DNA of 64,000 bases from an uncultured Oscillospiraceae bacterium (GTDB lineage Bacteria; Bacillota; Clostridia; Acetivibrionales; DTU013): the NCBI GenBank assembly GCA_964587755.1, contig CAZPMC010000002.1, forward strand, positions 58,514 through 122,513. Reading direction: 5' to 3'. The notes beneath the pieces were generated by a model. That model searched no databases. It was given only the letters and a program-made list of their open reading frames with translations, and had not been told where the DNA came from. The position numbers and the translations under genes are program-made. Positions 1-64,000 of this stretch are shown here, piece after piece. How positions within the stretch are numbered: the stretch's first letter is position 1; each line of letters starts with the position of its first letter.

Positions 1-5
1 CATCC

Positions 6-1064
6 TCATTCTCCCCGCTTAAGTTCAATCATTTCCAGACTCACCGGGGTGCCGGATTTTATATCATACTTTGCCTTCTTCCCTATTATATCCTTTAAGT
101 ATTTTGGCTTAATTCCATATCCGGGCCTTACACTCCTGACATTTTCATTGGTTATCGTTTCGCCTTTTTTTATGTCTTTTGCAGTAAATAAGGAACGCCT
201 GAAAACAATACTTTCTTTTTCCCTTTCAGACAAGTCATAACACACTTCTCCTTTTGCCGCAACAGCCGCCCTTATGTCTCTGACCATTGCGGAAAACTCC
301 TCCGGTTCCAATGAAAAAGCAGAATCAGGGGTTTTTATTTCACGACTCAGGCAAAAATGCTTCTCAATAACGCTGGCGCCAAGGCTCACGGCCACCACGG
401 CGGCAAGGCTTCCCATAGAGTGGTCGGAAAATCCTACCGCCACACCGAAGCGTTCTTTCATATCAGGTAAAACGGCAAGGTTCATATCCGGATAGTTGGC
501 AGGATACTCACTTAAGCATTTAAGTAGCACTATCTGCGTATTTCCTTGTCCTTTGCATGCATCAACTGCATCCTGAATATCTTCAACTGAACCCAGCCCG
601 CAAGAGATTATCATTGGCTTACCTTTACCAGCCGCGTACTCTATTAAAGGAATATCCACCAACTCAAATGAAGCAATTTTAAAAAACTCAACACCTAGCT
701 CATCTAAAAAGTCAACTGCGGTCCTATCAAAGGGAGTGGACAAAAAATCCAGTCCCACTTTATCACACTCATTCTTTATAGCCGGATGCCACTCCCATGG
801 TGTATAGGCTTCCTTATATAAATCATGCAGCTTGTATCCGTCCCAAAGGCCGCCCTTGATTTTAAAATATTCATTATCACAATCAAGAGTCAGTGTATCG
901 GCAGTATAGGTCTGAATCTTCAGACAATCTGCTCCTGAGTCCTTCGTAGCCCGTACTATCTCCAAGGCATTCTCCAATTCGCCTGCGTGATTGGCCGACA
1001 TTTCAGCAATGATATATACCCCGCCGGAGTTCACTTTGTCAAATAATTTCATATTCATCACCAT
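6..1064 (-). CDS. pseI: pseudaminic acid synthase (NeuB/PseI family)
   Basis: 352-aa ORF. IAEMSANHAG...GADCLKIQTY motif is typical of PseI-type nonulosonate synthases, with a C-terminal SAF-like tail (VRSVRPGYGIKPKY). ATGGTGA start/stop overlap with the upstream ThDP-enzyme gene. ATG at 1052 is an alternative start. pseB lies in the same operon. Confidence 0.85.
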   Translation of the reverse strand: MVMNMKLFDKVNSGGVYIIAEMSANHAGELENALEIVRATKDSGADCLKIQTYTADTLTLDCDNEYFKIKGGLWDGYKLHDLYKEAYTPWEWHPAIKNECDKVGLDFLSTPFDRTAVDFLDELGVEFFKIASFELVDIPLIEYAAGKGKPMIISCGLGSVEDIQDAVDACKGQGNTQIVLLKCLSEYPANYPDMNLAVLPDMKERFGVAVGFSDHSMGSLAAVVAVSLGASVIEKHFCLSREIKTPDSAFSLEPEEFSAMVRDIRAAVAAKGEVCYDLSEREKESIVFRRSLFTAKDIKKGETITNENVRSVRPGYGIKPKYLKDIIGKKAKYDIKSGTPVSLEMIELKRGE

Positions 1065-2848
1065 AACATATTTTTATTATGCTCATCCAAATCTATAAAC
1101 GGATACAAATACTCAAGCTTTGACGAAGAAAAGGTCCCATCCGGATGTGCAATGGTTTTAGACTTTGGAATCTCGTCAAAGTTAATAGAACCCCTAACTT
1201 CACATAAAACTGGCCGGTCATTGTTCATAACTCTATCCAGTACTGAGTTAATTTCATCATTTGACCTTATTACGTAATAATCTAGCTTATATGTGCTTGC
1301 GATGGAACCCATGTCAGGAAAATCTAATCCGCATTCTTTACTGCACCCTGAGTAATTTGAATTAAAGTTGTTTCTCTGCATGGCGAAAATCGACGCATAG
1401 CCGGAGTTAGAATAGACAAAAAGCTTTATTGGCAGCTTGTATGTATTTATCAATGCTAACTCTTGAATATTGTGTTGAAGGCTTCCATCCCCCTCCATCA
1501 CTATTGTGCGTTTTTTACCGCTGGCAATACAACTGGCTATTGCGCTTGGTACACACCACCCCATTGAACCCAGACCCATTGATGTAATAAATCTTTGCCC
1601 TCTTTTTATTTTCAATGCCATATGGGATATCCCGCATGTGCGTCCTGAAGAAGAGCCGACCACTACATCCTCTGCTGTCAGGTAATCCGAAAGCTTATGG
1701 GCAAACGCAAATCCATCAACCAGACCTTCATTATCAAATGGCTGCACTTCCTTACTTAATGGATATTTGGCCTTGATATTCATACAGTAATTAAGCCAGG
1801 CATCCCTTGACTTAGTGATATACTTATCATTATTTTTTACTATTGATTCAATAAACACACCAGCATCTGCATTTATTTTTAAATCAAACGGTATTGCCGA
1901 CTTATTAATCTCATTATAATCAATGTCTACAATTACTTTGACAGCATTAGGGGCGAAATTATTTTCCGCATAAGCTGTAATAGCAGGATTAAGCCGGCTG
2001 CCGATAATAAGTAAAAAATCCGAGTTTTGAAGGACATAGTTTGAATAACGGGGAGCAGGTATGCCACAAGAACCCATAAACAACTCGTCATCGTCGCCAT
2101 AGATTCCTTTTGCCCTCCATGTAGCCAGCACAGGAATTTTAAACTCCTCCATTAATTGACGAAGTGCCTCCCCCTTGCCGCATGCAACAACACCATGTCC
2201 CATTAATATAGCCGGTCTGTCCGCATTATTTATAAAGTCAAATACTTTTGATATTACATCCTTTTCAACAGTATACTTTTTGACCAATCCTTCCGCTTCC
2301 GGGTCAAACCCTCTTAATCCACCCGGCTCAATCCGGCTCCCCTGAATATCAAGGGGAATATCGATCCAAACAGGGCCGCGTCTTCCGTGAGTTGCCAAAA
2401 ATACGGCTTTTTCAAGATGATACCTTATATCAGCTGCATCCATGACCGTAACAGCATATTTTGTTATAGGTGTAACTACAGGAACTATTGCAATTTCCTG
2501 AGCCCCGAACTGGCGTAGACCCTTTAGCTGTCCCATGTCTGCTATTTTTGTCTGACCGGATATGTACAGTACCGGATTTGAATCAACCCAGGCACCGGCA
2601 CAGCCTGTTACTGCATTTGTGGCTCCAGGACCAGTTGTCACCAGGCATGCCCCAAGATGGTTAGTATATTGGGCATAACTGTCAGCGCATATCCCTGTAG
2701 CCTGCTCATTTAAATTGAAAATCAGATTCAAGCCTTCTTGCTTTGCAACACTATCAAGCAGATGCATAATACCTCCGCCTGATATTAGGAATAAATCCTT
2801 GATGCCGTTTTCCACCAGGAATTTTGCAACATAATCCGATACTTTCAT
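1058..2848 (-). CDS. thiamine-diphosphate-dependent enzyme, acetolactate synthase large-subunit family (YerE-like candidate)
   Basis: 596-aa ORF. N-terminal Pyr domain (LVTTGPGATNAVTG) and C-terminal ThDP/Mg motif (MEGDGSLQHN...VYSNSGY). It is embedded in the sugar operon rather than next to ilv genes. Confidence 0.8.
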   Translation of the reverse strand: MKVSDYVAKFLVENGIKDLFLISGGGIMHLLDSVAKQEGLNLIFNLNEQATGICADSYAQYTNHLGACLVTTGPGATNAVTGCAGAWVDSNPVLYISGQTKIADMGQLKGLRQFGAQEIAIVPVVTPITKYAVTVMDAADIRYHLEKAVFLATHGRRGPVWIDIPLDIQGSRIEPGGLRGFDPEAEGLVKKYTVEKDVISKVFDFINNADRPAILMGHGVVACGKGEALRQLMEEFKIPVLATWRAKGIYGDDDELFMGSCGIPAPRYSNYVLQNSDFLLIIGSRLNPAITAYAENNFAPNAVKVIVDIDYNEINKSAIPFDLKINADAGVFIESIVKNNDKYITKSRDAWLNYCMNIKAKYPLSKEVQPFDNEGLVDGFAFAHKLSDYLTAEDVVVGSSSGRTCGISHMALKIKRGQRFITSMGLGSMGWCVPSAIASCIASGKKRTIVMEGDGSLQHNIQELALINTYKLPIKLFVYSNSGYASIFAMQRNNFNSNYSGCSKECGLDFPDMGSIASTYKLDYYVIRSNDEINSVLDRVMNNDRPVLCEVRGSINFDEIPKSKTIAHPDGTFSSSKLEYLYPFIDLDEHNKNMLW

Positions 2849-2888
2849 TTTGCATAATCTCCTCTTAACGAATCTATAAAAAAGAACC

Positions 2889-4346
2889 TTATTCTCTTAA
2901 AAAAACACCTAATTCTCTAAATTTACCGGTTCCAAATGTGTTACATATTTTTTCATAGCGTTTAAAGGTAGAGTTCTCCAATATCCATTTTTTCTCGAAT
3001 TCGCTCTCATTGCCTGATTCCCAGAATAACATATCCTTCGTAACGCTATCAATGGTCCTGATAAGTTCAAATGCCAGTTCCGTATGAAGATGCCAATAAA
3101 GCACTGTAAATAAAAAAGTAATATCATATTTTTCAGATTTATCTATCTCTTGAATTCCGCAGTTTATATGATTTATACCGTCACAGTATAATAATTTGTT
3201 TAAATTGCAGGCTACCTCATAGCTTGTTTTATCAATTTCAATAGCTGTAACATCAGCCCCCATACGGTACATATGCTGTGAAAAATAACAAACGTATGAA
3301 CCGGCATCAAATATCCTTTTACCCTTTACATCGATATTATTTTTATAAAAATACTCACATATTGTTTGAAGCCTTGTTTTCCCGCACTCCTCTCTCTTAC
3401 ACGGGAAGCTGAAAAATGCCGGGTGGGGTATGGGAGTATAGACAAAGCTTAAATTGCCTTCATTTATTGCATTAAGGCACGGCTCAATCCTGTCTTCATT
3501 TATCCATTTTTCATAATCCTCTTTGCTGACAGAACACATAACCTTGCCTCTATTCTTGGCAACATTATAAATTGCATACCTGAGCGAATCCTGTATGATA
3601 AAACGGCCTTTATCCCATGAGACTTTGGGCGGCAAATCATTATCTTTATTAAAATCACTATTTAATGAAAAATGCTTAAAATAATTCCTTTCTACCTCCA
3701 TCCAACGCTCCCAGTCATTGTTGATGCCATTTTTCAAGAAATAGCTTTTCAAAAAATCTGTGTTTTCCTTTCCTTCTAAAAAATTATAAAAGGGCAACAA
3801 TGGTATTGCCTGATACACTGAAATCAGCTTGTTGTTTTCTTTATAAAATAACAGTTCGGCTGGGATGAAGACCTGATATGTCCCATTCCCGGCATCTTTT
3901 ATGTAATTTTTAATATATGATTTATCTTTCTCAATTTGCTCCTTGTTTTCAATTAATATGCCCTCTATTGCCCTGCCGGCTTCCAGACAATCATAAACCT
4001 GCTTCATGCTTTCATATGAGTCTTCACATGATGCATCTGTTTTATAAATCAGATTCCTATATCCCAGTTTGTTTAGGTAAGTGGCTACAAACCTATGCTC
4101 CTGATGATTTGTTATTGCCACAATAACAACCACTGACTCTTTTTGCTCCCTTGTGATGACATCATTGTCTGGTACTAAAATTGGGATACCTAATGAATCT
4201 TTAAATTTATTTGCATCCTTATCTAAAAATGCAATAACCTTGTACCCCTGCCTTGATATAGCATTGTACAGCTGCCTCCCGATAAAGCTCGCACCATAAA
4301 TTATGAACTCTTTTTCCTTACTGATTTTAAAACTATTATTTTTCAT
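2889..4346 (-). CDS. hypothetical three-domain protein (paralogue A): N-terminal Rossmann-like module, central domain, C-terminal class I methyltransferase-like fold
   Basis: ORF 2889..4361. The ATG at 4346 is preferred (GAGG 9 nt upstream) and overlaps the stop of paralogue B as ATGAAAAATAA. N-terminus is FIIYGASFIGRQLYN...YKVIAFLDKD. The C-terminus has an FkbM-like motif I (RIFDAGSYVCYFS), an acidic beta-2 end (TAIEID) and DITFLFTVLYW. Shares KEDYEKWIN, YTPIPHPAFF and ILENSTFKRY blocks with paralogue B. Function unknown. Confidence 0.7.
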   Translation of the reverse strand: MKNNSFKISKEKEFIIYGASFIGRQLYNAISRQGYKVIAFLDKDANKFKDSLGIPILVPDNDVITREQKESVVVIVAITNHQEHRFVATYLNKLGYRNLIYKTDASCEDSYESMKQVYDCLEAGRAIEGILIENKEQIEKDKSYIKNYIKDAGNGTYQVFIPAELLFYKENNKLISVYQAIPLLPFYNFLEGKENTDFLKSYFLKNGINNDWERWMEVERNYFKHFSLNSDFNKDNDLPPKVSWDKGRFIIQDSLRYAIYNVAKNRGKVMCSVSKEDYEKWINEDRIEPCLNAINEGNLSFVYTPIPHPAFFSFPCKREECGKTRLQTICEYFYKNNIDVKGKRIFDAGSYVCYFSQHMYRMGADVTAIEIDKTSYEVACNLNKLLYCDGINHINCGIQEIDKSEKYDITFLFTVLYWHLHTELAFELIRTIDSVTKDMLFWESGNESEFEKKWILENSTFKRYEKICNTFGTGKFRELGVFLRE

Positions 4347-5781
4347 AGACCCCAACCTCAACTAATTTACCTTCAATAAATTCCATATTTAAGAAATGAT
4401 ATTTTTTAAATCCACTATTTTCAAGAATATACCTTTTTTCATATCCGGCTTCGTCAAATGACCGCCAAATAAAATACTTAGCTGATAATCTATCTATTTT
4501 TTCAAGTAAAAGCTTAGCTTCTTTCCCGGTACTTAAATCCAAAAGCATATCATTTGCCAAGATAACAATATCATATTTTGTTCCTTCGTCCAGTTCAAGA
4601 AAATCCATATTTCTCATGTCAATATCAATTGTGTTGTGTAGTTTATTCAGCATAACGGCAAGCTTAAAAAGCAAATGTCTTTTTTCTACTGAAACTATTT
4701 TCCTAACACCCATTCTTGAAAACACTTGCGAATAATATGACAGGTTTGAATTTAGATCTAATATGCGGTATCCCTCTACACTCTCCCTGCTAAAGAACTT
4801 GTACAAAGCACTGCTTGTAAGCCTGCCCCTGTTTTCGGTCACACTGTCAATATGAAAAAATCCGGGATTGATAATCGGCGTATATGTCTTTTCAATATTA
4901 TGCTCCTCCATATATTTCTTACACTTTTGTGCCCATTCACTGTTTAACCACTTGTCATAATCCTGCTTTGTAATCTTAATCGGTATAGTGTAATTAAGCA
5001 TGTTGGTAAGAAATACAGCTCTATGGTGTCCATCTGTCAAATTAAAATAACCCCTTGAATTCCATTTCGCAAATGAAGGAGAGCTTCTGAAAAACAAAAT
5101 ACCCTTTTGCCCATATTCCTTTAACATCATATCAAACAACTGGACTCTATCCTGTAAAAAGCTTTCAATGGTTCTTTCCGTTCCACACGTAATATCACAA
5201 TAGCGCAAAAAATCGTCAAAATTCTTAGTCTGCCCTTTTAGAACCAGTTCACAAACCGCATTATATTCATTTAATGCAGAAATATTTCTTTCTACTTTTG
5301 TAGCGCTAAAAATTATTGTATTTGGTACTTCTGTTACAATATACTCACCTGTTTGACAATAGTATAAGGACTTTGTATCTTCACATGCTAAATGGGTATA
5401 TGGAAATTCATAATCATCAATGCCCTCTCCATATACAAGGCTGTTATATGCCTCAAAATGCTTTTTATACATTGAATTACTACTTCTGTTAAGATAAATG
5501 ATTTTGTCGGCTCCCTTATCATAGAGAATTTTTGCTATCCTCTCCTGCTCAAGTATATTCTGGAATGTTAAAATAATTATGTGCTTCATATGTTCTTCAG
5601 TTAATTCTTCAGGAGGGATTATGGCAACACCGGGATCTATATTTAATTTATTTGCATTCTTATCAACAACCCCTGTTACTTTATAGCCTTTCTTAATTAA
5701 CTTGTTATATAGATTTCTTCCTGCTTCCCCATACCCATAAATAAGAATTAAAGCGTCTTTATTAAACTTAAATGTATTCAT
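4336..5781 (-). CDS. hypothetical three-domain protein (paralogue B): Rossmann-like N-terminus, ParB/Srx-like DGHHR segment, methyltransferase-like C-terminus
   Basis: ORF 4336..5802. The ATG at 5781 is preferred (GGAGAA 7 nt upstream) and overlaps the pseB stop by 14 nt. N-terminus is LILIYGYGEAGRNLYN...YKVTGVVDKN. Central segment is FNLTDGHHRAVFL...IPIKI (nt 5020..5034 encode DGHHR). C-terminus has RILDLNSNLSYYS, VSVEKR and DIVILANDML. Function unknown. Confidence 0.7.
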   Translation of the reverse strand: MNTFKFNKDALILIYGYGEAGRNLYNKLIKKGYKVTGVVDKNANKLNIDPGVAIIPPEELTEEHMKHIIILTFQNILEQERIAKILYDKGADKIIYLNRSSNSMYKKHFEAYNSLVYGEGIDDYEFPYTHLACEDTKSLYYCQTGEYIVTEVPNTIIFSATKVERNISALNEYNAVCELVLKGQTKNFDDFLRYCDITCGTERTIESFLQDRVQLFDMMLKEYGQKGILFFRSSPSFAKWNSRGYFNLTDGHHRAVFLTNMLNYTIPIKITKQDYDKWLNSEWAQKCKKYMEEHNIEKTYTPIINPGFFHIDSVTENRGRLTSSALYKFFSRESVEGYRILDLNSNLSYYSQVFSRMGVRKIVSVEKRHLLFKLAVMLNKLHNTIDIDMRNMDFLELDEGTKYDIVILANDMLLDLSTGKEAKLLLEKIDRLSAKYFIWRSFDEAGYEKRYILENSGFKKYHFLNMEFIEGKLVEVGVYEK

Positions 5782-6796
5782 TAGGGCGTTCTCCGCAATC
5801 AAAATACAAATTTTCTAGCTCCTTTCTCAACCCATCAACATCTAACCATTCCTTATTTGTTTCCGAATTGTACTCAAACCCCTCGTTCACCAATACCCCA
5901 TTTCCAATCCGGCTGGGCTCAAGCTTCCACCAGTCAAAATGGGGATATATGATATAATGCTTTTCATATTCATAAGTTAATCTGGAGTCATCTCCCGTAA
6001 TCATTACTTCATGCAGCTTTTCACCTTCTCTGATTCCTATTGTCAGAATCTTGGCACCCGGTAACATAGCCTCAGCCAAATCTGTTATCCTAAATGAAGG
6101 TATCTTTGAAATGTAAGTCTCGCCTCCGTTAGATTCCTCCAGAGCTTTTAAGACCAATTCAACACCGTTTTCAAGTGTAATCCAAAAACGCGTCATCCGA
6201 GTGTCGGTAATTGGCAGTTCCTTTTCTCCTCTTTCAATAATTTTTCTGAATATTGGTATGATAGAGCCACGGCTGCCGGCAACATTGCCATATCTTACAA
6301 CTGAGAATCTCGTATTGCTGATTTTACTGTACGCATTAGCAGAAATAAACAGCTTGTCCGATACCAGCTTCGTTCCTCCATACAGATTTATCGGGTTTAC
6401 AGCTTTGTCGGTAGATAGTGCCACTACCTTCTTTACACCCCTGTCGATGGCGGCATCTATTACATTTTGGGCTCCATTAATATTTGTCTTGATGGCTTCA
6501 AACGGATTGTATTCGCATGTAGGCACCTGCTTCATAGCAGCAGCATGAATAACATAATCAACCTGGTCAAAGGCTCTGTACAATCTGTCTTTATCCCTTA
6601 CATCACCTATAAAAAATCTTACATTTGACAGATCATATTTTTTTTCATATTCTGCCTTCATAACACTTTGCTTATATTCATCTCTTGAATAAATTATAAT
6701 TCTATGAGGCTTATATCTATCAAGAATCATCTCCAGAAATTTTCTGCCAAAGCTTCCTGTACCTCCAGTTATTAGTATTGTCTTTCCGTTTAGCAT
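5768..6796 (-). CDS. pseB: UDP-N-acetylglucosamine 4,6-dehydratase (inverting), PseB/FlaA1 type
   Basis: 342 aa. Motifs: ILITGGTGSFG, IIIYSRDEYKQ, catalytic YGGTKLVSDK, VRYGNVAGSRGS. Length and motifs fit PseB, and pseI is in the same operon. Confidence 0.85.
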   Translation of the reverse strand: MLNGKTILITGGTGSFGRKFLEMILDRYKPHRIIIYSRDEYKQSVMKAEYEKKYDLSNVRFFIGDVRDKDRLYRAFDQVDYVIHAAAMKQVPTCEYNPFEAIKTNINGAQNVIDAAIDRGVKKVVALSTDKAVNPINLYGGTKLVSDKLFISANAYSKISNTRFSVVRYGNVAGSRGSIIPIFRKIIERGEKELPITDTRMTRFWITLENGVELVLKALEESNGGETYISKIPSFRITDLAEAMLPGAKILTIGIREGEKLHEVMITGDDSRLTYEYEKHYIIYPHFDWWKLEPSRIGNGVLVNEGFEYNSETNKEWLDVDGLRKELENLYFDCGERPNEYI

Positions 6797-6830
6797 TTGC
6801 CTGACCTCCTTTTTGTGTTGAGTTTACAGG

Positions 6831-7733
6831 TCATTGATATAATAATGAATACATATCTATCCCTTTTTCGTTATTTTGATACCAAATATATAAGTCGCGT
6901 ATTGCATCTTCTATAGGTGTAAAAGAAAAAGTTTTCATTTCGTTTAAAAGCCTTTGATTACTTGCTGTATATTCGTTTGCTAAACCTTCCCTGCAGACAT
7001 AAATGGGTAGCTCCTTACCGCTGACTTTCTTTATGATATTTGCTAGCGAAATAAGATCTATCCTTCTTCCTGATGTCACATTATAATCCTTATACTTAAC
7101 ATCATTGCAAATAAACCATTCTACTATTCTACAAAAATCATCAATATAGAGATAATCAAAGTATACATTCTGTCTGATCGTAATGGGCAGATCCTTCACT
7201 GCCTTACAGCATGCCCCTGAGATAAAAGCCTTTTTCCAGTTCTCATACCTTCCGAACAAGCCAAATATCCGCAGATTATATATGTTTTTGCTATGTTGTA
7301 TAGATTTATTTATTATGTATTTATAAAGGCCATAATCAGTCGCGGGTATTCCGTTTCCGGCGTCTTCCTCACTGATGCTGCAAATTCCATTGCGTTTATC
7401 AAATTCAGCACCTGAACCGAAATACAACATTTTTCCGAATAGGCTCTGATATCTCTCAAAATTGAAAAACATTCGCAGGTTTTTATCCAATTCCTTTGAT
7501 GGATCTTTTGTAGCATCTGCTCTTGGATTGTACACACCAGCATGTATTATTACATCATAATACTGTTTTTCAAGCATCTCTTTCACAGCTTGTTCATCTG
7601 ATACATCTAATTTGCCGCTTGCCGGTGCAAATATCTCATATGAATCCTCTTTCTTCTCCAAAAACTCCTTAAGATTGCGTCCTATAAACCCTGACCCGCC
7701 AATCAGCAAAATTTTCCTCATAATTCTCACCAT
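6831..7733 (-). CDS. NAD(P)-dependent extended SDR (sugar nucleotide 4-ketoreductase/epimerase type)
   Basis: 300 aa. LLIGGSGFIGRNL glycine motif and catalytic YGLYK (YxxxK). ATGGTGA overlap with the rfbF stop; an alternative ATG is at 7721. Size resembles CDP-abequose/paratose synthases, but specificity cannot be read from the sequence. Confidence 0.7.
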   Translation of the reverse strand: MVRIMRKILLIGGSGFIGRNLKEFLEKKEDSYEIFAPASGKLDVSDEQAVKEMLEKQYYDVIIHAGVYNPRADATKDPSKELDKNLRMFFNFERYQSLFGKMLYFGSGAEFDKRNGICSISEEDAGNGIPATDYGLYKYIINKSIQHSKNIYNLRIFGLFGRYENWKKAFISGACCKAVKDLPITIRQNVYFDYLYIDDFCRIVEWFICNDVKYKDYNVTSGRRIDLISLANIIKKVSGKELPIYVCREGLANEYTASNQRLLNEMKTFSFTPIEDAIRDLYIWYQNNEKGIDMYSLLYQ

Positions 7734-8500
7734 ACCTTCCAGGGTGCCTGGTTAGAATGCCACAGATTTTCCAGTATGTTTTTGTCCCGGATTGTATCCA
7801 TTGGACGCCAGAAACCATAATGCTTGTATGACATCAATTGCTTTTCGGCCGCTAGATTCTCAAGAGGCTCCTTCTCCCATATGGTTTCATCCCCGGAAAT
7901 GTAATCAAATATCTTCGGTTCCAGCACAAAAAAACCCCCATTAATCCAACTGCCGTCACCAACCGGTTTTTCAACAAAGGATGCCACTTCATCCTTTTCG
8001 TTAATATTAGCCAAGCCAAAACGTGCCGGTGGCCGTACCGCTGTAAGAGTTGCTAACCGCCTGTTTTTCTGATGAAATTCTATCAGTGCATTGATATCAA
8101 TATTGCCTACACCATCCCCATATGTCAGCATAAAGGTTTCATTCCCGATATACTCCTGTATACGCTTAACCCTTCCGCCTGTCATGGTGTGAAGTCCAGT
8201 ATCCACAAGTGTGACTTTCCATGGTTCCGCTATGTTGTTGTGAACCGTCATGCTATTCCCGCATGCAAAATCGAATGTAACATCACAGTTGTTCAGATAA
8301 TAATTTGCAAACCACTGCTTTATTACATTCTGCTTATAACCACAACAGATTATAAATTCATTGAAGCCATAAAAAGTGTATATTTTCATTATGTGCCACA
8401 GAACCGGCTTGTCTCCGATTTCTACCATAGGCTTAGGTATTAAGTGACTTTCCTCAGAAATCCGTGTTCCGAACCCGCCTGCCAATATAACTACCTTCAT
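7727..8500 (-). CDS. rfbF: glucose-1-phosphate cytidylyltransferase
   Basis: ORF 7727..8527. The ATG at 8500 is preferred (AGGGAG 6 nt upstream) and gives 257 aa. MKVVILAGGFGTRISEES...PKPMVEIG and YGFWRPMDT are typical of RfbF/DdhA. Confidence 0.88.
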   Translation of the reverse strand: MKVVILAGGFGTRISEESHLIPKPMVEIGDKPVLWHIMKIYTFYGFNEFIICCGYKQNVIKQWFANYYLNNCDVTFDFACGNSMTVHNNIAEPWKVTLVDTGLHTMTGGRVKRIQEYIGNETFMLTYGDGVGNIDINALIEFHQKNRRLATLTAVRPPARFGLANINEKDEVASFVEKPVGDGSWINGGFFVLEPKIFDYISGDETIWEKEPLENLAAEKQLMSYKHYGFWRPMDTIRDKNILENLWHSNQAPWKVW

Positions 8501-8552
8501 GCTTATCTCCCTCTCAAAGTTATTCACTAATAACAGGGGCTTTAAAAAATGT

Positions 8553-9893
8553 CTAGCTTCTATGAATAGATTCCCTTATAGCCTGAGCTATATAATCAAT
8601 CATTTCATCTGACATTCCGGGGTAAATACCAACCCAGAAACTATTCGACATAATAATATCAGTTTCCTCCAATCCCCCCACAATTCTGTACCCCTCCTGC
8701 TTTTTTCTCATTTCATCAAAGCAAGGATGTCTTGTAAGATTCCCTGCGAAAAGCATTCTAGTCTGAACACCTTTGGACTCAATATGCTGTACCACCTTAT
8801 TTCTGTTTATCCCGTCCCTTAATGTAATTAAAAACCCGAACCACGATGGCTTGGAATCCGGACACGCTTCAGGCAATATCAGCCGGTCTTCCTCATCTGA
8901 AAGGGCAGTCTTTAATCTGTCGAAGTTGTGTCTTCTTTTTTCGACAAATGAATGAATTTTCTTTAGCTGGGCACAGCCAATGGCTGCCTGCATGTCGGTT
9001 GCTTTGAGATTATAACCGAAATGGGAATATACATATTTATGGTCATAGCCAAGGGGCAGTTCACCGTACTGTCTGTCAAAACGATGCCCACAGAGGTTGT
9101 CGCTGCCGGACGGGCAGACACAATCACGGCCCCAATCACGGAAGGAACGGATTACCTTATTAAGTAAAGGGTTATCCGTATAAACTGCTCCGCCTTCTCC
9201 CATTGTCATATGGTGCGCAGGATAAAAGCTGCTTGTACCTATATCCCCAAATGTTCCTGTCATTTTGGTCACACCGTTCATTGTGTACAGTGAACCCAGC
9301 GCATCACAGTTATCCTCTATCAACCACAGGCTGTGTTTATTGCAGAATTCTTTCACCCCGCTTATGTCAAATGGATTTCCCATGGTGTGTGCAATCATTA
9401 CAGCCTTTGTCTTATCCGAGCACGCTTCCGCAAGCTTTGATACGTCGATATTGTACTGTGGGATAGTCACATCGACAAAAACCGGAACAGCACCAAATTG
9501 AATAATTGGTGTTACAGTAGTAGGGAAGCCTGCAGCAACTGTTATGACCTCATCCCCATGTTTGATCGCTCTATCTGCCAGCAGCGGGGAAGTAAGCGCA
9601 CTAAACGCAATTAAGTTAGCAGAGGAACCTGAGTTGACAAGTGTGCAGTACTTAATGCCAAGATACTTAGCAAATTCCTTTTCAAATTGTTCCGTATATC
9701 TTCCGCAGGTTAGCCAAAATTCTAGTGAACTATCTACCAAATTAACTACTTCTTCATGATCGTAGACTCTTTTCGCATACGGAATTTTATCGCCATCTTG
9801 ATATGACATCCTTATATGGAATGCCTTACAATATTCTTCAACCAACTTGAGTATTTCTTCTCTTGCTTGGGATTCGTTTTTATTTTCAAACAT
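8553..9893 (-). CDS. rfbH: CDP-6-deoxy-4-keto-hexose 3-dehydrase (E1, RfbH/DdhC/AscC type; PMP and Fe-S dependent)
   Basis: 446-aa DegT-fold protein. The Schiff-base Lys is replaced by His (SFYPAHHMTMGEGG, H227/H228). Cys cluster is C196...C258-x-C260-x7-C268 (RDCVCPSGSDNLC). The start abuts the rfbG stop (TAAATG). Confidence 0.88.
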   Translation of the reverse strand: MFENKNESQAREEILKLVEEYCKAFHIRMSYQDGDKIPYAKRVYDHEEVVNLVDSSLEFWLTCGRYTEQFEKEFAKYLGIKYCTLVNSGSSANLIAFSALTSPLLADRAIKHGDEVITVAAGFPTTVTPIIQFGAVPVFVDVTIPQYNIDVSKLAEACSDKTKAVMIAHTMGNPFDISGVKEFCNKHSLWLIEDNCDALGSLYTMNGVTKMTGTFGDIGTSSFYPAHHMTMGEGGAVYTDNPLLNKVIRSFRDWGRDCVCPSGSDNLCGHRFDRQYGELPLGYDHKYVYSHFGYNLKATDMQAAIGCAQLKKIHSFVEKRRHNFDRLKTALSDEEDRLILPEACPDSKPSWFGFLITLRDGINRNKVVQHIESKGVQTRMLFAGNLTRHPCFDEMRKKQEGYRIVGGLEETDIIMSNSFWVGIYPGMSDEMIDYIAQAIRESIHRS

Positions 9894-10958
9894 TTAGCTG
9901 CCTCCACTGTTGATAAACTCATTAATCTGTTTATCCATACAGACTCTTACATCTTCACCTCTCATCCAGCACTTAGACCACTCAACGGTTTTCTCAACCG
10001 CTGTTCTCAGGTTCCAATGGGGCTTCCAATTGAATCTCCCTTTTAGCTTGGAGCAGTCCAGCTTTAAAAATTTAGCTTCGTGAGGGCCGTCAACAATCTG
10101 GCTAACCCACCTTATTCCTTCTCCCCATTTTTCTGTGAATAAATCCACAAGGTCACCTGTCTTATAGCAGTCCCATTCATCAGGACCTATATTGTAGCTT
10201 CCTGCATAGCCTGGATCCATATATTGCTTTGCTGCGATCATAAGATATGCATAAAGCGGGTCAAGCACATGCTGATAGGGACGTACAGAGTATGGATTCC
10301 TGACAGGAATATCTCTTTTTTCAATAGCTGCCCTAACACAATCAGGGATAATCCGGTCCTTAGCAAAATCACCGCCGCCAATAACATTACCGGCTCTTGC
10401 AGTTGAAACAGCCACATGGTTATCAGCTAAAAAAGAGCTCTTATAACAATGAGTAACAAGCTCTGAGCAAGACTTGCTGTTTGAATACGGATCGGCACCG
10501 GATATGATATCAGTTTCCCTATAGCCCCATTCCCATTCTTTATTTTCATATACCTTATCGGTTGTAACATTCAGAAATGACTTAACAGTGTTTGATAGGC
10601 GTATACACTCAAGAATATTCACTGTTCCTAAGACATTAGTTTCATATGTAAATCGTGGGTTTTTATAGCCTTCACGAACGATTGGCTGTGCTGCAAGGTG
10701 AAAAACTATTTCAGGTCTGGCTTTGTTAAAGGCATTCTCAAGGGAATTAAAATCTCTAATATCTCCTATAACTGATACAACATCCTCTTTTATGCTTGCA
10801 ATCTCAAACAATGACGGATTTGTAGGTGGTTCAAGTGAATACCCTGTAACGTGCGCACCTAAATTGACAAGCATTTTGCAAAGCCATGATCCCTTGAAGC
10901 CGGTATGCCCTGTCACAAAGATTCTTTTGTTCTTATAAAATCTTAAGCAATCCGTCAC
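9894..10958 (-). CDS. rfbG: CDP-glucose 4,6-dehydratase
   Basis: 354 aa. FYKNKRIFVTGHTGFKGSWL signature and YSNSK catalytic motif. Syntenic with rfbF and rfbH. Confidence 0.88.
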   Translation of the reverse strand: MTDCLRFYKNKRIFVTGHTGFKGSWLCKMLVNLGAHVTGYSLEPPTNPSLFEIASIKEDVVSVIGDIRDFNSLENAFNKARPEIVFHLAAQPIVREGYKNPRFTYETNVLGTVNILECIRLSNTVKSFLNVTTDKVYENKEWEWGYRETDIISGADPYSNSKSCSELVTHCYKSSFLADNHVAVSTARAGNVIGGGDFAKDRIIPDCVRAAIEKRDIPVRNPYSVRPYQHVLDPLYAYLMIAAKQYMDPGYAGSYNIGPDEWDCYKTGDLVDLFTEKWGEGIRWVSQIVDGPHEAKFLKLDCSKLKGRFNWKPHWNLRTAVEKTVEWSKCWMRGEDVRVCMDKQINEFINSGGS

Positions 10959-10977
10959 AATAAACTCTACCCCCTGT

Positions 10978-13900
10978 TTAGTCTAGATTATACAAATTGT
11001 CGAAAAATCTAGCTACATCGTAAATATTATCAATTCCAAACTTAGACATATCTATCCTAAGGGCATTTGCCTCAGATAAGAATCCTTTCTGGTAATAGAG
11101 CTTATTTGGCCTTTTTTCAAGGAAATTCCTGTTATAACAATAGCTATCATCAAACCACTGTTCAAGCTCTCTATCGTTGTGTGCCTTAATTACCTCACGA
11201 ATGTTATTCAATTTTTCACTAAAGCCGGCCTCATCATTTTTTATGAACTCAGCCCACACAGCAAAGAACTTTTTCCACTTCACCATGCTTAGGTCCCAAT
11301 TATTAATGCCCTTTTCAATAATTCTCAGAAACTCGATAACCAATAGCTTACTATCATGGTTTACTTTATGAGGAATGTACTTATTAGTGTATTGTTCATT
11401 GAATTTATCACGCAATTTAAATGCATCCTGCAATACCTGCTTGTTTGCCCCGGTTTGTGATGCAAATCCGACACTGTTTTGAGACATCCCAGCAATTACA
11501 ATCGGATGCATAATATAGAGAATCTTATCAAACAGTGCAAGATTCATCAGACCTGTATAAACATCCTGTGTCAAGCCACCAAGGAATACTCCGGTTTTAT
11601 CTATAAAATCCTTAATTACACTTCTATGTATCGCAGAGTTTATATAGGCCATAGGCAACATGTACAATGATACATCTAAATTAAGTATTTGTCTGAGCAG
11701 CATATCACTATCCAAGTACGATAAATTGACATTTTTGTCTTTTCGATACATCCTGCTTACAAAAAATAGGTTTTCCTGGGATTTGTCAGATACTCCCGGC
11801 CAACAGTAAAAAAGCTTATCCCAAAGAATAACCTTTTCATTATTGTATCTGTCAAGTATTCTGCTAAGGAAATCCAAAGAATGAAACAGCAGAGCATCAT
11901 CAGAGCCCAAACCAAAGATATATTCTCCTTGAGTATTCAAATATGCGAATTCAAAGCTCTTTACCAATGAGAGCTCCGTATCAGGCCTTATATACCTTAT
12001 TTTTCCATTGTCCAGTTCTTTTACCAGCCTTAAGGTTTCATCATTACCCGGTGTGCTGTTATCGCTTACAACAATCTCATAATCATCAAAGCTTTGGTTG
12101 ATACATGTCATCAATGTATGCCGCAGGTATTTTGCACTGTTTCTTGTAGGTATAACAACACTGAAAAGCTTGCTGCTTTTGCTTATTGACTCTATGAGAT
12201 TAACATTGTAAAGCTTTTTGCAATAATCAGAATATCTGTTTATATTCTCCTTATAATCCCCCTCATCGCTATGAATGGATTTAAAAGATTGATTCTTCTG
12301 TTCCGCCGGCTCTTTATAGAAAATGCTTCTTAGCTCCCTTAATTCAGGCGCAAGCTCATCAAGACTCTTTTTTATCTCTAAACCGTTTTCACCTAATACC
12401 CGTATAAAATAAGCTTCGTTTATTTCACCCGTCAGATATGAAATTAATTCAGCCTCAAAGCTTTCACCAAATCCATATAGCTGTTGGATTAAGGCCGCTC
12501 TATCCCTCATCCATTTCGGTACTTCTTCTTTGTCAGCTATACCAAGCTTCAAACAATAATAGCATGCTATTGCCTGTGAAATAAGTCCAAGTGCAAATTT
12601 AGCATTAGAAAAAGTTCTACTAAGCGTTTGATCTGATATTCTTCTTACATGAACAAGTGATTCGGTTGTTCCAATTTTCATTTTTCTATTAGCTGCAAGC
12701 ATCCGTGACAGCATCACAAAATCTTCTGAAACAATAAACCCTCTTGATTCTCTTGACAGAGCATGCTCTTTCAGTTTTTCAGTAGCTCCAGTCGCACCTC
12801 CTGCAAGCATTGCTTTCATTTCACTTTCAGATGCCAGCCTTCTAAGTACATCCTCAGCCAGACAATCGTCATAGCATTTTCTGTCATAACCAAGTGATAA
12901 AGTATCATCTGATAGATTGATAAGATATCGCGGAATAATCAGTAGATGCTCATTTTTTAGCTGCTCTATGTCAATTTTTGATTGACTTTGATCTAGACAA
13001 AATAACATATCATCATCATCTAAAAATGTGGTAAATTGGGTTTCAATATTCTGCAATCCTACAAACCGTGTTTGAGCAACACCGTCATTTACAGGTTTCC
13101 TAATAACCTTAGCACGATAAACATTTTCATTATCTTCTATTTTTTCAAGCCACTGTATCTCCTGTGTTGAGCAATCATCCACAATCAGCTTTGGCTGCTT
13201 TCCAAGCTTCAGTCCTTTGTCCAGGTCATATTTCATCATTTTTGCCCGGTTGTAGGAGGGTATCAATACAGTAAGGTCCTCATGCATAAGCTCTTGCGGC
13301 AATTCTTTTTCCAAAATTATATCCTTTATTCTGCCGACAAGCTCCTTAAACGACAATAATTCTTTAAATAAATCATTTATCAGCACTAACTGCTTCTTTA
13401 AAGAATAATTATTTTCAATAAATGCCCTATATCGTTCAGATTCATATTGTCCCTTAGTAATAGCCTCAACCGCCTCATCCACCGTGTTGAATAAATACTC
13501 CTCGCTCCAGATATCATTTGCATACAGGAAATCATGAATTACTGGCTTTATTCCTCTTGCCATGGCTTCTGCAATGCCATATCCAAAGCTTTCATGAATA
13601 CTTGCCGACACAAGATAGTTTTTATCTGTAAGCCATGTGCTGATGTCCTTTTGCCATCCATCAAAAATTACGTTTTTTTCCAGGCCCATTCTTTTGACCT
13701 GGTATTCCCAGTAAAGCTTGATAACCTGTTCCTGGAAGTAGCCTGCCACATACAATTTATACCTTTTATCTATACGGACTAGCTTTTCAATGATTTGCAA
13801 TAATAGTGCCGGGTTTTTACGAGAATGGATATATCCGACCATTGCCAGATTAAACCCGTGAGAGCGGTTTTTAAATGGGTAGCGGTTTACATCGACCCCA

Positions 13901-14685
13901 TTTTCGATGACAACTGTCTTCACCTTATCTGTAATGCCGGGAAAGTTAATCTTAAGAATCTCTCTGAGATGCTCTGTAACTAGTATCAGCGTGTCGACAT
14001 TTTCCCAGGTAACCCTACCAGGATATTCAGTAAATGCTTCATATCTATGGAGTCTGCAAATAACCTTCTTCTGATATGCTATAGGCCGGCTGCTTCCGTA
14101 TTCAATAAGCTCATCACACCACTCAAACCAGCAGATATCAGCCCACTCCATACCTGCATCAATTTGCTCGAAGTCGCTGACTGTAATTTTTCTTACCCAA
14201 TAATCATCAGAGATTCCTATGATGATATCTTCAAAAAAGTTATTCATCCCAGCCTTGACAAAGAAAACAATCTTGGCTCTTTCCTTTATCTCAATACCTT
14301 CATTAGACGCCTTTATTCGTTCAATAGCCTCACTGATACTTTGTTTTTGAATATCCTCATATGCAACCGTTTCGGCTTTAAGGTATAAATCCACAGCATC
14401 CTGAGCTTTTCCCTCAAGCTCTCGGATATAAGCAAGATTAAATAGCAAATCGAATTGGACAGTGTCTTCTGAAAGCCCCTTAACCAAAACATCCTCAGCC
14501 TTATCAAGAGCTCCTTCAATTATATGAATTACTGCTCTCATGCTGCAAATTTCAATATCTCCCGGTATGATTTTATCGTAATCGTCCAGGGCCTCCATTG
14601 CTTCTTTCAGATGCCCTTGTTCAATCCACTTCTCAATTTTCCCTTTTACCGATTTCATTTTTCTCTGTATTTCAGCATCATTCAT
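10978..14685 (-). CDS. multidomain glycosyltransferase: TPR-like N-terminus, GT4 (Glycos_transf_1) domain and two GT2 domains
   Basis: ORF 10978..14733. The ATG at 14685 is preferred (AGAGGA 8 nt upstream; ATGAATGA overlap with the upstream stop), giving 1235 aa. GT4 motif is HESFGYGIAEAMARG. The first GT2 is VLIPSYNRAKMM...LIVDDCST...FLDDDDML. The second GT2 is VVIPTRNSAKYL...IVVSDNSTPGNDET...GLGSDDAL. Confidence 0.8.
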   Translation of the reverse strand: MNDAEIQRKMKSVKGKIEKWIEQGHLKEAMEALDDYDKIIPGDIEICSMRAVIHIIEGALDKAEDVLVKGLSEDTVQFDLLFNLAYIRELEGKAQDAVDLYLKAETVAYEDIQKQSISEAIERIKASNEGIEIKERAKIVFFVKAGMNNFFEDIIIGISDDYWVRKITVSDFEQIDAGMEWADICWFEWCDELIEYGSSRPIAYQKKVICRLHRYEAFTEYPGRVTWENVDTLILVTEHLREILKINFPGITDKVKTVVIENGVDVNRYPFKNRSHGFNLAMVGYIHSRKNPALLLQIIEKLVRIDKRYKLYVAGYFQEQVIKLYWEYQVKRMGLEKNVIFDGWQKDISTWLTDKNYLVSASIHESFGYGIAEAMARGIKPVIHDFLYANDIWSEEYLFNTVDEAVEAITKGQYESERYRAFIENNYSLKKQLVLINDLFKELLSFKELVGRIKDIILEKELPQELMHEDLTVLIPSYNRAKMMKYDLDKGLKLGKQPKLIVDDCSTQEIQWLEKIEDNENVYRAKVIRKPVNDGVAQTRFVGLQNIETQFTTFLDDDDMLFCLDQSQSKIDIEQLKNEHLLIIPRYLINLSDDTLSLGYDRKCYDDCLAEDVLRRLASESEMKAMLAGGATGATEKLKEHALSRESRGFIVSEDFVMLSRMLAANRKMKIGTTESLVHVRRISDQTLSRTFSNAKFALGLISQAIACYYCLKLGIADKEEVPKWMRDRAALIQQLYGFGESFEAELISYLTGEINEAYFIRVLGENGLEIKKSLDELAPELRELRSIFYKEPAEQKNQSFKSIHSDEGDYKENINRYSDYCKKLYNVNLIESISKSSKLFSVVIPTRNSAKYLRHTLMTCINQSFDDYEIVVSDNSTPGNDETLRLVKELDNGKIRYIRPDTELSLVKSFEFAYLNTQGEYIFGLGSDDALLFHSLDFLSRILDRYNNEKVILWDKLFYCWPGVSDKSQENLFFVSRMYRKDKNVNLSYLDSDMLLRQILNLDVSLYMLPMAYINSAIHRSVIKDFIDKTGVFLGGLTQDVYTGLMNLALFDKILYIMHPIVIAGMSQNSVGFASQTGANKQVLQDAFKLRDKFNEQYTNKYIPHKVNHDSKLLVIEFLRIIEKGINNWDLSMVKWKKFFAVWAEFIKNDEAGFSEKLNNIREVIKAHNDRELEQWFDDSYCYNRNFLEKRPNKLYYQKGFLSEANALRIDMSKFGIDNIYDVARFFDNLYNLD

Positions 14686-16642
14686 AAACTTCATCCTCTT
14701 TATCAGGTGTATTTTTGTTTGGAAATACCTCATCCATATATTTATTCATATAAGCCGCCATATAGGGATTTGCCCTGGCTGCCTCTTTAAAATAGCGGAT
14801 TGCGGCTCTATATTCACCTTTGTCAATTGACTGCATTACATAGTTAAGGGCAATAAAGAATCTGTCTTCCTGATCCTCAAGGACACTATAGTATAATCTA
14901 AGCTTCTGTGTATCATATAAGAGCGCTGTATATTTTATCCCATAGTCCATATATCGTTTAAACAATGAATAATCCTTTTCAGATGGTTCACTTTCCAAGT
15001 TTTTTAAAATTACAGCTTTATTTAATAATAATATATATAAAATACTAATACCTGTTTTTAAGCTTTGAAAGTCATCGCGGATATTTCCGTCTGAAATGTA
15101 ATTCTCAAAGAAGCTCGTAAGCTCAGGCCTCTTATCAATAAGTATCTTAATATATTGCTTTAGTTTTGACTTTTTCAGCTTTTTAAAGATGGAAACAGTT
15201 TGCCTGGTATTCTTGTCAATATCTATAAACAGTTCGGCATAAAAATCCGGTAATTCATTGAAATCTGCCCCCCTGACTGCCGTATCCGCAAGCAGGCTAT
15301 TGCCGGTTACAGCTCCTATCCTGCTTTTATTAAGTAACGGATATAGACCTTCTTCCTGGCTAAAGAGCATAGAAAGCTCGTCATTATCTTCATGTGTATA
15401 CATTACTCTTTCTGCTTCTATTGTCGTGATAATATGCTCATTTACCTGCTTGTCCCCTGAATACTCAAGATATAACTGTTTTAATTCATCAAATTTCTTT
15501 AATTTAAGCAAAACCTTTACCAGCAGTTCAATTTTTATTTGTACGGATGTAATACGCTTCAGATACTTGTATGCTTCCTCATAATCGCCCTTGCTATATG
15601 CTTCCTTTACAATGAAAATAGCCGCATTATCCATTTCCGCAGGACACACATAGGTCATCTCTATTCCTGTATTAGAGGCAATTGATAACTCAGAAAACCT
15701 TTCAGCCATATTAATATATTTAATATAAATCTGGTATGCCTCTTCTCTTTTATCCAGTTGTATATAGGCATAAGCTAAAATATAATAAAGATCTACATAC
15801 TCAGGTACAATCTCTATACCTTCCAGACAAACATGAACCGCTTCATTAAACTCATTATTTGCACAGCACCTTGAGGCATACTCACCATATACATAACAGT
15901 GCCTCACCATTTTTTCCTTATCGTTACATATCAGCTTATATGCTTTTCGAATCTCATCCAGAGCTTTTCTTTTTTCGCGATAGGCATTATAGCTTCTTGC
16001 AAGCTGGAATCTATAGTAAACATTTTCCGGGTCCTTTTCCAGTTCGCTCATAAGAATTGAACCTGTACGCAAAAATTTCTTTTCTCTTACCTCTTCATCA
16101 ATAAATAGGTATCCATAATGCTCTAATAATAAATCCGTTGATAGTATAGGCTCTTTAAAAATTGGTTGATTATGCACTGCACCCTCATAGTGAAAGTCTC
16201 CGTCATTTCTAAATACCCTTTGCTGTGGCAATATTACCGGAGCACCTGTAGGTACAAGATTTTTTATTTTCAAAATATATGTATTAAAAGAATTGAGTTT
16301 TTTATCTGTGAGAATTGAATACAGATTCATAGGTCCTGTCAAAACTTCATCTGCGTCCAATATAAAAATAAATTCTCCCTTTGCATAGGATATTGTAATA
16401 TTTCTCATCTGAGAAAAATTCTTGTTCCATTGATGATGAAAAATCTTATGTGTATATTCCTTTGCAATATTAACCGTATTATCCTGCGAACCTGTATCTA
16501 CAATAATCAATTCAACATCTGGTTTGTCCAATAATGGTCTTAAAGCATCAAGACAGCGGCGAATATTTTTTTCTTCATCCTTAACCATCATACAAATGCT
16601 AAGCAGATATTCTCGGTCCATGTTTACTCCTCGTATACTCAT
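14678..16642 (-). CDS. GT2 glycosyltransferase with C-terminal TPR repeats (flagellin glycosyltransferase architecture, GmaR-like)
   Basis: 654 aa. The N-terminal GT2 is LSICMMVKDEEKNI...LIIVDTGSQDNT...FILDADEVL. The C-terminal ~400 aa is helical, repeat-rich and TPR-like. Sits directly downstream of the flagellin genes. Confidence 0.78.
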   Translation of the reverse strand: MSIRGVNMDREYLLSICMMVKDEEKNIRRCLDALRPLLDKPDVELIIVDTGSQDNTVNIAKEYTHKIFHHQWNKNFSQMRNITISYAKGEFIFILDADEVLTGPMNLYSILTDKKLNSFNTYILKIKNLVPTGAPVILPQQRVFRNDGDFHYEGAVHNQPIFKEPILSTDLLLEHYGYLFIDEEVREKKFLRTGSILMSELEKDPENVYYRFQLARSYNAYREKRKALDEIRKAYKLICNDKEKMVRHCYVYGEYASRCCANNEFNEAVHVCLEGIEIVPEYVDLYYILAYAYIQLDKREEAYQIYIKYINMAERFSELSIASNTGIEMTYVCPAEMDNAAIFIVKEAYSKGDYEEAYKYLKRITSVQIKIELLVKVLLKLKKFDELKQLYLEYSGDKQVNEHIITTIEAERVMYTHEDNDELSMLFSQEEGLYPLLNKSRIGAVTGNSLLADTAVRGADFNELPDFYAELFIDIDKNTRQTVSIFKKLKKSKLKQYIKILIDKRPELTSFFENYISDGNIRDDFQSLKTGISILYILLLNKAVILKNLESEPSEKDYSLFKRYMDYGIKYTALLYDTQKLRLYYSVLEDQEDRFFIALNYVMQSIDKGEYRAAIRYFKEAARANPYMAAYMNKYMDEVFPNKNTPDKEDEVYE

Positions 16643-16971
16643 TTAGTCAGGCAATCCTGCCAGTACGTAAGCAAATCCTTAATCTCAAACTCCATAATAT
16701 CTGAAAAAAGTGCTGTATCGGAGCTTCTTAACGCTTCAGTAAGCATCTCCAGCTTCTCTGTAAATTCCATCAAATCAATACCTGTGAAATATCCACCTAT
16801 GGCAGCAATGCCCTCAGCCAGCGCTTGCATGTCCTCTAGCAGATTTCCTAATCTTTCTTGATCCACTGAGCCTTCATTTCTGCAACTAATAATAATATCG
16901 TCTATTCTCTTGTTAATGTTAACGATAAGCTCAATAACCATCTGCTTTATTGCAATAATCTCGTTATTCAT
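16639..16971 (-). CDS. hypothetical small acidic helical protein
   Basis: 110-aa ORF with an AAGGAGG RBS 6 nt upstream. 4-nt ATGA overlap with the GT2-TPR gene. First gene after the flagellin terminator. No recognisable motif. Confidence 0.55.
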   Translation of the reverse strand: MNNEIIAIKQMVIELIVNINKRIDDIIISCRNEGSVDQERLGNLLEDMQALAEGIAAIGGYFTGIDLMEFTEKLEMLTEALRSSDTALFSDIMEFEIKDLLTYWQDCLTK

Positions 16972-17002
16972 CCTCTACCTCCTTAGTTTTTCTTTATTAT
17001 AC

Positions 17003-17033
17003 TAAAAGAGGCTCTGGTTAACCAGAGCCTCCT
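17003..17033 (-). terminator. rho-independent terminator after flagellin copy 1
   Basis: Minus strand reads GAGGCTCTGG-TTAA-CCAGAGCCTC followed by TTTT (10-bp perfect stem), 18 nt after the stop at 17051. Confidence 0.8.
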
Positions 17034-17050
17034 TTGATAACAATGATTTA

Positions 17051-17755
17051 CTATCTGAGTAATGCCAATACGTTCTGAGGCGCTTGATTTGCCTGAGCAA
17101 GCATAGCAGTACCAGCTTGGATGAGAATGTTGTTCTTTGTAAAGTTGGACATTTCCTCTGCCATATCAGCATCTCTGATACGCGATTCTGCAGCCTGAAG
17201 GTTCTCTGCCATTGTCTTGGTGTTCCTTACGACTGACTCCAGCTTGTTCTGAGTAGCACCAAATGCGGATCTTTGTCCGTTTACTGTTGTAATAGCAGCA
17301 GCAATACTAGCTGCAGATGAAGATGCACCTACTGTAACAGCTGTGCCAAGAACCGTTGTTCCGTTGAATTTTGTGTTAGTGTATATGTTTGTAATTGCAG
17401 ATCCCAATGAGGTCATTTCAAGCTTAAGGTTGTTCTGATCCGCACTAGCGAGAGTTGTGTCATTCAACTGCTCTGCCAGCTCTGTCAGTCTGACCAGCAT
17501 ATTGCTGACTTCATCCAGCGCACCTTCTGCTGTTTGAATCATTGAAATCTGATTCTGTGAGTTTCTTACTGACTGATTGAGCTGTCTGATCTGAGCCCTC
17601 ATCTTCTCGGAAATTGATAAACCTGCTGCATCATCTGCTGCACGGTTTATTCTTTTTCCTGATGAAAGCTTCTCCATGGACTTAGCAGCCGCTGCATTTG
17701 TGTTATACAGCTGGTTGCGGGTGTTAATTGCAGTAATGTTGTTGTTTATAATCAT
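17051..17755 (-). CDS. fliC: flagellin (short, D0/D1-only type), copy 1
   Basis: 234 aa. N-terminus is MIINNNITAINTRNQL...GKRINRAADDAAGLSISEKMRAQIRQL. C-terminus is ESRIRDADMAEEMSNFTKNNILIQAGTAMLAQANQAPQNVLALLR. Confidence 0.95.
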   Translation of the reverse strand: MIINNNITAINTRNQLYNTNAAAAKSMEKLSSGKRINRAADDAAGLSISEKMRAQIRQLNQSVRNSQNQISMIQTAEGALDEVSNMLVRLTELAEQLNDTTLASADQNNLKLEMTSLGSAITNIYTNTKFNGTTVLGTAVTVGASSSAASIAAAITTVNGQRSAFGATQNKLESVVRNTKTMAENLQAAESRIRDADMAEEMSNFTKNNILIQAGTAMLAQANQAPQNVLALLR

Positions 17756-17760
17756 AGTTA

Positions 17761-17800
17761 AATCCTCCTTGAGTTTTTATAACCGGGAATCCTTTCCCGA
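17761..17800 (-). promoter_or_regulatory. flagellin copy 1 leader: GGA-loop hairpin plus SD (candidate CsrA binding sites)
   Basis: Minus strand reads CGGGAA-AGGA-TTCCCG (17784..17799), then AAGGAGG 8 nt before the ATG. Same architecture as the CsrA-controlled hag leader of B. subtilis. csrA and fliW are adjacent. Confidence 0.55.
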
Positions 17801-17863
17801 TCTCCTGCCGGTTAGACCGGCTTCCAGTTTTTATTTGTTAAATTCTTCAGAACTAATGCTTTA

Positions 17864-18571
17864 CTACCTGAGTAACGATAATACAGACTGAGGTGCTTGA
17901 TTTGCCTGAGCAAGCATTGCAGTACCGGCTTGAATGAGAATGCTGTTCTTCGTAAAGTTGGACATCTCCTCTGCCATGTCAGCATCTCTGATACGAGATT
18001 CTGCAGCCTGAAGGTTCTCTGCCATTGTCTTGGTGTTCCTGACAACTGACTCCAGCTTGTTCTGATCAGCACCAAATTGTGCTCTTTGACCGTTTACTGT
18101 AGTAATGGCGGTGGCAATATCTGTTGCGGATGAAGTACTGCCTACAGAAACCGTACCTGTAGCAAGAACGGCCGTGCCGTTGAACTTGGTGTTCTCGTAG
18201 ATGTCATCAATAGCGTCTCCCAACGAAGTCATTTCAAGCTTAAGGTTGTCCTTATCCTCACCAGCGAGAGTTGTGTCATTCAACTGCTCTGCCAGCTCTG
18301 TCAGTCTGACCAGCATATTGCTGACTTCATCCAGCGCACCTTCTGCTGTTTGAATCATTGAAATCTGATTCTGTGAGTTTCTTACTGACTGATTGAGCTG
18401 TCTGATCTGAGCCCTCATCTTCTCGGAAATTGATAAACCTGCTGCATCATCTGCTGCACGGTTTATTCTTTTTCCTGATGAAAGCTTCTCCATGGACTTA
18501 GCAGCCGCTGCATTTGTGTTATACAGCTGGTTGCGGGTGTTAATTGCAGTAATGTTGTTGTTTATAATCAT
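17864..18571 (-). CDS. fliC: flagellin, copy 2 (hybrid: 5' part identical to copy 1, 3' part identical to copy 3)
   Basis: 235 aa with flagellin N- and C-terminal signatures. Nucleotide identity to the neighbours is described under the repeat feature. Confidence 0.95.
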   Translation of the reverse strand: MIINNNITAINTRNQLYNTNAAAAKSMEKLSSGKRINRAADDAAGLSISEKMRAQIRQLNQSVRNSQNQISMIQTAEGALDEVSNMLVRLTELAEQLNDTTLAGEDKDNLKLEMTSLGDAIDDIYENTKFNGTAVLATGTVSVGSTSSATDIATAITTVNGQRAQFGADQNKLESVVRNTKTMAENLQAAESRIRDADMAEEMSNFTKNSILIQAGTAMLAQANQAPQSVLSLLR

Positions 18572-18576
18572 AGTTA

Positions 18577-18616
18577 AATCCTCCTTGAGTTTTTATAACC
18601 GGGAATCCTTTCCCGA
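18577..18616 (-). promoter_or_regulatory. flagellin copy 2 leader: GGA-loop hairpin plus SD (candidate CsrA binding sites)
   Basis: Identical in sequence to the copy 1 leader (it lies inside the 816-bp repeat). Confidence 0.55.
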
Positions 18617-18679
18617 TCTCCTGCCGGTTAGACCGGCTTCCAGTTTTTATTTGTTAAATTCTTCAGAACTAATGCTTTA

Positions 18680-19387
18680 CTACCTGAGTAACGATAATAC
18701 AGACTGAGGTGCTTGATTTGCCTGAGCAAGCATTGCAGTACCGGCTTGAATGAGAATGCTGTTCTTCGTAAAGTTGGACATCTCCTCTGCCATGTCAGCA
18801 TCTCTGATACGAGATTCTGCAGCCTGAAGGTTCTCTGCCATTGTCTTGGTGTTCCTGACAACTGACTCCAGCTTGTTCTGATCAGCACCAAATTGTGCTC
18901 TTTGACCGTTTACTGTAGTAATGGCGGTGGCAATATCTGTTGCGGATGAAGTACTGCCTACAGAAACCGTACCTGTAGCAAGAACGGCCGTGCCGTTGAA
19001 CTTGGTGTTCTCGTAGATGTCATCAATAGCGTCTCCCAACGAAGTCATTTCAAGCTTAAGGTTGTCCTTATCCTCACCAGCGAGAGTTGTGTCATTCAAC
19101 TGCTCTGCCAGCTCTGTCAACCTGACAAGCATATTACTGACTTCATCCAGTGCACCTTCTGCTGTTTGAATCCTTGAAATCTGATTCTGTGAGTTTCTTA
19201 CCGACTGATTGAGTTGTCTGATCTGAGCTCTCATCTTCTCGGAAATTGATAAGCCTGCTGCGTCGTCTGCCGCACGGTTTATTCTTTTTCCAGAGGAAAG
19301 CTTCTCCATTGACTTGGCTGCTGCTGCATTTGTGTTATACAGCTGGTTGCGGGTGTTAATCGCCGTGATGTTGTTGTTAATAATCAT
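18680..19387 (-). CDS. fliC: flagellin, copy 3
   Basis: 235 aa. Differs from copy 2 by one residue (R72 versus M72) plus silent changes in the 5' third. Confidence 0.95.
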   Translation of the reverse strand: MIINNNITAINTRNQLYNTNAAAAKSMEKLSSGKRINRAADDAAGLSISEKMRAQIRQLNQSVRNSQNQISRIQTAEGALDEVSNMLVRLTELAEQLNDTTLAGEDKDNLKLEMTSLGDAIDDIYENTKFNGTAVLATGTVSVGSTSSATDIATAITTVNGQRAQFGADQNKLESVVRNTKTMAENLQAAESRIRDADMAEEMSNFTKNSILIQAGTAMLAQANQAPQSVLSLLR

Positions 19388-19391
19388 GATA

Positions 19392-19431
19392 AAATCCTCC
19401 TTGAACTATTTAATCGGGATTCCTTTCCCGA
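19392..19431 (-). promoter_or_regulatory. flagellin copy 3 leader: GGA-loop hairpin plus SD (candidate CsrA binding sites)
   Basis: Minus strand reads TCGGGA-AAGGAA-TCCCGA (19413..19430) and AAGGAGG (19395..19401). Confidence 0.55.
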
Positions 19432-19529
19432 TTTTTTTTGCCGGTTAGCCGGCTTATGGCTTTATGAGAACCAAAATTACTTTCATTGAGCGCGCTTCAA
19501 TTTCAGTGTATTTGCTTCTCTTGATATAT

Positions 19530-19557
19530 ATATCGGAGCAATTTTAAAAAAATTAAG
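19530..19557 (-). promoter_or_regulatory. sigma-D (sigma-28) type promoter for the flagellin array
   Basis: Minus strand reads TTAA-N15-TCCGATAT against the consensus TAAA-N15-GCCGATAT, about 140 nt upstream of the copy 3 ATG. Confidence 0.6.
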
Positions 19558-19574
19558 TGATTTTTTAAAATATA

Positions 19575-19799
19575 TTATCTGCTTTTTAGAATATTGTTGA
19601 GATTTATGCCAACATTAATATCAGATGCCTTTTTATTCTCATCAGCAATCTGCAAAAATATTTCCTTCCTGTGAATAGAAATTTCTCTAGGTGCATTTAT
19701 ACCGATTTTGACCTGGTCTCCCTGAACCTCAAGAATGGTTATTTCAATATTTTCATTTATTATGATGGACTGATCCTTTTTCCTCGCCAGTACAAGCAT
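19575..19799 (-). CDS. csrA: carbon storage regulator CsrA
   Basis: ORF 19575..19820. The canonical start [14 protein letters not shown] is at 19799 with a GGGGGG RBS 8 nt upstream. [15 protein letters not shown] motif. Confidence 0.92.
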
Positions 19800-20250
19800 T
19801 ATTATTTTCCCCCCGTCCATGGAGTTCTTCTAACACATAGTGTCTCACACCGTATCTATCCGTGTCAAGAATAAGCTGCTTCCCTTTTCTGGTGCGCCCG
19901 TTAATTATAACAGGTGCTTGCAGGTTCATAGTCATTTTGTTCATATCCTCAGGAACCACAACTATGCTGTACACTTCGACATCTGCTTCACTCATAATTC
20001 CAAGTTCTTTTAATGTCTCGTCATCCAGCTTTATCTCATAGTCCCTTTTAACGGCAAACGGATTAATCAACACAAAAGCAAGCCTCGGGTTATCAACACT
20101 TTGGAGCCATTTAAATGGTGAATTTTCTTCTTCGTTATTAATAAGCACATATTGCTTCACTGTTTCAAATCCGGGCAGCCCCCGGCTAAATCCGATTATA
20201 TCACTTTCCTTTATATCCAGCTCCCCAAAATATCTTGTTTTAAGAATCAT
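19753..20250 (-). CDS. fliW: flagellar assembly factor FliW
   Basis: 165 aa. [22 protein letters not shown]...FVLINPF...NLQAPVIIN signature. The 3' end overlaps csrA by 47 nt. Confidence 0.9.
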
Positions 20251-20272
20251 ATTATTCCCCCCGGTATGTTAT

Positions 20273-20851
20273 TCACGCCAATGCGTTTATCTGTGTATTT
20301 ACATATCTCATTTCAATTGAAGCATATTGCTCCATTAAAATTTTCACCTGTGAAGGTGTGTAATTAATGCTAATGCTTCCTGGAGTAATTTCTCCCTCAA
20401 CGCCATTTTTTGCGCCTGCTGCATATCCTCGGGAAGTGATTTCCACTTCCCCTCCCTCTATAGTAATCCTGGGTCTTGCTTTCGGTATGTAATCAAGTCC
20501 GAATTCATTCATCGTTGTTCCATTTTGCCATGCAATGTCGGCTTGCGGATTTACTTTATTTTCAATAGCCGCCATCAGGTCGCCTTCCCCTGCAACCCTT
20601 GCTGCGTAATCCAACGCCTGTTTCTTTGCCGCTTGGGCGGCCTGTCTTGTCAAATCGATAGGCCCCATTAGACCTGCGCTGGCAAAACACTCATACTGAT
20701 CTATAACGACTCTCGGAAGCTCGGTGCGTATGTCAATCCTCTCTTCCTTATGGCTCAGATCGAGCTTTGCTCTGCGTGTCTCAATCGACAACTGGGATTT
20801 TGTTGTCTGAATACTAATTCTGGCATCCGTGCGGCTAATTTGTAAGGGCAT
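20273..20851 (-). CDS. conserved flagellar-locus protein (YviE/DUF6470-like)
   Basis: 192 aa. Its position between flgL and fliW matches yviE of B. subtilis. The family assignment is from memory of that synteny, not from a motif. Confidence 0.6.
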   Translation of the reverse strand: MPLQISRTDARISIQTTKSQLSIETRRAKLDLSHKEERIDIRTELPRVVIDQYECFASAGLMGPIDLTRQAAQAAKKQALDYAARVAGEGDLMAAIENKVNPQADIAWQNGTTMNEFGLDYIPKARPRITIEGGEVEITSRGYAAGAKNGVEGEITPGSISINYTPSQVKILMEQYASIEMRYVNTQINALA

Positions 20852-20887
20852 GTCCTCACCATCCGTGGCAAAAAACTATTAAATTGA

Positions 20888-21796
20888 TTAGCTTAAAAAA
20901 TCAACAAGTGACGGCATAATAATCCTGGCTCCGCCGGCAAGCGCTGTTCTGTACACATTTTCTTCATTTTTCAAATTCATTATGGTATCTGCCATATCAA
21001 CATTTTCATTGTCACTCATTAGCTTTGTAAAATTTAATCTATCGTTCTGCATTCTATTTGAAGTCAATTCAAGCCTGTTTATTCGAGCACCCACATCCGC
21101 TCTTACCCTAAGAACATTATCTAAATCATTTGTAAACGCATCACTGATAGTGCTTAATACTGAAAAGTCAGCAGTATTTAATGCATTTATAAAATTATCT
21201 ATGTCATCTATGAATTTCCCTTTTCCATTTACGGCTGTACCACTTCCGGCGTTGAATAGGTCACCGCCGGTTATATTAATGTTTATACTGTCACTCATTC
21301 CGATTTCAAAGTAAATCATTTCACTGTTATCTACATCAAGAGCAAAAGTACCATCTGCATTCATAAATTCTTTATCTGTTTTATATCCGGAAAAAAGATA
21401 TCTGCCTGCATATGTGGCATTGGACAAATTAACAAGCTGAGTTCTCAGCTGTTCAACCTCCTTGGCAGTAGCCTTTAAATCCTCCGGGTTCTTTGTTGTA
21501 TCATTGCTTGCCGTGCCAAGCTCTATTAGTCTTTGAAATATATCACCTATGTCATTTAATGTGGAATCCGTTATTTCCAGCCATGACTGCGCATCCTTCA
21601 AATTCTTTTGATACTGCTCTATTTCAGCTACGTCTGTGCGCAGCTTCAAAGCCCTGGCAGCCACTACAGGGTCGTCAGACGGCACCTGTATCTTTTTGCC
21701 GGATGCAAGCTGACTCTGGTACTTGTTCATCCTCGTCAAATTGTTTCCTATGTAGTTGATCATGTTGTTAATTAACATGTTATTTGTTATTCTCAC
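20888..21796 (-). CDS. flgL: flagellar hook-associated protein 3 FlgL
   Basis: ORF 20888..21817. The GTG at 21796 is preferred (GGAGG 8 nt upstream) and gives (M)RITNNMLINN... It has a flagellin-like N-terminus and the C-terminus TALAGGARIIMPSLVDFL. Confidence 0.88.
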   Translation of the reverse strand: MRITNNMLINNMINYIGNNLTRMNKYQSQLASGKKIQVPSDDPVVAARALKLRTDVAEIEQYQKNLKDAQSWLEITDSTLNDIGDIFQRLIELGTASNDTTKNPEDLKATAKEVEQLRTQLVNLSNATYAGRYLFSGYKTDKEFMNADGTFALDVDNSEMIYFEIGMSDSININITGGDLFNAGSGTAVNGKGKFIDDIDNFINALNTADFSVLSTISDAFTNDLDNVLRVRADVGARINRLELTSNRMQNDRLNFTKLMSDNENVDMADTIMNLKNEENVYRTALAGGARIIMPSLVDFLS

Positions 21797-21809
21797 TGCA
21801 AAACCTCCA

Positions 21810-23480
21810 TCACACAAATAACTTATTTATCAGGGTCTCGTAAATCTCTCCCATTGTCCTTATCATTCTTGCTGAAGCATTATATGCCTGCTGATATTTA
21901 ACTAAGCTGGCCAACTCTTCGTCAATTGACACTCCTGACTCTGAAAGCCTCCTGTTGGTAATTTGATTTACAATAACCTTCTGGTTGGATTTGTAATTAT
22001 TTGCCTGCTGAGCGTCAACACCAAGGCCTGCTACAAGAGATTTCATGTAATCCTCAGGTGCGCCCTCTGAGAACATATCCGAGTCCTTTCTCAGCTTTAA
22101 TATGCTGTTAAGTATTTCAATATTTCCAGCCTCCCCTGGTTCTCCTGAGGTAGTAATTTTATTAAAGTCCTCTAAAATATCAAAGCTTACCGCAAAGTTT
22201 TTTGCTGTCAGTTTTTCGTATTGATCATATACATAGGATTGGTAGGCTTCGTAATTCGGGTCAGTTGTATCGTTCGGATCGTCAATATGCGGTGCACCGC
22301 TTAAAAAATCGCTGGTAGAGATGGATTTATTGCCGATACCAGTCATTGTGAAGAATCTGACACCCATATCTGTTGTGTTATAGCCATAGCCGTCTGCATG
22401 ACCAAATCCGGCTACCTCTCCTATGTCGAACTGCCTATCACCGTCAGCATCAATATAGCCTTCGTTAAATGCTCTGGCAAACACTCTGACAAATTCATTA
22501 AGCTTTTTTTGATAGTAGGGTATTCCCTTATAATTCGGTGAGGTAATACCATTAGAGCCTGCCTCGCCTTCGTTTCCGTCTCTGACATCAAGGTAGCCCT
22601 TAAGCTCGCCGCCTTTAACACTGAGCGCATTGCCATCTGCCCATCTAACCTGATACAGGTTATCTACATCCTCATCATTGACCTTTTGACTTGAGTTCCT
22701 CTGAACAACTTCCAGCTTACTTATTTGGAAGTGGTCTACAAGCAGCTTTCCGCTTATAGCGATGGTAAAATGCTTGTCATCTCTGCCGTCCGGCAGCTTT
22801 CCGTATACTACCTCATTAACGTCTATATTTACTATTTTTGAGAGTTTATCCACAAGGACCGTCCTTTGGTCTCTCATATCATTAGCTGTATTGCCGTCAA
22901 GCTCAGTTATATATATCTGTCTGTTTAGCTGCTGAATTTGGACAGCATAGGAGTTTATCTCCTCAACCTTTGTTTGAATTCTATTGTTTAAATCTTGCTG
23001 GAGAGTCTCAAGGTGGGTAGCCATACTGTTAAAAAATTTTGCTAATGTAACTCCCCTTTCTCTTACCAAAGCTCTGACAGCCGCACTACTGGGGTCCTTG
23101 CCAAGCTCCTGAAGTGAATCATAAAAATCACTCATAATAGTAGTAAAACCGCTATCCGACGGTTCGTTAAACATGACTTCAATATCAGCTAATGCCTCCT
23201 GCTTAGCGCTCCACTCACCTAAATTTATGTTTTCGCTCCAATATTTAAAATCAAGATATTCGTCCCGGATACGTTGTACTCCTGTCACTTCGGCACCTGT
23301 TCCCATCATTCCAGTGCCGTCAAATAAAGCCATAGGCCTCGAAGCAGACTGTATAGCCCTCTGTCGCGAATATCCTTCAGTATTCACATTATTTAAATTG
23401 TGGTTGACTATGTCAAGGTTTCTCTGGGCTGTAAAGAGCCCCCTTATCGCCACATTTAGTCCAAAAAAGGATTCAGCCAT
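21810..23480 (-). CDS. flgK: flagellar hook-associated protein 1 FlgK (paralogue 2)
   Basis: 556 aa. N-terminus is FFGLNVAIRGLFTAQRNLDIVNHNLNNVNTEGYSRQ. C-terminus is SGVSIDEELASLVKYQQAYNASARMI. Confidence 0.88.
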   Translation of the reverse strand: MAESFFGLNVAIRGLFTAQRNLDIVNHNLNNVNTEGYSRQRAIQSASRPMALFDGTGMMGTGAEVTGVQRIRDEYLDFKYWSENINLGEWSAKQEALADIEVMFNEPSDSGFTTIMSDFYDSLQELGKDPSSAAVRALVRERGVTLAKFFNSMATHLETLQQDLNNRIQTKVEEINSYAVQIQQLNRQIYITELDGNTANDMRDQRTVLVDKLSKIVNIDVNEVVYGKLPDGRDDKHFTIAISGKLLVDHFQISKLEVVQRNSSQKVNDEDVDNLYQVRWADGNALSVKGGELKGYLDVRDGNEGEAGSNGITSPNYKGIPYYQKKLNEFVRVFARAFNEGYIDADGDRQFDIGEVAGFGHADGYGYNTTDMGVRFFTMTGIGNKSISTSDFLSGAPHIDDPNDTTDPNYEAYQSYVYDQYEKLTAKNFAVSFDILEDFNKITTSGEPGEAGNIEILNSILKLRKDSDMFSEGAPEDYMKSLVAGLGVDAQQANNYKSNQKVIVNQITNRRLSESGVSIDEELASLVKYQQAYNASARMIRTMGEIYETLINKLFV

Positions 23481-23486
23481 CTGTTA

Positions 23487-25418
23487 TCACCTTCCTGTCA
23501 GACCCAATCTGTTTACTACTGTTTCTATCATTTCATCAATGATGTTAAGAACTCTCGAAGCTGCATCATATGCATATTTAAATTTCATCATATTTGTCAT
23601 TTCTTCATCCAACGATACTCCCGTTACCGCAGTGCGCTGTGCATCTGCTGCAAGCACGAGTTTACCCTGACTTTCGGCTATTCTGGAAGAATCTGAGCCA
23701 TTATTCCCCATTGCAAGTATGATTGCCTGATAATAATCGTCCAAACTCATAAAACCGCCCTTGTCGTCAATCAACGCACGGTTTCTAAGATTTGCAATCT
23801 CCAGTGCAATAGAGTTGTCTCCGTTTTGGCCTGTCCTTGAGGCAGCAATGTTACTCAAATCTGATAAGTTCGGGTTCAAACGTATATTTCCCATCTCCAG
23901 CGGCCTGTCAGGATTAATAGTGACAAAAAAGTCTTCGCCCGCTGTGGGTGGATCCTTCATGTTTGTACCACTCTTATGTATATAGTTGACTGTACGCAGC
24001 ATTACATTTACTAACGCATTAAGTCTTTGCCTCATATCCGAAACTATGTTCATAGTACTTCCCACCACGGAAAAGCCTTTACTGACTTCATTATTGGTGT
24101 CATATGCCATTGCTTGTGTTAACTGATTAAAATTTATATCTGTGAACTCTGTAAGGCTATATGCCACTGGGTCTGTTGCTAAAGACAATCCTGACCATGC
24201 ACCGGGAGTGTCGGTAATAACAGACGCTTTCATACCTATCCCTTCAAGCTCATCCTTCAATGTGTCCAAATCTGCGGCTGCTAGTGTATCGCTTGTTACA
24301 AGTATGGCATACTTATTGGCATCAGCTCTAAGACCCGTCGTCCCGGAAACGTTAGCTGCAAAGTCTGCTGCGGAAGCAACATCAACGGTAGTGACATGCG
24401 CATCAATACCCCTTTTTAACAGCTCCTGCCTGTATGCATCTACTCTTGCATTTACTTCAATCGGATCAGCCATAGTCGATGTATCAACATAAAACACCAC
24501 ATCAGCCTTTGTGTTTGGTGTGCCGTTTTCATAGCTTCCAATAATCCCTGACACTTCACCCCTTGACTCCATCAAACCCTTTATAATACCGCTTTTAACC
24601 GGGACCTCTATATTTGTTCCCCCTAGCTTTGCTACATAGAAGCTATCCCCGGGCTTTTTTTCACCGGCATATAAATCTGTGCTGATTCCCTTCTGTACCA
24701 GGAAATATCCGCCTAAGGTAACATCCACTTGCCCATCCTGCATTTCATTTATGTCAACATCGGCAAGCTTTGTCAGCCTGTCAAGCAGTGAGTTTCGCTG
24801 GTCACGGTAGTCATTGGCAGAGTCTCCGTATATCTCCGATTTTGCTATCTTAATATTTAGTTCCGCAATGCGTGAGGTGATATTGTTCAGCTCATTTATC
24901 CTTACCTCAAGCTCCGCATTCAAATCCTGCTGAAGCCTGTCAAGCTGCGCTCCCATATAATTAATCTGCTGAACAAGAGCTTCGCTTCTCTGCTTTACCA
25001 GTGCTCTTACTGTAAGGCTGTCAGGCTCCTTTGACAACTCCTGCCATGAATCCCAAAACTTATTTAAAATACTTTGGAGACCTGACTCCATAGGTTCTCC
25101 CATAATAGCCTGAACATCCTGGAAAGCTTTTTGCCTTGTCTCCCAGTATCCAAGCGTAGTATTTTCCTGTCTATATATATTGTCAAGAAAGGTATGCCTG
25201 ATCTGACGGATTTCCTGTATGTCTGCGCCAAGTCCCAGTTGAATGAAACCGCCTTTTTTAACAATGGTATGAACAGGGCCATTCTTTATCATGGCCTGCT
25301 GCCTGACGTATCCTGTTGTGTTGGTATTTGAAATATTATGGCCTGTTACATATAACCCACGCTCATTGACGATAAGGCCGGAGCGGGCTATTTCATAACT
25401 GGCAAAACTAACTCCCAT
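23487..25418 (-). CDS. flgK: flagellar hook-associated protein FlgK-like (paralogue 1, with central alpha/beta insert)
   Basis: 643 aa. N-terminus is SYEIARSGLIVNERGLYVTGHNISNTNTTGYVRQ. C-terminus is TGVSLDEEMTNMMKFKYAYDAASRVL. It carries an extra ~115-aa segment (residues ~300-415) not seen in paralogue 2. Confidence 0.82.
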   Translation of the reverse strand: MGVSFASYEIARSGLIVNERGLYVTGHNISNTNTTGYVRQQAMIKNGPVHTIVKKGGFIQLGLGADIQEIRQIRHTFLDNIYRQENTTLGYWETRQKAFQDVQAIMGEPMESGLQSILNKFWDSWQELSKEPDSLTVRALVKQRSEALVQQINYMGAQLDRLQQDLNAELEVRINELNNITSRIAELNIKIAKSEIYGDSANDYRDQRNSLLDRLTKLADVDINEMQDGQVDVTLGGYFLVQKGISTDLYAGEKKPGDSFYVAKLGGTNIEVPVKSGIIKGLMESRGEVSGIIGSYENGTPNTKADVVFYVDTSTMADPIEVNARVDAYRQELLKRGIDAHVTTVDVASAADFAANVSGTTGLRADANKYAILVTSDTLAAADLDTLKDELEGIGMKASVITDTPGAWSGLSLATDPVAYSLTEFTDINFNQLTQAMAYDTNNEVSKGFSVVGSTMNIVSDMRQRLNALVNVMLRTVNYIHKSGTNMKDPPTAGEDFFVTINPDRPLEMGNIRLNPNLSDLSNIAASRTGQNGDNSIALEIANLRNRALIDDKGGFMSLDDYYQAIILAMGNNGSDSSRIAESQGKLVLAADAQRTAVTGVSLDEEMTNMMKFKYAYDAASRVLNIIDEMIETVVNRLGLTGR

Positions 25419-25426
25419 AGTACCTC

Positions 25427-25927
25427 CTACAATTTCATATCAAAAAAGTTTCTTTTCTTAGCGTCCTTTGAAAGTCCTTCACTTCCATATGTATTATCAG
25501 CAGATGCTGCATTTGTAAGAACATTTATTGAAAAATCAATGTAGTCCAGAGAACTTTTGATAAGCTTTGAATTCAGCGAATTTGCTTCACTGAGATTTTT
25601 TATTACATTTTCCAGACCCCGTCCGCATTCCGTAAGCTTTTTAGCTTTGGCCTCGGGAGCTATTTTTATAAGTGTATCAAGTGTTACATCCGGCGCCACA
25701 GCCTGATTTTGCTGTGCAAGCTTTGAAATCAGCTCCACCCGTTCCTCCTCCAGCTTGCCAAGCTTTACAATCATTGACTGCTCAAGCTTTGTAACTCCTT
25801 CAAGCTCTGATACCTTGCCCTCTACAATCAGATCTGTTTTGTTTTTTGAAAGCTCCAGTATCCCTTCATATATAAATTTTTCCTTGTCCATAATTTCAAT
25901 TAATCTGTCAAACAATGCTGTATCCAA
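25427..25927 (-). CDS. flgN: flagellar export chaperone FlgN family
   Basis: 166-aa helical protein with a TTG start. Its position between flgM and flgK matches B. subtilis yvyG. N-terminus is LIEIMDKEKFIYEGILELSKNKTDLIV. Confidence 0.75.
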   Translation of the reverse strand: MDTALFDRLIEIMDKEKFIYEGILELSKNKTDLIVEGKVSELEGVTKLEQSMIVKLGKLEEERVELISKLAQQNQAVAPDVTLDTLIKIAPEAKAKKLTECGRGLENVIKNLSEANSLNSKLIKSSLDYIDFSINVLTNAASADNTYGSEGLSKDAKKRNFFDMKL

Positions 25928-26009
25928 AGCCTCACCACCTATCTAATAAATATCCGGAATAAAAAAGAGAGTCAGTTAACTCCCCTTCAAAGAGATTGCA
26001 CTTAATAAT

Positions 26010-26297
26010 CTACACCTTTTTGTCAAAAACCTTGCTAATAACTTTGCTGGCGACATCTCTCCCCGATACATTGTATCTGCCGGACTCGAATTTTTCTAAA
26101 ATCTCAGCTACCTTGCCTGTGCGTACATCCGGCACATCCTTCAGTGCTCTGTAAGCCGTCTGGTAGTCCTTTGCCTCGGTTGAAATGGAGAGTACATCCT
26201 TTTTGGAAGCTACTGACCCGGTCTTGCTCACACGACCTGCTTTCTTCTGTGCTCCGTAAATCGCCGATATCTTTGAAATTTCACTTGGTATTCTCAT
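26010..26297 (-). CDS. flgM: anti-sigma-28 factor FlgM
   Basis: ORF 26010..26306. The ATG at 26297 is preferred (AAAGGTGAG 8 nt upstream). C-terminus is RTGKVAEILEKFESGRYNVSGRDVASKV, typical of FlgM. Confidence 0.85.
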   Translation of the reverse strand: MRIPSEISKISAIYGAQKKAGRVSKTGSVASKKDVLSISTEAKDYQTAYRALKDVPDVRTGKVAEILEKFESGRYNVSGRDVASKVISKVFDKKV

Positions 26298-26330
26298 ATT
26301 AACCACTCACCTTTTAATTACTCATATGTA

Positions 26331-26357
26331 TTATCGGAAGAACCTTGAATATTATTA
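26331..26357 (-). promoter_or_regulatory. sigma-D type promoter upstream of flgM
   Basis: Minus strand reads TAAT-N15-TCCGATAA against the consensus TAAA-N15-GCCGATAT, about 35 nt upstream of the flgM start. Confidence 0.5.
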
Positions 26358-26369
26358 ACAAAGAAAATA

Positions 26370-26783
26370 TTACTTATTGCGATATTTCATATCAGAAGTT
26401 CTCCTCATATCAGATAAATTGCCCAAGTCAAGCTCCAACTGACTTGCAACTGATTTAAGCCTTGATGTCAGATCCCGCTCACAGGCATCGCAATATCTTC
26501 CGCTCTTAATTGATCTCCCGCATTTTTCACATTCCAAAATCAAATTGCCTTCATCATTAGTTATTTCAAGTCTGCCTTCCTTTAAAAACCTCTTAATCTT
26601 TTCAATGCTTATATCCAGTTCCGTAGACACCTGGGTTACACTTGCCCCAGGAAACTCATAGAGGTATTCCTTAACTCTCTGAAAATCTTCTTCCTCTTCC
26701 TGCTTACATACCGGGCAAAGTGGCGCACCACCAACATAGTTGTAAATTTTCCCGCACTTTCTACAATTCCTTACATCCGGCAT
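26370..26783 (-). CDS. flagellar-operon zinc-ribbon protein (YvyF/TIGR03826-like)
   Basis: 137 aa. Two CxxC pairs at each end (CRKCGK...CPVC; CEKCGR...CDAC). Position between comFC and flgM matches B. subtilis yvyF. Confidence 0.75.
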   Translation of the reverse strand: MPDVRNCRKCGKIYNYVGGAPLCPVCKQEEEEDFQRVKEYLYEFPGASVTQVSTELDISIEKIKRFLKEGRLEITNDEGNLILECEKCGRSIKSGRYCDACERDLTSRLKSVASQLELDLGNLSDMRRTSDMKYRNK

Positions 26784-26798
26784 ATGTTTTCCCTCCTA

Positions 26799-27479
26799 TT
26801 AGTATTTTCTTCCCGTGGCTACAACCAGCGCTGTTACCTTTAAAGCTCCTGCTTCCTTGAGCACCCTGCCGCATTCTTCAAGTGTGGCCCCTGTTGTCAT
26901 AATATCGTCCACTAATATTATCGATTTATTTTTAACCAATTCCGTATCTGTAATTGTAAAAGCACCTTTTATGTTTAGCCGTCTGTCCCTTTTGTCTAAA
27001 AGGCTTTGGGATCCGGTATTCTTCAGCCTTTTCATAGCTTTTGATTTCTCAGGTATTTGAATTTCTTTGCTTAAAGCCTTTGAAATAAGAAGGGCTTGAT
27101 TATATCCCCTGGCGTATTCCTTTTGCTTATGAAGCGGCACACTGATTAAAATATCATAATCCCCTGTGTGGGCCATATCCAAAAACCTTTTTGCCATAAG
27201 CTTTGCAAAAGTCCGGTAATAGCTTGGATTACTATAGAATTTAAATCTTATAAGAGAATCCTTTACTATGCCGGTGTACCGGAATACACTTATTGCCCCG
27301 TCACAAAAGTTCTCCTCCCCCTCCTGGCCTGTCCGTAAAAATTCCTTCTGTGCATAGGGCAAATTTTCATTACAGTGGCTGCATATATTTATTACACAGT
27401 TTAGACTCAGCATCTGCCTGCAAAAAATACATCTTGGTGGGTAAAATACATTTAAAACCTTACTTAATATCCCCACCAT
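26799..27479 (-). CDS. comFC: ComF family protein (phosphoribosyltransferase fold)
   Basis: 226 aa. N-terminal Cys-rich finger (RCIFC...CSHC) and PRTase motif IILVDDIMTTGATLEE. Confidence 0.85.
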   Translation of the reverse strand: MVGILSKVLNVFYPPRCIFCRQMLSLNCVINICSHCNENLPYAQKEFLRTGQEGEENFCDGAISVFRYTGIVKDSLIRFKFYSNPSYYRTFAKLMAKRFLDMAHTGDYDILISVPLHKQKEYARGYNQALLISKALSKEIQIPEKSKAMKRLKNTGSQSLLDKRDRRLNIKGAFTITDTELVKNKSIILVDDIMTTGATLEECGRVLKEAGALKVTALVVATGRKY

Positions 27480-27480
27480 A

Positions 27481-29715
27481 TCACCAGCCTCCTTTTATTA
27501 TATCGGCATATTCAGAAAAACTTTTTAGCTTTTCTAAAAGCCCCGAATACCTTAAGGCTTCTCTTTCGTTATCAACCATTCTTTGCAATGAGTACTCGTC
27601 CCCCACAAGAACAACCATTTTCTTAGCTCTTGTAACTGCTGTGTATAGTATATTCCTTGTCATCAATACCGGAGGTCCTGGGAAAACAGGCATTACAACC
27701 ACAGGAAATTCAGACCCCTGGCTTTTGTGTATTGTCATGGCAAAGGCAGGCTCAATCTCATCAAGAATACTGAAATCATATTCTGCCACCCTCTCATCAT
27801 CAAACAGGACTTCAATTATTCGTGCTTCTTCATCAATCCTTCGCAGCATCCCCACATCCCCGTTAAAGACACCAGTACCGTCGATCAGTCTGTTCTCCAG
27901 TTTTTCCCACCTGAGGCTGTAGTTGTTTTTCACCTGCATAACCCGGTCGCCTTCTCTGAATATATACCCTCTGTACTCTTTCTCAGCCTTTCTTTTACTT
28001 GCCGGATTCAACACCTTTTGCAGCTCTAAATTAAGATTTATAACCCCTGCCGGCCCCTTTTTTGATGGGGACAGAACCTGTATATCCTTCATTGGATCGA
28101 TTCCATATGCATCAGGCAGCCTTCTTGAGCAAAGGTCGACAACTGTGTTTACAATGTTATCCATGCCGCTGCGTGAAACAAGGAAAAAGTCCTTGTCATA
28201 GTTGTTTAGAAAAGGCATTTCTCCTTTGTTTATTCTGTGAGCATTAACAATAATCATGCTCTCTTCCGCCTGTCGGAATATCTCAGTTAATCTTACGGTT
28301 TTTACGACATTGCAGCGGATAATGTCCTCCAGTACACATCCCGCTCCTACAGAAGGAAGCTGGTCAGCGTCACCTGCCAATATCAGCCTGGTACCAGGAC
28401 TGATCGCCTTAAGAAGATGGTTCATAAGCAATACATCAACCATCGACATTTCATCAATTATTATCACGTCAGCTTCGATAGGATTGTTTTCATTTTTCTG
28501 AAAAAACAAGTCCTTCTCGTCAACTGCGGATCCTATTTCCAATAGTCTGTGAATGGTTTTTGCTTCAAAGCCGGCAGTCTCAGTCATCCTTTTTGCAGCT
28601 CTGCCTGTGGGCGCTGCCAATGCTACCTTAAGACCGTCTTCCATAAGCAGCTTTATTATGGCCTTGATTATTGTGGTTTTACCGGTCCCCGGACCGCCTG
28701 TTATAACCAGCACCCCGTTTATCATAGCCTGACGGATGGCTTCTGTCTGTAGCTGTGCCAGTTCAATCCCCTCATCCACCTGGTGCTTTTTAAGCTTGTC
28801 CTCAAAAGCTTCATTATCCAGCTCAAATCTGGCATGTGACAATGCAAGCAGTCTTTTACAAACACCCTGCTCCGCATTATAAAAGGATGAAAGATATATG
28901 TTGTTTGAATCATTACCTTTTTCACTTACTACAGCCCTGTCAAATATCAGGGAAATGAGTGCATCCTCTATGTCAAAATCCTCGACTCCCAGCAACTCAG
29001 AAGCCTTTTCTTTAAGAAATGCCTCAGGTACATATGTGTGTCCATTAGAAGCTGCATGAGATAATAAATACTTTATGCCGCTTTTTATGCGAAATTTTGA
29101 AACTGGATCAATGCCCAGCTTCATAGCTATTCTGTCTGCTGTTTTGAAGCCTATTCCGAAGATGTCCTCACACAAGCTGTATGGGTTTTCTTTTATCACC
29201 TGTATAGAATTATGAGCATAAGCCTTGTGGATCTTAACACATACCGTGGGACCGATACCATATTCCTGCAAAAACATGACAATTTCTCTTAAGCCCCGCT
29301 GCTCTTCTAATGCCCTGGCTATCGTTTCTGCCTTAGCCGGGCTGATGCCTTTTATTTCAGACAGCCTTTGAGGACTTTTCTCTATAATATCTAATGTCTT
29401 TTCTCCAAACCGTGCAACAATCTTAGCTGCTGTGGCAGGTCCCACACCCTTTACAATCCCCGAAGCCAGATACTTTTCAATGGCCTCAGTAGTTTGGGGC
29501 ATAACCTTTTCATAAATCTCTACCTTAAACTGATCACCATAGTCCGGATGAGCCACCCATCTACCGGTGGCCTTAATAGTCTCCCCAGAGTTTATAAACG
29601 GCATATACCCCACAGCCGTAATTCTTTCCTTACCGCTTAATATTTCACAAACAGTATAGCCGTTAGAATCATTTGAATATATGATATCTTCAACAATACC
29701 CTCGACAAAAACCAA
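27481..29715 (-). CDS. recD2: SF1B ATP-dependent DNA helicase RecD2
   Basis: 744 aa with a TTG start. Walker A VITGGPGTGKTT, IIIDEMSMVD, and C-terminal YTAVTRAKKMVVLVG. Confidence 0.88.
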   Translation of the reverse strand: MVFVEGIVEDIIYSNDSNGYTVCEILSGKERITAVGYMPFINSGETIKATGRWVAHPDYGDQFKVEIYEKVMPQTTEAIEKYLASGIVKGVGPATAAKIVARFGEKTLDIIEKSPQRLSEIKGISPAKAETIARALEEQRGLREIVMFLQEYGIGPTVCVKIHKAYAHNSIQVIKENPYSLCEDIFGIGFKTADRIAMKLGIDPVSKFRIKSGIKYLLSHAASNGHTYVPEAFLKEKASELLGVEDFDIEDALISLIFDRAVVSEKGNDSNNIYLSSFYNAEQGVCKRLLALSHARFELDNEAFEDKLKKHQVDEGIELAQLQTEAIRQAMINGVLVITGGPGTGKTTIIKAIIKLLMEDGLKVALAAPTGRAAKRMTETAGFEAKTIHRLLEIGSAVDEKDLFFQKNENNPIEADVIIIDEMSMVDVLLMNHLLKAISPGTRLILAGDADQLPSVGAGCVLEDIIRCNVVKTVRLTEIFRQAEESMIIVNAHRINKGEMPFLNNYDKDFFLVSRSGMDNIVNTVVDLCSRRLPDAYGIDPMKDIQVLSPSKKGPAGVINLNLELQKVLNPASKRKAEKEYRGYIFREGDRVMQVKNNYSLRWEKLENRLIDGTGVFNGDVGMLRRIDEEARIIEVLFDDERVAEYDFSILDEIEPAFAMTIHKSQGSEFPVVVMPVFPGPPVLMTRNILYTAVTRAKKMVVLVGDEYSLQRMVDNEREALRYSGLLEKLKSFSEYADIIKGGW

Positions 29716-29777
29716 AGCCTTCTCCCCACACTTATGGCACTACACCACAGATTTATAAACCTGTATTATAGTATATC

Positions 29778-30149
29778 CTACTTTTGGGAATGTGAAAAGA
29801 TAGCTGTTTCGTCAAAAATATTCTCTCTTTCGTTAAAACGCAATACTTCAATATTTTGAAAATACCTTTTAAGCTTCTTTGTTATTAAGTATGTATTGTC
29901 TGTGGAATTTATATCAACAATACTAATATTTTTGTTTGGCAGCACCCCCGTCAAAAAGTCCTTTCCAGCAAGATTCCTTACTACATACTCAATGCAATCC
30001 TCTGCGTCCTTAACAAGAAGCACCAATTTTATGCTCTGGCACTTAATATGGCTTTTCAACCGGATTAATCCCACTACACTGCTTATTAGCGAAAACATTC
30101 CATAAACTGCAAGTATCCATAAAATCAACTCAGTAATTTTTAAAGGCAT
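29778..30149 (-). CDS. hypothetical small membrane-anchored protein
   Basis: The ATG at 30149 (GGGAGA RBS) gives 123 aa with one N-terminal TM helix (ELILWILAVYGMFSLISSVVGLI). The soluble part loosely resembles the first strands of a GT2 fold (ISIVDINSTDNT). The longer 216-aa form would overlap the divergent HD-GYP gene. Confidence 0.5.
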   Translation of the reverse strand: MPLKITELILWILAVYGMFSLISSVVGLIRLKSHIKCQSIKLVLLVKDAEDCIEYVVRNLAGKDFLTGVLPNKNISIVDINSTDNTYLITKKLKRYFQNIEVLRFNERENIFDETAIFSHSQK

Positions 30150-30249
30150 TTTATCTCCCTTTCCCATACCAAATCCGAATAATATTATAATATTCAAATT
30201 TTGATATAAAAGTGTTATAATGGTGCTATATGTTATTAGAGGAGGAATT

Positions 30250-31305
30250 ATGATTACTCTTCCTTTATCAGAGATTAAACCGGGTATGAAGCTTGCAAGG
30301 GATGTTATCCTAAGCGACGGGAGACTTCTCCTTATGGCAGGTTTTTTTATAAAGCCTCTATACATAAGAAAACTTGAAGCCTTCAATGTCACACATATTA
30401 CAGTCGAAGACTGCTCATATACTCCCATTGAAGAAAATGAAGAAGAAAAAGTTTATAATCATGCCAAAAGCACTGTAAAAAAGATTTTTACCCATGTCAG
30501 GGAAGGAAAACACGCTGACATGGATGAAGTGGAAAGTACTGTAAGAAAGATATTAAACAATATCATCTTAAATGAAAATATCATGCTTCAGCTCACGGGT
30601 ATAAGGGACATAGACAATTATACATTTCTGCATTCGGTAGATGTCTGCATTTATTCCACAATTATCGGTAAAAAGCTGGGTTATAATGATGAACACCTTA
30701 TGCACCTCGGTATGGGTTCCATTTTACATGATATCGGCAAGTGCAAGGTGCCCATACACATTCTCAAAAAGCCCGGCAAACTTACAAACGAAGAATTAAG
30801 TGAAATGTATCTGCACTCAGTCTATGGATATGAAATTATAAAGAATATATATGGAATGAATGCTAAAATAGCCAGAATTGCTTTTCAACACCACGAGAAA
30901 TGGGATGGCTCCGGGTATCCTTTAGGTCTCACAGAAACCTTAATCGACCCCCTGTCAAGAATCGTATCCCTTGCCGATGTATACGATGCCCTCACATCAG
31001 ACAGGGTATATAAAAAGAGGACCCTCCCCCATATAGCAGCCGAATACATTAAGAGAAATTCAGGCATACTTTTTGAACCCTATATTGTGGAGCTATTTAT
31101 AGAAAATATCGCCGCCTATAGCAACGGTACACTGGTTTTACTCAATACAGGCGAGGTAGGAACCATCATTGCCGAAAAAGATTCAAAGAATACCAGACAA
31201 AAAGTATATGTTTTTTCGAACAAATCAGGTCCTCCTGTATTGCAGCCTTACATTGTAGATCTAAATGAACACAAGGATGTGGATATCGTAGAAGTTTTTA
31301 TATAG
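30250..31305 (+). CDS. HD-GYP domain protein (putative c-di-GMP phosphodiesterase)
   Basis: ORF 30220..31305. The ATG at 30250 follows AGAGGAGG. Motifs: LHDIGK, HHEKWDGSGYPLGL. Confidence 0.85.
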   Translation: MITLPLSEIKPGMKLARDVILSDGRLLLMAGFFIKPLYIRKLEAFNVTHITVEDCSYTPIEENEEEKVYNHAKSTVKKIFTHVREGKHADMDEVESTVRKILNNIILNENIMLQLTGIRDIDNYTFLHSVDVCIYSTIIGKKLGYNDEHLMHLGMGSILHDIGKCKVPIHILKKPGKLTNEELSEMYLHSVYGYEIIKNIYGMNAKIARIAFQHHEKWDGSGYPLGLTETLIDPLSRIVSLADVYDALTSDRVYKKRTLPHIAAEYIKRNSGILFEPYIVELFIENIAAYSNGTLVLLNTGEVGTIIAEKDSKNTRQKVYVFSNKSGPPVLQPYIVDLNEHKDVDIVEVFI

Positions 31306-31311
31306 CTTCTA

Positions 31312-32508
31312 TTAAACCAAAGCGTCAGCCGCCTTCTTCAGCACTTGGGCTTTATCAGTCCTCTCCCACGTCAGATCCAGGTCATCTCTCCCGAAGTGTC
31401 CATACGCCGCTAGTTGTTTATATATAGGCCTTCTAAGATTAAGATCTCTGATAATTGCAGCAGGTCTCAGATCAAAATTTTCTCTTACAAGCTGTACCAG
31501 TTTTTCTTCCGGCAATTTCCCGGTGCCGAAAGTATCAATAAATATTGAAACAGGCTCGGCTACCCCGATAGCATATGCCAGCTGAACCTCTGCTTTACTT
31601 GCAAGCCCCGAAGCAACAATATTTTTTGCCACGTAGCGCGCAGCATAAGCTGCCGAGCGATCCACCTTAGTGGGGTCCTTCCCCGAAAAAGCTCCTCCGC
31701 CGTGCCGCGCATATCCGCCATAGGTATCAACAATAATTTTTCTCCCCGTCAGGCCTGAATCTCCCTTAGGTCCTCCAACAACAAATCTGCCTGTGGGATT
31801 TACTAAAAATCTTGTGTTTTTGTCAAGCAATTCTTCTGGAATCACTGACTTTATAACAATGTTTATTATATCTCTTTCCAGCACATCATGAGAGACTTCC
31901 TCGCTATGCTGCGTTGATATAACTACTGTATCTACCCTTACAGGCTTGTCCTCATCGTATTCGACAGTAACCTGGGATTTCCCGTCAGGTCTTAGATAAT
32001 TAAGAGTACCGTTTTTACGGACGTCCGAAAGCTTCTTAACAAGCTTGTGTGCCAGCGATATGGGCATGGGCATAAGCTCCTTAGTCTCATTGCACGCGAA
32101 CCCGAACATCATTCCCTGATCTCCTGCTCCTATCGCCTCGTCCTTTGCATCGGACATTTCCCCTTTTTTAGCCTCGAGGGCCTTGTCAACACCCATTGCT
32201 ATGTCCCCTGACTGTTCCCCGATAGAGGTAAGTACTGCGCAGGTATCCCCATCGAACCCGTATTTAGCTCTGTCATAGCCAATCTCTTTAACTGTATCTC
32301 TAACCACCTGTTGGATGTCAACGTAACAGCTTGTTGATATTTCCCCCATTACAAGTACAAGTCCTGTTGTAACTGCGGTTTCACAAGCTACCCGTGCATC
32401 GGGATCCTCTTTTAAAATGCTGTCCAATACCGCATCTGATATCTGATCGCAAATTTTATCCGGGTGACCCTCGGTAACCGATTCAGATGTAAAAAATCTT
32501 TTTGGCAA
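31312..32508 (-). CDS. metK: S-adenosylmethionine synthase
   Basis: Motifs [19 protein letters not shown] and [16 protein letters not shown]. The ORF extends to 32541, but the TTG at 32508 with GGGGAG 8 nt upstream gives the canonical (M)[10 protein letters not shown]-terminus. Confidence 0.93.
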
Positions 32509-32559
32509 AATTTCTTCTCCCCTTTCAAACTCTTTATGCAAGCTGTAAAAATACTTCTA

Positions 32560-32716
32560 CAAAGAATAAGCCTCTTCCCTGAGAGCGAAGAGGCTTTAAT
32601 GCAATATTCCTCATCTTCCAGGATAGAATCAAATCCTGCAGGAATTGGCACCGCTGCCTTTCGGTCGGTTGCCGGGTTTCATAGGGCCCAGTCCCTCCAC
32701 CTCTCTTGATAAGGGC
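32560..32716 (-). promoter_or_regulatory. SAM-I (S-box) riboswitch with terminator, metK leader
   Basis: Minus strand reads CTTATCAAGAGAGGTGGAGGGACTGGGCCCTATGAAACCCGGCAACC...GGTGCCAATTCCTGCAGG...AGATGAGG (32609..32715). This matches the S-box core nearly base for base. It is followed by the hairpin AAGCCTCTTC-GCTCTCAGG-GAAGAGGCTT and a T-rich tail (32560..32598). Confidence 0.92.
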
Positions 32717-32735
32717 TTATTCAATTTTTATTTAA

Positions 32736-34553
32736 TCAATAAGCTCCTGAAAACAATGCCTCAAATTCGGCACCTTCCAGCTTTTCCTTCTCCAGCAAAG
32801 CTTCTGCTATTCTGTGGAGAACAGTAATGTGTTCATTGAGTATTGCCTTTGTTCTCTCATAAGCCGTATCAATAAGATTTTTGACCTCCTTATCGATTTG
32901 AGCGGCTATCTCTTCACTATATCCTCTTGTATGTCCGAAATCTCTTCCGATGAATATTTCATCATTTTCATCAAATACCATGTTTCCGAGATTCTCACTC
33001 ATACCATATTTGGTTATCATACTCCTTGCAACACTATTTGCTTGCTTAAGGTCACCTAAAGCACCGGTGCTTATCTCACCCAGAACAATATCCTCAGCAG
33101 CCCGTCCGCCCATGGCTATAATTATCTGCTCCATGAGTTGTTCCTTTGTATGGTAGGATTTATCCTCATCCGGCTTATGTGCAGTATAACCTCCGGCTCT
33201 TCCCGACGGTATGATTGAGACTCTATCAACCTTGTCGGTAGAAGAGGCGACCTTTACTGCTATTGCATGACCTGCTTCATGGTACGCTGTAAGCTTCTTT
33301 TCCTTTTCACTCATTACCCTGCTCTTCTTCTCAGGTCCTACAACAACCTTGAAGGTTGCTTCCTTTATCTCTTCCATTTCAATTCTTTTCTTGTTCTTTC
33401 TTGCCGCAAGCAGTGCAGCTTCATTTAAAAGATTTTCAAGATCTGCCCCTGTGAAGCCCGGTGTGCTCTTTGCCAGCTCATCCAGCTTAACATCGGAGCC
33501 TAAGGGCTTGCCCCTTGCGTGCACCTTCAGTATCTGTTCACGCCCTTTAATATCCGGCAGGCCAACAAATACTCTTCTGTCAAATCTTCCTGGTCTGAGC
33601 AATGCAGGGTCCAGAATATCCGGCCTGTTTGTAGCAGCCAAAATAATGACTCCTTCATTTACACCAAAGCCGTCCATTTCAACGAGCAACTGGTTTAGCG
33701 TCTGCTCGCGCTCATCGTGACCGCCACCCATGCCGGCTCCTCTGTGGCGTCCCACTGCATCAATTTCATCGATGAATACAATACATGGGGCATTCTTTTT
33801 TGCCTGTTCGAATAAATCCCTGACTCTGGATGCACCGACACCTACAAACATCTCAACAAAGTCGGAGCCGCTTATACTAAAAAAAGGTACTCCAGCTTCC
33901 CCCGAAACTGCCTTTGCCAACAGCGTTTTACCTGTTCCAGGAGGTCCCACTAAAAGCACTCCCTTTGGAATTCTCGCTCCAAGCTCAATAAACTTTTTAG
34001 GTGCTTTAAGAAATTCAACAATTTCCTTGAGTTCTTCCTTCTCTTCGTCAGCACCGGCAACATCCTCAAATGTTACCTTCTTTTTATCGTCTGTACTTAT
34101 CTTGGCACGGCTCTTACCGAAAGACATTACTCTATTGCCCCCGCCACCCTGGGACTGCTGCATAAAGAATATCCAGAATATTATGAATACTGCAATCACG
34201 CCAACCGTAGGCAGGATCGCAAGCCACCAGGGCGCTGAAGGCTGGGGCTTTACCTTAAAGTCTTTGACCAGTCCCTGGTTGTATGCATCTGTCACCATTT
34301 CCGTAAAGCTGTCAGCAGACGATATATATACAACATATGTTTTATTTTTCGAATCCTTGTTTGGATTAACCAGCTCAACTGTTGCCTCGTTACCCATTAA
34401 AGTTATACTTTGGACATTGTTGCTTTGTATCTGATTCAGCATCTCAGTATAGCTTAATTGCGCGGGATTACCCGTGCTTGTGAATAGTGTAAACATGAAC
34501 AGCACTATTACAATGAGCACTATATAAAAGCTTAAACCCTTAAAATACTTCAA
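32736..34553 (-). CDS. ftsH: ATP-dependent zinc metalloprotease FtsH
   Basis: 605 aa. Two TM helices, Walker A GPPGTGKT, the SRH region, and the zinc site HEAGHA. Confidence 0.95.
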
Positions 34554-34691
34554 ATAATCTCCCTCCCGGTAATAGCACTGGGTTTCTCCCCCAATTTATT
34601 TATTATATTACCATAAACATTTTTTTAACACAATAAAACCAAAACCTATAAGCTATATACTTAAAGCTCTTAGAATAGTCTGATATAACGG

Positions 34692-35231
34692 CTAACTTGA
34701 ATAAATTTCACTCTTCAAAGTGCAAACATCCGGCAGATTACGATATTTACCCGCATAGTCTAAGCCATATCCAACGATAAACTTGTCAGGTACGACAATT
34801 CCCCCGTATTCTATTTCAATGTCAACCTTTCTTCTTGACGGCTTATCTAAGGCAGTGCATCTCTTAACACTTTTCGGGCCTCTTGTATTGAAGAGATCCT
34901 TTAGATGTCTTAGTGTCAGGCCTGTATCTACCAAATCCTCAACAATAAGGACATGCTTGTCTGCCACACTCATATCCATATCCTTTATTATCCTGACAAC
35001 ACCTGAGGATTTTGTTGACGCACCATAGCTTGAAACTGCAATTAAATCCATATCAACAGGTATCGATATCTCTCTCATTAAATCAGCCAAAAACACAAAG
35101 CCGCCTTTTAAAACACCTACCAGGATAAGCTCTTCGTTCTTATAATCTTCTGATATACGCTTGCCAAGCCGCTTTACCATCTGTGCTATCTCTTCACGGC
35201 TTACCAATACTTCTTCAACATCCCCCATCAT
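34692..35231 (-). CDS. hpt: hypoxanthine phosphoribosyltransferase
   Basis: 179 aa. PRPP motif VLIVEDLVDTGLT. 4-nt overlap with tilS, and tilS-hpt-ftsH synteny. Confidence 0.9.
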   Translation of the reverse strand: MMGDVEEVLVSREEIAQMVKRLGKRISEDYKNEELILVGVLKGGFVFLADLMREISIPVDMDLIAVSSYGASTKSSGVVRIIKDMDMSVADKHVLIVEDLVDTGLTLRHLKDLFNTRGPKSVKRCTALDKPSRRKVDIEIEYGGIVVPDKFIVGYGLDYAGKYRNLPDVCTLKSEIYSS

Positions 35232-36664
35232 AATGACGCCCTCCGTTTGTATTCGATTTTTAATATATTATTAGTATTTTCAGTAACTTTAAATTTATCA
35301 CTTATTTTATATCCAACTACCCATATTACCTCGTTTTTGACACACACAAGAGGAATTTGCTCTCTTAAGTCCTTGGGGATCTTCATATCTATAAAATATT
35401 CCTTAAGCTTCTTTGTGCCATTTGAACCAATAGGCTTAAATATATCTCCAATTCTGCGGCTTCTTAGATTTATTCCCATGTTAAGCGTGTCGTAATCAAA
35501 AAGTTGCACTAAAGAATTATAACTCACTGGTGCATATTTATCAATAATTTGACGTTTTTCTACCGAAGTACAAACCATATCCCCTGTCTCATCAATAATT
35601 GTAGTGCCGGGAATAATAATTTGTTTGTCGAATATTACGCTTTTTTTATTTTCATTTAATATAAAAATTTTGAGAACCCCATATGATATAGAACCTCTTA
35701 AACCATTGGGCAGCTCAGCCACAGAGCCGGTTTTGCCTGAGGTTAAAAGCTCCGAGAGCATTGAATAATGAATTCTTCCAATCCCTTTAGCATCACCTGC
35801 TACATCTATAATAGCCAGCCTCAAAACCCTGCTAAGAATTGCTGGATGAAGCTGATTAAGGCTATTAATATCTAATTCCACATGCTTGTCAAGTTTATTT
35901 TTTAAACAATTCTCATATGCTTTTAATGCACACTGCTCTATAAAGCTGTCATCATCGTAAGCAAGCTGGGAGAGCCTTACAAGGCTCTGTGTAATATTTG
36001 CTCCAAAACTCGTGTCTATATAGGGAAAAAGCGTAAGGCGAACTCTGTTTCGGGCATATTCATCCTCTAGATTGGACATGTCGGTCCTTGGCATTAGCCC
36101 AGCTTCATTGCAATACCTTTCAATTTCATCTCTTTCTATATCAAGAAGCGGTCTAATTACAGCACCCCTTTTGTACTCCATTCCAATTAACCCGTTAAGA
36201 CCTGTACCTCTGATAATATTCATCATAACCGTTTCAGCCTGATCGTTTTTATTGTGGGCAACAGCAATTTTACCGGCTCCCACTTTTTTTGCATAGTCTT
36301 CAAACTCTTTATATCTTACCTGCCTGCCTGCGGTCTCTATTGACACTCCTTGCTCCTTTGCAATAGCCGCCACATCAGCCCTTACTGTTGAAAGGGTCAA
36401 GCCCAGCTCATTGCAAAGTCTTTCCGTATATTCCTCATCAGCCAGGGCGTCTTCACCCCTGAGCATATGATTTATATGTATCGGATAGAGCTTAATATTT
36501 AGATGAGTTGAAAGAGAATAAAGCACATGGAGAAGGCAGACAGAGTCCGGACCTCCAGAGACCCCGACAATCACCCTGTCTCCTGAATTTATAAGGTGTT
36601 TTAGCTGTATAGTCTTTAAAACCTTCTGTTGGAAATTAATTATATTATTACTATCTATAATCAT
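35228..36664 (-). CDS. tilS: tRNA(Ile)-lysidine synthetase
   Basis: 478 aa. PP-loop VGVSGGPDS and the TilS C-terminal domain. Confidence 0.9.
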   Translation of the reverse strand: MIIDSNNIINFQQKVLKTIQLKHLINSGDRVIVGVSGGPDSVCLLHVLYSLSTHLNIKLYPIHINHMLRGEDALADEEYTERLCNELGLTLSTVRADVAAIAKEQGVSIETAGRQVRYKEFEDYAKKVGAGKIAVAHNKNDQAETVMMNIIRGTGLNGLIGMEYKRGAVIRPLLDIERDEIERYCNEAGLMPRTDMSNLEDEYARNRVRLTLFPYIDTSFGANITQSLVRLSQLAYDDDSFIEQCALKAYENCLKNKLDKHVELDINSLNQLHPAILSRVLRLAIIDVAGDAKGIGRIHYSMLSELLTSGKTGSVAELPNGLRGSISYGVLKIFILNENKKSVIFDKQIIIPGTTIIDETGDMVCTSVEKRQIIDKYAPVSYNSLVQLFDYDTLNMGINLRSRRIGDIFKPIGSNGTKKLKEYFIDMKIPKDLREQIPLVCVKNEVIWVVGYKISDKFKVTENTNNILKIEYKRRASL

Positions 36665-38012
36665 CCCTCTTCAAATTTGCAAACTTAGTATATTCACCAA
36701 ACCATCTAAGTTCTACTGTACCTGTAGAGCCATTTCTGTGTTTTGCAATTATTACCTCAGCAATATTTTTCTTTTCTGTTTCAGGGTTGTAATAATCATC
36801 TCTGTAAAGAAACATAACTATATCCGCATCCTGCTCAATAGCTCCTGATTCTCTAAGGTCACTTAGCATCGGTCTGTGATCTTGCCTTGATTCGGGGCCA
36901 CGGCTTAACTGAGATAAAGTAACAACCGGTACATTAAGCTCCTTTGCTAAAATCTTTAAAGATCTGGAAATCTCCGATACCTCCTGTTGTCTGTTCTCCA
37001 CTCTTCCCCTGCCCTGCATAAGCTGGAGATAGTCGATTACCACAAGTCCGAGATTTTTTTCAAGCTTAAGCCTTCTGCATTTTGCCCTTATATCCATAAC
37101 AGTTATACCAGGTGTATCGTCGATGTATATGGGAGCTTCCGAAAGGGGTGCTAATGCCTGGGCGATTTTATTCCAGTCATCATCTGAAAGCTTCCCGGTT
37201 CTCATTTTATGACTGTCCACCATTACTTCGCTGCACAGCATTCTGTTGACAAGCTGATCCTTTGACATTTCAAGGTTAAATATAGCTACAGGCACCCTCT
37301 TTTGTACAGCTGCATACTGTGCTATATTAAGCCCCATAGCTGTTTTTCCCATGCCCGGTCTTGCCGCTATCAATATAAGGTCCGAGTTTTGGAGTCCGGC
37401 AGTTTTTAAATCCAAGTCGGTAAAGCCTGTTGGAATGCCGGTTATATAACCTTTACTGTTATATAGCTCCTCAAGGCGGTTAAAGGTCTCCAGTAAAACA
37501 TCCTTAATATGAGTAAAGCCTTGAGTGCCTCTTTTTTGAAGTATATCAAAAATGCTCTTCTCAGCCTTGTCCAGCACATATACCGCATCTTCCGAAGCAT
37601 CATAGCTTATTTGAGAAATTTCCGCTGCAGCTTTTATCAATTTTCTAAGTAAGGATTTCTCCTCGACAATTTTAGTGTAATATTTGGCGTTGGCAGTGGT
37701 AGGTACAGAATTTGTAATGCTTGAAAGGTATTCAAGGCCTCCCACATTCTCAAGAGTACCCCTCACCTGTAATTGCTCTGAGACCGTAATAATATCGATA
37801 GATGCAGCCTTCTCAGAGAGGTCTATTATGGCCTCACATATTTCCCTGTGGTCAGGTCTGTAAAAATCCTCACCTTTGATAAGCTCCAATACCGACGGTA
37901 TTACATCCGGATCCAAAATCATGCACCCGAGTACTGCCTGTTCCGCTTCAATATTGTGTGGAGGTATTTTTCCAATTGAACTTATATCCACAATCAGGGC
38001 CCCTTCCAGCAA
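36651..38012 (-). CDS. dnaB: replicative DNA helicase (DnaB family)
   Basis: 453 aa. PPHNIEAEQAVLG N-terminus, Walker A ARPGMGKTA, IDYLQLM. Confidence 0.93.
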   Translation of the reverse strand: MLEGALIVDISSIGKIPPHNIEAEQAVLGCMILDPDVIPSVLELIKGEDFYRPDHREICEAIIDLSEKAASIDIITVSEQLQVRGTLENVGGLEYLSSITNSVPTTANAKYYTKIVEEKSLLRKLIKAAAEISQISYDASEDAVYVLDKAEKSIFDILQKRGTQGFTHIKDVLLETFNRLEELYNSKGYITGIPTGFTDLDLKTAGLQNSDLILIAARPGMGKTAMGLNIAQYAAVQKRVPVAIFNLEMSKDQLVNRMLCSEVMVDSHKMRTGKLSDDDWNKIAQALAPLSEAPIYIDDTPGITVMDIRAKCRRLKLEKNLGLVVIDYLQLMQGRGRVENRQQEVSEISRSLKILAKELNVPVVTLSQLSRGPESRQDHRPMLSDLRESGAIEQDADIVMFLYRDDYYNPETEKKNIAEVIIAKHRNGSTGTVELRWFGEYTKFANLKRDDYR

Positions 38013-38014
38013 AA

Positions 38015-38461
38015 TTATTCCTGAACAATTTTAACGGTAAGCGTACCGCTGACTTCCGGATAAAGCTTAACCTCTACCTGTGTTTCACCAAGTGTTTTAA
38101 TAGTGTCAGGCAACACAAACTTTTTCTTGTCAATATCAATATTAAAATCACTCTTCAATTTGTCAGCGATGTCTTTGTTTGTTATTGAGCCGAAAAGCTT
38201 GCCGTTTTCTCCTGCTTTTGATTTAATTACAACGGTTGTCTCCTTTAGCTTCCCCGCAAGCTCTTTGGCATGAGCCAGCTCCCTTTCTCTTTTCGCACTT
38301 TCGGACGCCTTTTTACTTTTCATATCGTTTATATTGCTGGCATTTGCTTCAACTGCCAAGCCTCTGGGTAAAAGAAAATTTCTTGCATAACCGTCTTTAA
38401 CTTCGACCATATCCTCTTTCTTGCCCAATCCTTTTACATCCTGCTTTAAAATAACTTTCAT
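38015..38461 (-). CDS. rplI: 50S ribosomal protein L9
   Basis: The ATG at 38461 gives MKVILKQDVKGLGKKEDMVEVKDGYARNFLLP, the canonical L9 N-terminus. The longer ORF to 38524 overlaps gdpP. Confidence 0.92.
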   Translation of the reverse strand: MKVILKQDVKGLGKKEDMVEVKDGYARNFLLPRGLAVEANASNINDMKSKKASESAKRERELAHAKELAGKLKETTVVIKSKAGENGKLFGSITNKDIADKLKSDFNIDIDKKKFVLPDTIKTLGETQVEVKLYPEVSGTLTVKIVQE

Positions 38462-38498
38462 ATAAACCTCCCCAAACGGACCCGCAGGTCTGTAATTT

Positions 38499-40499
38499 TT
38501 ATGTGTTAGTCTTACTCTGTTCATTTATATATTCTATTATAGCATATTCCAACTTCTCTTTAGCCTTATCTATATCAATTCCGGCAAGCTGGGCACCCGC
38601 CACTGTTAAATGGCCGCCCCCGCCTAGTTTCTCAAGTATCATCTGAACATTAATATCGCCAAGTGACCTTCCGCTTATATATACCTCGTCACCTGTATCA
38701 GACAACACAAATGCCGCATTTATTCCCGAAAGGTTAAGCAGCTCATCTGCCGCCTTGGCAGCTATTAACTGGGAATTCTTCATTCCCGGCGGGCAAAATG
38801 AAATAGCGATATCAGGGCTAATCATCTCTGCGCTCTTAACAACAGAAGAAATATTTGAGTATGTTTCAAGGTCATTTTGGAAAAGCTGCTTGACGGCTAC
38901 CGTATCTACGCCATGCCTTTTAAGGTATGATGCAGCCTCGAATGTTCTCACTCCGGTCTTAAACGTAAAGTTCTTCGTATCTATCACTATTCCCGCATAG
39001 AGGGCCTCGGCCTCTATTGGCGTAAGCTTCAGCTTTTCATCTATGTATTGGAGCAGCTCTGTTACAAGCTCGCAGGTGGAAGATGCATATGTTTCCTGAT
39101 AGATCAGGACAGTATCCTGTATATAATCTGCACCTCTTCTGTGATGGTCAATCACTACCACCTGTCCGGCAATGTCAACAAGCTCCGGAATCTCGGTAAA
39201 GGCAGCTCTGTGCGTATCAACAACAATGAGCAGAGTCTTTTCATCAACCATGTCAACAGCTTCATTTCTACCGACAAACAACCCTTCGTAATCTCCGCTT
39301 TTGGCTATCATTGACATAAGGTTTTCTATGGTGTGATTTATCTTATTTAAAACAATATATGCATCCTTACCTCTGCTTTTAGCCACCCTGAACAATCCCA
39401 TAGCAGCGCCCAGTGAATCTATGTCAGCATTTTCATGCCCCATTATGAGTACCGAAGAGGATTGGTCCACCAGCTCCCTAAGGGCATATGCAATAACCCT
39501 CGCCTTTACCTTAGTCCTTTTTTCCAGTTCTCTTGTCTTTCCTCCAAAAAAGCTAAAGCTGTCACCGTTTTTAACAACCACCTGATCTCCGCCCCGGCCT
39601 AAGGCCACATCAATTGCCGCCGCTGCATATTGGAAGCTTTCAGCAGGGGTTTTCCCGCTAAATCCAAATCCAAGACTCAACGTTACAGGAATTTTGTTCC
39701 CTACGTTTATTTCCTTTATGCTGTCAAGTATTTCAAACTTCTTTTCTTCCAGCTCTCTCATGTATTTGTATTCAAATAGGAATATGTACTTATCTCTTTC
39801 ATATTTTTTAATAATACCGCCGGTAAATGACAACCATGAGATAATCTTTTTATCTATCTCAGCCAGAATCTGCGGTCTGGCGGAATCATCCATGCTTTGC
39901 ATAAGGTCTTCGTAGTTATCTATAAGAATAATCCCCGACGCAATTTTTTCGTCTGCGTACGTTTTCTTCAGCATAACAAGCTCTGTAATATCAATAAAAT
40001 ACAGAATCAGTATGGGCTTTTTATTAGTACTTTCGTATCCGGTATAATTGCATAGTACCTGATAATACTTCCCGTTTAATTCAACCTGTTTAACCAAGGT
40101 TTCTTCATTACTTTTATCCTTATCGTTAATCTCATCGGCAAAGCTCCTTATTAGCCCTTCACTAACATCCTTCTGCTCCATATTCCTTTTAAATGAGGAG
40201 TTATACCATATGATTGTGCCATCAGGCTCAGTCACTACCAAAGGCATCGGGAAGTTTAAAAGGGTATCCTTTGTAGCCGTATCAATATTAAAATTCAGGT
40301 TCTCAATATAACTTACTATTTTTTCTTTTCTCTTATAATTGGACCTTATATAGTAAAAAACTAGAACTGCAAATAACAGCAATCCTGGAATGGCAAAAAG
40401 AGGCTCCAGGACAGTTATAATACCCAAAAGAAACAATATGACCCACAGGTAATAACTATCACGCGGTATAAAAAGACCAAGATTTTTTTTGCTTTTCAT
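38499..40499 (-). CDS. gdpP: DHH/DHHA1 phosphodiesterase GdpP (c-di-AMP phosphodiesterase type)
   Basis: 666 aa. Two N-terminal TM helices, a PAS-like region and a degenerate GGDEF region. DHH motifs are HENADIDS and VIDHHRR; the DHHA1 motif is GGGH. Confidence 0.85.
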
Positions 40500-40846
40500 T
40501 AGCGCTCCTTTCTTCTAAAGCTACCCAAATGTCGGGACAGTTCGGACAGATCACCGTAATATTTCTCCACATCGTTATTTTCAACAAGTCCTAGCTTCAC
40601 CTTTCCGTGAATTTTAAGCTCTATGGCATTGTAACTGACCCCCAGGCGTTTGCCCAAAAGGTAACTGATAAGAATGATATTTGAGAGCATATCGGAAACC
40701 GCCTCATGCATCTCCTCCCGTGCTCCCCCTGCCAACGCCCTGAACAGACTTGCCAGATCCGTCAGCAGTTCACTTTTCAGCCATTCAATAATCTTAATAT
40801 TTCTCGTTATATCAATCTCTTTTTCTTGTACAGCCAAACCCTTCAC
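40499..40846 (-). CDS. small helical protein, MazG-like family (tentative)
   Basis: 115 aa. 1-nt overlap with gdp[23 protein letters not shown] resembles the MazG-type four-helix NTP-PPase core. The assignment is from memory of conserved neighbourhoods. Confidence 0.45.
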
Positions 40847-40958
40847 CCCACTTAAGACTCTCGTTAAAAAAAGAAATATTTCCTTTTTAATTATAACACA
40901 GGGCGTCTGTCATTTTGTTCCATTTCCCATAAGCTCATTGCTTCCTGCTGGGTTTACA

Positions 40959-41783
40959 CTATGAGCTCACTGGGTACGAACCCAGGAACTTATAAAATGA
41001 TGTCTTTCTTTTTACCATCGCTAAAGCATCTCTCAGGTCGTCATCATCCTTATGACCCGAAAGATCAACAAAAAATATGTAACTGCCAAGCTTGTTTTTC
41101 GCCGGTCTTGATTCTATGCGGCTAAGATTTATATCCCATAAATTAAAAATCTCCAATATCTTATAAAGACTGCCTGGCTTATCCTCAGTGGAAAATACGA
41201 TTGAGGTTTTGTCTTTTCCGGTCCTCTCATTATCCTCACGGGCAACTACTATAAATCTGGTTGTGTTATTATCAAAATCCTGTATGTCCTGTTGAGCAAT
41301 TTCCATGTCATACGCCTTTGCAGCTTCAAATGATCCTATTGCAGCACTATCGCCTTTTCCCTTCGATACCTCTTCTGCTGCCGATGCTGTACTGTCTGTA
41401 GCCTTAATTATTGCGTCAGGAAAGTGCTTTGATAAAAATCTTCTGCACTGACCCAGAGGCTGCGGGTGTGAAAGCACAGTTTTTACCGCGGATAAATTTG
41501 TCCCCTTCTTAACCAGTAAATGCTCACGGATAGGAATAAGCAGCTCTGCCTTAATCCGCAAATCATTTTCCAGTGCAATAATATCCATGGTTGCATTGAT
41601 AGCACCCTCAATAGAGTTTTCAATCGGTACAACTGCCTCATCTATTATGCGCATGTCAACCGCTTCCAAAATCTCACTGATTGAAAGAAACTCCCTTGGA
41701 GTATATTCCATGTCTTTTGCATATTTTAAAAGAGCCTCTTGAGAAAAAGTCCCTCTAGGCCCCAAGTAACCAATTTTAAGCAT
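40959..41783 (-). CDS. pheA: prephenate dehydratase
   Basis: 274 aa. PDT domain (GYLGPRGTFSQEA, TRF) and ACT domain (LSRIESRPAK). Confidence 0.9.
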   Translation of the reverse strand: MLKIGYLGPRGTFSQEALLKYAKDMEYTPREFLSISEILEAVDMRIIDEAVVPIENSIEGAINATMDIIALENDLRIKAELLIPIREHLLVKKGTNLSAVKTVLSHPQPLGQCRRFLSKHFPDAIIKATDSTASAAEEVSKGKGDSAAIGSFEAAKAYDMEIAQQDIQDFDNNTTRFIVVAREDNERTGKDKTSIVFSTEDKPGSLYKILEIFNLWDINLSRIESRPAKNKLGSYIFFVDLSGHKDDDDLRDALAMVKRKTSFYKFLGSYPVSS

Positions 41784-41842
41784 TAAACCTCATCCAACTT
41801 TCCCGAATATGTCTTGCCCGGTCTAATAGTATAAGTATATAT

Positions 41843-41871
41843 ATAATACCATTTAAAAAGCGTTTTTCCAA
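41843..41871 (-). promoter_or_regulatory. candidate sigma-A promoter for pheA
   Basis: Minus strand reads TTGGAA-N17-TATTAT with TGG immediately upstream of the -10 (extended -10), about 60 nt before the pheA ATG. Confidence 0.4.
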
Positions 41872-42102
41872 CATGAACCCACTGTGTAAAAACGCAAAAT
41901 TTATTTTTTGTTTGGGAAAATTGTTGTTTAATAGCTAAAACCCCGGGTATATATTCAGTACAATCACAGTGATTGAAAAATACCGGTAGGGAATGAATCC
42001 AAAGGGATGTAGCAATGAACGGATTATCAGTCCTAGGTAAGAAAGTAAGGGGATTAGTAATTGGATCAAGCCCATCAGTATGACTGCTCCATAAGAGCAG
42101 GG

Positions 42103-42139
42103 AAACGGTCGGATTAAATAGTTATTTATCCGACCGTTT
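42103..42139. terminator. 12-bp perfect-stem hairpin downstream of rpsR (terminator-like, strand ambiguous)
   Basis: AAACGGTCGGAT, a 13-nt loop, then ATCCGACCGTTT. The T-tracts are weak on both strands (minus TTTCCCTGCTCTT, plus TTTCTTGCGTTTCT). Confidence 0.45.
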
Positions 42140-42189
42140 CTTGCGTTTCTAATATATAACCGGTATTTGTAACTTTCTTTCCGGCTCAA

Positions 42190-42480
42190 CTAATCAGCAG
42201 TGTATGGTAATAGAGCTATAACTCTGGCTCTTTTAATAGCCATTGTCAGCTGACGCTGATGCTTTGCACAGCAGCCTGAAATCCTTCTGGGCAGAATCTT
42301 TCCTCTCTCGGAAATATACTTTCTAAGCTTTACAACTTCCTTGTAATCTATATCAGTAACCTTATCTACACAGAATGCGCAAACTTTTCTTTTTGCTCTT
42401 CTTATTCTCATGCCGCCTCTGCCTTCGCCTCTGTCGTAAGAATCTCTGTTGCCCCTATTTTCTTTCTTTGTACTTGACAT
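42190..42480 (-). CDS. rpsR: 30S ribosomal protein S18
   Basis: 96 aa. KVCAFC...[26 protein letters not shown]...[14 protein letters not shown] signature. Confidence 0.93.
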
Positions 42481-42516
42481 ATAACACGCCTCCTTTCTCG
42501 TAAGGTACTCGGCTTA

Positions 42517-42960
42517 TCAAAAGGGGAGTTCGTCGTCTTCATCTAGTGGATAAAAACCGCCTTCAGGCTGACCTGCGCCATAATCCTGGCCTGTCCCTCC
42601 GGAAGCGGGCGCTCTATATGAAGAAGCGCTGCTCTCACTTCTGCGGCTCTCAGCAAAATAAACTTCATCGGTGATAACCTCTGTGATATAATGCCTTTTA
42701 CCCTCACTATCATCCCATGTCCTGTTTTGTAAGCTGCCTACAACAACTACCTTCTGTCCTTTGGTAAAATACTTGCTGCAGAATTCAGCTTGCTTTCTCC
42801 ATGCAACAATATTAAAAAAGTCCGCTTGCCTTTCTTCCCCTTCCCTGGCAAATCTTCTGTCTACGGCAAGAGAAAAGCTGCAAACCGCTGTATTATTGGT
42901 GCTGGTGTATCTAAGCTCAGGATCCTTTGTCAACCTTCCCATTAAAATAACCTTATTCAT
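42517..42960 (-). CDS. ssb: single-stranded DNA-binding protein
   Basis: 147 aa. MNKVILMGRLTKDPELRYT OB-fold N-terminus, Gly-rich linker, acidic tail DEDDELPF. Confidence 0.93.
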   Translation of the reverse strand: MNKVILMGRLTKDPELRYTSTNNTAVCSFSLAVDRRFAREGEERQADFFNIVAWRKQAEFCSKYFTKGQKVVVVGSLQNRTWDDSEGKRHYITEVITDEVYFAESRRSESSASSYRAPASGGTGQDYGAGQPEGGFYPLDEDDELPF

Positions 42961-42969
42961 ACGCTCACC

Positions 42970-43257
42970 TTACTTTTCTTTATTAATAACCATATACTTG
43001 AGAATACCATCTGTAATCTTGAAAATTCTTTCAAGCTCACGGGGGAAATCAGGTTCCGAACTAAAATTGGCAAGAACATAATAGCCTTCACTCTTATCAT
43101 TGATTAAGTAGGCTAACTTTCTTTTTCCCCATTCATCGATGCTTTCTAATTGAGCTGAAGTTTCAAGCAGGCTCTTAAATTTTTCTACAAGTGCCTGTAT
43201 GTTCTCCTCGCCAATGTCAGAATCGATGATAAATATACATTCATATTTTTTCACCAT
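42970..43257 (-). CDS. rpsF: 30S ribosomal protein S6
   Basis: 95 aa. YECIFII...WGKRKLAY signature. rpsF-ssb-rpsR synteny. Confidence 0.92.
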   Translation of the reverse strand: MVKKYECIFIIDSDIGEENIQALVEKFKSLLETSAQLESIDEWGKRKLAYLINDKSEGYYVLANFSSEPDFPRELERIFKITDGILKYMVINKEK

Positions 43258-43331
43258 TAGACTATCACCTCCTTCTGGACTGAACGGCCCTGTAACTATG
43301 TACAGAGCAAGGATACCGAGAAGTTATTTTA

Positions 43332-43655
43332 TCATAACAATATTAATTGTGCAAGCAAAAACAGCAAAATTACAAATGATGAAATCAGCAGGATGTTTAT
43401 TACGTAATTGACTGTGAACACTGAATTGAAGCCTCTTCTACCTTTTGCTTTCTCCTTGCCGCTGGTAACTGCAAGTCCGTTTTCCTTTATATATCGGTCT
43501 ATAATAGCCTGGGCTTCCTTTAATATAAAATCTCCCTCTCCTTTTGGTTCTCTTCGTAAAATGAATATTGCTTCCTCAATAAGATTTGATTTAATATTCT
43601 TAATTACAACAATTCTTTTTGTATCATTAGCTGCCATATGATCCTCCGCAAACAA
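43332..43655 (-). CDS. hypothetical tail-anchored small protein
   Basis: 107-aa ORF (alternative ATG at residue 7) with a C-terminal hydrophobic helix (VINILLISSFVILLFLLAQLILL). No motif recognised. Confidence 0.45.
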   Translation of the reverse strand: MFAEDHMAANDTKRIVVIKNIKSNLIEEAIFILRREPKGEGDFILKEAQAIIDRYIKENGLAVTSGKEKAKGRRGFNSVFTVNYVINILLISSFVILLFLLAQLILL

Positions 43656-43741
43656 TACTTCACTTATAGTTTGCGATGTAAATATAGTTTTATACAGATA
43701 TTTCCCAATAAGTCTTAAAAATTCCTGACTAATTTATACTA

Positions 43742-46138
43742 TTAAAGCTTCCTCCAAACCTTAGCCACAAGTACAGTCAAATCATCACAGGGTTTATTTT
43801 GGCAGCACTTATCAGCCTCTTCTATTATGCTGTCCGCCACCTTTTGAGGATTGAGGCAATCAATCTGTTGTATAAATTTCATCAGACTTCGCTCTCCCGG
43901 CAATTCACCGGCAAAGCTGTCAATAATGCCGTCGGTCACCATAATAATCATGTCCCCCGCTCCCACGTGCCTCCGGGCTAATTCTGCATCTATACCAGGC
44001 AGAATTCCTGCAGGCAGCGTTGCAGCCCTGATAATCTCTGCTTTATCTGCTCTTTTTATATATGTAGGCGCAGCCCCGATTTTAACAAATTCCACCTCTC
44101 CACTAAACAAATCTATTATTGACATATCTATTGAGCACGATAAATGCTCGCTCGATTTGAGCACAAGAGCGGAGTTAACAAGATTTACAGCCATTTCCTT
44201 ATCAAACCCGGACTCAAAAAAGCTCTCCAGCATGTTAACAACAGCCTTACTCTGAGCCGCTGCACCGTACCCTGTCCCCATACCATCACTTAATGCCAGC
44301 GTATGTTTCCCGTTTTCGCCATTCATAAATGTAAAGCTGTCTCCGGAAATGTCACTTCCATACTTAGGCAGCCTTGCTATACCTGTTGAAATCCTCAGAT
44401 TCTCCGCTTCAATCAGCTTAACGCTGCAGCTTCCGTCCCGCTCCTTAGCACAATCTTCGTTAACCCGCACCAATTTTTTGCCAACAGCCTCCGATGCCAC
44501 TCTTTCAATAACACTGATGCAGACCCTTGCTCCGCCGCATCCATTATGAAGCACACTGACCTCATACTTTTCCCAGTTGTTTTTATATACAATAACCTCT
44601 TTGACCTTTATCCTCATATGGTGAAGGGCGGCTGCTATCTCATCCTCTAACGGCGCCAGAAAGTTGACCTCTGTATTTATTTCACCTGCAAGAGTAGAGA
44701 TAACTCTTGACATTCCTTCAAACTGCCTGCTTATAACAGTTCTGCTTTCATCCAGTTTGCTCTTCCAGATCACCCCCACCTTAAACAGCTCATACATGTT
44801 GTTTACTGCATTAACAAAATCACTTATTCTTGCGCACCTTTCTAAAAAATAGTCCGGGATATCACTTTCCTCAACTCTTCCCTTAGCTTCCAGCTTCTCA
44901 ACTATTTTAAACATAACCTGGTAGGTGTCATAAAAATTGCGCTCCCAGCAGTGTAGGCACGAGCCGCAGTCACTGCATATCCTGTCGGCAACCCTGTCAA
45001 ACAGTACATTTATATCTTGCTTGCCGGCAGTTGTTTTAGTCTCTGATATTTCCACAAATGTTTTTGCCATCTCACTAAAAGCTCTTGAGAACCTTCTTAA
45101 CTTTTCTACCGTAATATCCTTTATTCTTCGTGAATATGCAATTCTGCCGGTGGGGAGTACAAAATCCCGCATAAATGGGTTTGTCAATATCTCGATGAGC
45201 TTTCTTGGCAAAATGAAAAATATTATGGTACCGGCGATAATTTCCCTTAAATAAAGAGTGACCTCAACTGCACCATTTAAATATGCAGACAAAATCATGC
45301 TACCCATTATGAAGCCAAGAGCAGAACCAACTCTTCCTAAATTCCTGAGCATCCCGGACAGCATACCGCACAAAGCATAAGAACCTGTAATTGCAGGTGT
45401 CGCTCCCGGGGATATGCTTGTAATAAGGCCTATAGCGCAGCCAGCAGCCGCACCGACTCCGGCACCGCATTTAGAGCTCAAAATCAGAAGCAATACAACA
45501 CAAATAGTGTTTCTGATAGATACACCCAATATATGAACTGTGCCTATTCCTGATAACACCAGTGTGGCTGTTACCGCTACCGATATTGCTTCTTCACCTG
45601 CCAGCAATGCCCTTTTAACCGTACCTGTCATAATAGGCACAGAATATCTGAATATAAAGTAAAGAACAAAAGATATAAATGAGCTGAAAATAGCCCTTAA
45701 AACATCATAAAGCAAGTACCCTCTTAAGCCTGCCAAAATAATCTGGGGCAAAAACATTGAAAAAAACACTAAAGATGCAGTCTTTATATTTGGTCTTTCA
45801 TTAATTTGCTTGAATGGAATACTCAATAAACTGAAGGTAAACATACTGGCTGCATTTATATATATAGCCTCAGGCGTGCCGTTTACAGATGTGCCAATTA
45901 AAACGGATAAGGCTGTCAGAAGCCATATGCCGTAGTTGCCGTATGTTGCAGCAAAAAAAGCAACCCCGAAGGGAAGCGTTCCGGCAGCTATATTACTGTT
46001 TCCAAGAAGAAATGCTGAAATTAGAATAAGATAGTTGTTCTGATAAAGAAAAATTTTTTTTAATAAATCAAAAGGGGAACTGCCTTTACCTATGCCTTTA
46101 CCTATGCCTTTACTCATTTGCACAGTAGTAGTTTTCAT
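43742..46138 (-). CDS. spoIIE: stage II sporulation protein E (PP2C phosphatase with polytopic membrane domain)
   Basis: 798 aa. The N-terminal ~330 aa has about 10 hydrophobic helices. The C-terminal PP2C/SpoIIE domain has GDSFTF...ALSDGMGTG...MVTDGI. Confidence 0.9.
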   Translation of the reverse strand: MKTTTVQMSKGIGKGIGKGSSPFDLLKKIFLYQNNYLILISAFLLGNSNIAAGTLPFGVAFFAATYGNYGIWLLTALSVLIGTSVNGTPEAIYINAASMFTFSLLSIPFKQINERPNIKTASLVFFSMFLPQIILAGLRGYLLYDVLRAIFSSFISFVLYFIFRYSVPIMTGTVKRALLAGEEAISVAVTATLVLSGIGTVHILGVSIRNTICVVLLLILSSKCGAGVGAAAGCAIGLITSISPGATPAITGSYALCGMLSGMLRNLGRVGSALGFIMGSMILSAYLNGAVEVTLYLREIIAGTIIFFILPRKLIEILTNPFMRDFVLPTGRIAYSRRIKDITVEKLRRFSRAFSEMAKTFVEISETKTTAGKQDINVLFDRVADRICSDCGSCLHCWERNFYDTYQVMFKIVEKLEAKGRVEESDIPDYFLERCARISDFVNAVNNMYELFKVGVIWKSKLDESRTVISRQFEGMSRVISTLAGEINTEVNFLAPLEDEIAAALHHMRIKVKEVIVYKNNWEKYEVSVLHNGCGGARVCISVIERVASEAVGKKLVRVNEDCAKERDGSCSVKLIEAENLRISTGIARLPKYGSDISGDSFTFMNGENGKHTLALSDGMGTGYGAAAQSKAVVNMLESFFESGFDKEMAVNLVNSALVLKSSEHLSCSIDMSIIDLFSGEVEFVKIGAAPTYIKRADKAEIIRAATLPAGILPGIDAELARRHVGAGDMIIMVTDGIIDSFAGELPGERSLMKFIQQIDCLNPQKVADSIIEEADKCCQNKPCDDLTVLVAKVWRKL

Positions 46139-46175
46139 CTTTCGTAACCTCCCGCAAGACTAGTAATTAATGAAA

Positions 46176-46208
46176 ATTATAGCTTGCGGGCGTTAAAAAA
46201 TTTGTCAA
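46176..46208 (-). promoter_or_regulatory. candidate spoIIE promoter with 21-bp spacer
   Basis: Minus strand reads TTGACA (46203..46208), a 21-nt spacer, then TATAAT (46176..46181). The -35 lies within TTTGACAAA, which resembles a Spo0A box (TTCGACA). A second TGTCAAA lies at about 46236..46242. Confidence 0.45.
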
Positions 46209-46373
46209 ATTACACAGATGGCCTTCACACAATGTTTTGACACTTAACTTCAAAATACTGTGCTTTAATGCTTTTATCCAGCTTCGCTCAAATTAACCAC
46301 CTAATTTGTCTAAGTTATTCTTTCCATGGTTTATGGAATGATTGGGAGAAAAAGGTCGGAATGTTTTTCATCT

Positions 46374-47651
46374 TTACCTTTTTCTCTTGCTCCCCTTTTC
46401 CTGCCAGGTTTGCCCCAAATTGTTTCTTTGCTTATTGTCCTGTTTATTCTGTCTTTCATCTCTATATATTTGCTTGAGCAGCTCTTCTTTTAATTTTTGA
46501 CGCTCACGCTCCAGCTTCTTTTCATTTTGTGCTGACTTCTTTTTATTTTCATTATTGTTTTTACTGTTGTTATTTTTAACGTCTTTATTATTCTTATTTT
46601 TGCTGTTATTTTTATTGATATTGCTGTTCTTATCGTTTTTGTCGTTTTTGTTGTTTTTCTTATCTTTATTGTCTTTATCCGCTTTATTTCCATTAACCTG
46701 TTTGCTGTCCCCGGCAGTATTGGAGCTGTTCTTCTCAAGCTTTCTGTCATTGGCTTTCGGTTTGTTGCCGCTTATATATCCTTCATCTTCCAAAACAATC
46801 TTGGTCTCCTTCTTGTCATCCTGTAAAGCTGGCTTTGTTACGTTGGATTCAGTCTTTTTATCTTCTGCAACATTTGCTTTTCCAGAAGCCTTTTTAGCTT
46901 GTGAAGACTTATTATCCTTTGCCTTTGCGACCAAATCCCTGACAGCAGCTGATTTTAACTCCTCAAGGCTTAGCTCGGGTTCAGCCTCTATGGCATTCTC
47001 AATTAATGCAAGCTTCCCCGGTGTTGTACCAACCTTTCTTGCATCATCTCTTTGCTCTAATGTCGCTTCTCCAACAAGCACATCGGAAACAATGCTTTCC
47101 TTTGAAAGCTTTTCTTCTATCATATTTACAAGCTCCTCTTTAAGTGCTTTGGATTTGTTGCCATTGCTGCTTGAAACGGTGAAAAGGACTGCGTCTCGGA
47201 CTTCATCTGAGGTTGAAGCATCAGACTTAAAGTAACCTTGCTCTGCTGCAGAGCTAATCAATTTGGAAACGCCCTCCGAAAGCTTAGTATTCTTTAATTT
47301 GCTGCAACCTAAAAGTACTTGTCCGTCACTGTTAAGTGCTTCTGCATTAATAATTCTGTCGTATATGTTGACCGTAAGCTCAATGCTTGGATTAATGTCG
47401 AAATCTATATAGCTGTAAGGCATTGAGTAACTGAGCACTCCATACCCTGTCCCAAGCACCAGCAAAGCAGCCGCAGCTAAAGATACCACTTTCGAAATGA
47501 GCTTTTGTTTGGTTCCGTTGCTTTTCAGACAATTTATGTCGATTTCGCTCCCCACAGTCATGTGTGGTTCCGCTTTTATCTTCTTAAATAAACCGTCTTT
47601 AGTAAGAATTATTGCGTATTTCCCGTTTATTTCTGCTATAATCCCCTTCAT
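46374..47651 (-). CDS. rsgI: anti-sigma-I factor RsgI
   Basis: 425 aa. RsgI_N-type N-terminus (MKGIIAEINGKYAIILTKDGLFKKI), one TM helix, a juxtamembrane domain (DINPSIELTVNIYDRIINAEALNSDG), and a long K/N/D/E-rich low-complexity tail. Directly downstream of sigI. Confidence 0.85.
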   Translation of the reverse strand: MKGIIAEINGKYAIILTKDGLFKKIKAEPHMTVGSEIDINCLKSNGTKQKLISKVVSLAAAALLVLGTGYGVLSYSMPYSYIDFDINPSIELTVNIYDRIINAEALNSDGQVLLGCSKLKNTKLSEGVSKLISSAAEQGYFKSDASTSDEVRDAVLFTVSSSNGNKSKALKEELVNMIEEKLSKESIVSDVLVGEATLEQRDDARKVGTTPGKLALIENAIEAEPELSLEELKSAAVRDLVAKAKDNKSSQAKKASGKANVAEDKKTESNVTKPALQDDKKETKIVLEDEGYISGNKPKANDRKLEKNSSNTAGDSKQVNGNKADKDNKDKKNNKNDKNDKNSNINKNNSKNKNNKDVKNNNSKNNNENKKKSAQNEKKLERERQKLKEELLKQIYRDERQNKQDNKQRNNLGQTWQEKGSKRKR

Positions 47652-47669
47652 GGCATAACAACTCCTGTC

Positions 47670-48368
47670 TCAGAGCTTTATATAATTCTGAATATAATCA
47701 TAGTCACCTGTTTCAATTAATACTAATGCTATAATATACTTTCGAAACCTTTCAATCAATTTTCGGGGTAAATTGGTTCCTTTTTCTAACTCTGCTACCG
47801 GCAAATACTTTTTTGTTATTATTTGATTTAATATGTCAGGTTTTGATAATATAAATCTCAAAATCTGTTTGCATTTTTCCTTAGTGCTCTTGTGCTTAGG
47901 AGAGACCTTGGCCAGGTCCGAAAAGGAAATGTTCCATCTCTCCAGTTCTTCCCTCAGGTTTTTCATCTCCAAACTTCTTATCTGGGATAATTCTATTTCG
48001 GAATATTGCCGTATAGCTTCATCAGTGCTTAAGTCATACTCATTCCCCTTCTCGTCTATATACATATTTAATGAAACTACAGTATCATGGCGTTTTTCCT
48101 TGCGATAATAATCAATAATACGCCTCTTAATAACATTGCGGGAAAATGAAAAGAAGCTGCCCTTGCTCTGATTAAACGAATTGATTGCCTCCACAAAAGC
48201 AAGCATGGCAACAGAAAGCTCATCGTCAGAACCGTAGCTCAAAAACCTTCCCGCTACCTTTTCTGCACATGAAGCTATAAAAGGCTTATACTCCTCAACA
48301 AACTTGTTAATCTGCTGAGTATCGTCCCTTATTTCCTCTATTCTTTGATTAATCGAAGGATAAGCCAT
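47670..48368 (-). CDS. sigI: RNA polymerase sigma-I factor
   Basis: ORF 47670..48386. The ATG at 48368 follows AAGGGGGAAGG. Sigma-70 region 2 (FVEEYKPFIASCAEKV...RRIIDYYRKE) and a sigma-I-type C-terminal domain. Paired with rsgI. Confidence 0.85.
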   Translation of the reverse strand: MAYPSINQRIEEIRDDTQQINKFVEEYKPFIASCAEKVAGRFLSYGSDDELSVAMLAFVEAINSFNQSKGSFFSFSRNVIKRRIIDYYRKEKRHDTVVSLNMYIDEKGNEYDLSTDEAIRQYSEIELSQIRSLEMKNLREELERWNISFSDLAKVSPKHKSTKEKCKQILRFILSKPDILNQIITKKYLPVAELEKGTNLPRKLIERFRKYIIALVLIETGDYDYIQNYIKL

Positions 48369-48392
48369 ACCTTCCCCCTTATACACACAGAA

Positions 48393-48422
48393 ATTATAAC
48401 ATACGCAATAGCTCTAAGGGGC
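48393..48422 (-). promoter_or_regulatory. candidate sigI promoter (extended -10; possible sigma-I-type element)
   Basis: Minus strand reads TGTTATAAT (48393..48401), which matches TGnTATAAT. Upstream is GCCCC (48418..48422), then a 12-nt gap, then CGTA (48402..48405). This loosely recalls the C-rich -35 and CGWA -10 reported for sigma-I promoters. The spacing was not verified. Confidence 0.3.
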
Positions 48423-48457
48423 TGATGAAACCTTTTATTAATCTAGTTGTAATAATT

Positions 48458-48496
48458 TAAAAATAAAACAGCAGACATGGCTGTATCTGCTGTTTT
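48458..48496 (-). terminator. rho-independent terminator after spoVT
   Basis: Minus strand reads AACAGCAGA-TACAGCCATG-TCTGCTGTT followed by TTATTTTT. Confidence 0.75.
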
Positions 48497-48538
48497 CACT
48501 ATACTCCCCTGTTATTAATTTTAATATTATTTCCCATT

Positions 48539-49093
48539 CTACTGTTCCATCTGCCTGCCTAAAAACCCCGCTGCTGATTGAGCCAGCTTCGCTTCAACTT
48601 CTCCCATATGTCGGTTAGGGTCGGTGGATAAAAGTACCACTGCACCAATAGGATCACCTTCTGCTATGATAGGAGATACTACCTGGGATGAATATTTCCT
48701 TTCTCCTCCTTCATCAGCAAGTATCGCTATGCTTTTGTCATCAGGTGACTTGACCACCAGAGTATTCTTTTCCTCTATGACATGCTCTAATTCCGAACTC
48801 AGTGATTTGTCAAGAAACTCCTTTTTAGATGCCCCCGAAACCGCAATTATCGTGTCCCTGTCTGCAATACAAGTAATGTGACCAATTGTTTTGTGTATTG
48901 ATTCCGCATATTGTGTTGCAAAATCTCCCAACTCTCCTATTGGAGAATACTTTTTCAATATAACCTCTCCATCTTTGTCGGTAAATATCTCCAAAGGGTC
49001 TCCTTCTCTTATTCTTAATGTTCTTCTTATTTCCTTTGGAATTACAACCCTGCCCAGATCATCAATTCTTCGTACGATACCGGTTGCCTTCAA
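48539..49093 (-). CDS. spoVT: stage V sporulation protein T (AbrB-family regulator)
   Basis: 184 aa with a TTG start after AAGGAGG. (M)KATGIVRRIDDLGRVVIPKEIRRTLRIREGDPLEIF is near-identical to the SpoVT/AbrB swapped-hairpin N-terminus. The C-terminal domain is GAF-like. Confidence 0.92.
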   Translation of the reverse strand: MKATGIVRRIDDLGRVVIPKEIRRTLRIREGDPLEIFTDKDGEVILKKYSPIGELGDFATQYAESIHKTIGHITCIADRDTIIAVSGASKKEFLDKSLSSELEHVIEEKNTLVVKSPDDKSIAILADEGGERKYSSQVVSPIIAEGDPIGAVVLLSTDPNRHMGEVEAKLAQSAAGFLGRQMEQ

Positions 49094-49142
49094 TGTTCTT
49101 ACCTCCTTAATTTCTTAACTCGAATGTTTCTTATTGCCTTTT

Positions 49143-49172
49143 TAGTATTAATTAATTAATGGAGTTTTATAC
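49143..49172 (-). promoter_or_regulatory. candidate forespore sigma-G/sigma-F type promoter for spoVT
   Basis: Minus strand reads GTATA-N18-AATACTA against the sigma-G consensus GHATR-N17/18-CATnnTA, about 50 nt upstream of the start. Confidence 0.4.
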
Positions 49173-49307
49173 ATTAGCGGATAATCTAGCAAGTAAATCG
49201 AGAGGTCGGAAAACAAATCAATTTTTACTTCCAAAGCATGCGCAAAACTGATGTAATGCTCTTGCGACATCCACGCCTGCTTTTCAGCGAGACTTATTTC
49301 TTACAGC

Positions 49308-49337
49308 CTAAAAAACCCGGTGAGCATCCACCGGGTT
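49308..49337 (-). terminator. rho-independent terminator after the PrsA-like gene (bidirectional shape)
   Basis: Minus strand reads CCCGGTG-GATGCT-CACCGGG followed by TTTTTT. A T-run is also present on the plus-strand side. Confidence 0.8.
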
Positions 49338-49355
49338 TTTACATCACTATTTAAT

Positions 49356-50495
49356 TTACTTAATTGAATTGTAAACAGAAGTGTTTATCTCAACCTTGGC
49401 ATTTTTCACCATCTCAGCAGCCTTATTCAAGTATAGCTTATATTTTATAAAATTATTGCCCCCAAACTCAAAATAGTTCTTTGCGCATTCCAGACTGACA
49501 GGTTCGTCCTGTCCGTATTTTTCCTCCAGTTTTATTATATGATACCCTGAAGTAGTCTTTACAGGTGTCTGTGTATATGTTCCGGGAGTAAGTGAAAAAG
49601 CTGCTTCTTCAAACTCCTGATACATTCTGCCTCTGCCGAATACATAGTCACCGCCTCTGGAGTTTGAACCCGGATCCTCTGAAAGCTCCTTTACAAGTGT
49701 CACAAAGTCTTCACCTGCATTTAACCGTTCAATGACCTCCCCAGCCTTTTTTCTGGCCTCTTCTATCTCCTCCTCGGTTGCTGTATCCTCTTCTGCCAGA
49801 ATGAGTATATGTCTTGCCCATACAGCTTCTTCCCCACCGTGTCTGTACTGGAGATCCTCTGCATACCATTCGGGGTTTGACTTGTAATAAGTATCTATGT
49901 CAGCTTCACTCTCAGATATTTTATTGATTTCTTCAAGCTGGTATTTTTGAACCGTATAATTCCTAATCTGTGATGCTCTCATGTCAGAAATACTAAAATT
50001 AAATTTCCTGAGCATCTCTTTATTGGCTCTGACTTTGTTCCCTTTTCCTGCTTCACCATTATTGTACGGATCCATTATATCTATGACATTTGTCTGAATT
50101 TCGGCATCCAGTAATTTAATTTCTTCATTTGTCAATGATATGCCTGCTTCTTTGGCTTTCGCGTACTGTACCATTATGTTTTTTATACTGTCAAGTGCTT
50201 TCTGCTTTGCAACCTCGATAGCGTCTTCGTTGTTTATCTTAGTCGCCCAGAAGGTCTCCTCTGATATCATAGGATCTACCTCCAAAGCACTTCTGTACAT
50301 AGAAAGCTTCTGTACCTCCAAATAGTATGCAAACTCGCCTTTCTTTATTTTCTGTCCGTTTACTTTTGCAACATATCCTCCGGTTACATTAAAATATATC
50401 ACCAATCCGATAGTTATTACGGCAATAATTGCAAGAGCAATCAAACCGTATTTAACAAATATAGGTAGTCTGTTTCCCTCCACTTTGCTTTTCAA
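49356..50495 (-). CDS. membrane-anchored parvulin-type peptidyl-prolyl isomerase (PrsA/SurA-N-like foldase)
   Basis: 379 aa. N-terminal TM anchor (LPIFVKYGLIALAIIAVITIGLVIYF), a SurA-N-like helical region, and a PpiC domain (ARHILIL...GGDYVFGRGRMYQEFEEAAF...TSGYHIIKL). Confidence 0.82.
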   Translation of the reverse strand: MKSKVEGNRLPIFVKYGLIALAIIAVITIGLVIYFNVTGGYVAKVNGQKIKKGEFAYYLEVQKLSMYRSALEVDPMISEETFWATKINNEDAIEVAKQKALDSIKNIMVQYAKAKEAGISLTNEEIKLLDAEIQTNVIDIMDPYNNGEAGKGNKVRANKEMLRKFNFSISDMRASQIRNYTVQKYQLEEINKISESEADIDTYYKSNPEWYAEDLQYRHGGEEAVWARHILILAEEDTATEEEIEEARKKAGEVIERLNAGEDFVTLVKELSEDPGSNSRGGDYVFGRGRMYQEFEEAAFSLTPGTYTQTPVKTTSGYHIIKLEEKYGQDEPVSLECAKNYFEFGGNNFIKYKLYLNKAAEMVKNAKVEINTSVYNSIK

Positions 50496-50576
50496 GGTCT
50501 TTTCTCCCCCATCTCATTGAATAGGGCAGGTTTCTAAAACCCGCCCCTAGTTGTATATTTACATTATAATAGATAT

Positions 50577-53500
50577 TTACTGCACTTCAAAGCTTTTTAA
50601 ATCCTGTAACAAAATCTTAATATTCTCAAGCCTCACATCCTTCTGTTCCCGGGGTATCCTGTATGCAATATAGGGTTTGTTCCCCGCATTAAAAAGCAAC
50701 CGGCGTTTATATTTCTCAGCCGCCCTCCCTATAGCTTCAAGATTAATGCTTTTTATGTCATCCAGTTGGAATATCACAGTATCATCCTTCTCTGTCACTG
50801 ATGTAATTCCCAGTGAGGCTGAAATTGCTTTTATATGTGCGATTGCAATAAGATTTCTGACCGGCTCCGGCATATCCCCATACCTGTCTGTCAGCTCATC
50901 CTCAATATCCATAACATCCTGAGCATCCCGTATAGCTGCAATCTTTTTATACATCTCGATTTTCTTGCCTTCGGAGCTTATATATGAATCATCAATATAA
51001 GCGCTGATGTTAATATCAATGGTAATCTCGCTCTCCTCTCTTTTGAGTGGCTCTCCCTTAAGCTCCCTGACCGCCTCATCCAAAAGCCTGCAATACATAT
51101 CATAGCCTACAGAGTCCATATGGCCGTGCTGCTCTGAGCCCAATAGGTTCCCAGCCCCCCTTATCTCCATATCCCTCATGGCTATTTTGAAGCCAGACCC
51201 CAGCTCAGTGAACTCCTTTATTGCTTGCAGCCTTTTTTCGGCGATTTCAGATACAATTTTATCCTTTTTGTAGGTAATGTAGGCATAAGCCAGCCTGTTA
51301 GAGCGCCCGACTCTTCCCCTTAGCTGATAGAGCTGAGCCAGCCCCATCCTGTCCGCATCTTCAACAATAATGGTATTTACATTTGGCATATCAAGACCTG
51401 ACTCAATAATAGTTGTACAAACCAAAATGTCAAAGTCTCCTTTTATGAAGCTGAGCATAATGTCCTCAAGCTGCCTCTCCTCCATTTGCCCATGGGCAAC
51501 AGCTACCCGTGCGTCGGGAACAAGAGCTTGTATCTGTGTGGCTTTCATATCAATAGATCTTACTCTGTTGTAAAGGTAAAATACCTGGCCGCCTCTTCCG
51601 ATTTCTCTGATGATTGCATCCTTTATAACATCTTTGTTGTATTCCATTACATATGTTTGTACCGGGTATCTTTCTTCCGGCGGATCCTCTATTACACTAA
51701 TGTCCCGGATGCCTACAAGAGACATGTGAAGAGTTCTTGGTATCGGTGTTGCGGTAAGAGTCAAAACATCAATTCCCGGAGCAAGGCTCTTAATCCGTTC
51801 CTTATGGGCGACTCCAAAGCGTTGCTCCTCATCAACCACCAACAACCCCAGATTCTTAAAGTGGATATCCTTCTGTAATAATCTGTGGGTTCCTACTAAT
51901 ATATCAATATTTCCTGAGCTGACATCCCTTAGAATTTTCTTTTGCTGTGCAGGTGTTCTAAAACGGCTTATTACATCAACTGTGACAGGAAAATCCTTCA
52001 GTCTCTCTGCAAAGCTGTTGTACTGCTGCTGGGCAAGCACAGTGGTAGGAACCAGATATGCAACCTGCTTTCCATCCATGACAGCCTTAAAAATCGCTCT
52101 AATGGCTACCTCTGTCTTTCCAAAGCCTACATCGCCGCAAAGGAGTCTGTCCATCACTCTGCCGGATTCCATATCAGCTTTTATTTCCTGAATACATTTT
52201 AACTGGTCTTCCGTTTCTTCATAGGGAAATTGCTCCTCAAACTGCCTTTGCCATACAGTGTCCTTTGAGTAAGCAAATCCCGACATGGCCTGCCTTTTGG
52301 CATAAAGCTTTATCAGCTCTGCCGCCAGCTTTCTAAGAGATTCCTTTACTCTGGATTTTGTCTTAGCCCAGTCTGAGCCTCCAAGCTTATTTAACTTTGG
52401 CAGCTTTCCCTCAGTTCCTATGTATTTTTGTATTAAGTCCAGTTGATTTGTCGGGATGTATAAAAAATCTGAGTTTTGATAACGTATTTTTAAATAGTCC
52501 CGTTTCGCCCCGTCCACAGAAAGCTTTTCAATTCCCACATATTGCCCGATACCATGAGTTTGATGTACAACATAGTCACCTAAGCTAAGCTCCGAGAATA
52601 CACTAATCGGCCTTCCTTTATGTTTGCTCGAAGTTTTAGCAGGTCTTCTGTCCTGACCGAAAACCTCCTTATCACTGACTACTGCAAACCCAATTGTAGG
52701 ATATTCAAAACCTTTGTGAAGGCTTCCATGTGTAATAATTACCTGCCCCGGCTGTATGGGTGCAGTAAGGTCATGGATGTATACACTCTCAATTCCTTTT
52801 GCCTCAAGACTCTCACGAAGTCTTTCACCCCGTCCTCTCGTGCCGGACAGCACCAGCGTCCTGCTTTTGCTGCTCTTCCAAGCCGACAGGCTCTCACAAA
52901 GCATATCCATATTTCCCATAAAGGAGCCTATGAGCCTGCATGGTATGCTGTATGTCTTTGAGGAGCCTGATGCAATATTGTCAACATTAATAGTATTCAA
53001 TAAAAACAGCTTGTTTTCTGAAAGCCTTGAGTAAACTTCATTGTAGTCAAAGAATATTCTCATGCTTTCAGGAAGCAGATGCCCTTTTTCAAGAAGGCCT
53101 TTACATACCTCCTCATTCTCTAAAAGCAAATTATCAAGTCTCTGCTCCTGCCTTACCGGCTCATCCATAAAAACAAGGGTATTCTCCCCTGCATAATCCC
53201 TGATTGAAAATGGGTTGTCCGCTATATATGGAATATACCTGTCAATACCTGCAAAATATGAGCTTTCCTTAAGTTTCTCTATGTCGGCCGATATTTTTTG
53301 AGTGAATATATTATTTTTCTTGCCCGTCTTTGCCAGGTCTTCTTTGATTGCTCTTATTATGCCTTCCTTTTTTTCAGGAGGATAGATTATTTCTCTTGCC
53401 GGGATAATCTTCGTATTTTTAATACTGTCTATGGAGCGCTGTGTATTAACATCAAACTGGCGTATTGAATCAACTTCATCTCCGAAAAGCTCAATTCTCA

Positions 53501-54071
53501 CAGGCAAATCACAATCTATAGAAAAAACATCTAAAATCCCGCCTCTTACAGCAAACTCACCGCGGCGCTCAACTGTCTCAACCCGCTCATATCCCATCAT
53601 TACAAGGCTTCGTGTGATTTCATCCAAGTCTATCCTGCTGTCCATTCCTATTTTAATAATGCTGTTTTTAATAAGCCCAGGATGTACAAGCTTATGGGAA
53701 ACAGCCTCAATAGATGTTACAACAACCCTGTAATCGCCCGCAAGCATCCTGTCAAGAGCAGCAATCCTTTGATAAACTGCATCGTTGCTCTTGGCATTTA
53801 CATCATAAAGCATTACTTCTTTGGTCGGAAAGAAAAGAGCATCCTCTCCCAGAAAGAAGACAAAATCCTCATAAAGCCTTCTTGCCTGCATTTCATTGAA
53901 AGCAACATATATGCCCTTATTGTCTGTATGGGTTAAAATGGCATGACAAATATGAGCCTTCTGGGATTCAGATGGCCCTACGATATTTACAGGTCCCGGA
54001 TATCTTTCAACCGAAATCAGTACCTGTTTATATTCTTCAAGTTCCAAAAGCGGGTTAATGAAGTTATCCAT
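50577..54071 (-). CDS. mfd: transcription-repair coupling factor
   Basis: 1164 aa. UvrB-homology N-terminus, RNAP-interaction domain, helicase motifs GDVGFGKTEVA and VVDEEQRFGV, and a TRG motif region. Confidence 0.95.
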   Translation of the reverse strand: MDNFINPLLELEEYKQVLISVERYPGPVNIVGPSESQKAHICHAILTHTDNKGIYVAFNEMQARRLYEDFVFFLGEDALFFPTKEVMLYDVNAKSNDAVYQRIAALDRMLAGDYRVVVTSIEAVSHKLVHPGLIKNSIIKIGMDSRIDLDEITRSLVMMGYERVETVERRGEFAVRGGILDVFSIDCDLPVRIELFGDEVDSIRQFDVNTQRSIDSIKNTKIIPAREIIYPPEKKEGIIRAIKEDLAKTGKKNNIFTQKISADIEKLKESSYFAGIDRYIPYIADNPFSIRDYAGENTLVFMDEPVRQEQRLDNLLLENEEVCKGLLEKGHLLPESMRIFFDYNEVYSRLSENKLFLLNTINVDNIASGSSKTYSIPCRLIGSFMGNMDMLCESLSAWKSSKSRTLVLSGTRGRGERLRESLEAKGIESVYIHDLTAPIQPGQVIITHGSLHKGFEYPTIGFAVVSDKEVFGQDRRPAKTSSKHKGRPISVFSELSLGDYVVHQTHGIGQYVGIEKLSVDGAKRDYLKIRYQNSDFLYIPTNQLDLIQKYIGTEGKLPKLNKLGGSDWAKTKSRVKESLRKLAAELIKLYAKRQAMSGFAYSKDTVWQRQFEEQFPYEETEDQLKCIQEIKADMESGRVMDRLLCGDVGFGKTEVAIRAIFKAVMDGKQVAYLVPTTVLAQQQYNSFAERLKDFPVTVDVISRFRTPAQQKKILRDVSSGNIDILVGTHRLLQKDIHFKNLGLLVVDEEQRFGVAHKERIKSLAPGIDVLTLTATPIPRTLHMSLVGIRDISVIEDPPEERYPVQTYVMEYNKDVIKDAIIREIGRGGQVFYLYNRVRSIDMKATQIQALVPDARVAVAHGQMEERQLEDIMLSFIKGDFDILVCTTIIESGLDMPNVNTIIVEDADRMGLAQLYQLRGRVGRSNRLAYAYITYKKDKIVSEIAEKRLQAIKEFTELGSGFKIAMRDMEIRGAGNLLGSEQHGHMDSVGYDMYCRLLDEAVRELKGEPLKREESEITIDINISAYIDDSYISSEGKKIEMYKKIAAIRDAQDVMDIEDELTDRYGDMPEPVRNLIAIAHIKAISASLGITSVTEKDDTVIFQLDDIKSINLEAIGRAAEKYKRRLLFNAGNKPYIAYRIPREQKDVRLENIKILLQDLKSFEVQ

Positions 54072-54624
54072 TATATAAATTCATGGCAGCCGTCACCCCG
54101 TCGGTCAATATAATAGGAACGGCAGCCGCAGCCCTTTCAACGCTCTGCTTAACAGGAGCAAAATCCTCAACTGTAAACTTGCTCAACACATAATCAGCCA
54201 AATCCCACCCTTCAGGCGCCTTGCCGATTCCAATCCTGATACGTGGAAACGAGTCGGATTGGAGCTGGTAGATGACTGATTTCATGCCATTATGTGTTCC
54301 GGCACTGCCATTAGGCCTGATTCTTACAGTTCCCACCGGCAAATCAACATCATCATATATTACTATTATGTTGTCTAAAGGCAGCTTGTACCATTCAACA
54401 ATATCTCGTACACTCTCACCGCTTGAGTTCATAAAAGTCTGAGGCTTGGCAAGCATAACCCTCTTCCCCTGGATAATTCCTTCACCATAAAGGGCTTTAT
54501 GCTTTAATTTGTTCAGCTTGATATTATACTTCTCACAAAGTACATCTATTACCCTAAACCCTACATTATGTCTTGTAAATTCATATTTATTGCCCGGATT
54601 TCCCAAGCCTATAATAACTGTCAT
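54064..54624 (-). CDS. pth: peptidyl-tRNA hydrolase
   Basis: 186 aa. IIGLGNPGNKYEFTRHNVGF and GTHNGMKS motifs. 8-nt overlap with mfd. Confidence 0.93.
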   Translation of the reverse strand: MTVIIGLGNPGNKYEFTRHNVGFRVIDVLCEKYNIKLNKLKHKALYGEGIIQGKRVMLAKPQTFMNSSGESVRDIVEWYKLPLDNIIVIYDDVDLPVGTVRIRPNGSAGTHNGMKSVIYQLQSDSFPRIRIGIGKAPEGWDLADYVLSKFTVEDFAPVKQSVERAAAAVPIILTDGVTAAMNLYNG

Positions 54625-54645
54625 TTTCCGAAACAGTCCCCCATT

Positions 54646-55608
54646 TTAATCAGTCTGTGTAAAAAGGGTGCTTATGGAAATATCCCCGTAAATCCTCTCA
54701 ATTGCCTCTGCAAATATCGGGGCTACCGAGAGGGATGTAATCTTCTTAGCTGGCTTATCCTCTCTCAACGGTATCGTATTTAAAATAACCAACTCTTTTA
54801 TCTGCGATTCGTCAATCTTTTCATATGCTTCACCTGAAAGTACACCGTGGGTGCAGCACCCGTAGACTTCCTTTGCCCCCATCTCCAACAACGCATTGGC
54901 AGCATTAATAAAAGTACCGCCTGTATCAAGCAAGTCGTCAATTAGAATGACCTTCTTATTTATCACATCACCTATTATATTCATTATCTCACTTACATTA
55001 GCCTTAGGCCTTCTTTTATCAATAATAGCAATAGGAATATCAAGACGCTGCGCAAACATTCTGGTTCTTGTTACACTTCCTACATCAGGTGATACGGCTA
55101 CAACATCGTCGAAGCCGTCAAATTTGCTTTTGAAATATGATGACAAAACCGGAACCCCCATCAGATGGTCCACAGGAATGTCAAAAAAGCCCTGTAACTG
55201 GGGTGTATGCAAGTCCATTGTCAAAACCCTGTCTGCACCAGCAGTTGTTATTAGATTAGCCACAAGCTTGGCTGAAATCGGATCTCTTGCCCTCGCCTTT
55301 CTGTCCTGGCGCGCATAACCGTAATAAGGCATAACTGCAGTAATTCTTCCTGCCGATGCTCTTTTTAAGGCATCAATAATAATCAAAAGCTCTACAAGAT
55401 TGTCATTGACAGGATTACATGTGGATTGTATAACAAAAACGTCGGAGCCTCTTACAACTTCACCTATGTTTATGGCAGATTCTCCGTCGCTGAATTTTCC
55501 AACAGTCGCAATTCCGAGAGGCAGACCTATTCTCTCTGCAATCTCTTCGGCAAGAGTCCGGTTTGAATTACCGGCGAAAATTTTGATATCCTTCCCATGC
55601 AAATTCAT
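54646..55608 (-). CDS. prs: ribose-phosphate pyrophosphokinase
   Basis: 320 aa. YARQDRK and [12 protein letters not shown] (PRPP loop). Confidence 0.93.
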
Positions 55609-55624
55609 TCTTATGCTCCTTTTA

Positions 55625-56377
55625 CTATTTTGATATGTTTTGTTTAATTCTTTTCTGCATTATTCTAGACAGCTTTTCAAGCTGAGCCTTGTCATTTACC
55701 CCAAGTATCTCTTCACAATCCCGGACCTTCCATACCCCTGCCTTATAGCCCTTTGACAGCATAATTTCAAGTGTATCAGTTAAATAGTATTCTTTTTGGT
55801 CGTTATTATTTGTTAATAAATTAACGACTTCAGATAACTCTTTTGAGGAAAAAACATAAAGCCCGGAATTAATTTCTGTTATTAATTTTTCCTCTTCAGT
55901 TGCATCTCTATGCTCAACAATCTTAACGAATTCGTTTTGTGCATTTCTGACTATACGTCCATAACCAAACGGATCAGAAACTTCCGCAGAAATCACCACG
56001 GCATTGTAGCCTCCGGTCTTTGTATACTCCAAAGCGTTTAAAATTGTATTGGAAGTAATAAGGGGCGCATCACCGCAGAGCACAACAATATAGCCCTCGC
56101 CATTATCATAGTAGCTGCGGGCTTGTTGTACGGCGTGACCTGTTCCGAGCTGCTGTTTTTGAAAAACATACTCGACCTTGTCCCCCATATGCTCAATAAT
56201 TTGCTCTGCCTTATGCCCTACAATAGCCACACACTTGTCAACACCTGCATTAGAGGCGGCTTCATAAACCCATTCAAGCATTGGCTTTCCGCAGAGCATA
56301 TGCAAAACCTTTGCTTTATCTGATTGCATCCTCTTACCCTCGCCTGCTGCAAGGATAAGAGCAGTTACCTGTCCCAT
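55625..56377 (-). CDS. UDP-N-acetylglucosamine pyrophosphorylase domain only (GlmU N-terminal half; no LbetaH acetyltransferase domain)
   Basis: 250 aa. [22 protein letters not shown] and VLCGDAPL. Ends just after the helical-arm sequence [22 protein letters not shown]. prs starts 16 nt downstream. Sits in the canonical spoVG-glmU-prs position. Confidence 0.8.
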
Positions 56378-56496
56378 TTTAAATTTCCTTTCAGATTCCA
56401 GCCTTTATTCTCTCACTTTTCTTAATATTTTTCAATATCAATAATGCACAAGCTTCTAAAATAGTAGTGCTGCAATCTGTATCTTTATTACCTAAT

Positions 56497-56531
56497 AAAA
56501 TAAAAAAAGACACTTCTTTTAAAAGTGCCTT
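56497..56531 (-). terminator. rho-independent terminator after spoVG
   Basis: Minus strand reads AGGCACTT-TTAAAAG-AAGTGTCT (one G-U pair) followed by TTTTTTTATTTT. Confidence 0.75.
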
Positions 56532-56538
56532 TTATATT

Positions 56539-56805
56539 CTATTCTTCAGTAGCAGATGTCGAAACGTATTTTTCGAGTATCGCTCTCTGAATTTTATCTC
56601 TTGTAGCTGCGTTTATGGGGTGCGCAATATCTTTGAACTCCCCATCTGGGGTTTTCCTACTGGGCATAGCAATGAATAATCCGTTCTGGCTCTCAATGAC
56701 CTTGATGTCATGAACAACAAATTCATTATCAAATGTAACCGAAACAACGGCCTTCATTTTGCCCTCAACATCGATTTTGCGAATGCGGACATCGGTAATC
56801 TCCAT
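56539..56805 (-). CDS. spoVG: septation protein SpoVG
   Basis: The ATG at 56805 gives [11 protein letters not shown]...[19 protein letters not shown]...[22 protein letters not shown], the canonical SpoVG sequence. Confidence 0.93.
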
Positions 56806-56925
56806 CTGTGCTACCACCTTCCAATAATTAATGTACCATATATATTCTATAAATAATTACATTCTCCTTCTTTTTTCTTACGTTTTTAACCATATGCTAC
56901 ATTAAACCATTTCTAGTCCGCAATT

Positions 56926-57747
56926 TTAGCCTATTATCTCTTCGCTTGGCCTGATTAAAGTTTCGCCCTTTTCTTCATCAACACCTTCAAGAGTCAAAAG
57001 TGAAAACCAGTTGTCAACAAGCTTCTTTTCCGGCTGTGCCGTCTGAACAAGCACACCGATTCCGGCAACTTCACATTCAAATTCCTTTGCCAGCTCAAGT
57101 ATTCCTTTTGCAGTCCCTCCACCCTTCATAAAATCGTCGATAAAAAGCAGCTTCGAATTCCTTTTCAGTGAACGGAGGGAAAGAATCATTGATTGTATTT
57201 TTTTTGATGAGCCCGACACATAGTTAATATTTACGGAAGGGCCGTCTGTAGCTGCATTATAGTGCCTGACAATCACAAGCGGTACATTAAGATATTTTGC
57301 CGTCGAAAAGGCAAGGGGTATACCCTTAGTCTCCACCGTAATCACATAGTCAATATTATTTTTATAAAAAGTACTTGAAAATACCCTTCCTATTTTAGAT
57401 ACCATTGAAGGGTTATATATTATATCAAGCATATAAAGAAATCCCCCGGGCAATATCCGCTCCTTCTTTGAGAGCACCTCACTAAGCTCGGCAGCAAGCT
57501 TCAAAGAGCTTTCCCGGCTTGCTACAGGCAAAAAACGCACCCCGCCCGAAGCACCCGGAATAGTTTCAATAGTTCCTATTTCATACTTCTCAAAATACCC
57601 TCTTAAGATATCAATATCTTCACTGACAGAAGACTTTGCACATCCAAAAATCTCAGTAAAGCTCCCGAGGGTAAATGCCTTTCCCGGCGAATTGCACAGT
57701 ATTGACTGAAGCACGGTTAATCTTTCATTTCGTTGGATTTTTTCCAT
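56926..57747 (-). CDS. purR: pur operon repressor
   Basis: The ATG at 57747 gives MEKIQRNERL (PurR N-terminal winged helix). The PRTase-like C-terminus has LLFIDDFMKGGGTAKG. Confidence 0.88.
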   Translation of the reverse strand: MEKIQRNERLTVLQSILCNSPGKAFTLGSFTEIFGCAKSSVSEDIDILRGYFEKYEIGTIETIPGASGGVRFLPVASRESSLKLAAELSEVLSKKERILPGGFLYMLDIIYNPSMVSKIGRVFSSTFYKNNIDYVITVETKGIPLAFSTAKYLNVPLVIVRHYNAATDGPSVNINYVSGSSKKIQSMILSLRSLKRNSKLLFIDDFMKGGGTAKGILELAKEFECEVAGIGVLVQTAQPEKKLVDNWFSLLTLEGVDEEKGETLIRPSEEIIG

Positions 57748-58007
57748 AAAAATCACTCATTTTCTATTAGAATAAACAACACAAAATTATTATATCATAT
57801 TTTATCCGAATGATTTAGTGTATTTTTAAATAAATGTTCGGATTTACCCTTATTATTTCCTCAAATCTGTCTAAAAAACCACAATAATATATATAATATA
57901 TAATTAGACATATACTAAATAAAGTGCCAGCGTATACAGTTTTACATTTATAAAGAATTATTGTATTATTTATATGGTCTTAAAATAAACTCTGGGAGTG
58001 TTTTACT

Positions 58008-59417
58008 TTGCATAGCAACAGTATGTTAGACATCAATAATATAAAAAAAGTGCACTTTGTTGGTATCGGTGGTATCAGCATGAGCGGACTTGCAGAAATA
58101 CTTCTCCATCAAGGCTTTACCGTTAGCGGATCCGATGAGAAATCGTCCCCTATAGTTCAAAAGCTGGAGAAATTAGGAATAAAAATAACTATAGGCCATT
58201 TTGCGCAGAATGTTAAGGGAGTAGATTTGGTCGTGTATACCGCTGCTGTGCGCGAGGACAACCCAGAGCTTAAAGCTGGTGCCCAGGCCGGTATTCCATG
58301 CATTGACAGGGCTACCCTTTTAGGTGAAATAATGAAAGGTTATCCTGGAAGCATCGCCGTTTCAGGCACTCACGGCAAAACCACCACTACCTCCATGATC
58401 TCATTGATTATGCTGGAGGAAGGATTTGACCCTACTGTCCACTTAGGAGGAGAGCTGGATGCAATTGGCGGGACCACAAGAATAGGCGGGACAGATTATT
58501 TTATTGCAGAAGCTTGCGAGTATACTGGCAGCTTCCTTAAGCTCCACCCTTATCTTGCGGTAATTTTAAATATCGAACTCGATCATGTTGATTACTTTCA
58601 AAATATAGATCATATACGGGATACATTCCTTAGCTTCGCAAGGCTCGTTCCTGAAAACGGCTGGCTTTTAGCCTGCGGAGACGATCCAAGTATTTTGGAA
58701 ATAGCAAAGCGGGTTTCCTGCCAAAAGGTTACATTCAGTATGTTTGACGAAAGCTGCACCTGGAGTGCAAGGGATATCACTTTTGACGAAATGGGCTGTG
58801 CCGAATACACATTGCTTCATGACAAAGAACCATTATTAAGAATAAAGCTAAATGTTCCCGGTCTTCACAACGCCAGCAATTCCCTTGCAGCTATAGCCGC
58901 CTGCTGCACAATGGGAGTAAGCGCCCAATCAGCTGCAAAAGCACTATTAAGATTTAGAGGTACTCATAGGCGTTTTGAGAAAAAGGGTACCCGTAATGGC
59001 GTTACAGTCATTGACGATTATGCACACCACCCGACAGAAGTATCAGAAGCACTCAAAACTGCATATAGATGCAATCATTCCCGGATTTGGTGTGTCTTTC
59101 AGCCTCATACATATACACGGACAAAAACTCTTTTGGATGATTTTTCTCATTCCTTTAATTGCGCCGACATCATTATTGTTACTGACATATATGCAGCCCG
59201 TGAGCCCGATTCAGGTGAGATAAACTCTCAGCTTCTTGTGGATAAAATTATACAGCAGGGGAAAAACGCCCTCTACATTAAGGATTTTGAGAGCATTGTC
59301 AATTACCTTGCGAAAAATACCCAGGAGGGTGACCTTGTTATAACAATGGGCGCGGGAGACATCTATAAGGTTGGCGAACTTTTCCTGAGTATCAAAGAGC
59401 CTTTAGCTGTTAGCTGA
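58008..59417 (+). CDS. murC: UDP-N-acetylmuramate--L-alanine ligase
   Basis: 469 aa. VHFVGIGGISMSGLAE, SGTHGKTTTTSM, DDYAHHPTE. TTG start after GGGAG; an alternative ATG is at 58023. Confidence 0.93.
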   Translation: MHSNSMLDINNIKKVHFVGIGGISMSGLAEILLHQGFTVSGSDEKSSPIVQKLEKLGIKITIGHFAQNVKGVDLVVYTAAVREDNPELKAGAQAGIPCIDRATLLGEIMKGYPGSIAVSGTHGKTTTTSMISLIMLEEGFDPTVHLGGELDAIGGTTRIGGTDYFIAEACEYTGSFLKLHPYLAVILNIELDHVDYFQNIDHIRDTFLSFARLVPENGWLLACGDDPSILEIAKRVSCQKVTFSMFDESCTWSARDITFDEMGCAEYTLLHDKEPLLRIKLNVPGLHNASNSLAAIAACCTMGVSAQSAAKALLRFRGTHRRFEKKGTRNGVTVIDDYAHHPTEVSEALKTAYRCNHSRIWCVFQPHTYTRTKTLLDDFSHSFNCADIIIVTDIYAAREPDSGEINSQLLVDKIIQQGKNALYIKDFESIVNYLAKNTQEGDLVITMGAGDIYKVGELFLSIKEPLAVS

Positions 59418-59426
59418 TTCTTAATT

Positions 59427-59879
59427 TCAGGCGTTCACTTTTGTCATGGCAAAGCTAATAGTGCCTTCTGCCGCAGTCTTTCCATCAACAGATGCATTAA
59501 CCTTTGCCTTTACTACCCCCATCTTAGCTGTGAGGACTTCAGCCTCCAGGCGGAGTGTATCTCCTGGAACCACTTGCTTCTTGAACTTCATCTCATTGAT
59601 GCTTGCGAAAACACCAAGCTTTTTCTCCGGAATCTCTTCTCCGGCATTTAAAGCATCAGCATTTGCAGCAATACCCGCTGTTTGAGCAAGAGCCTCTACT
59701 ATAAGAACCCCCGGCATTATTGGATATTCCGGAAAATGCCCTTGAAAGAACGGTTCGTTGGTTGTAACATTTTTAATTCCTACTGCACTTTTCCCCGGCG
59801 TAAGCTCAATTATTTTATCAACCAACAGAAAAGGATATCTGTGGGGAATTATTTTTCTGATTTCTACATTTGTAAGCAT
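59427..59879 (-). CDS. fabZ: 3-hydroxyacyl-ACP dehydratase FabZ
   Basis: The ATG at 59879 (GAGGTG RBS) gives 150 aa. IPHRYPFLLVDKI...FFQGHFPEYPIMPGVLIVEALAQ. Confidence 0.92.
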   Translation of the reverse strand: MLTNVEIRKIIPHRYPFLLVDKIIELTPGKSAVGIKNVTTNEPFFQGHFPEYPIMPGVLIVEALAQTAGIAANADALNAGEEIPEKKLGVFASINEMKFKKQVVPGDTLRLEAEVLTAKMGVVKAKVNASVDGKTAAEGTISFAMTKVNA

Positions 59880-59895
59880 AAATACACCTCGTAAT

Positions 59896-60486
59896 TTATT
59901 TTTCCAATGCCTTGTACCCTTTAACAACCTCGGGAATTATTTCATCAATAAAGTATTTTGCGCTTATCAGGTCTGACTCAGAAAGGCTTTCCATAATCTT
60001 ATGATATTTAGTCGCAAAGGGCTCAAGATTATTCAGCTTTACCTCTCCTATACATTCCATAAGAGCGTCTATGTAATCAGCACATTTAAGAATTTTTCCT
60101 TCGATGGTGTCGTCCTTACCGTCGAGCAAAATATCCCTGTATATGCTTTTATATGGTTCCTCCATGCTGGAAAGCAGATTCTCTTCAGCTACCTCCTCTT
60201 CCAGGAGAGTCAGCATGTTTCTCAGCTCATCATTTTTATTCTTTACAGTGCTTATAATATCTCCTGTGAGTGCTTCGACTACATCATGGTTTAAAAGCTT
60301 CTTAAAAAGTATTTCCCAGTCGATAGTGTTCCCGTTTTGCTCTTCGATAAGCGCCATCATTTGACCAATCTGGCAGACAAAAAAAGAGTGCTCGCTGACC
60401 GTCGTCCTCTGATGCATGAAGTCTGTAGACCATCTGCCCATATTGTTTAGCTTTCGCACAGTCATCAAATAGTTATGCAAACTCAT
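59896..60486 (-). CDS. HD-domain hydrolase (YfbR-like 5'-deoxynucleotidase type)
   Basis: 196 aa. RWS...VSEHSFFV, LNHDVVEALTGDI, and KCADYIDAL metal-ligand pattern. Confidence 0.7.
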   Translation of the reverse strand: MSLHNYLMTVRKLNNMGRWSTDFMHQRTTVSEHSFFVCQIGQMMALIEEQNGNTIDWEILFKKLLNHDVVEALTGDIISTVKNKNDELRNMLTLLEEEVAEENLLSSMEEPYKSIYRDILLDGKDDTIEGKILKCADYIDALMECIGEVKLNNLEPFATKYHKIMESLSESDLISAKYFIDEIIPEVVKGYKALEK

Positions 60487-60564
60487 ATATAGCCTCCCCT
60501 CTTCTGCTGTGTTGAATAATACGTTATAAGCAGAGTCTATATAAAGTATACACCAAAAGGTCGG

Positions 60565-61602
60565 CTAAATGCGAGTAACTGAGTCTCTTTCAATCAAGCT
60601 GCATTCAATTTTTAAATGGTGTTCCTTGTTTTTATTTTTATAAGCACCTGTTATCATGCTAAGAATAATTTCCGTGGCTTTCTGGCCGATTTCAAAAAGC
60701 GGCAGGGACACGGTTGAAAGCTTTGGTCTAACAACTTCTCCAATCTCTCTGTTGTCAAAGCCCATCAGCGATAAATCCTTTCCCACCGCTATTCCTGTTT
60801 CGTTGCAATAGTCTATTACACCACATGCCATTTCATCGTTATTGCAAAAAATCGCCGTAACTCCTCGATCCATCAATGGTTTACACAGGTTGTAGCCTGA
60901 TTCTCTCTCCCAATTACCATACATAACAAGGTTTGGATTGTAAAATATGGAGCTGTCATAAAGCGCCTTCTGATAGCCCAAAAGCCTGTTCTGTGTGTGG
61001 AGGGAGTCAGGCAAACCGCAAATAACCCCAATTTTTGTGTGTCCGTTTTTAATCAACTGAACAGTAGCGTCATAGCCTGCCCTCTTGTCATCATATATTA
61101 CAGAAGGTGTCTCAGGGTTGCTATTATAGCAATAGGCACATACCAGCGGAATCTTTAAATCCTTCGGCAGATACTGTATCTCATGGTTATGGCAGCCTAC
61201 ATAAATAATTCCTTCGACTTGTCTTGAAAGCATGGTCCTAATGGTCGAATTAATAATATGATGGTGTAGATCCGTTTCAAAAAAATCATGCCCGAAGCGC
61301 TTATTAAGCCGCAAATTCCCAAGAATATAGTGGTATCCGTTTTGATCACATGAGTAATCTATACCGTCTACGATTTCCGGAGTATTAAAAACAGTCAAGT
61401 CTTCTGTAATTATTCCTATTGTATCGCTTTTTCTGCTCTTTAAATTCTTCGCTATTATATTTGGTGTATAGTTCATTTCCTTTGCCAGCTTCAATATCCT
61501 GGCTTTAGTCTCCTCGCTTGCACCGCCTCTGTTATTTAAGACCTTTGATACTGTTGCAATTGAAACATTTGCCCGTGCAGCAATTTCTTTAATTGTAGCC
61601 AT
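60565..61602 (-). CDS. LacI family transcriptional regulator
   Basis: 345 aa. HTH MATIKEIAARANVSIATVSKVLNN, then a periplasmic-binding-protein-like sugar-binding domain. Confidence 0.88.
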   Translation of the reverse strand: MATIKEIAARANVSIATVSKVLNNRGGASEETKARILKLAKEMNYTPNIIAKNLKSRKSDTIGIITEDLTVFNTPEIVDGIDYSCDQNGYHYILGNLRLNKRFGHDFFETDLHHHIINSTIRTMLSRQVEGIIYVGCHNHEIQYLPKDLKIPLVCAYCYNSNPETPSVIYDDKRAGYDATVQLIKNGHTKIGVICGLPDSLHTQNRLLGYQKALYDSSIFYNPNLVMYGNWERESGYNLCKPLMDRGVTAIFCNNDEMACGVIDYCNETGIAVGKDLSLMGFDNREIGEVVRPKLSTVSLPLFEIGQKATEIILSMITGAYKNKNKEHHLKIECSLIERDSVTRI

Positions 61603-61717
61603 ATCTTATCCCCTAACTTTTTTAATGCAATAAAGTCATATAAAGAATATACCACTAAAACGTTTAGCTTACAATAGCCTTTAAGAACCGGGGTTAAATA
61701 GTGCGTAAGTCTCCTAA

Positions 61718-61746
61718 TTGCTGGTTTCGCTGGAAAAACGTATAAT
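61718..61746 (+). promoter_or_regulatory. candidate sigma-A promoter for the divergent plus-strand gene
   Basis: TTGCTG-N17-TATAAT. An AAACGTTT palindrome core (61658..61665), typical of LacI/CcpA-type operators, lies about 55 bp upstream. Confidence 0.45.
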
Positions 61747-61791
61747 TAATTGATAAAATATTTTTTGAGAAATTTTCTACGGAGGTGCTAT

Positions 61792-62907
61792 ATGAACGAA
61801 AATATACTGCTTATGTTAAAAGAGCTTAAGGACTCCGAAATTGTCAGACTGCCTCGTTATGGCTATATTAAAAAAAGTACTCTCAAGGATTTATATGGCT
61901 CACCACTGACCTTGCTGTCTGTTTGCAACGGCCTTCTTCGCTACACGGCAATAATCGAAAGAGGTATGGATATTGGCGAAGTTTACTTAAACGAAGAAAA
62001 GGTCAGCTGGGACAGGGATATAAAATATCTTCTTCACCCGGACAATGTTGATTTGACTAAAAATAATGGTACAGGCTGGCTGGATGGCTTTTATCCTGCC
62101 GTTGCCACCATTGGCCCTGAATTATTCGGGACTCCGGGGGAAGGCTATACACTTCACGGCTCAGGCTCCTACTCTCCTGCCGATCCTGCATCCGTCGTTA
62201 TCAGTGTTAATGATAAGGCTGTATCTGTATCAGCCGGAATATTAATAAAGGACTCCTCTCACAAAGGGATATTTGAGAAAAAGGTTAAAATAACAAGCTA
62301 TTTTAATTCCACCTCCTTTTTAAGAGAAGAAGTCACAAAAAATGTTTCCTCTTGTGTAAGAGTGCTTGATGACGGTTTGCACATTCAAATGTGCGGAAGC
62401 TTTTTAGAAAGCGGAGGTACATATGTACTTCCCGTACAGAGCCGTGAAATGCTTATAAGAGATTCCGCTCCCGGCGAAAATGACCCGCTGTACATATACC
62501 CCCTATCAGCAGGTACTGTTCCCATCAGGTGCTACCAGTATGTGCCCCACCCTGTTGCCGGGCTTGAATTAATACCCGGGCTTGGACAAATTATGCCTGA
62601 CTTAGAGAGTGAAATCGGTATAACAGCAGAAATGCTCATAAATTCCGAAAGGAATACCGCAGCCTATGTCATCAGGCCATTAGACTGTTTCCCCCGTTCA
62701 CTAATCGCAAAGGAAATAACTGAAAATCAAATGTTCGCTTTTGAACCGTGTAGAACAAGACCAAACCGTATGTCACAAAAGATAACCGACGGTGAGGCAT
62801 TTTACCTCAAACCCGCCGGTTCCACAAAAACTCAATGTGTTATAGGCGTCACTAAAGACGTAAATGCAATTAACACACTTGAAAAAATAATAAAAGCTGC
62901 AGTTTAA
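61792..62907 (+). CDS. hypothetical protein, LacI-linked (possibly sugar-related; function not recognisable)
   Basis: ORF 61750..62907. The ATG at 61792 follows GGAGGTG. 371 aa with no TM helix. I suspect a mutarotase-like beta-sandwich family but cannot support that from motifs. Confidence 0.5.
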   Translation: MNENILLMLKELKDSEIVRLPRYGYIKKSTLKDLYGSPLTLLSVCNGLLRYTAIIERGMDIGEVYLNEEKVSWDRDIKYLLHPDNVDLTKNNGTGWLDGFYPAVATIGPELFGTPGEGYTLHGSGSYSPADPASVVISVNDKAVSVSAGILIKDSSHKGIFEKKVKITSYFNSTSFLREEVTKNVSSCVRVLDDGLHIQMCGSFLESGGTYVLPVQSREMLIRDSAPGENDPLYIYPLSAGTVPIRCYQYVPHPVAGLELIPGLGQIMPDLESEIGITAEMLINSERNTAAYVIRPLDCFPRSLIAKEITENQMFAFEPCRTRPNRMSQKITDGEAFYLKPAGSTKTQCVIGVTKDVNAINTLEKIIKAAV

Positions 62908-63737
62908 AATGAAAAGTCAATTGAATCAATAAACTTCCTATCCTTGATTATGAATTCATTATCAGGATCATTCCTCTGTAATTCAAGCATTCTAAGGTAT
63001 TTTTCCCCTGCAAGAAATTCAGCCACATCCTGCTTCACTTCCTCATAGCCGGATCTTTTTTCAAGCTTAAGAACATGATATCCATGGACAGTCTGAACTA
63101 CCCCCGTATCACCAGGCTGGGATTTGAGTGCCCAACTTTCGATTTCATTCTGTATGTCCATTGGCACCTTAAATGTGAACTGCCCGTTGTTAGTTTTAAC
63201 ATTGGGGTCATCTGAGTTCTCTAATGCAAGCTGCCCAGCATCAACACCATCCTGCATTTCCTGTAAAACAAAAAATGCTCTGTTTCCGGCTTTAATCTTC
63301 TCTTCCTCAGACAGCTCCTCCCCGGTTTTCAAATCTATAGTCGCAAAAAGAATATCTCTTATGGTGAAATCATCTACATAATCTTTGTTTTTCTCATAAT
63401 AGTCAATCATTTCATCCTCAGAAGATTCTATTGCTTCAATTTCTCGGGCAATCAGCTTTCTGATAAGCCTGACCTTTTTGTATACATCCTCATACTCCCG
63501 GGAGGATACACCAAACATTTTTACAAATTCTTCTTCCCTCTCCCTGTTGTTTTTGCTGACAGAAGCACTGCTTAAAAGCTGCTGCATATAGCCCTTAGCA
63601 TCGTCTAACTCGTCCTTCTCAAGCTTAACACCGGTCTGTTTTGCCTTCCTGAGCTGTATCTTAAATTCCTTTAGTTTGGCGGCAGTTCTTTCCTTAACAA
63701 TATCCTTTGTGCTTCGACCGCCAATATCCTTTATTAG
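62904..63737 (-). pseudogene. 5'-truncated parvulin/PrsA-like foldase paralogue
   Basis: The frame is open from 63737 (in-frame TGA at 63738..63740). The first ATG/GTG/TTG is at 63587, with no SD-like purine run immediately upstream. The product aligns with the 49356..50495 paralogue only from about its residue 85 onward. It lacks the TM anchor but retains the PpiC domain (GVVQTVHGYHVLKLEKR). Confidence 0.55.
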
Positions 63738-63742
63738 TCACA

Positions 63743-63766
63743 AGGAGGGAGATTTCTCTCCCTCCT
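63743..63766. other. perfect 10-bp palindromic hairpin at the truncation point
   Basis: aggagggaga-tttc-tctccctcct. It lies 37 nt downstream of the upstream gene's stop (63804) and abuts the start of the truncated reading frame. Poor T-tract. Confidence 0.6.
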
Positions 63767-63803
63767 CCTAAGCTCGTTTGCAAAAGATGTCGGTTATTAT
63801 GGT

Positions 63804-64000
63804 TTAATATGCTGTTCTTGCAATACTTCCTACTGTAGCTGTATTTTTAACACCCTTTACATAGAAGGTTACATCTTTATCCGAAAGGTTTGCTACCTCC
63901 ACTTCATTTTCAGCAATCACAACCCTTACCCAGTCGCCCCTCCAGAAAAGCTTAAAGCTAATTTTCTTTATTTGCTTGGGAAGGCAAGGATTGAATGTGA
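63804..64000 (-). CDS. C-terminal fragment of a glycoside hydrolase/phosphorylase-like protein (GH65-like C-terminal beta-sandwich); continues beyond the window
   Basis: My own translation of the minus strand gives ..TFNPCLPKQIKKISFKLFWRGDWVRVVIAENEVEVANLSDKDVTFYVKGVKNTATVGSIARTAY, then TAA at 63804..63806. The F-x-P-x-LP...F-K-x-x-x-R-G...V pattern recalls GH65-type C-termini. Not listed in the ORF track (no start in the window). Confidence 0.35.
   Translation of the reverse strand, partial: TFNPCLPKQIKKISFKLFWRGDWVRVVIAENEVEVANLSDKDVTFYVKGVKNTATVGSIARTAY

Follow-up and report, generated by a model that had tools for sequence, protein, structure and literature searches.

A Bacillota flagellin glycosylation island that probably makes a CDP-activated, C-4-branched 3,6-dideoxyhexose beside a pseudaminic acid pathway without PseF

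Results and discussion

Which sugar is made by a flagellar operon in which genes for a 3,6-dideoxy sugar are combined with a ThDP enzyme of the YerE/JanthE type and a pseudaminic acid (Pse) pathway without the usual activating enzyme? This combination was found in a stretch of 64,000 nt (the window) from a spore-forming Gram-positive member of the Bacillota, where the operon sits just after the flagellin genes. The gene content suggests that this flagellin glycosylation island probably yields a CDP-activated 3,6-dideoxyhexose branched at C-4, in five predicted steps from RfbF to an SDR and with the donor of the branch open. The flagellar sugar may thus be a previously undescribed branched one.

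Island layout and flagellar context

All island genes lie on the minus strand (Table 1), and profile searches against NCBIfam and Pfam, with gene identities scored in bits against the curated NCBIfam cut-offs, agreed with all gene calls and coordinates of the first-pass annotation. The flagellar setting was confirmed as well, as the three flagellin genes are found upstream of the sugar genes together with FliW, DUF6470, FlgL, two FlgK and FlgN. The sugar genes are co-oriented with the flagellin genes but not directly downstream of them as had been stated, since two glycosyltransferase genes (10978-16642) intervene. The flagellins consist of helical N- and C-terminal regions only and are the presumed glycan acceptors. 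The GT2-TPR protein is a candidate flagellin glycosyltransferase, this architecture being a mark of such enzymes (PMC13317340), and 12 related loci have a homolog of the three-module glycosyltransferase (cluster c10), which often heads the sugar genes. Because the gene junctions overlap or leave gaps of at most 40 nt, and the intergenic stretches between 16.9 kb and position 1 contain no terminator-like site on the minus strand (the sole such site, 3810-3793, is inside ORF 2889-4361), it is plausible that RfbF, RfbG, RfbH, the SDR, PseB, the ThDP enzyme and PseI are encoded in a single transcription unit.

Table 1. Features of the island, with coordinates in the window and supporting matches.
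Feature	Coordinates	Strand	Evidence
PseI, pseudaminic acid synthase	6..1064	-	TIGR03586, 479 bits (cut-off 340)
596-aa ThDP-dependent carboligase, YerE/JanthE kind (predicted)	1058..2848	-	three ThDP domains; best PDB match JanthE 8RPH
490-aa paralog of the 488-aa protein	2889..4361	-	27% identity over full length, BLASTP E = 8e-47
488-aa member of a rare family, with a Rossmann-like N-terminal domain and a class I methyltransferase fold at the C-terminus	4336..5802	-	AF2, Foldseek
PseB, UDP-GlcNAc 5-inverting 4,6-dehydratase	5768..6796	-	TIGR03589, 533 bits (cut-off 408)
300-aa extended SDR, YerF-like role inferred	6831..7733	-	PF01370 and PF04321
RfbF, glucose-1-phosphate cytidylyltransferase	7727..8527	-	TIGR02623, 422 bits (cut-off 300)
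RfbH, E1-type CDP-4-keto-6-deoxyglucose 3-dehydrase (PMP / [2Fe-2S])	8553..9893	-	NF011936, 720 bits (cut-off 423)
RfbG, CDP-glucose 4,6-dehydratase	9894..10958	-	TIGR02622, 448 bits (cut-off 278)
1251-aa protein, three glycosyltransferase modules (one GT1, two GT2)	10978..14733	-	PF00534 and two PF00535 stretches
654-aa GT2 and TPR protein	14678..16642	-	PF00535 at residues 15-102 and TPR matches
Three tandem short flagellin genes (234, 235, 235 aa)	17051..19387	-	PF00669 and PF00700 in each

3,6-Dideoxyhexose genes

RfbF is the only sugar-activating nucleotidyltransferase of the island. RfbH had been assigned as an E1-type dehydrase, and both NF011936 and a comparison with the crystallised E1 (AscC/DdhC) of Yersinia pseudotuberculosis (PDB 3BCX, 3BB8) agreed. 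Both proteins aligned over their full length (E = 2e-153 for 3BCX), and H227/H228, which replace the Schiff-base lysine in the sequence SFYPAHHMTMGEGG from residue 222, aligned with the Yersinia enzyme column for column, as did the four cluster cysteines C196, C258, C260 and C268. This signature is kept in 29/29 RfbH homologs of related loci. A difference is a 4-residue insertion in the window RfbH, which extends C-x57-C to C-x61-C before CxCx7C; also in contrast to Yersinia, no AscD/E3 partner gene is near. That the window lacks an E3-type reductase was borne out by Pfam and NCBIfam scans of its 49 ORFs and by a ferredoxin/FNR motif scan. The absence is, however, not peculiar to the window: E3 is also missing from the JanthE cluster (within 10 kb) and from 29 other RfbH-bearing loci, and was not found in any related ThDP-bearing locus. 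Without E3 the 3-deoxygenation step is left without the partner known for it, which counts against a dideoxyhexose pathway.

Dideoxyhexose genes in Gram-positive flagellar islands, taken as a surprise by the first-pass annotation, are not new, as RfbF/G/H/S were predicted in the island of Clostridium butyricum DSM 10702, and Pse together with a 3,6-dideoxyhexose in that of C. sporogenes NCIMB 10696, in 2026 (PMC13317340). These islands share rfbF/G/H and a GT2-TPR protein with the window, in C. sporogenes also the Pse pathway, and no E3 (RfbI) is named among their listed paratose genes. Their published description includes RfbS (paratose synthase), PseF and Maf and mentions no ThDP enzyme, whereas the window has the ThDP enzyme and the SDR and lacks PseF and Maf.

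ThDP enzyme and SDR

The top NCBIfam matches of the ThDP enzyme were acetolactate synthase (AHAS) models, all far under their curated cut-offs (best 316 bits, cut-off 538). Its identity of 33% to JanthE, compared with about 28-30% to true AHAS, counts against a YerE-like assignment. Against structures in the PDB, JanthE (8RPH) was the best match with 324 bits, while PpYerE reached 236 and AHAS at most 207 bits. The JanthE alignment covered the full length up to residue 589, including the C-terminal tail with a lysine equivalent to the active-site K567. Glu48 and the GDG...N ThDP motif are present, with a canonical GDG where JanthE has CDG. In a neighbour-joining tree the Firmicute ThDP clade grouped with JanthE as its sister in 100% of bootstraps, PpYerE joined in 80%, and IlvB/IlvG stood apart. 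Pfam and NCBIfam scans of the window detected no ilvN, ilvC or other ilv gene near the ThDP gene. Sequence and tree thus support the earlier proposal of a YerE-like sugar-branching carboligase rather than a housekeeping acetolactate synthase.

YerE is not the sole characterised enzyme of this kind, as had been assumed, since ErwE, MMAR_2332, MyGE, PpYerE and JanthE are known (PMC9306805, PMC12247030). In YerE/YerF (yersiniose A of Y. pseudotuberculosis) and in ErwE/F/I/J, MMAR_2332 and MyGE (longer branches) the logic is the same as that proposed here: ddh/rfb genes lead to CDP-4-keto-3,6-dideoxyglucose, C-4 then receives an acyl branch from a ThDP enzyme, and the product is reduced by an NAD(P)H reductase. 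The likeness to YerE, YerF and ErwE is drawn from published descriptions, and PpYerE was compared by sequence (about 30% identity). For the longer branches a nearby-encoded aldol-type enzyme makes the 4-hydroxy-2-oxo acid donor (PMC9306805, PMC12247030). These systems decorate LPS or lipooligosaccharide of Gram-negatives and mycobacteria, whereas the window system is found in a Bacillota flagellar operon. In Janthinobacterium sp. HH01 the locus reads RfbF-RfbG-RfbH-JanthE-SDR-DmpF-like-DmpG-like, an order in keeping with the scheme published for Erw (ThDP enzyme, reductase, aldolase; PMC9306805); its SDR and that of the window are not detectably homologous by BLAST.

The ThDP gene was found in about 59 genome loci, mostly of Bacillota, in most of which the window SDR has an ortholog, usually adjoining. 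Among the 33 loci with full flanks, which were used for the rfb and NeuB counts, rfbF/G/H were present in 23. The order rfbF-rfbG-rfbH-ThDP-SDR is unbroken in L015 and L039, and in L038, which is cut within rfbG; L033 contains only RfbFGH, the ThDP enzyme, the SDR and a Gtr-type transfer system. Direct neighbourhood of this kind, shared by several loci and by the cluster of JanthE itself, upheld the suggested link between both gene sets. Ten full-flank loci have no rfb gene within 10 kb, which counts against a CDP-sugar acceptor, and therefore the acceptor there may be different or the rfb genes may lie farther off. The SDR shows the motifs GGSGFIG and YGLYK. In 47 related loci the best window match of the SDR homolog was ORF 6831..7733, and in 33 of these, some without rfb genes, it lies at most 150 nt from the ThDP gene. 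Although the window SDR adjoins rfbF instead, we infer that it is an ortholog of the SDR normally adjoining the ThDP gene, with a YerF-like role. Profile scans detected no other 4-ketoreductase in the island.

Pseudaminic acid genes

Compared with the canonical Pse pathway (PseB, C, H, G, I, F and Maf), PseB and PseI of the window pass the equivalog cut-offs, and the start of PseI overlaps the stop codon of the ThDP gene (junction ATGGTGA). No CTP_transf_3 protein (PseF) and no Maf were found in the 64-kb window. In a relative with 86% identity (L079) the island is complete: it extends from the large glycosyltransferase as far as pseC and is followed by flaG-fliD-fliS. Downstream of PseI it encodes a PseG-like protein, a protein of the formyltransferase family and PseC, and PseF and Maf are missing here too. 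What is new is that Pse pathways beside the ThDP enzyme are consistently without the CMP-Pse synthetase PseF, which occurs in 0/20 ThDP-linked PseI loci and in 29/35 control PseI loci (Fisher p = 4.6e-10, a value that overstates independence, because the loci are related by descent and the controls were taken from other collections than the cases). Of the earlier proposal that a nonulosonic acid and a branched dideoxyhexose are made as two sugars, the presence of both gene sets was confirmed, and the reading as separate sugars is hampered by these absences.

Proposed pathway and alternatives

From strong orthology, RfbF would form CDP-glucose, RfbG would convert it to CDP-4-keto-6-deoxyglucose, and RfbH would remove the 3-hydroxyl to give CDP-4-keto-3,6-dideoxyglucose, with electrons that must be provided by a reductase encoded elsewhere or by a ferredoxin or flavodoxin of general use. 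As suggested by their families and by the conservation of the gene neighbourhood, the ThDP enzyme would then split CO2 from a 2-oxo acid and transfer the acyl-anion equivalent to the ketone at C-4, leading to a tertiary alcohol, and the SDR would reduce the side-chain ketone in the manner of YerF. As indicated by their architecture, the GT2-TPR protein and the three-module glycosyltransferase may load the sugar or sugars onto the three flagellins, and the paired methyltransferase-fold proteins may modify the product.

Rather than pyruvate, we tentatively prefer as keto-acid donor the 4-hydroxy-2-oxo acid that the island itself would make through PseB...PseI, because the island lacks a CMP-synthetase and Maf for its ordinary use and because PseI holds the place of the keto-acid-forming aldolases in the Erw and Janth clusters. 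JanthE's cluster provides the donor by a DmpG/DmpF-like aldolase and dehydrogenase, whereas such an aldolase was detected in no Firmicute locus and a NeuB-family synthase is near the ThDP gene in 27/33 full-flank loci; the ThDP-PseI overlap points in the same direction. Against a Pse donor, nonulosonates are mostly cyclic in solution, and we know of none shown to serve as a ThDP donor. Four close ThDP homologs (L033, L015, L053, L030) have no NeuB gene, very similar ThDP proteins are paired with different NeuB types (L012/L013, L037/L051), and in six loci the ThDP enzyme occurs together with a CMP-synthetase.

The same six loci would fit two independent sugars, in which the ThDP enzyme, using pyruvate like genuine YerE, and the SDR form a yersiniose-like C2-branched 3,6-dideoxyhexose, and Pse is made separately with PseF elsewhere in the genome and an unrecognised transferase. 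This appears rather unlikely, even with YerE/YerF (PMC9306805) and the prediction for C. sporogenes (PMC13317340) as precedents and with L033 and L015, where RfbFGH, ThDP enzyme and SDR occur without a NeuB gene and the donor must therefore be a common metabolite such as pyruvate: PseF is missing from all ThDP-linked PseI loci, neither PseF nor Maf was found in the window or in L079, and Pse-using Clostridium islands encode both inside the island (PMC13317340).

Alternatively, the ThDP enzyme and the SDR might act on the PseB product UDP-2-acetamido-2,6-dideoxy-hex-4-ulose to give a UDP-activated C-4-branched 6-deoxy-HexNAc, with the rfb genes serving some other purpose, for which they would make an ordinary 3,6-dideoxyhexose without a branch or stop at its 4-keto precursor. 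Adjacency of pseB to ThDP or ThDP-SDR in L007, L012, L013, L018, L025, L034-L037, L039, L051 and L064-L066, and several full-flank loci with pseB and no rfb gene within 10 kb (L012, L013, L065, L066), are in line with this idea. It is nevertheless improbable, as RfbFGH, ThDP enzyme and SDR occur without pseB in L033, L015, L016 and L011, JanthE and the ThDP enzymes of known physiological sugar product use a CDP-3,6-dideoxy-4-keto sugar, and only the ThDP-linked SDR could finish an unbranched dideoxyhexose. Furthermore, the rfb absence may be a window effect, because the sister loci L018, L019 and L020 carry rfb farther out.

Finally, the ThDP protein could be a plain decarboxylase or an acetolactate-synthase-type enzyme of metabolism that was recruited by chance or serves an N-acyl side group, and the SDR an RfbS/RfbJ-type 4-reductase leading to paratose or abequose. 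This would explain the AHAS matches and the position of the SDR beside rfbF, and paratose synthesis by RfbS is predicted for C. butyricum (PMC13317340), but the reading is very improbable given the sub-cut-off scores, the lack of ilv genes nearby, the tree and the SDR orthologs close to the ThDP gene also in rfb-less loci.

Returning to the favoured C-4-branched dideoxyhexose, the proteins that may modify it belong to a rare family, the 488-aa protein having only 30 homologs among 5.8 billion proteins. Foldseek of its AF2 model (pLDDT 89) gave the sugar O-methyltransferase domain of EvdMO1 (5T38, E = 2.6e-7) as top match. The 490-aa paralog showed a PglD_N match and a weak methyltransferase match, and tandem pairs of this family are also found in other glycan loci.

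A sugar operon inside the flagellar locus

Between 1 and 57 kb of the window every large ORF is on the minus strand, and past the flagellin genes this strand carries glycosyltransferase genes and a sugar operon, listed below; the identities of RfbG, RfbH, RfbF, PseB and PseI are based on NCBIfam equivalog models with curated cut-offs. The genes of the operon overlap or are separated by at most 40 nt, with ATGGTGA common to the stop of the ThDP gene and the start of pseI. A search for minus-strand terminator-like sites from 16.9 kb to position 1 gave no intergenic hit, the single site (3810-3793) lying within the gene of the second ~490-aa paralog. With sugar and glycosyltransferase genes inside a flagellar locus and flagellins adjoining, the arrangement is that of a flagellin glycosylation island. 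The other window genes are flagellar or housekeeping (RecD2, MetK, FtsH, TilS, DnaB, GdpP, SpoIIE, SigI/RsgI, SpoVT, Mfd, Prs, PurR, MurC), and the host is therefore a spore-forming member of the Bacillota.

Features of the flagellar and sugar region and of glmU (all coordinates are window positions)
Feature	Position	Strand	Support
FlgN, two FlgK paralogs, FlgL, DUF6470 protein, FliW	upstream of flagellin genes	minus	
Two adjoining FlgK paralogs, 556 and 643 aa	21810-25418	minus	
Three tandem flagellin genes, 234-235 aa	17051-19387	minus	
GT2-TPR protein, 654 aa	14678-16642	minus	
1251-aa protein, one GT1 and two GT2 modules	10978-14733	minus	Pfam
RfbG	9894-10958	minus	TIGR02622, 448 bits (cut-off 278)
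RfbH	8553-9893	minus	NF011936, 720 bits (cut-off 423)
RfbF	7727-8527	minus	TIGR02623, 422 bits (cut-off 300)
Extended SDR, 300 aa	6831-7733	minus	Pfam
PseB	5768-6796	minus	TIGR03589, 533 bits (cut-off 408)
First ~490-aa paralog	4336-5802	minus	
Second ~490-aa paralog	2889-4361	minus	
Three-domain ThDP enzyme, 596 aa	1058-2848	minus	PF02776, PF00205, PF02775
PseI	6-1064	minus	TIGR03586, 479 bits (cut-off 340)
glmU, 250 aa	55625-56377	minus	GlmU model positions 2-243 of 447

The flagellins are essentially without a variable middle domain, and any glycan must therefore sit on the conserved helical core.

RfbH as an E1-type dehydrase

RfbH has the DegT fold (PF01041, 297 bits) and gave a full-length alignment with 3BCX, the crystallised E1 of Yersinia (E = 2e-153). 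Its motif SFYPAHHMTMGEGG, starting at residue 222, contains H227/H228, and FYPAHH at residues 223-228 matches the FYPAHH of 3BCX, where His replaces the Schiff-base Lys. C196 (in CDALG), C258, C260 and C268 fall into the same columns as the [2Fe-2S] cysteines of E1, the first spacer being longer than in E1 due to a four-residue insertion. As both FYP[AP]HH and CxCx7C were kept in 29/29 RfbH homologs from related loci, the signature is under selection and the assignment as E1 is confirmed. RfbF and RfbG, the enzymes upstream of E1 in the pathway, are encoded in the same locus and both scored above their cut-offs.

E1 is partnered by E3, a [2Fe-2S] flavoprotein reductase of the AscD/DdhD/RfbI type. 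No E3-type reductase was present among the 49 window ORFs scanned with Pfam/NCBIfam, and a search for ferredoxin/FNR motifs in the window and a set of related loci revealed none. It is not listed in the Pfam gene tables of the comparison loci L001, L003, L079, L080 and L081 either; the last of these, the JanthE cluster, comes from an aerobic betaproteobacterium. Furthermore, RfbF, RfbG, RfbH and RfbS alone are named in the dideoxyhexose set of Clostridium (PMC13317340). The absence of E3 is therefore general to these clusters and no peculiarity of the window. A protein cluster considered as a candidate E3 (c8, ~348 aa, 18 loci) was rejected, since its sequence shows a CxxxCxxC motif and it belongs to the radical SAM/SPASM proteins. 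The first-pass annotation had read RfbH as E1-type from the His in place of Lys and the four cysteines, and had seen no E3 in the window: the former is confirmed by the RfbH model NF011936, the alignment with 3BCX and the 29 homologs, and the latter was borne out by the ORF and motif scans.

Family placement of the ThDP enzyme

The best acetolactate synthase (AHAS) model gave 316 bits for the ThDP enzyme at a cut-off of 538, and its scores were far below all such cut-offs. Since no ilv gene was found by Pfam/NCBIfam scan of the window either, the enzyme does not answer to a housekeeping AHAS. GDGSLQHN and the catalytic Glu48 are invariant in its clade. The best solved structures were 8RPH (324 bits, residues 2-589 aligned) and 5AHK (236 bits), while plant and bacterial AHAS structures reached at most 207 bits; 5AHK we take to be PpYerE, in line with a reference to Hampel 2018 in PMC12247030. 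JanthE, the enzyme of 8RPH, has been characterised as a YerE-like aldehyde-ketone carboligase, and its K567 shapes its activity (PMC12188165). A C-terminal tail of ~40 residues aligned with JanthE and lies outside the alignments with PpYerE and AHAS, and where JanthE has K567 the tail carries an invariant Lys (K562).

A neighbour-joining tree with 200 bootstraps was calculated from 12 members of the clade, five proteins of the JanthE clade, PpYerE, and AHAS from three bacterial sources and Arabidopsis. The clade of the window enzyme and the JanthE clade were joined in 100% of bootstraps, apart from AHAS, and PpYerE joined both in 80%. Identities are modest (33% to JanthE, 30% to PpYerE and 28-30% to AHAS), which is why membership of the YerE-like family is based on the tree position, the common tail and the gene context combined. 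Matches of the protein on plasmids were ordinary ilvB/ilvG only (27-31% identity), used as calibrator and outgroup source. The proposal in the first-pass annotation that the enzyme is YerE-like thus holds in both the scores against solved structures and the tree.

The JanthE cluster and related ThDP loci

The JanthE cluster of Janthinobacterium sp. HH01 (L081, 6805-14724) encodes RfbF, RfbG, an RfbH with intact E1 motifs, JanthE, an SDR, a DmpF-like acetaldehyde dehydrogenase, a DmpG-like 4-hydroxy-2-oxovalerate aldolase, a second SDR and glycosyltransferases, and it sits behind TPR/GT41 glycosyltransferases. This is the erwiniose layout of ErwE/F/I/J, in which an aldolase supplies a 4-hydroxy-2-oxo acid as donor and CDP-4-keto-3,6-dideoxyglucose is the acceptor (PMC9306805). 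The neighbourhood thus points to the same acceptor for JanthE and to 4-hydroxy-2-oxopentanoate as its donor, in a sugar of the erwiniose type, and gives a lead to the physiological substrates of JanthE, which have been described as unidentified (PMC12188165).

A scan with one genome per species led to 72 loci, 59 of them with a homolog of the ThDP enzyme (41-79% identity), from Desulfitobacterium, Natronincolaceae, Oscillospiraceae, Lachnospiraceae, Christensenellales, Selenomonadales, Paenibacillus, Brevibacillus and a few others. Since longest-ORF calling missed a number of genuine genes at high-GC loci (antisense ORFs c27 and c34 being spurious; pseI of L023), presence and absence were counted from all-ORF BLAST tables where possible. 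In 33 loci both flanks of the ThDP gene reach 9 kb or more; among these, rfbF/G/H genes were found within 10 kb in 23 and a NeuB-family synthase in 27, with both together in 20. The rfb genes directly adjoin the ThDP gene in L015, L037, L038, L039 and L051; the run rfbF-rfbG-rfbH-ThDP-SDR is unbroken in L015 and L039, and L038 starts inside rfbG. Locus L033 contains only RfbFGH, ThDP enzyme, SDR and a Gtr-type transfer set (flippase, GtrB-like GT2 and two GT-C proteins).

An ortholog of the 300-aa window SDR was found in 47 loci, the window SDR being the best window match of each, and in 33/47 it lies at most 150 nt from the ThDP gene. The SDR therefore probably works together with the ThDP enzyme, in the way that YerF does with YerE, and is not likely to be a finishing reductase of the RfbS/RfbJ type. 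It gave only weak RmlD/GalE-type matches in PDB and NCBIfam, and BLAST similarity between it and the SDR of the JanthE cluster was absent.

Other gene sets recur at these loci. Candidatus Limiplasma (L030, 8778-14920, and L026) carries a minimal five-gene cassette of flippase, ThDP enzyme, SDR, GtrB-like GT2 and DegT aminotransferase. Housekeeping genes and an ABC transporter flank the cassette, which has no 4,6-dehydratase, rfb or NeuB gene. Directly past the ThDP-SDR pair, a module of RmlD-like SDR, NeuB-like synthase (~31% identical to PseI) and GNAT was observed in L010, L011, L013, L016, L021, L041, L051, L062, L064 and L066, in L011 and L016 without pseB/C/G or neuC genes. Radical SAM/SPASM, polysaccharide-pyruvyl-transferase-like and C-methyltransferase-like proteins (clusters c8, c25, c44, c9, c14 and c26) recur near the ThDP gene in L007-L069, which suggests further tailoring of the branched sugar.

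Pseudaminic acid genes and the missing PseF

As the window stops at pseI, the locus L079, whose ThDP enzyme is 86% identical, was used as a stand-in for the DNA to its left. Its island has the order large GT, rfbG, rfbH, rfbF, SDR, pseB, two 485-aa genes, ThDP and pseI, followed directly by a formyltransferase-family gene, a PseG-like gene and pseC (a PseC-like DegT protein) and then by flaG, fliD and fliS, and it contains neither a CMP-pseudaminic acid synthetase nor Maf. PseF (CTP_transf_3) was not found in the window by phmmer, jackhmmer or motif search, and Maf (PF01973) had no match in the scanned window ORFs or the L079 gene table. The sole PseF match, from jackhmmer (55628-56404), is according to NCBIfam the uridyltransferase half of GlmU. 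This glmU, between purR and prs, is itself short, its acetyltransferase half not being encoded before prs, which starts 17 nt further on.

For comparison, 80 metagenomic loci with a PseI 47-74% identical to that of the window served as controls, none of which contained the ThDP enzyme. With at least 2 kb of flank on either side of pseI, PseF was present within 10 kb in 29/35 controls and 0/20 ThDP-linked loci (Fisher p 4.6e-10), and with at least 4 kb in 18/23 and 0/14 (p 2.4e-6), p-values which are optimistic because loci are related and cases and controls come from different collections. The ThDP-linked loci are spread over several classes, and a CMP-synthetase is also missing beside legionaminic-type and most third-type NeuB modules adjoining the ThDP gene. 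Overall, phmmer, jackhmmer and motif search detected a CTP_transf_3 enzyme in 6/59 ThDP loci. Five of these six (L028, 12682-14328; L029, 13551-15200; L054 and L055, 11798-13450; L069, 910-2577) encode ~550-aa proteins in which a CMP-nonulosonate synthetase domain is fused to a PseG-like region, and they adjoin the ThDP gene and a divergent NeuB, which shares 27-34% identity with PseI. A DmpG/DmpF-type aldolase was found in none of the Firmicute loci.

Predicted product and its carbon donor

The layout of the JanthE cluster, the rfb-ThDP-SDR runs, the content of L033 and the adjacency of the SDR support a branching of the E1 product by the ThDP enzyme. This was the central idea of the first-pass annotation, to which gene context across loci now lends weight. 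Probably, the ThDP enzyme adds a branch to C-4 of the E1 product, and the sugar is then reduced by the SDR and transferred to flagellin. That the PseB product is instead the ThDP acceptor seems quite improbable.

The simplest account of these clusters would be that the NeuB-family synthase fills the slot of the donor-making aldolase and that its product is used by the ThDP enzyme, which would join the two halves of the island. A free pseudaminic-acid-type nonulosonate, itself a 4-hydroxy-2-oxo acid, would be decarboxylated on ThDP rather than CMP-activated, its C-2 would be attached to C-4 of CDP-4-keto-3,6-dideoxyglucose and the new ketone would be reduced by the SDR. The product would be a CDP-activated, diamino, C8-branched dideoxyhexose with 14 carbons plus those of the N-acyl groups, and for its glycosyl residue ~420.21 Da (di-N-acetyl) or 406.20 Da (one N-formyl) was calculated. 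We know of no such sugar. If true, Pse, Leg and third-type NeuB synthases would be makers of branched-sugar donors across many Bacillota, in the role that pyruvate aldolases have in the Erw, MMAR and Janth clusters.

Four points speak against a nonulosonate donor. Close ThDP homologs occur at loci without a NeuB gene (L033, L053, L030 of Limiplasma and L015, the latter with only 5.6 kb of downstream flank covered), nearly identical ThDP proteins are paired with different NeuB types, six loci have ThDP enzyme and CMP-synthetase together, and no nonulosonate is, to our knowledge, a known ThDP donor. The nonulosonate donor is therefore proposed only tentatively. A classical two-sugar reading, with pyruvate as ThDP donor, is regarded as only slightly less likely.

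Relation to known systems

YerE-like branched-chain sugars are known from LPS and mycobacterial glycolipids. The loci described here would bring this chemistry to flagellar and cell-surface glycan loci of many gut and environmental Bacillota. Krug et al. 2024 reportedly predicted more than 200 YerE-like clusters, among which some of the Bacillota ThDP clusters may already be found; JanthE is said to be the subject of Lanza et al. 2024, and Selenomonas flagellin glycans that of Rath et al. 2018. For Clostridium, a 2026 text that contains neither 'thiamine' nor 'acetolactate' predicted rfbF/G/H/S in a flagellar island of C. butyricum DSM 10702; for C. sporogenes NCIMB 10696 it predicted Pse and a 3,6-dideoxyhexose along with PseF, Maf and GT2-TPR transferases (PMC13317340). 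The following appear to be new: a YerE/JanthE-like enzyme in a flagellar setting, a Bacillota clade of this size and spread, the link of this clade with NeuB-family synthases, and a PseF that is consistently missing. The missing CMP-synthetase beside the ThDP enzyme leads to the hypothesis that these loci make higher-carbon amino sugars of a new class and that pseudaminic acid has a new fate in them. For these organisms, 'Pse-glycosylated flagella' may be scored wrongly when a genome screen relies on pseB/pseI alone.

Paired methyltransferase-fold proteins

The two ~490-aa proteins between PseB and the ThDP enzyme are paralogs with 27% identity. In an AlphaFold model (pLDDT 89) the N-terminal domain is Rossmann-like and the C-terminal part shows a class I methyltransferase fold, with the sugar O-methyltransferase domain of EvdMO1 as best structural match. 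The glycine-rich SAM loop looks degenerate in sequence, which makes methyltransferase activity uncertain. A ParB-like DGHHR motif in the middle region of the first paralog suggested a nucleotide-binding activating enzyme, but Pfam gave no ParB match and the fold search led to methyltransferases only. The family is very rare (30 matches among 5.8 billion proteins), and further glycan loci carry tandem pairs of it, in one case next to genes for legionaminic acid; besides the window pair (2889-5802, minus), such pairs are located at 7063-9964 in L079 and 10001-12989 in the comparison locus L083.

Follow-up and report, generated by a model that had tools for sequence, protein, structure and literature searches.

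What do two tandem three-domain proteins of 481 and 485 residues contribute to an island of pseudaminic acid (Pse) and dideoxyhexose genes next to three flagellin genes, and do they act singly or as a pair? The two proteins, here called A and B, are encoded between pseB and a gene for a ThDP enzyme, at one end of the window, by which we mean the whole 64-kb stretch of DNA analysed. The pair lies on the minus strand, which the preliminary description did not give. The island has the following features.

6..1064, minus strand: pseI, pseudaminic acid synthase (TIGR03586, 479 bits; cut-off 340)
1058..2848, minus strand: ALS-like ThDP enzyme with three TPP domains, read as YerE-like
2889..4346, minus strand: paralogue A, 485 aa from the ATG at 4346 (MKNNSF), the putatively methyltransferase-competent subunit
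4336..5781, minus strand: paralogue B, 481 aa from the ATG at 5781 (MNTFKF), the ParB-motif-bearing subunit
5768..6796, minus strand: pseB, UDP-GlcNAc 4,6-dehydratase, inverting (TIGR03589, 533 bits; cut-off 408)
6831..10958, minus strand: a 300-aa SDR with rfbF, rfbH and rfbG, the CDP-3,6-dideoxyhexose branch (TIGR02623, NF011936 and TIGR02622 above cut-off)
10978..19387, minus strand: two large glycosyltransferases (GT1+GT2, 1251 aa; GT2+TPR, 654 aa; by Pfam) and three tandem flagellin genes (by phmmer)

The open reading frames of the pair extend over 4336..5802 (B) and 2889..4361 (A), and identical public gene calls were found for both proteins (P0001 for B, 481 aa; P0031 for A, 485 aa; 99% of the query covered). 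The overlaps reported earlier, of the two genes with each other and with pseB, were measured at 14 nt between the pseB stop (5768) and the start of B, which has a GGAG upstream, and at 11 nt between the stop of B (4336) and the start of A; the ThDP gene starts 40 nt beyond the stop of A. No convincing minus-strand terminator-like site was found between about 16.9 kb and position 1, the sole such site on that strand (3810-3793) lying within gene A, and the whole ~16.9 kb region holds 3 terminator-like sites against 11.9 expected from shuffles.

That A and B are clear paralogues, as had been proposed, was confirmed by BLASTP (full-length alignment at 27% identity, E 8e-47), and the sequence blocks quoted as shared between them were all found. 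AF2 yielded confident models of both (B, pLDDT 90.9; A, pLDDT 91.3 and pTM 0.89) with the same domain order, and the three-domain architecture described earlier (PglD_N-like, ParB/Srx, class I methyltransferase) largely holds, with the parts assigned as follows.

5479..5778, minus strand: N-terminal Rossmann-like domain of B (YGYGEAG; G23, G28, D47), of the PglD_N/C2185-like_N type
4026..4337, minus strand: N-terminal PglD_N-type Rossmann-like domain of A (PF17836 and TIGR03570 matches)
4903..5082, minus strand: ParB/Srx-like core of B (strand-strand-helix-strand-helix-helix), from profile matches and model secondary structure
5020..5034, minus strand: DGHHR, the GxxR phosphate-binding (P) motif (Box II), G258/R261 of B; translation checked
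3459..3632, minus strand: ParB/Srx-like core of A, GxxR lost (QDSLRY), fold kept in the model
4339..4782, minus strand: C-terminal methyltransferase-fold domain of B, by Foldseek; motif I now DLNSN (4744-4758), strand-2 acid E373 kept
2892..3332, minus strand: C-terminal class I methyltransferase domain of A (D352-A-G354, 3300-3308; E375; W447-E-S-G450, 3012-3023)

The resemblance of the N-terminus to NeuD/PglD-type sugar enzymes, suggested before on motif grounds, was substantiated in A, which reaches 30 bits against Pfam PglD_N (PF17836; cut-off 23.4, E 7.6e-7) and matches the N-terminal part of the NeuD model TIGR03570 (residues 2-87, E 6.3e-10; 39 bits, below the cut-off of 160.8). The match of B to TIGR03570 is weak (0.006), and precomputed PF22674 matches occur among members of the B family; G23, G28 and D47 are conserved throughout the superfamily. 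In related loci, modules of the PglD_N/C2185-like_N type are also found joined to further enzymes that modify sugars (TylF, radical SAM, GT1 and CTP_transf_like). The NeuD/PglD sugar N-acetyltransferases carry the same N-terminal module in front of a left-handed beta-helix (hexapeptide) acetyltransferase domain, whereas A and B have no Hexapep match, and the nucleotide-sugar-binding module is all that the two groups have in common.

For the middle domain, a profile compared with solved structures gave three best PDB matches that were all SbnI orthologues (best 5uje, E 2.6e-4), with the alignment centred on DGxHR...IPV and covering SbnI residues 31-87 only (~55 residues). Human Srx was aligned by hhalign at E 0.0034 with the motifs in register, PPIDVLW..FGGCHR..ETIPAKLV of Srx pairing with SPSFAKWN..TDGHHR..YTIPIKIT of B. 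Among 38 diverse members, PFIN was matched in 19 (best 1.8e-4) and ParBc_2 in 5 (best 1e-4), the G and R of GxxR were the sole invariant columns, and the middle domain reached none of the gathering thresholds of Pfam ParBc and the other ParB/Srx-clan families. Whole-model Foldseek lists for A and B contained methyltransferases only, the fold match of the middle domain coming from profiles and secondary-structure order; on these grounds, the domain is predicted to match the ParB/Srx fold. The earlier recognition of a ParB/Srx motif in B was thus upheld, and so was its absence from A, which has QDSLRY at the equivalent place. The core of A retains the secondary-structure order of that of B in the AF2 models, the GxxR columns are unconserved in the A family, and identity within that family is 0.34 in this core as compared with 0.42 overall; relaxed constraint is confined to the ParB core of A.

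In proteins of this fold, GxxR contacts the NTP phosphates and its R-to-A substitution abolishes binding (PMC12704722). The fold serves as an ATP module in SerK, SbnI and Srx, and in a recent survey (PNAS 2025, PMC12704722) GxxR mediated ATP binding in the tested bacterial fusions of a ParB-CTPase fold with SAM methyltransferases; NTP specificity was unpredictable even for the survey authors (PMC12704722). The free serine kinases SbnI and SerK share with the middle domain of B the DGxHR...(I/V)P(V/I) core and its GxxR, and, as the A/B family appears to be, they are small-molecule enzymes and not DNA clamps. They differ in having a C-terminal substrate domain of their own, where A and B have a methyltransferase-fold domain after the core and a PglD_N-type domain before it, and no counterpart of the SerK/SbnI catalytic Glu could be mapped in the middle domain of B, the match being restricted to the SbnI segment given above. 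Srx is only weakly similar, has a catalytic Cys without counterpart in B, and differs in context and partners.

All of the top 50 Foldseek matches in the PDB were methyltransferases, for A and likewise for B. Those of B were led by the sugar O-methyltransferase EvdMO1 (1.3e-7), with CmoB and METTL5 also at E ~1e-7, and those of A included ChlM with SAM (6e-9), UbiG and the methyltransferase domain of WbdD (4.7e-8); the A profile in addition matched XrdM/ToxA (8rdl) at 1.9e-6. From the models, the C-terminal domain of both proteins is thus predicted to have a class I methyltransferase fold. An FkbM-style domain had been suggested here, of which the class I fold (Foldseek E 1e-7 to 6e-9) stands, with a D-I-G-A/C-N-x-G motif present in single-copy relatives; the FkbM assignment itself does not, there being no Methyltransf_21 (PF05050) match for A, B or a two-domain Paenibacillus homologue. 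A and B also stay below the curated Pfam and NCBIfam methyltransferase cut-offs (at best Methyltransf_31 at 18 bits against 27, and TIGR04290 at 30 against 300), and the Paenibacillus homologue passes Methyltransf_23 (36.7, cut-off 27). Motif I, canonically D/E-x-G-x-G-x-G, reads D-I-G-C/A-N-I-G in the single-copy relatives (D-I-G-A-N-x-G in some), D352-A-G354-S-Y-V-C in A, which is itself non-canonical with only the first Gly kept, and D-L-N-S-N-L-S in B, with none, while E375 of A and E373 of B are invariant. Identity in the C-domain of the A family (0.54) exceeds the overall value given above. In the B family that domain is conserved at 0.54, the same level as the rest of the protein, and, since E373 is kept as well, it may have retained binding of SAM or of some other ligand.

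A sizeable enzyme family could be defined, which falls into at least 625 clusters when grouped at 50% identity. Its members carry only generic methyltransferase names in databases and no paper on it was found, in keeping with the earlier view that the pair falls outside any characterised family. Among 211 family sequences, 147 have GxxR only, 34 the methyltransferase motif only, 28 both and 2 neither, such that GxxR is kept in 175 and the methyltransferase motif missing in 149. Both motifs (DGHHR-type and motif I) are present in all 16 members of the clade of known single-copy proteins. In the pair, DGHHR persists in B, from which the motif-I glycines have disappeared, and DxG, the strand-2 acid and WESG persist in A, which no longer has GxxR. 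The idea that one copy may be degenerate was therefore correct for A as regards GxxR, but the loss is reciprocal, and this apparent complementary specialisation of the tandem pair is a new point relative to the preliminary description. One B-type gene with one A-type partner occurs in the window and in the related loci L020, L001 and L005. The A-type partner in L005 keeps DGVQR, so complementarity is a tendency with exceptions; in a second kind of pair (L021, L004, L025), neither partner has an intact methyltransferase motif, which argues that methylation is not the core function of the family. A partner gene adjoins the B-type gene in all nine loci with downstream sequence (the window, L020, L021, L004, L005, a JGI contig, L027, L028 and L029), with start-stop overlap in the first four of these.

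The commonest neighbours of the family are NeuB and the ThDP enzyme with its co-occurring SDR; the ThDP enzyme scores below every acetolactate synthase cut-off and adjoins the pair in the window, L001, L005, L020, L021 and L025. In L004, L025 and Paenibacillus, the sequence seen around the family genes contained no NeuB, and the Paenibacillus homologues lie among glycosyltransferases. The family is tied to glycan loci generally, and not to flagellin or nonulosonate specifically. Of the earlier proposal that A and B could be modifying or transfer enzymes for the flagellin glycan, the placement in sugar-pathway loci was retained; specificity for flagellin was not, nor was a Maf-replacing transferase supported.

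With a kinase-like nucleotide-binding site predicted in one copy and a methyl-transfer site in the other, the two proteins probably work as a pair on a flagellin sugar. From the observed paralogy, folds, motif pattern, gene order and gene context we infer, as a tentative reading, that A and B form a heteromer in which B acts as an NTP-dependent phosphotransferase and A as a nucleotide-sugar methyltransferase, the whole being a split, originally bifunctional enzyme that modifies a glycan precursor. Kinase chemistry, substrate and step order are proposed as follows. The ancestral form, which would survive in the single-copy proteins, would have combined a ParB/Srx-fold, NTP-binding phosphotransfer domain of SbnI/SerK type with a class I SAM methyltransferase domain, often with a nucleotide(-sugar)-binding module of PglD_N type in front. 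Once duplicated in tandem, the two copies would have specialised, B keeping the GxxR (DGHHR) NTP site while its methyltransferase-like domain turned non-canonical, and A keeping the SAM and acceptor site (DxG, E375, WESG) while losing GxxR. The translationally coupled products would assemble, B would use ATP or CTP to phosphorylate a group of a nucleotide-activated sugar that the island produces, with a Pse precursor or the CDP-linked branched dideoxyhexose of RfbF/G/H and the YerE-like enzyme as candidates, and A would then methylate the sugar or the new phosphate, as in the methyl-phosphate cap made by WbdD.

It is also conceivable, if rather unlikely, that A and B are independently active sugar methyltransferases of the ordinary SAM-dependent kind (O-, N- or C-methyl), with the ParB-like and N-terminal domains binding the nucleotide part of a nucleotide-sugar or serving oligomerisation, and without any phosphotransfer. 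Methyltransferase is the sole fold matched with high significance, the top match of B is a sugar O-methyltransferase, B retains its strand-2 acid and a conserved C-domain, the Paenibacillus homologues score above Pfam methyltransferase thresholds and carry that annotation, and 17 of the 28 proteins purified in the ParB-fold survey did not bind NTP in vitro (PMC12704722). However, GxxR surpasses every other feature of the family in conservation, the methyltransferase motif is missing from most members and from whole pairs, B lacks both motif-I glycines, and the middle domain has kinases as its nearest relatives of solved structure. That the copies diverged to act separately on different steps or substrates without forming a complex, their adjacency reflecting operon organisation only, we consider improbable: a peptidase M42 gene lies between the two family members in L001 and the partners in L005 and the JGI contig stand 51-61 nt apart, but the B-then-partner order is strict in all nine loci that could be checked, overlaps recur, and the loss of complementary sites, one in each copy, is what typically marks a heteromer that arose from a homomer.

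The earlier observation that no Maf/DUF115 transferase is present agreed with Pfam, which gave no Maf (DUF115/MAF_flag10, PF01973) match among the island ORFs and none for A or B at E<=1. No CMP-pseudaminate synthetase gene was found either: CTP_transf_3 (PseF/NeuA; PF02348) was not matched by A or B or in the precomputed Pfam lists of L001-L004 and L020-L025, phmmer with the verified NmNeuA found nothing at E<=1 in the window or loci L001-L033, and the syntenic L020 has pseB, pseC, pseG and pseI without pseF. A Pse-making island lacking both functions, with ParB/Srx and nucleotide-sugar modules in A and B, raises a slim chance that the pair activates and/or hands over, in a non-canonical way, the nonulosonic acid or branched sugar with which flagellin is glycosylated, which, if true, would be a new enzymatic route and not a decoration step. 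In the form that the pair replaces the synthetase and/or a Maf-type transferase, its ParB "CTPase" fold binding CTP or CMP-Pse, this is very unlikely, as pseF may sit at another place in the genome, some family members have no NeuB in the part of their surroundings that was seen, and the large GT2/GT1 enzymes beside the flagellins are obvious transferase candidates. Nucleotidyl transfer would, moreover, be unlike the chemistry of the known catalytic ParB/Srx-fold enzymes (ParB, Srx, SerK/SbnI), which transfer or hydrolyse a terminal phosphate and none of which is known to transfer a nucleotidyl group. Hardly credible, finally, is a role on nucleic acid, modelled on the ParB-DNA methyltransferase fusions of phages and plasmids. 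Fusions of this kind are frequent in phages (PMC12704722), but A and B have no N6_N4, MT-A70 or HTH match, viral structures matched only in the methyltransferase domain, and every family locus examined is a sugar-pathway operon. In a partial comparison, three truncated gBlock translations from the survey primer table, of unnamed constructs of which one is a methyltransferase-ParB fusion by sequence, did not match the middle-domain profile.

Those surveyed fusions (PMC12704722) unite both folds in one protein, as does the A/B family. The survey searched the fold domain by domain, and its Methyltransf_23 and N6_N4 fusions are phage-enriched and were read as DNA methyltransferases (PMC12704722), whereas the A/B family lies below the Pfam ParBc threshold, in glycan operons, with a third N-terminal domain and complementary tandem pairs. 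The phosphotransfer-methylation reading finds its nearest logic in WbdD, the bifunctional kinase-methyltransferase of E. coli O9a that makes a methyl-phosphate glycan cap and similarly combines an NTP-dependent domain with a glycan-directed class I methyltransferase. Foldseek aligned A with 4ax8, 4azs and 4azt (~5e-8, 17% identity) over the methyltransferase domain only (220 columns; TM-score 0.31-0.36 by either normalisation), and the A profile matched WbdD weakly (0.02). The WbdD kinase domain has a eukaryotic-like protein-kinase fold and not ParB/Srx, with A and B lacking any Pkinase or APH match, and WbdD has the reverse domain order in one polypeptide, without a PglD_N module. Outside the methyltransferase domain, WbdD is an analogue of A/B and not a homologue; if the chemistry is phosphate plus methyl, the pair would be a non-homologous counterpart of its cap synthesis.

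The glycans that gut Bacillota carry on flagellin and at the cell surface vary in chemistry and are for the most part unsolved, and a ParB/Srx-type nucleotide-binding module, hitherto seen in DNA clamps, sulfiredoxin and serine kinases, is here placed within sugar-modification operons. Single-copy bifunctional forms together with tandem pairs showing reciprocal loss offer a natural series from homomer to heteromer, which predicts an NTP-binding subunit, a SAM-binding subunit and a mass lost from the flagellin glycan.

The pair also stands out in base composition. The AT-richness noted before was borne out by windowed G+C, with gene B (0.329) being the lowest 1.45-kb stretch in the whole window (mean 0.401, sd 0.026) and gene A (0.348) at its 3rd percentile. 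As to the spot counts given earlier in support, 12/60 G+C at 4381..4440 was reproduced, and the 35/60 at 33721..33780 became 34/60 on recount.

Genes A and B could be placed on the minus strand of the window as follows.

4336..5802, minus strand: ORF of gene B, called from an upstream TTG; start at ATG 5781 (MNTFKF); public call of 481 aa, P0001
2889..4361, minus strand: ORF of gene A, called from an upstream TTG; start at ATG 4346 (MKNNSF); public call of 485 aa, P0031

We used the starts at ATG 5781 and ATG 4346 because the public gene calls and the homologue alignments agree on them, with P0001 (481 aa) and P0031 (485 aa) being identical to B and A, respectively, across 99% of the query. 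The preliminary description of the two genes as tandem paralogues that overlap each other and pseB was borne out, since the proteins aligned end to end with 27% identity (E 8e-47), with all of the conserved sequence blocks it had cited present, and, on the minus strand, B overlaps the end of pseB (stop at 5768) by 14 nt, with GGAG upstream, while A, starting at 4346, overlaps the end of B (stop at 4336) by 11 nt. The ThDP gene begins 40 nt past A and has a GAGGAG site. No convincing terminator-like sites were found on the minus strand from ~16.9 kb to the window start, the sole such site being a weak hairpin within gene A, and the region as a whole had 3 sites vs 11.9 expected; due to this scarcity a long operon is likely. 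A windowed G+C analysis also agreed with the AT-richness previously noted from spot counts, with no 1.45-kb stretch in the whole 64 kb being lower than B (0.329; window mean 0.401, sd 0.026) and A (0.348) lying at the third percentile.

The minus-strand gene order in the window is two flgK genes, flgL, DUF6470, three tandem flagellins of 234-235 aa and then glycosyltransferases, i.e. a GT2+TPR protein (654 aa) and a GT1+GT2 protein (1251 aa), continuing with rfbG, rfbH, rfbF and a 300-aa SDR, and ending with pseB, B, A, an ALS-like ThDP enzyme and pseI. PseB, PseI, RfbF, RfbG and RfbH each scored above the curated cut-off of its equivalog model; the ThDP enzyme (1058-2848) scored under all acetolactate synthase cut-offs. 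Beyond the shared part, the syntenic contig L020 (1-14041) carries genes for sugar N-formylation (an N-formyltransferase) and for PseG and PseC, followed by flaG, fliD and fliS, and from this continuation it follows that the locus is a flagellin glycosylation island. Together, window 6-10958 and L020 1-14041 encode pseB, pseC, pseG and pseI, with the sugar N-formyltransferase in place of pseH, thereby implying Pse5Ac7Fo. Over eight paired contexts, the neighbours included the ThDP enzyme and SDR in 6/8, NeuB in 6/8 and RfbF in 5/8, and the single two-domain Paenibacillus proteins were found in small glycosyltransferase operons without NeuB.

An ALS-like ThDP enzyme, an SDR and RfbF/G/H make up what we take to be the gene set for yersiniose, a branched 3,6-dideoxyhexose (YerE/YerF). 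Such a yersiniose-like set (1058-2848 and 6831-10958) here lies inside a flagellin glycosylation island, and literature searches on yersiniose or ThDP enzymes in flagellin glycans found nothing relevant. The 1251-aa protein (10978-14733) has a GT1 domain and GT2 domains, and a related GT1+GT2 protein adjoins two-domain Paenibacillus members; its ORF in L012 is 874 aa long, whereas the annotation of plasmid record L026 gives 797 aa. The three short tandem flagellin genes (17051-19387) encode N- and C-terminal helical regions only, with flgL, DUF6470 and the two flgK paralogues upstream (20273-25418).

AlphaFold2 monomer models, made with a 56-sequence family alignment as input, were confident for both B (pLDDT 90.9, pTM 0.80) and A (pLDDT 91.3, pTM 0.89) and displayed an identical succession of structural elements.

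Residues ~9-110: N-terminal Rossmann-like module (A and B models)
Residues ~110-240: sheet and helices (A and B models)
Residues ~241-300: middle domain, strand-strand-helix-strand-helix-helix, with DGHHR opening the first helix
Residues ~341-488: class I methyltransferase fold (A and B models)

The N-terminal module of A was above the Pfam PglD_N threshold (30 bits vs 23.4) and also matched the N-terminal 86 residues of NeuD/PglB/VioB (6.3e-10), while that of B gave a weak PglD_N-type match, with PF22674 (C2185-like_N) being precomputed for B-family members; G23, G28 and D47 of the module are conserved superfamily-wide. For the sheet-and-helix region (residues ~110-240) nothing similar was found. 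The C-terminal methyltransferase fold proposed earlier was recovered for both proteins, as every top Foldseek match in the PDB was a methyltransferase, including EvdMO1, CmoB and METTL5 for B (about 1e-7) and ChlM (6e-9), UbiG and the WbdD methyltransferase domain (5e-8) for A, and the family profiles matched XrdM/ToxA (8rdl) at 2e-5 to 2e-6. Whole-model Foldseek searches (PDB for A and B, plus BFVD) gave methyltransferases only. A pseudogene reading of A/B was rejected on account of their conservation and confident folds, and an identity as NeuD/PglD acetyltransferases on account of the lack of a hexapeptide domain; the N-terminal module is common to A/B and NeuD/PglD, but the acetyltransferase part is missing.

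In related loci, PglD_N/C2185-like_N modules were fused to TylF methyltransferases, radical-SAM enzymes, GT1, CTP_transf_like and Methyltransf_11 domains, or stood alone as a 134-aa protein, at the following positions.

L001: 6566-7573 and 12672-13682
L004: 1081-1485 and 7415-9937
L023: 6727-7836, 10542-11933 and 17870-19548

These varied fusions suggest that the module may be a shared, portable unit for binding nucleotide-sugars.

The ParB/Srx-fold motif described for B, with nt 5020-5034 (minus strand) indeed translating to DGHHR, gained support from several comparisons. A middle-domain profile of 38 members (<40% identity), run over the complete set of PDB sequences, had its best match in SbnI (5uje, E 2.6e-4), with SbnI orthologues in second and third place and the alignments anchored on (I/V)DGxHR...(I/V)P(V/I). 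Pfam scans of the individual members found PFIN in 19/38 (best 1.8e-4) and ParBc_2 in 5/38 (best 1e-4), both of them families of the ParB/Srx clan, the only other recurrent family being PBP-Tp47_a, which was spurious. Using hhalign, human sulfiredoxin (query 100% identical to PDB 1yzs) aligned in register, with PPIDVLW..FGGCHR..ETIPAKLV over SPSFAKWN..TDGHHR..YTIPIKIT (E 0.0034). Canonical ParB (Spo0J, approximate query sequence) was in register at a non-significant E of 0.11. The G and R of DGHHR were the sole invariant columns of the domain among the 38 members and correspond to the GxxR P-motif, which contacts NTP phosphates and in which an R-to-A mutation ends nucleotide binding (PMC12704722). 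A 2025 survey of the ParB-CTPase fold, identifying fusions via recognised ParB domains, describes fusions to SAM methyltransferases that bind ATP (PMC12704722). In a partial test, three of the gBlocks in its primer table (truncated, of unnamed constructs) were translated and gave no family match.

To follow both sites through the family, we scored 211 sequences for G..R in the ParB motif and, on the methyltransferase side, for D/E-x-G together with the acidic residue of strand 2.

Motif states in the family census
GxxR only: 147/211
Methyltransferase motif only: 34/211
Both motifs: 28/211
Neither motif: 2/211

Both motifs were present in 16 of 16 members of the clade to which the known single-copy proteins belong, namely L023, with three domains, and the Paenibacillus/Fontibacillus forms, with two; this clade also kept WE[SCT]G after strand 5. 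The A clade (n=45) had the methyltransferase motifs in 42 members, WESG in 41 and GxxR in only 11, whereas GxxR was kept in 35/35 of the B clade and the methyltransferase glycine in 0/35. The suspicion that one copy may be degenerate thus held for the ParB site of A, but the loss is reciprocal. Overall identity within the A family was 0.42, rising to 0.54 in the methyltransferase domain and falling to 0.34 in the ParB core, which is thus its least constrained recognisable domain, with only the sheet-and-helix region being lower (0.29); the B-family domains (0.58, 0.54 and 0.53) were under roughly equal constraint. The window, L020, L001 and L005 each combine an A-type gene with a B-type gene or one that resembles it in having GxxR only, and a partner gene adjoins the B-type gene in 9/9 loci having downstream sequence (window, L020, L021/22, L004, L005, the JGI contig, L027, L028 and L029), with start and stop often overlapping. 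In a second kind of pair, type 2 (L021/22, L004 and L025), the partner carries [SA][GA]KHR and the methyltransferase motif is missing from both proteins. Directly 3' of every type-2 pair, and beside none of the pairs containing an A-type subunit, lies a gene of RlaP-type (Pol-beta-like) nucleotidyltransferase fold.

L021: 10946-11806, RlaP-type gene
L004: 12995-13885, RlaP-type gene
L025: 10478-11329, RlaP-type gene

Together, the type-2 pairs and the census mark the ParB/Srx site as the invariant functional core of the family, to which some lineages would have added methylation.

The analysis shows that A and B are paralogues with these domain folds, that their motif loss is reciprocal, that the B-then-partner order and overlap are conserved and that the genes lie in sugar-pathway operons. 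A kinase-plus-methyltransferase heteromer is the mechanism that we tentatively propose for A/B, as a real possibility. A and B would form a heteromer descended from a bifunctional homomer, in which the ParB/Srx domain of B would bind ATP or CTP and transfer phosphate in the manner of SbnI, SerK and Srx, whose phosphate-transfer roles are summarised in PMC12704722. The domain of A would move a methyl group from SAM, and the N-terminal domains would hold the nucleotide-activated sugar; concretely, the product might for example be a methyl phosphate like that made by WbdD. As pure speculation, the RlaP-like enzyme of type-2 pairs might swap methylation for nucleotidyl transfer.

It is rather more doubtful that A and B are plain methyltransferases with accessory binding domains, as the family conserves the GxxR site and not the SAM site, and we consider it unlikely that they are independent enzymes that form no complex. 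A further reading, in which the pair substitutes for a missing pseF or maf, draws on the fact that genes for a CMP-Pse synthetase (CTP_transf_3) or for Maf were found neither among the ORFs scanned over 1-38 kb of the window nor in L020 nor in the available precomputed Pfam lists of related loci, with phmmer using verified NmNeuA giving no match in any related locus or across the whole window. However, to our knowledge the enzymes that catalyse with a ParB/Srx fold act on terminal phosphates, by transfer or hydrolysis, and a pseF gene may sit elsewhere in the genome, making this reading very improbable; Maf identity for A/B was rejected. Least of all would we expect nucleic-acid enzymes, with a DNA or RNA methyltransferase-ParB fusion being rejected on the context and on the lack of DNA-methyltransferase or HTH domains.

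Among known systems, the WbdD-type kinase-methyltransferase is perhaps the closest working likeness, although A and B are not WbdD-family members because the kinase fold differs. Their middle domain is related to SbnI, SerK and Srx, but the other parts of those proteins are missing. A and B are best described as a putative ParB/Srx-methyltransferase fusion recruited to glycan biosynthesis and split into complementary subunits.

With word-indexed searches, A and B had only 30 relatives apiece, but when 1.84 billion representatives were searched exhaustively with a profile, at least 625 clusters came up at E<=1e-30. Among the 150 matches listed, most were 470-530 aa and covered the whole profile, implying the same architecture, and a minority of ~370 aa had no N-domain. 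Profile scans found mostly two-domain Paenibacillus forms in genomes (A-family alignment) and short contigs only in metagenomes (B-family alignment). Members are named only 'class I SAM-dependent methyltransferase', 'DUF1698 domain-containing' or 'hypothetical' in databases and literature searches found no published description, in line with the earlier view that the family had not been characterised. This sizeable, uncharacterised family offers a clear, testable prediction, its chemistry being a predicted one.

Two minor features of the related loci may be added. A bAvd/23S_rRNA_IVP-family gene (L021 13685-14050) lies between the ThDP gene and pseC in a sugar operon that is otherwise syntenic, and directly upstream of the ThDP enzyme in L025 a gene (1342-2943) encodes a 533-aa HMGL-like protein (4-hydroxy-2-oxovalerate aldolase / isopropylmalate synthase-like), a possible sign that the sugar undergoes additional carbon-chain chemistry.

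Follow-up and report, generated by a model that had tools for sequence, protein, structure and literature searches.

An assembled three-gene flagellin array with a hybrid middle gene, probably formed by unequal recombination, in an uncultured Oscillospiraceae bacterium

The locus

Three flagellin genes are arranged head to tail on the minus strand of a 64,000-nt stretch of DNA (here called the window; contig CAZPMC010000002.1, positions 58,514 to 122,513, of assembly GCA_964587755.1) from an uncultured Oscillospiraceae bacterium (genome G+C content, 40.7%). In order of transcription, they are g3, g2, and g1. The array is preceded by flgK, flgL, a DUF6470 gene, fliW, and csrA (encoding a CsrA protein of 74 aa) and is followed by a DUF8042 gene and by large glycosyltransferase genes. 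Here, we describe the array, its closest relatives, and its probable origin. Its features, in window coordinates, are as follows.

19388-19536, minus strand: leader and upstream region of g3, with CCGATAT at 19530-19536; the two-hairpin leader design is kept
18680-19387, minus strand: g3, first flagellin of the array, parental type X (235 aa; R72, where g1 and g2 have M72; from the list of open reading frames)
17864-18571, minus strand: g2, hybrid flagellin in the middle (235 aa; 5' 309 nt of g1 and 3' 440 nt of g3; from the list of open reading frames and the gene alignment)
17756-17863, minus strand: leader between g2 and g1, the same sequence as 18572-18679 upstream of g2 (two hairpins and the ribosome-binding site AAGGAGGA)
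17051-17755, minus strand: g1, last flagellin of the array, parental type Y (234 aa; from the list of open reading frames and the gene alignment)
17001-17036, minus strand: intrinsic terminator after g1 (fold of 16990-17053, -28.2 kcal/mol; z = -7.5; followed by UUUU)
17447-18303, no strand: copy A of the perfect repeat, 857 nt (5' part of g1, intergenic leader, 3' part of g2)
18263-19119, no strand: copy B of the perfect repeat, 857 nt (5' part of g2, intergenic leader, 3' part of g3), overlapping copy A by 41 nt
17447-17487 (g1), 18263-18303 (g2), and 19079-19119 (g3), minus strand: 41-nt block, gene nt 268-308, the putative exchange interval and second-longest perfect g1/g3 identity
17184-17227 (g1), 17997-18040 (g2), and 18813-18856 (g3), minus strand: 44-nt block, gene nt 531-574, the longest perfect g1/g3 identity and the place where contig L182 (see below) switches parent

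Positions 17447-18303 and 18263-19119 were compared base by base and showed 0 mismatches over 857 nt, with a period of 816 nt (2.05 units); the match at the 816-nt offset breaks off directly beyond both limits of the repeat. Were the two repeat copies as divergent as g1 and g3 (95 differences in 705 nt), this length would hold about 115 mismatches, against the 0 found. The original prediction, which had claimed exact identity at an 816-bp period, had overlooked no mismatch. It had also described the middle gene as the leader and first 309 nt of g1 fused to the last 440 nt of g3, and the three-gene alignment agrees: g2 equals g1 over gene nt 0-308 and g3 over nt 268-707, and its 108-nt leader is identical to that of g1. 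The interval said to be the same in all three copies (nt 268-308) is indeed common to g1, g2, and g3, with differing sites on either side. Perfect identity between g1 and g3 is longest in three blocks, of 44 nt (nt 531-574), 41 nt (nt 268-308), and 38 nt (nt 27-64).

Tandem Repeats Finder did not report the array, because the 816-nt period exceeds the longest period that it handles (500). Two pairs of identical open reading frames, one of 71 aa (plus strand, 17676-17891 and 18492-18707) and one of 87 aa (minus strand, 17812-18075 and 18628-18891), overlap the flagellin genes; they are side products of the duplication, unlikely to be genes.

Overall, g1 and g3 are about 87% identical, the 95 differing sites being spread unevenly in their effect. 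In the N-terminal part, 22 codons differ with 1 amino-acid change, and in the C-terminal part, 13 codons differ with 3 changes, while the central stub (codons 104-177) has 37 differing codons with 21 amino-acid changes, including a gap. The differences had been called mostly silent, which holds for the two terminal parts and fails for the central stub. The g2 protein equals the g3 protein but for residue 72 (M in g2, R in g3). Codon 72 of g3 (window position 19173) is AGG (Arg); it is ATG (Met) in g1, in g2, and in the relative L023, and it is the sole amino-acid difference within the conserved N-terminal 89 codons. As M72 is all that sets the g2 protein apart from g3, the practical effect of g2 would presumably be to add another dose of the g3-type surface variant and not to create a new antigen.

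Precomputed Pfam assignments gave both Flagellin_N (PF00669) and Flagellin_C (PF00700) for the g2 protein, as well as for g3 and for the g1 variant on the metagenome contig L022. An exact look-up of the g2 protein matched only the window's own contig and no other assembly. The closest named homologues (about 70% identity) are flagellins from uncultured Clostridiaceae and Clostridia.

The leader of each gene has two hairpins, with GGA in the second loop, and the ribosome-binding site AAGGAGGA. Before g3 lies a sigma-D-like -10 box, CCGATAT (19530-19536), the sole one within 16600-19900; the stricter sigma-D pattern TAAA-N13-17-CCGATA had no match upstream of g3, where the -10 box alone is present. 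Both a U-tract terminator and a CCGATAT box are absent from the leader at 17756-17863 (by fold and sequence). By folding, the terminator after g1 is the only strong one of the array; a consensus terminator scan did not detect this hairpin. The duplicated unit has its own leader and ribosome-binding site but neither promoter nor terminator, so g2 would be read from the transcript of its neighbours, and g3, g2, and g1 are predicted to share a single transcript.

Two-gene relatives

Relatives were sought by exact-protein look-ups and by protein-seeded scans of metagenome and genome collections. The protein-seeded scans returned mostly distant flagellins (40-48% identity), of which only L023 and L024 were informative. 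A JGI metagenome contig (L022; 2002 nt) carries g3 (identical protein), then a 234-aa flagellin gene, then the DUF8042 gene; it equals the window minus one 816-nt unit, with 3 mismatches in 1972 aligned columns (99.85% identical). A 210-kb contig from a sister species (L183) has a pair of flagellins of 235 aa and 234 aa in a matching gene neighbourhood. The variable middle of the first (L183a) is closest to g3 (79%, versus 74% to g1), and that of the second (L183b) is closest to g1 (85%, versus 73% to g3). A two-gene parent had been predicted, with sister strains as the place to look for it, and on both L022 and L183 it is present in the form g3-g1. Because L183a and L183b correspond one to one to g3 and g1, the two-gene array is older than the split from the sister species. 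The match of both genes to g3 and g1, on L022 as on L183, indicates that two genes are the ancestral state and three the derived one.

Inside the 41-nt block, g3 of the L022 lineage carries a derived change; since the outgroups share the window's base at this site, all 41 nt have stayed intact in the lineage of the window. In a relative at greater distance (L023; 83% protein identity), a single flagellin gene occupies a corresponding neighbourhood. Other relatives in the family have tandem flagellin arrays with older, diverged copies. In a further lineage (87% protein identity), L024:1-1067 (JGI Ga0179954) has at least two tandem flagellin genes with 818-nt spacing and 3' ends that are 88% identical.

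Contigs with other junctions

Two short contigs join the parental types in other ways. L182:1-1512 (JGI sample 3300060823), from a near-identical strain, has one flagellin gene followed directly by the DUF8042 gene. This flagellin is g3-type from the promoter to the 44-nt block and g1-type afterwards, and the contig is a recombinant of the deletion type or else an assembly chimera. L185:1-915 (Logan, SRR8925798, a run with the same strain) equals the window from fliW to nt 26 of g3; beyond that point it is g1-type at 19 of 19 diagnostic sites (nt 65-267), and its last base is the final base of the 41-nt block. Either bubble popping at k = 31 or genuine conversion of the first gene could account for it. 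Beside the array, Logan contigs of SRR8925798 and of SRR8925797 match the window with 100% identity. Short contigs of the flagellin locus thus switch parent at identity blocks, and L182 and L185 could be real recombinants (natural copy-number and mosaic variation) or switches made by an assembler at shared blocks under low coverage.

That copy number may vary within the population had been part of the original prediction; the short metagenome contigs L022 (two genes) and L182 (one hybrid gene) are suggestive of such variation. Conceivably, although we hold it to be rather doubtful, the number of flagellin genes differs within natural populations, from one (a hybrid) through two to three or more, via repeated exchanges at the 44-, 41-, and 38-nt blocks. 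If so, such exchanges would reversibly shift the balance between two filament surface variants that differ in glycosylation, under pressure, for instance, from phages or grazers.

L022 and L182 both begin within 7 nt of each other (window 19487-19494), just downstream of a very AT-rich promoter region; the shared start is probably a coverage drop.

Assembly and copy number

The assembly comprises 2.27 Mb in 84 contigs (N50, 49 kb), with gaps of 10 N and 100 N. Among its 168 contig ends, 32 have an exact terminal 55-mer in common with another end and 0 have a 56-mer in common, which is the signature of a short-read de Bruijn assembly whose final k was 55. No exact repeat in the whole assembly is longer than the 857-nt one; next in length come a 430-nt tandem and then a repeat of 229 nt. 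Since the 857-nt repeat exceeds k, and none of the other exact repeats that were kept is above 430 nt, the assembler walked a loop too long to span. The 430-nt tandem (G000 contig C34:4341-4770, outside the window) is perfect, has a period of 125 nt, and adjoins a 100-N gap; apart from it and the 857-nt repeat, nothing in the assembly repeats exactly over more than 229 nt.

Model arrays of two to five genes were built, and their k-mer sets were compared. At k = 55, the two-gene model has 0 repeated 55-mers and gives a linear graph. The three-gene model needs 13 junction 55-mers that are lacking in the two-gene parent. With no 55-mer occurring twice in the two-gene form, the reads must have contained the hybrid junction. 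A repeat longer than k and a short-read assembly, the preconditions of a de Bruijn loop artefact, are both present here; a loop arising at k = 55 from a true two-gene sequence alone is not among the outcomes of the k-mer models. Up to k = 858, models of three, four, and five genes cannot be told apart by their k-mer sets, which makes three a minimum only. The earlier caveat about the assembly stands, in that a k = 55 short-read assembly cannot count the copies of this array, and the copy number in the deposited genome should be taken as "at least three."

Origin of the array

The array was probably produced by a recent unequal recombination in an ancestral two-gene array, yielding g3, the hybrid g2, and g1. 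The ancestor would have been g3-g1 in one operon, with the two genes about 87% identical overall. In a misaligned homologous exchange between sister chromosomes, the 41-nt perfect block of g1 would pair with its counterpart in g3 (template switching during replication would give the same product), and the 816-nt gene-to-gene unit would be duplicated head to tail, leaving g3, a g2 with the leader and 5' end of g1 and the 3' end of g3, and g1. The repeat period of 816 nt equals the spacing of the 41-nt blocks, the orientation is direct (head to tail), and the join is inside a stretch that is identical in both parents (the 41-nt block, second-longest). A recA gene was found in the genome. The original reading of the locus as a product of misaligned recombination gains support from these results, since the parental form was found and the join falls in a block of shared identity.

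The main rival to a three-gene array, if L185 is real, is a mixed-strain co-assembly that supplied the hybrid junction. Real genomes would then all have two genes, and the third would be a graph loop owed to a second strain, in which the 5' part of the first gene was converted to g1 type, or to chimeric library molecules. We consider such an artefact unlikely, although the k = 55 signature (32 of 168 ends with a shared 55-mer, 0 with a 56-mer, and gaps of 10 N and 100 N) speaks for it, as does the fact that the 857-nt repeat is the sole long exact repeat resolved in the assembly. A two-gene genome at this k is a linear graph with 0 repeated 55-mers, and mixed strains would require that the hybrid junction edge was retained but that an equally covered edge from the start of g3 to the 5' part of g1 was lost. 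L185 (upstream region and nt 1-26 of g3, g1-type nt 65-267, and the 41-nt block) would, if real, give a junction of g1 5' and g3 3' sequence without a third gene; it comes from an assembly at k = 31, which is shorter than the 38-nt block in which it switches, and may therefore itself be an artefact. The odd junctions of the window, L182, and L185 all fall in the three longest identity blocks (41, 44, and 38 nt, respectively), a pattern that graph artefacts predict likewise. The estimated contamination of the assembly is 0.06%, which argues against mixed strains. An excised 816-nt circle was also considered as a source of the junction and was rejected, as such a circle would not replicate.

Far less probable again is an older three-gene array homogenised by a single gene conversion at an offset of one unit (17447-18262 copied to 18263-19078, or in the other direction), with no copy gained. 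One tract of up to 816 nt would yield equally perfect identity, but L022 and L183 have two genes each, one to one with g3 and g1, and carry no trace of a third gene; with close relatives of the two-gene form, we rejected register-shifted conversion. Unequal recombination in a two-gene ancestor is thus our preferred reading, and the duplication is then a clean, ordinary product of a known mechanism, of which this instance is new.

Comparison with known systems

That unequal crossover between repeats yields tandem duplications, and that these are unstable, is established; bacterial duplications by unequal exchange between direct repeats (the rrn-mediated case of Anderson and Roth) are unstable and are lost or amplified at high rates (PMC13732712). 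The flagellin array resembles rrn-mediated duplications in its head-to-tail repeat, in a period that matches the distance between the pairing sequences, in a join within shared identity, and in the instability to be expected. It differs from them in the pairing sequences, which here would be gene segments of about 91% identity with a 41-nt perfect block rather than kilobase-long rrn or IS copies, in a unit of only 816 nt, and in a join that makes an in-frame hybrid gene.

The flaA and flaB genes of Campylobacter jejuni undergo intragenomic recombination (Wassenaar 1995 and Harrington 1997, as cited in PMC5126078). The two systems are alike in having tandem flagellin paralogues that swap segments by recombination and flagellins that are glycosylated (putatively so in the present case). 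In Campylobacter, gene number stays constant, whereas here it changes; flaA and flaB have separate sigma-28 and sigma-54 promoters, whereas the copies here appear to share one promoter and one terminator.

If real, the array is a natural snapshot of the growth of a tandem gene family, with parent, product, and perhaps a deletion hybrid no more than about 0.15% apart in sequence, and the dose of a (putatively) glycosylated flagellin variant can change in one step.

Haemoglobin Lepore and anti-Lepore are hybrid genes formed by unequal crossing-over between tandem paralogues. The three-gene flagellin product is the counterpart of anti-Lepore, its middle gene having the 5' end of gene 2 and the 3' end of gene 1, in a bacterial operon, unlike the haemoglobin case. 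The counterpart of Lepore would be the one gene of L182 (5' end of g3 and 3' end of g1), which may be an assembly chimera. L182 switches in the 44-nt block, not in the 41-nt block, and is therefore not the reciprocal product of the event in the window.
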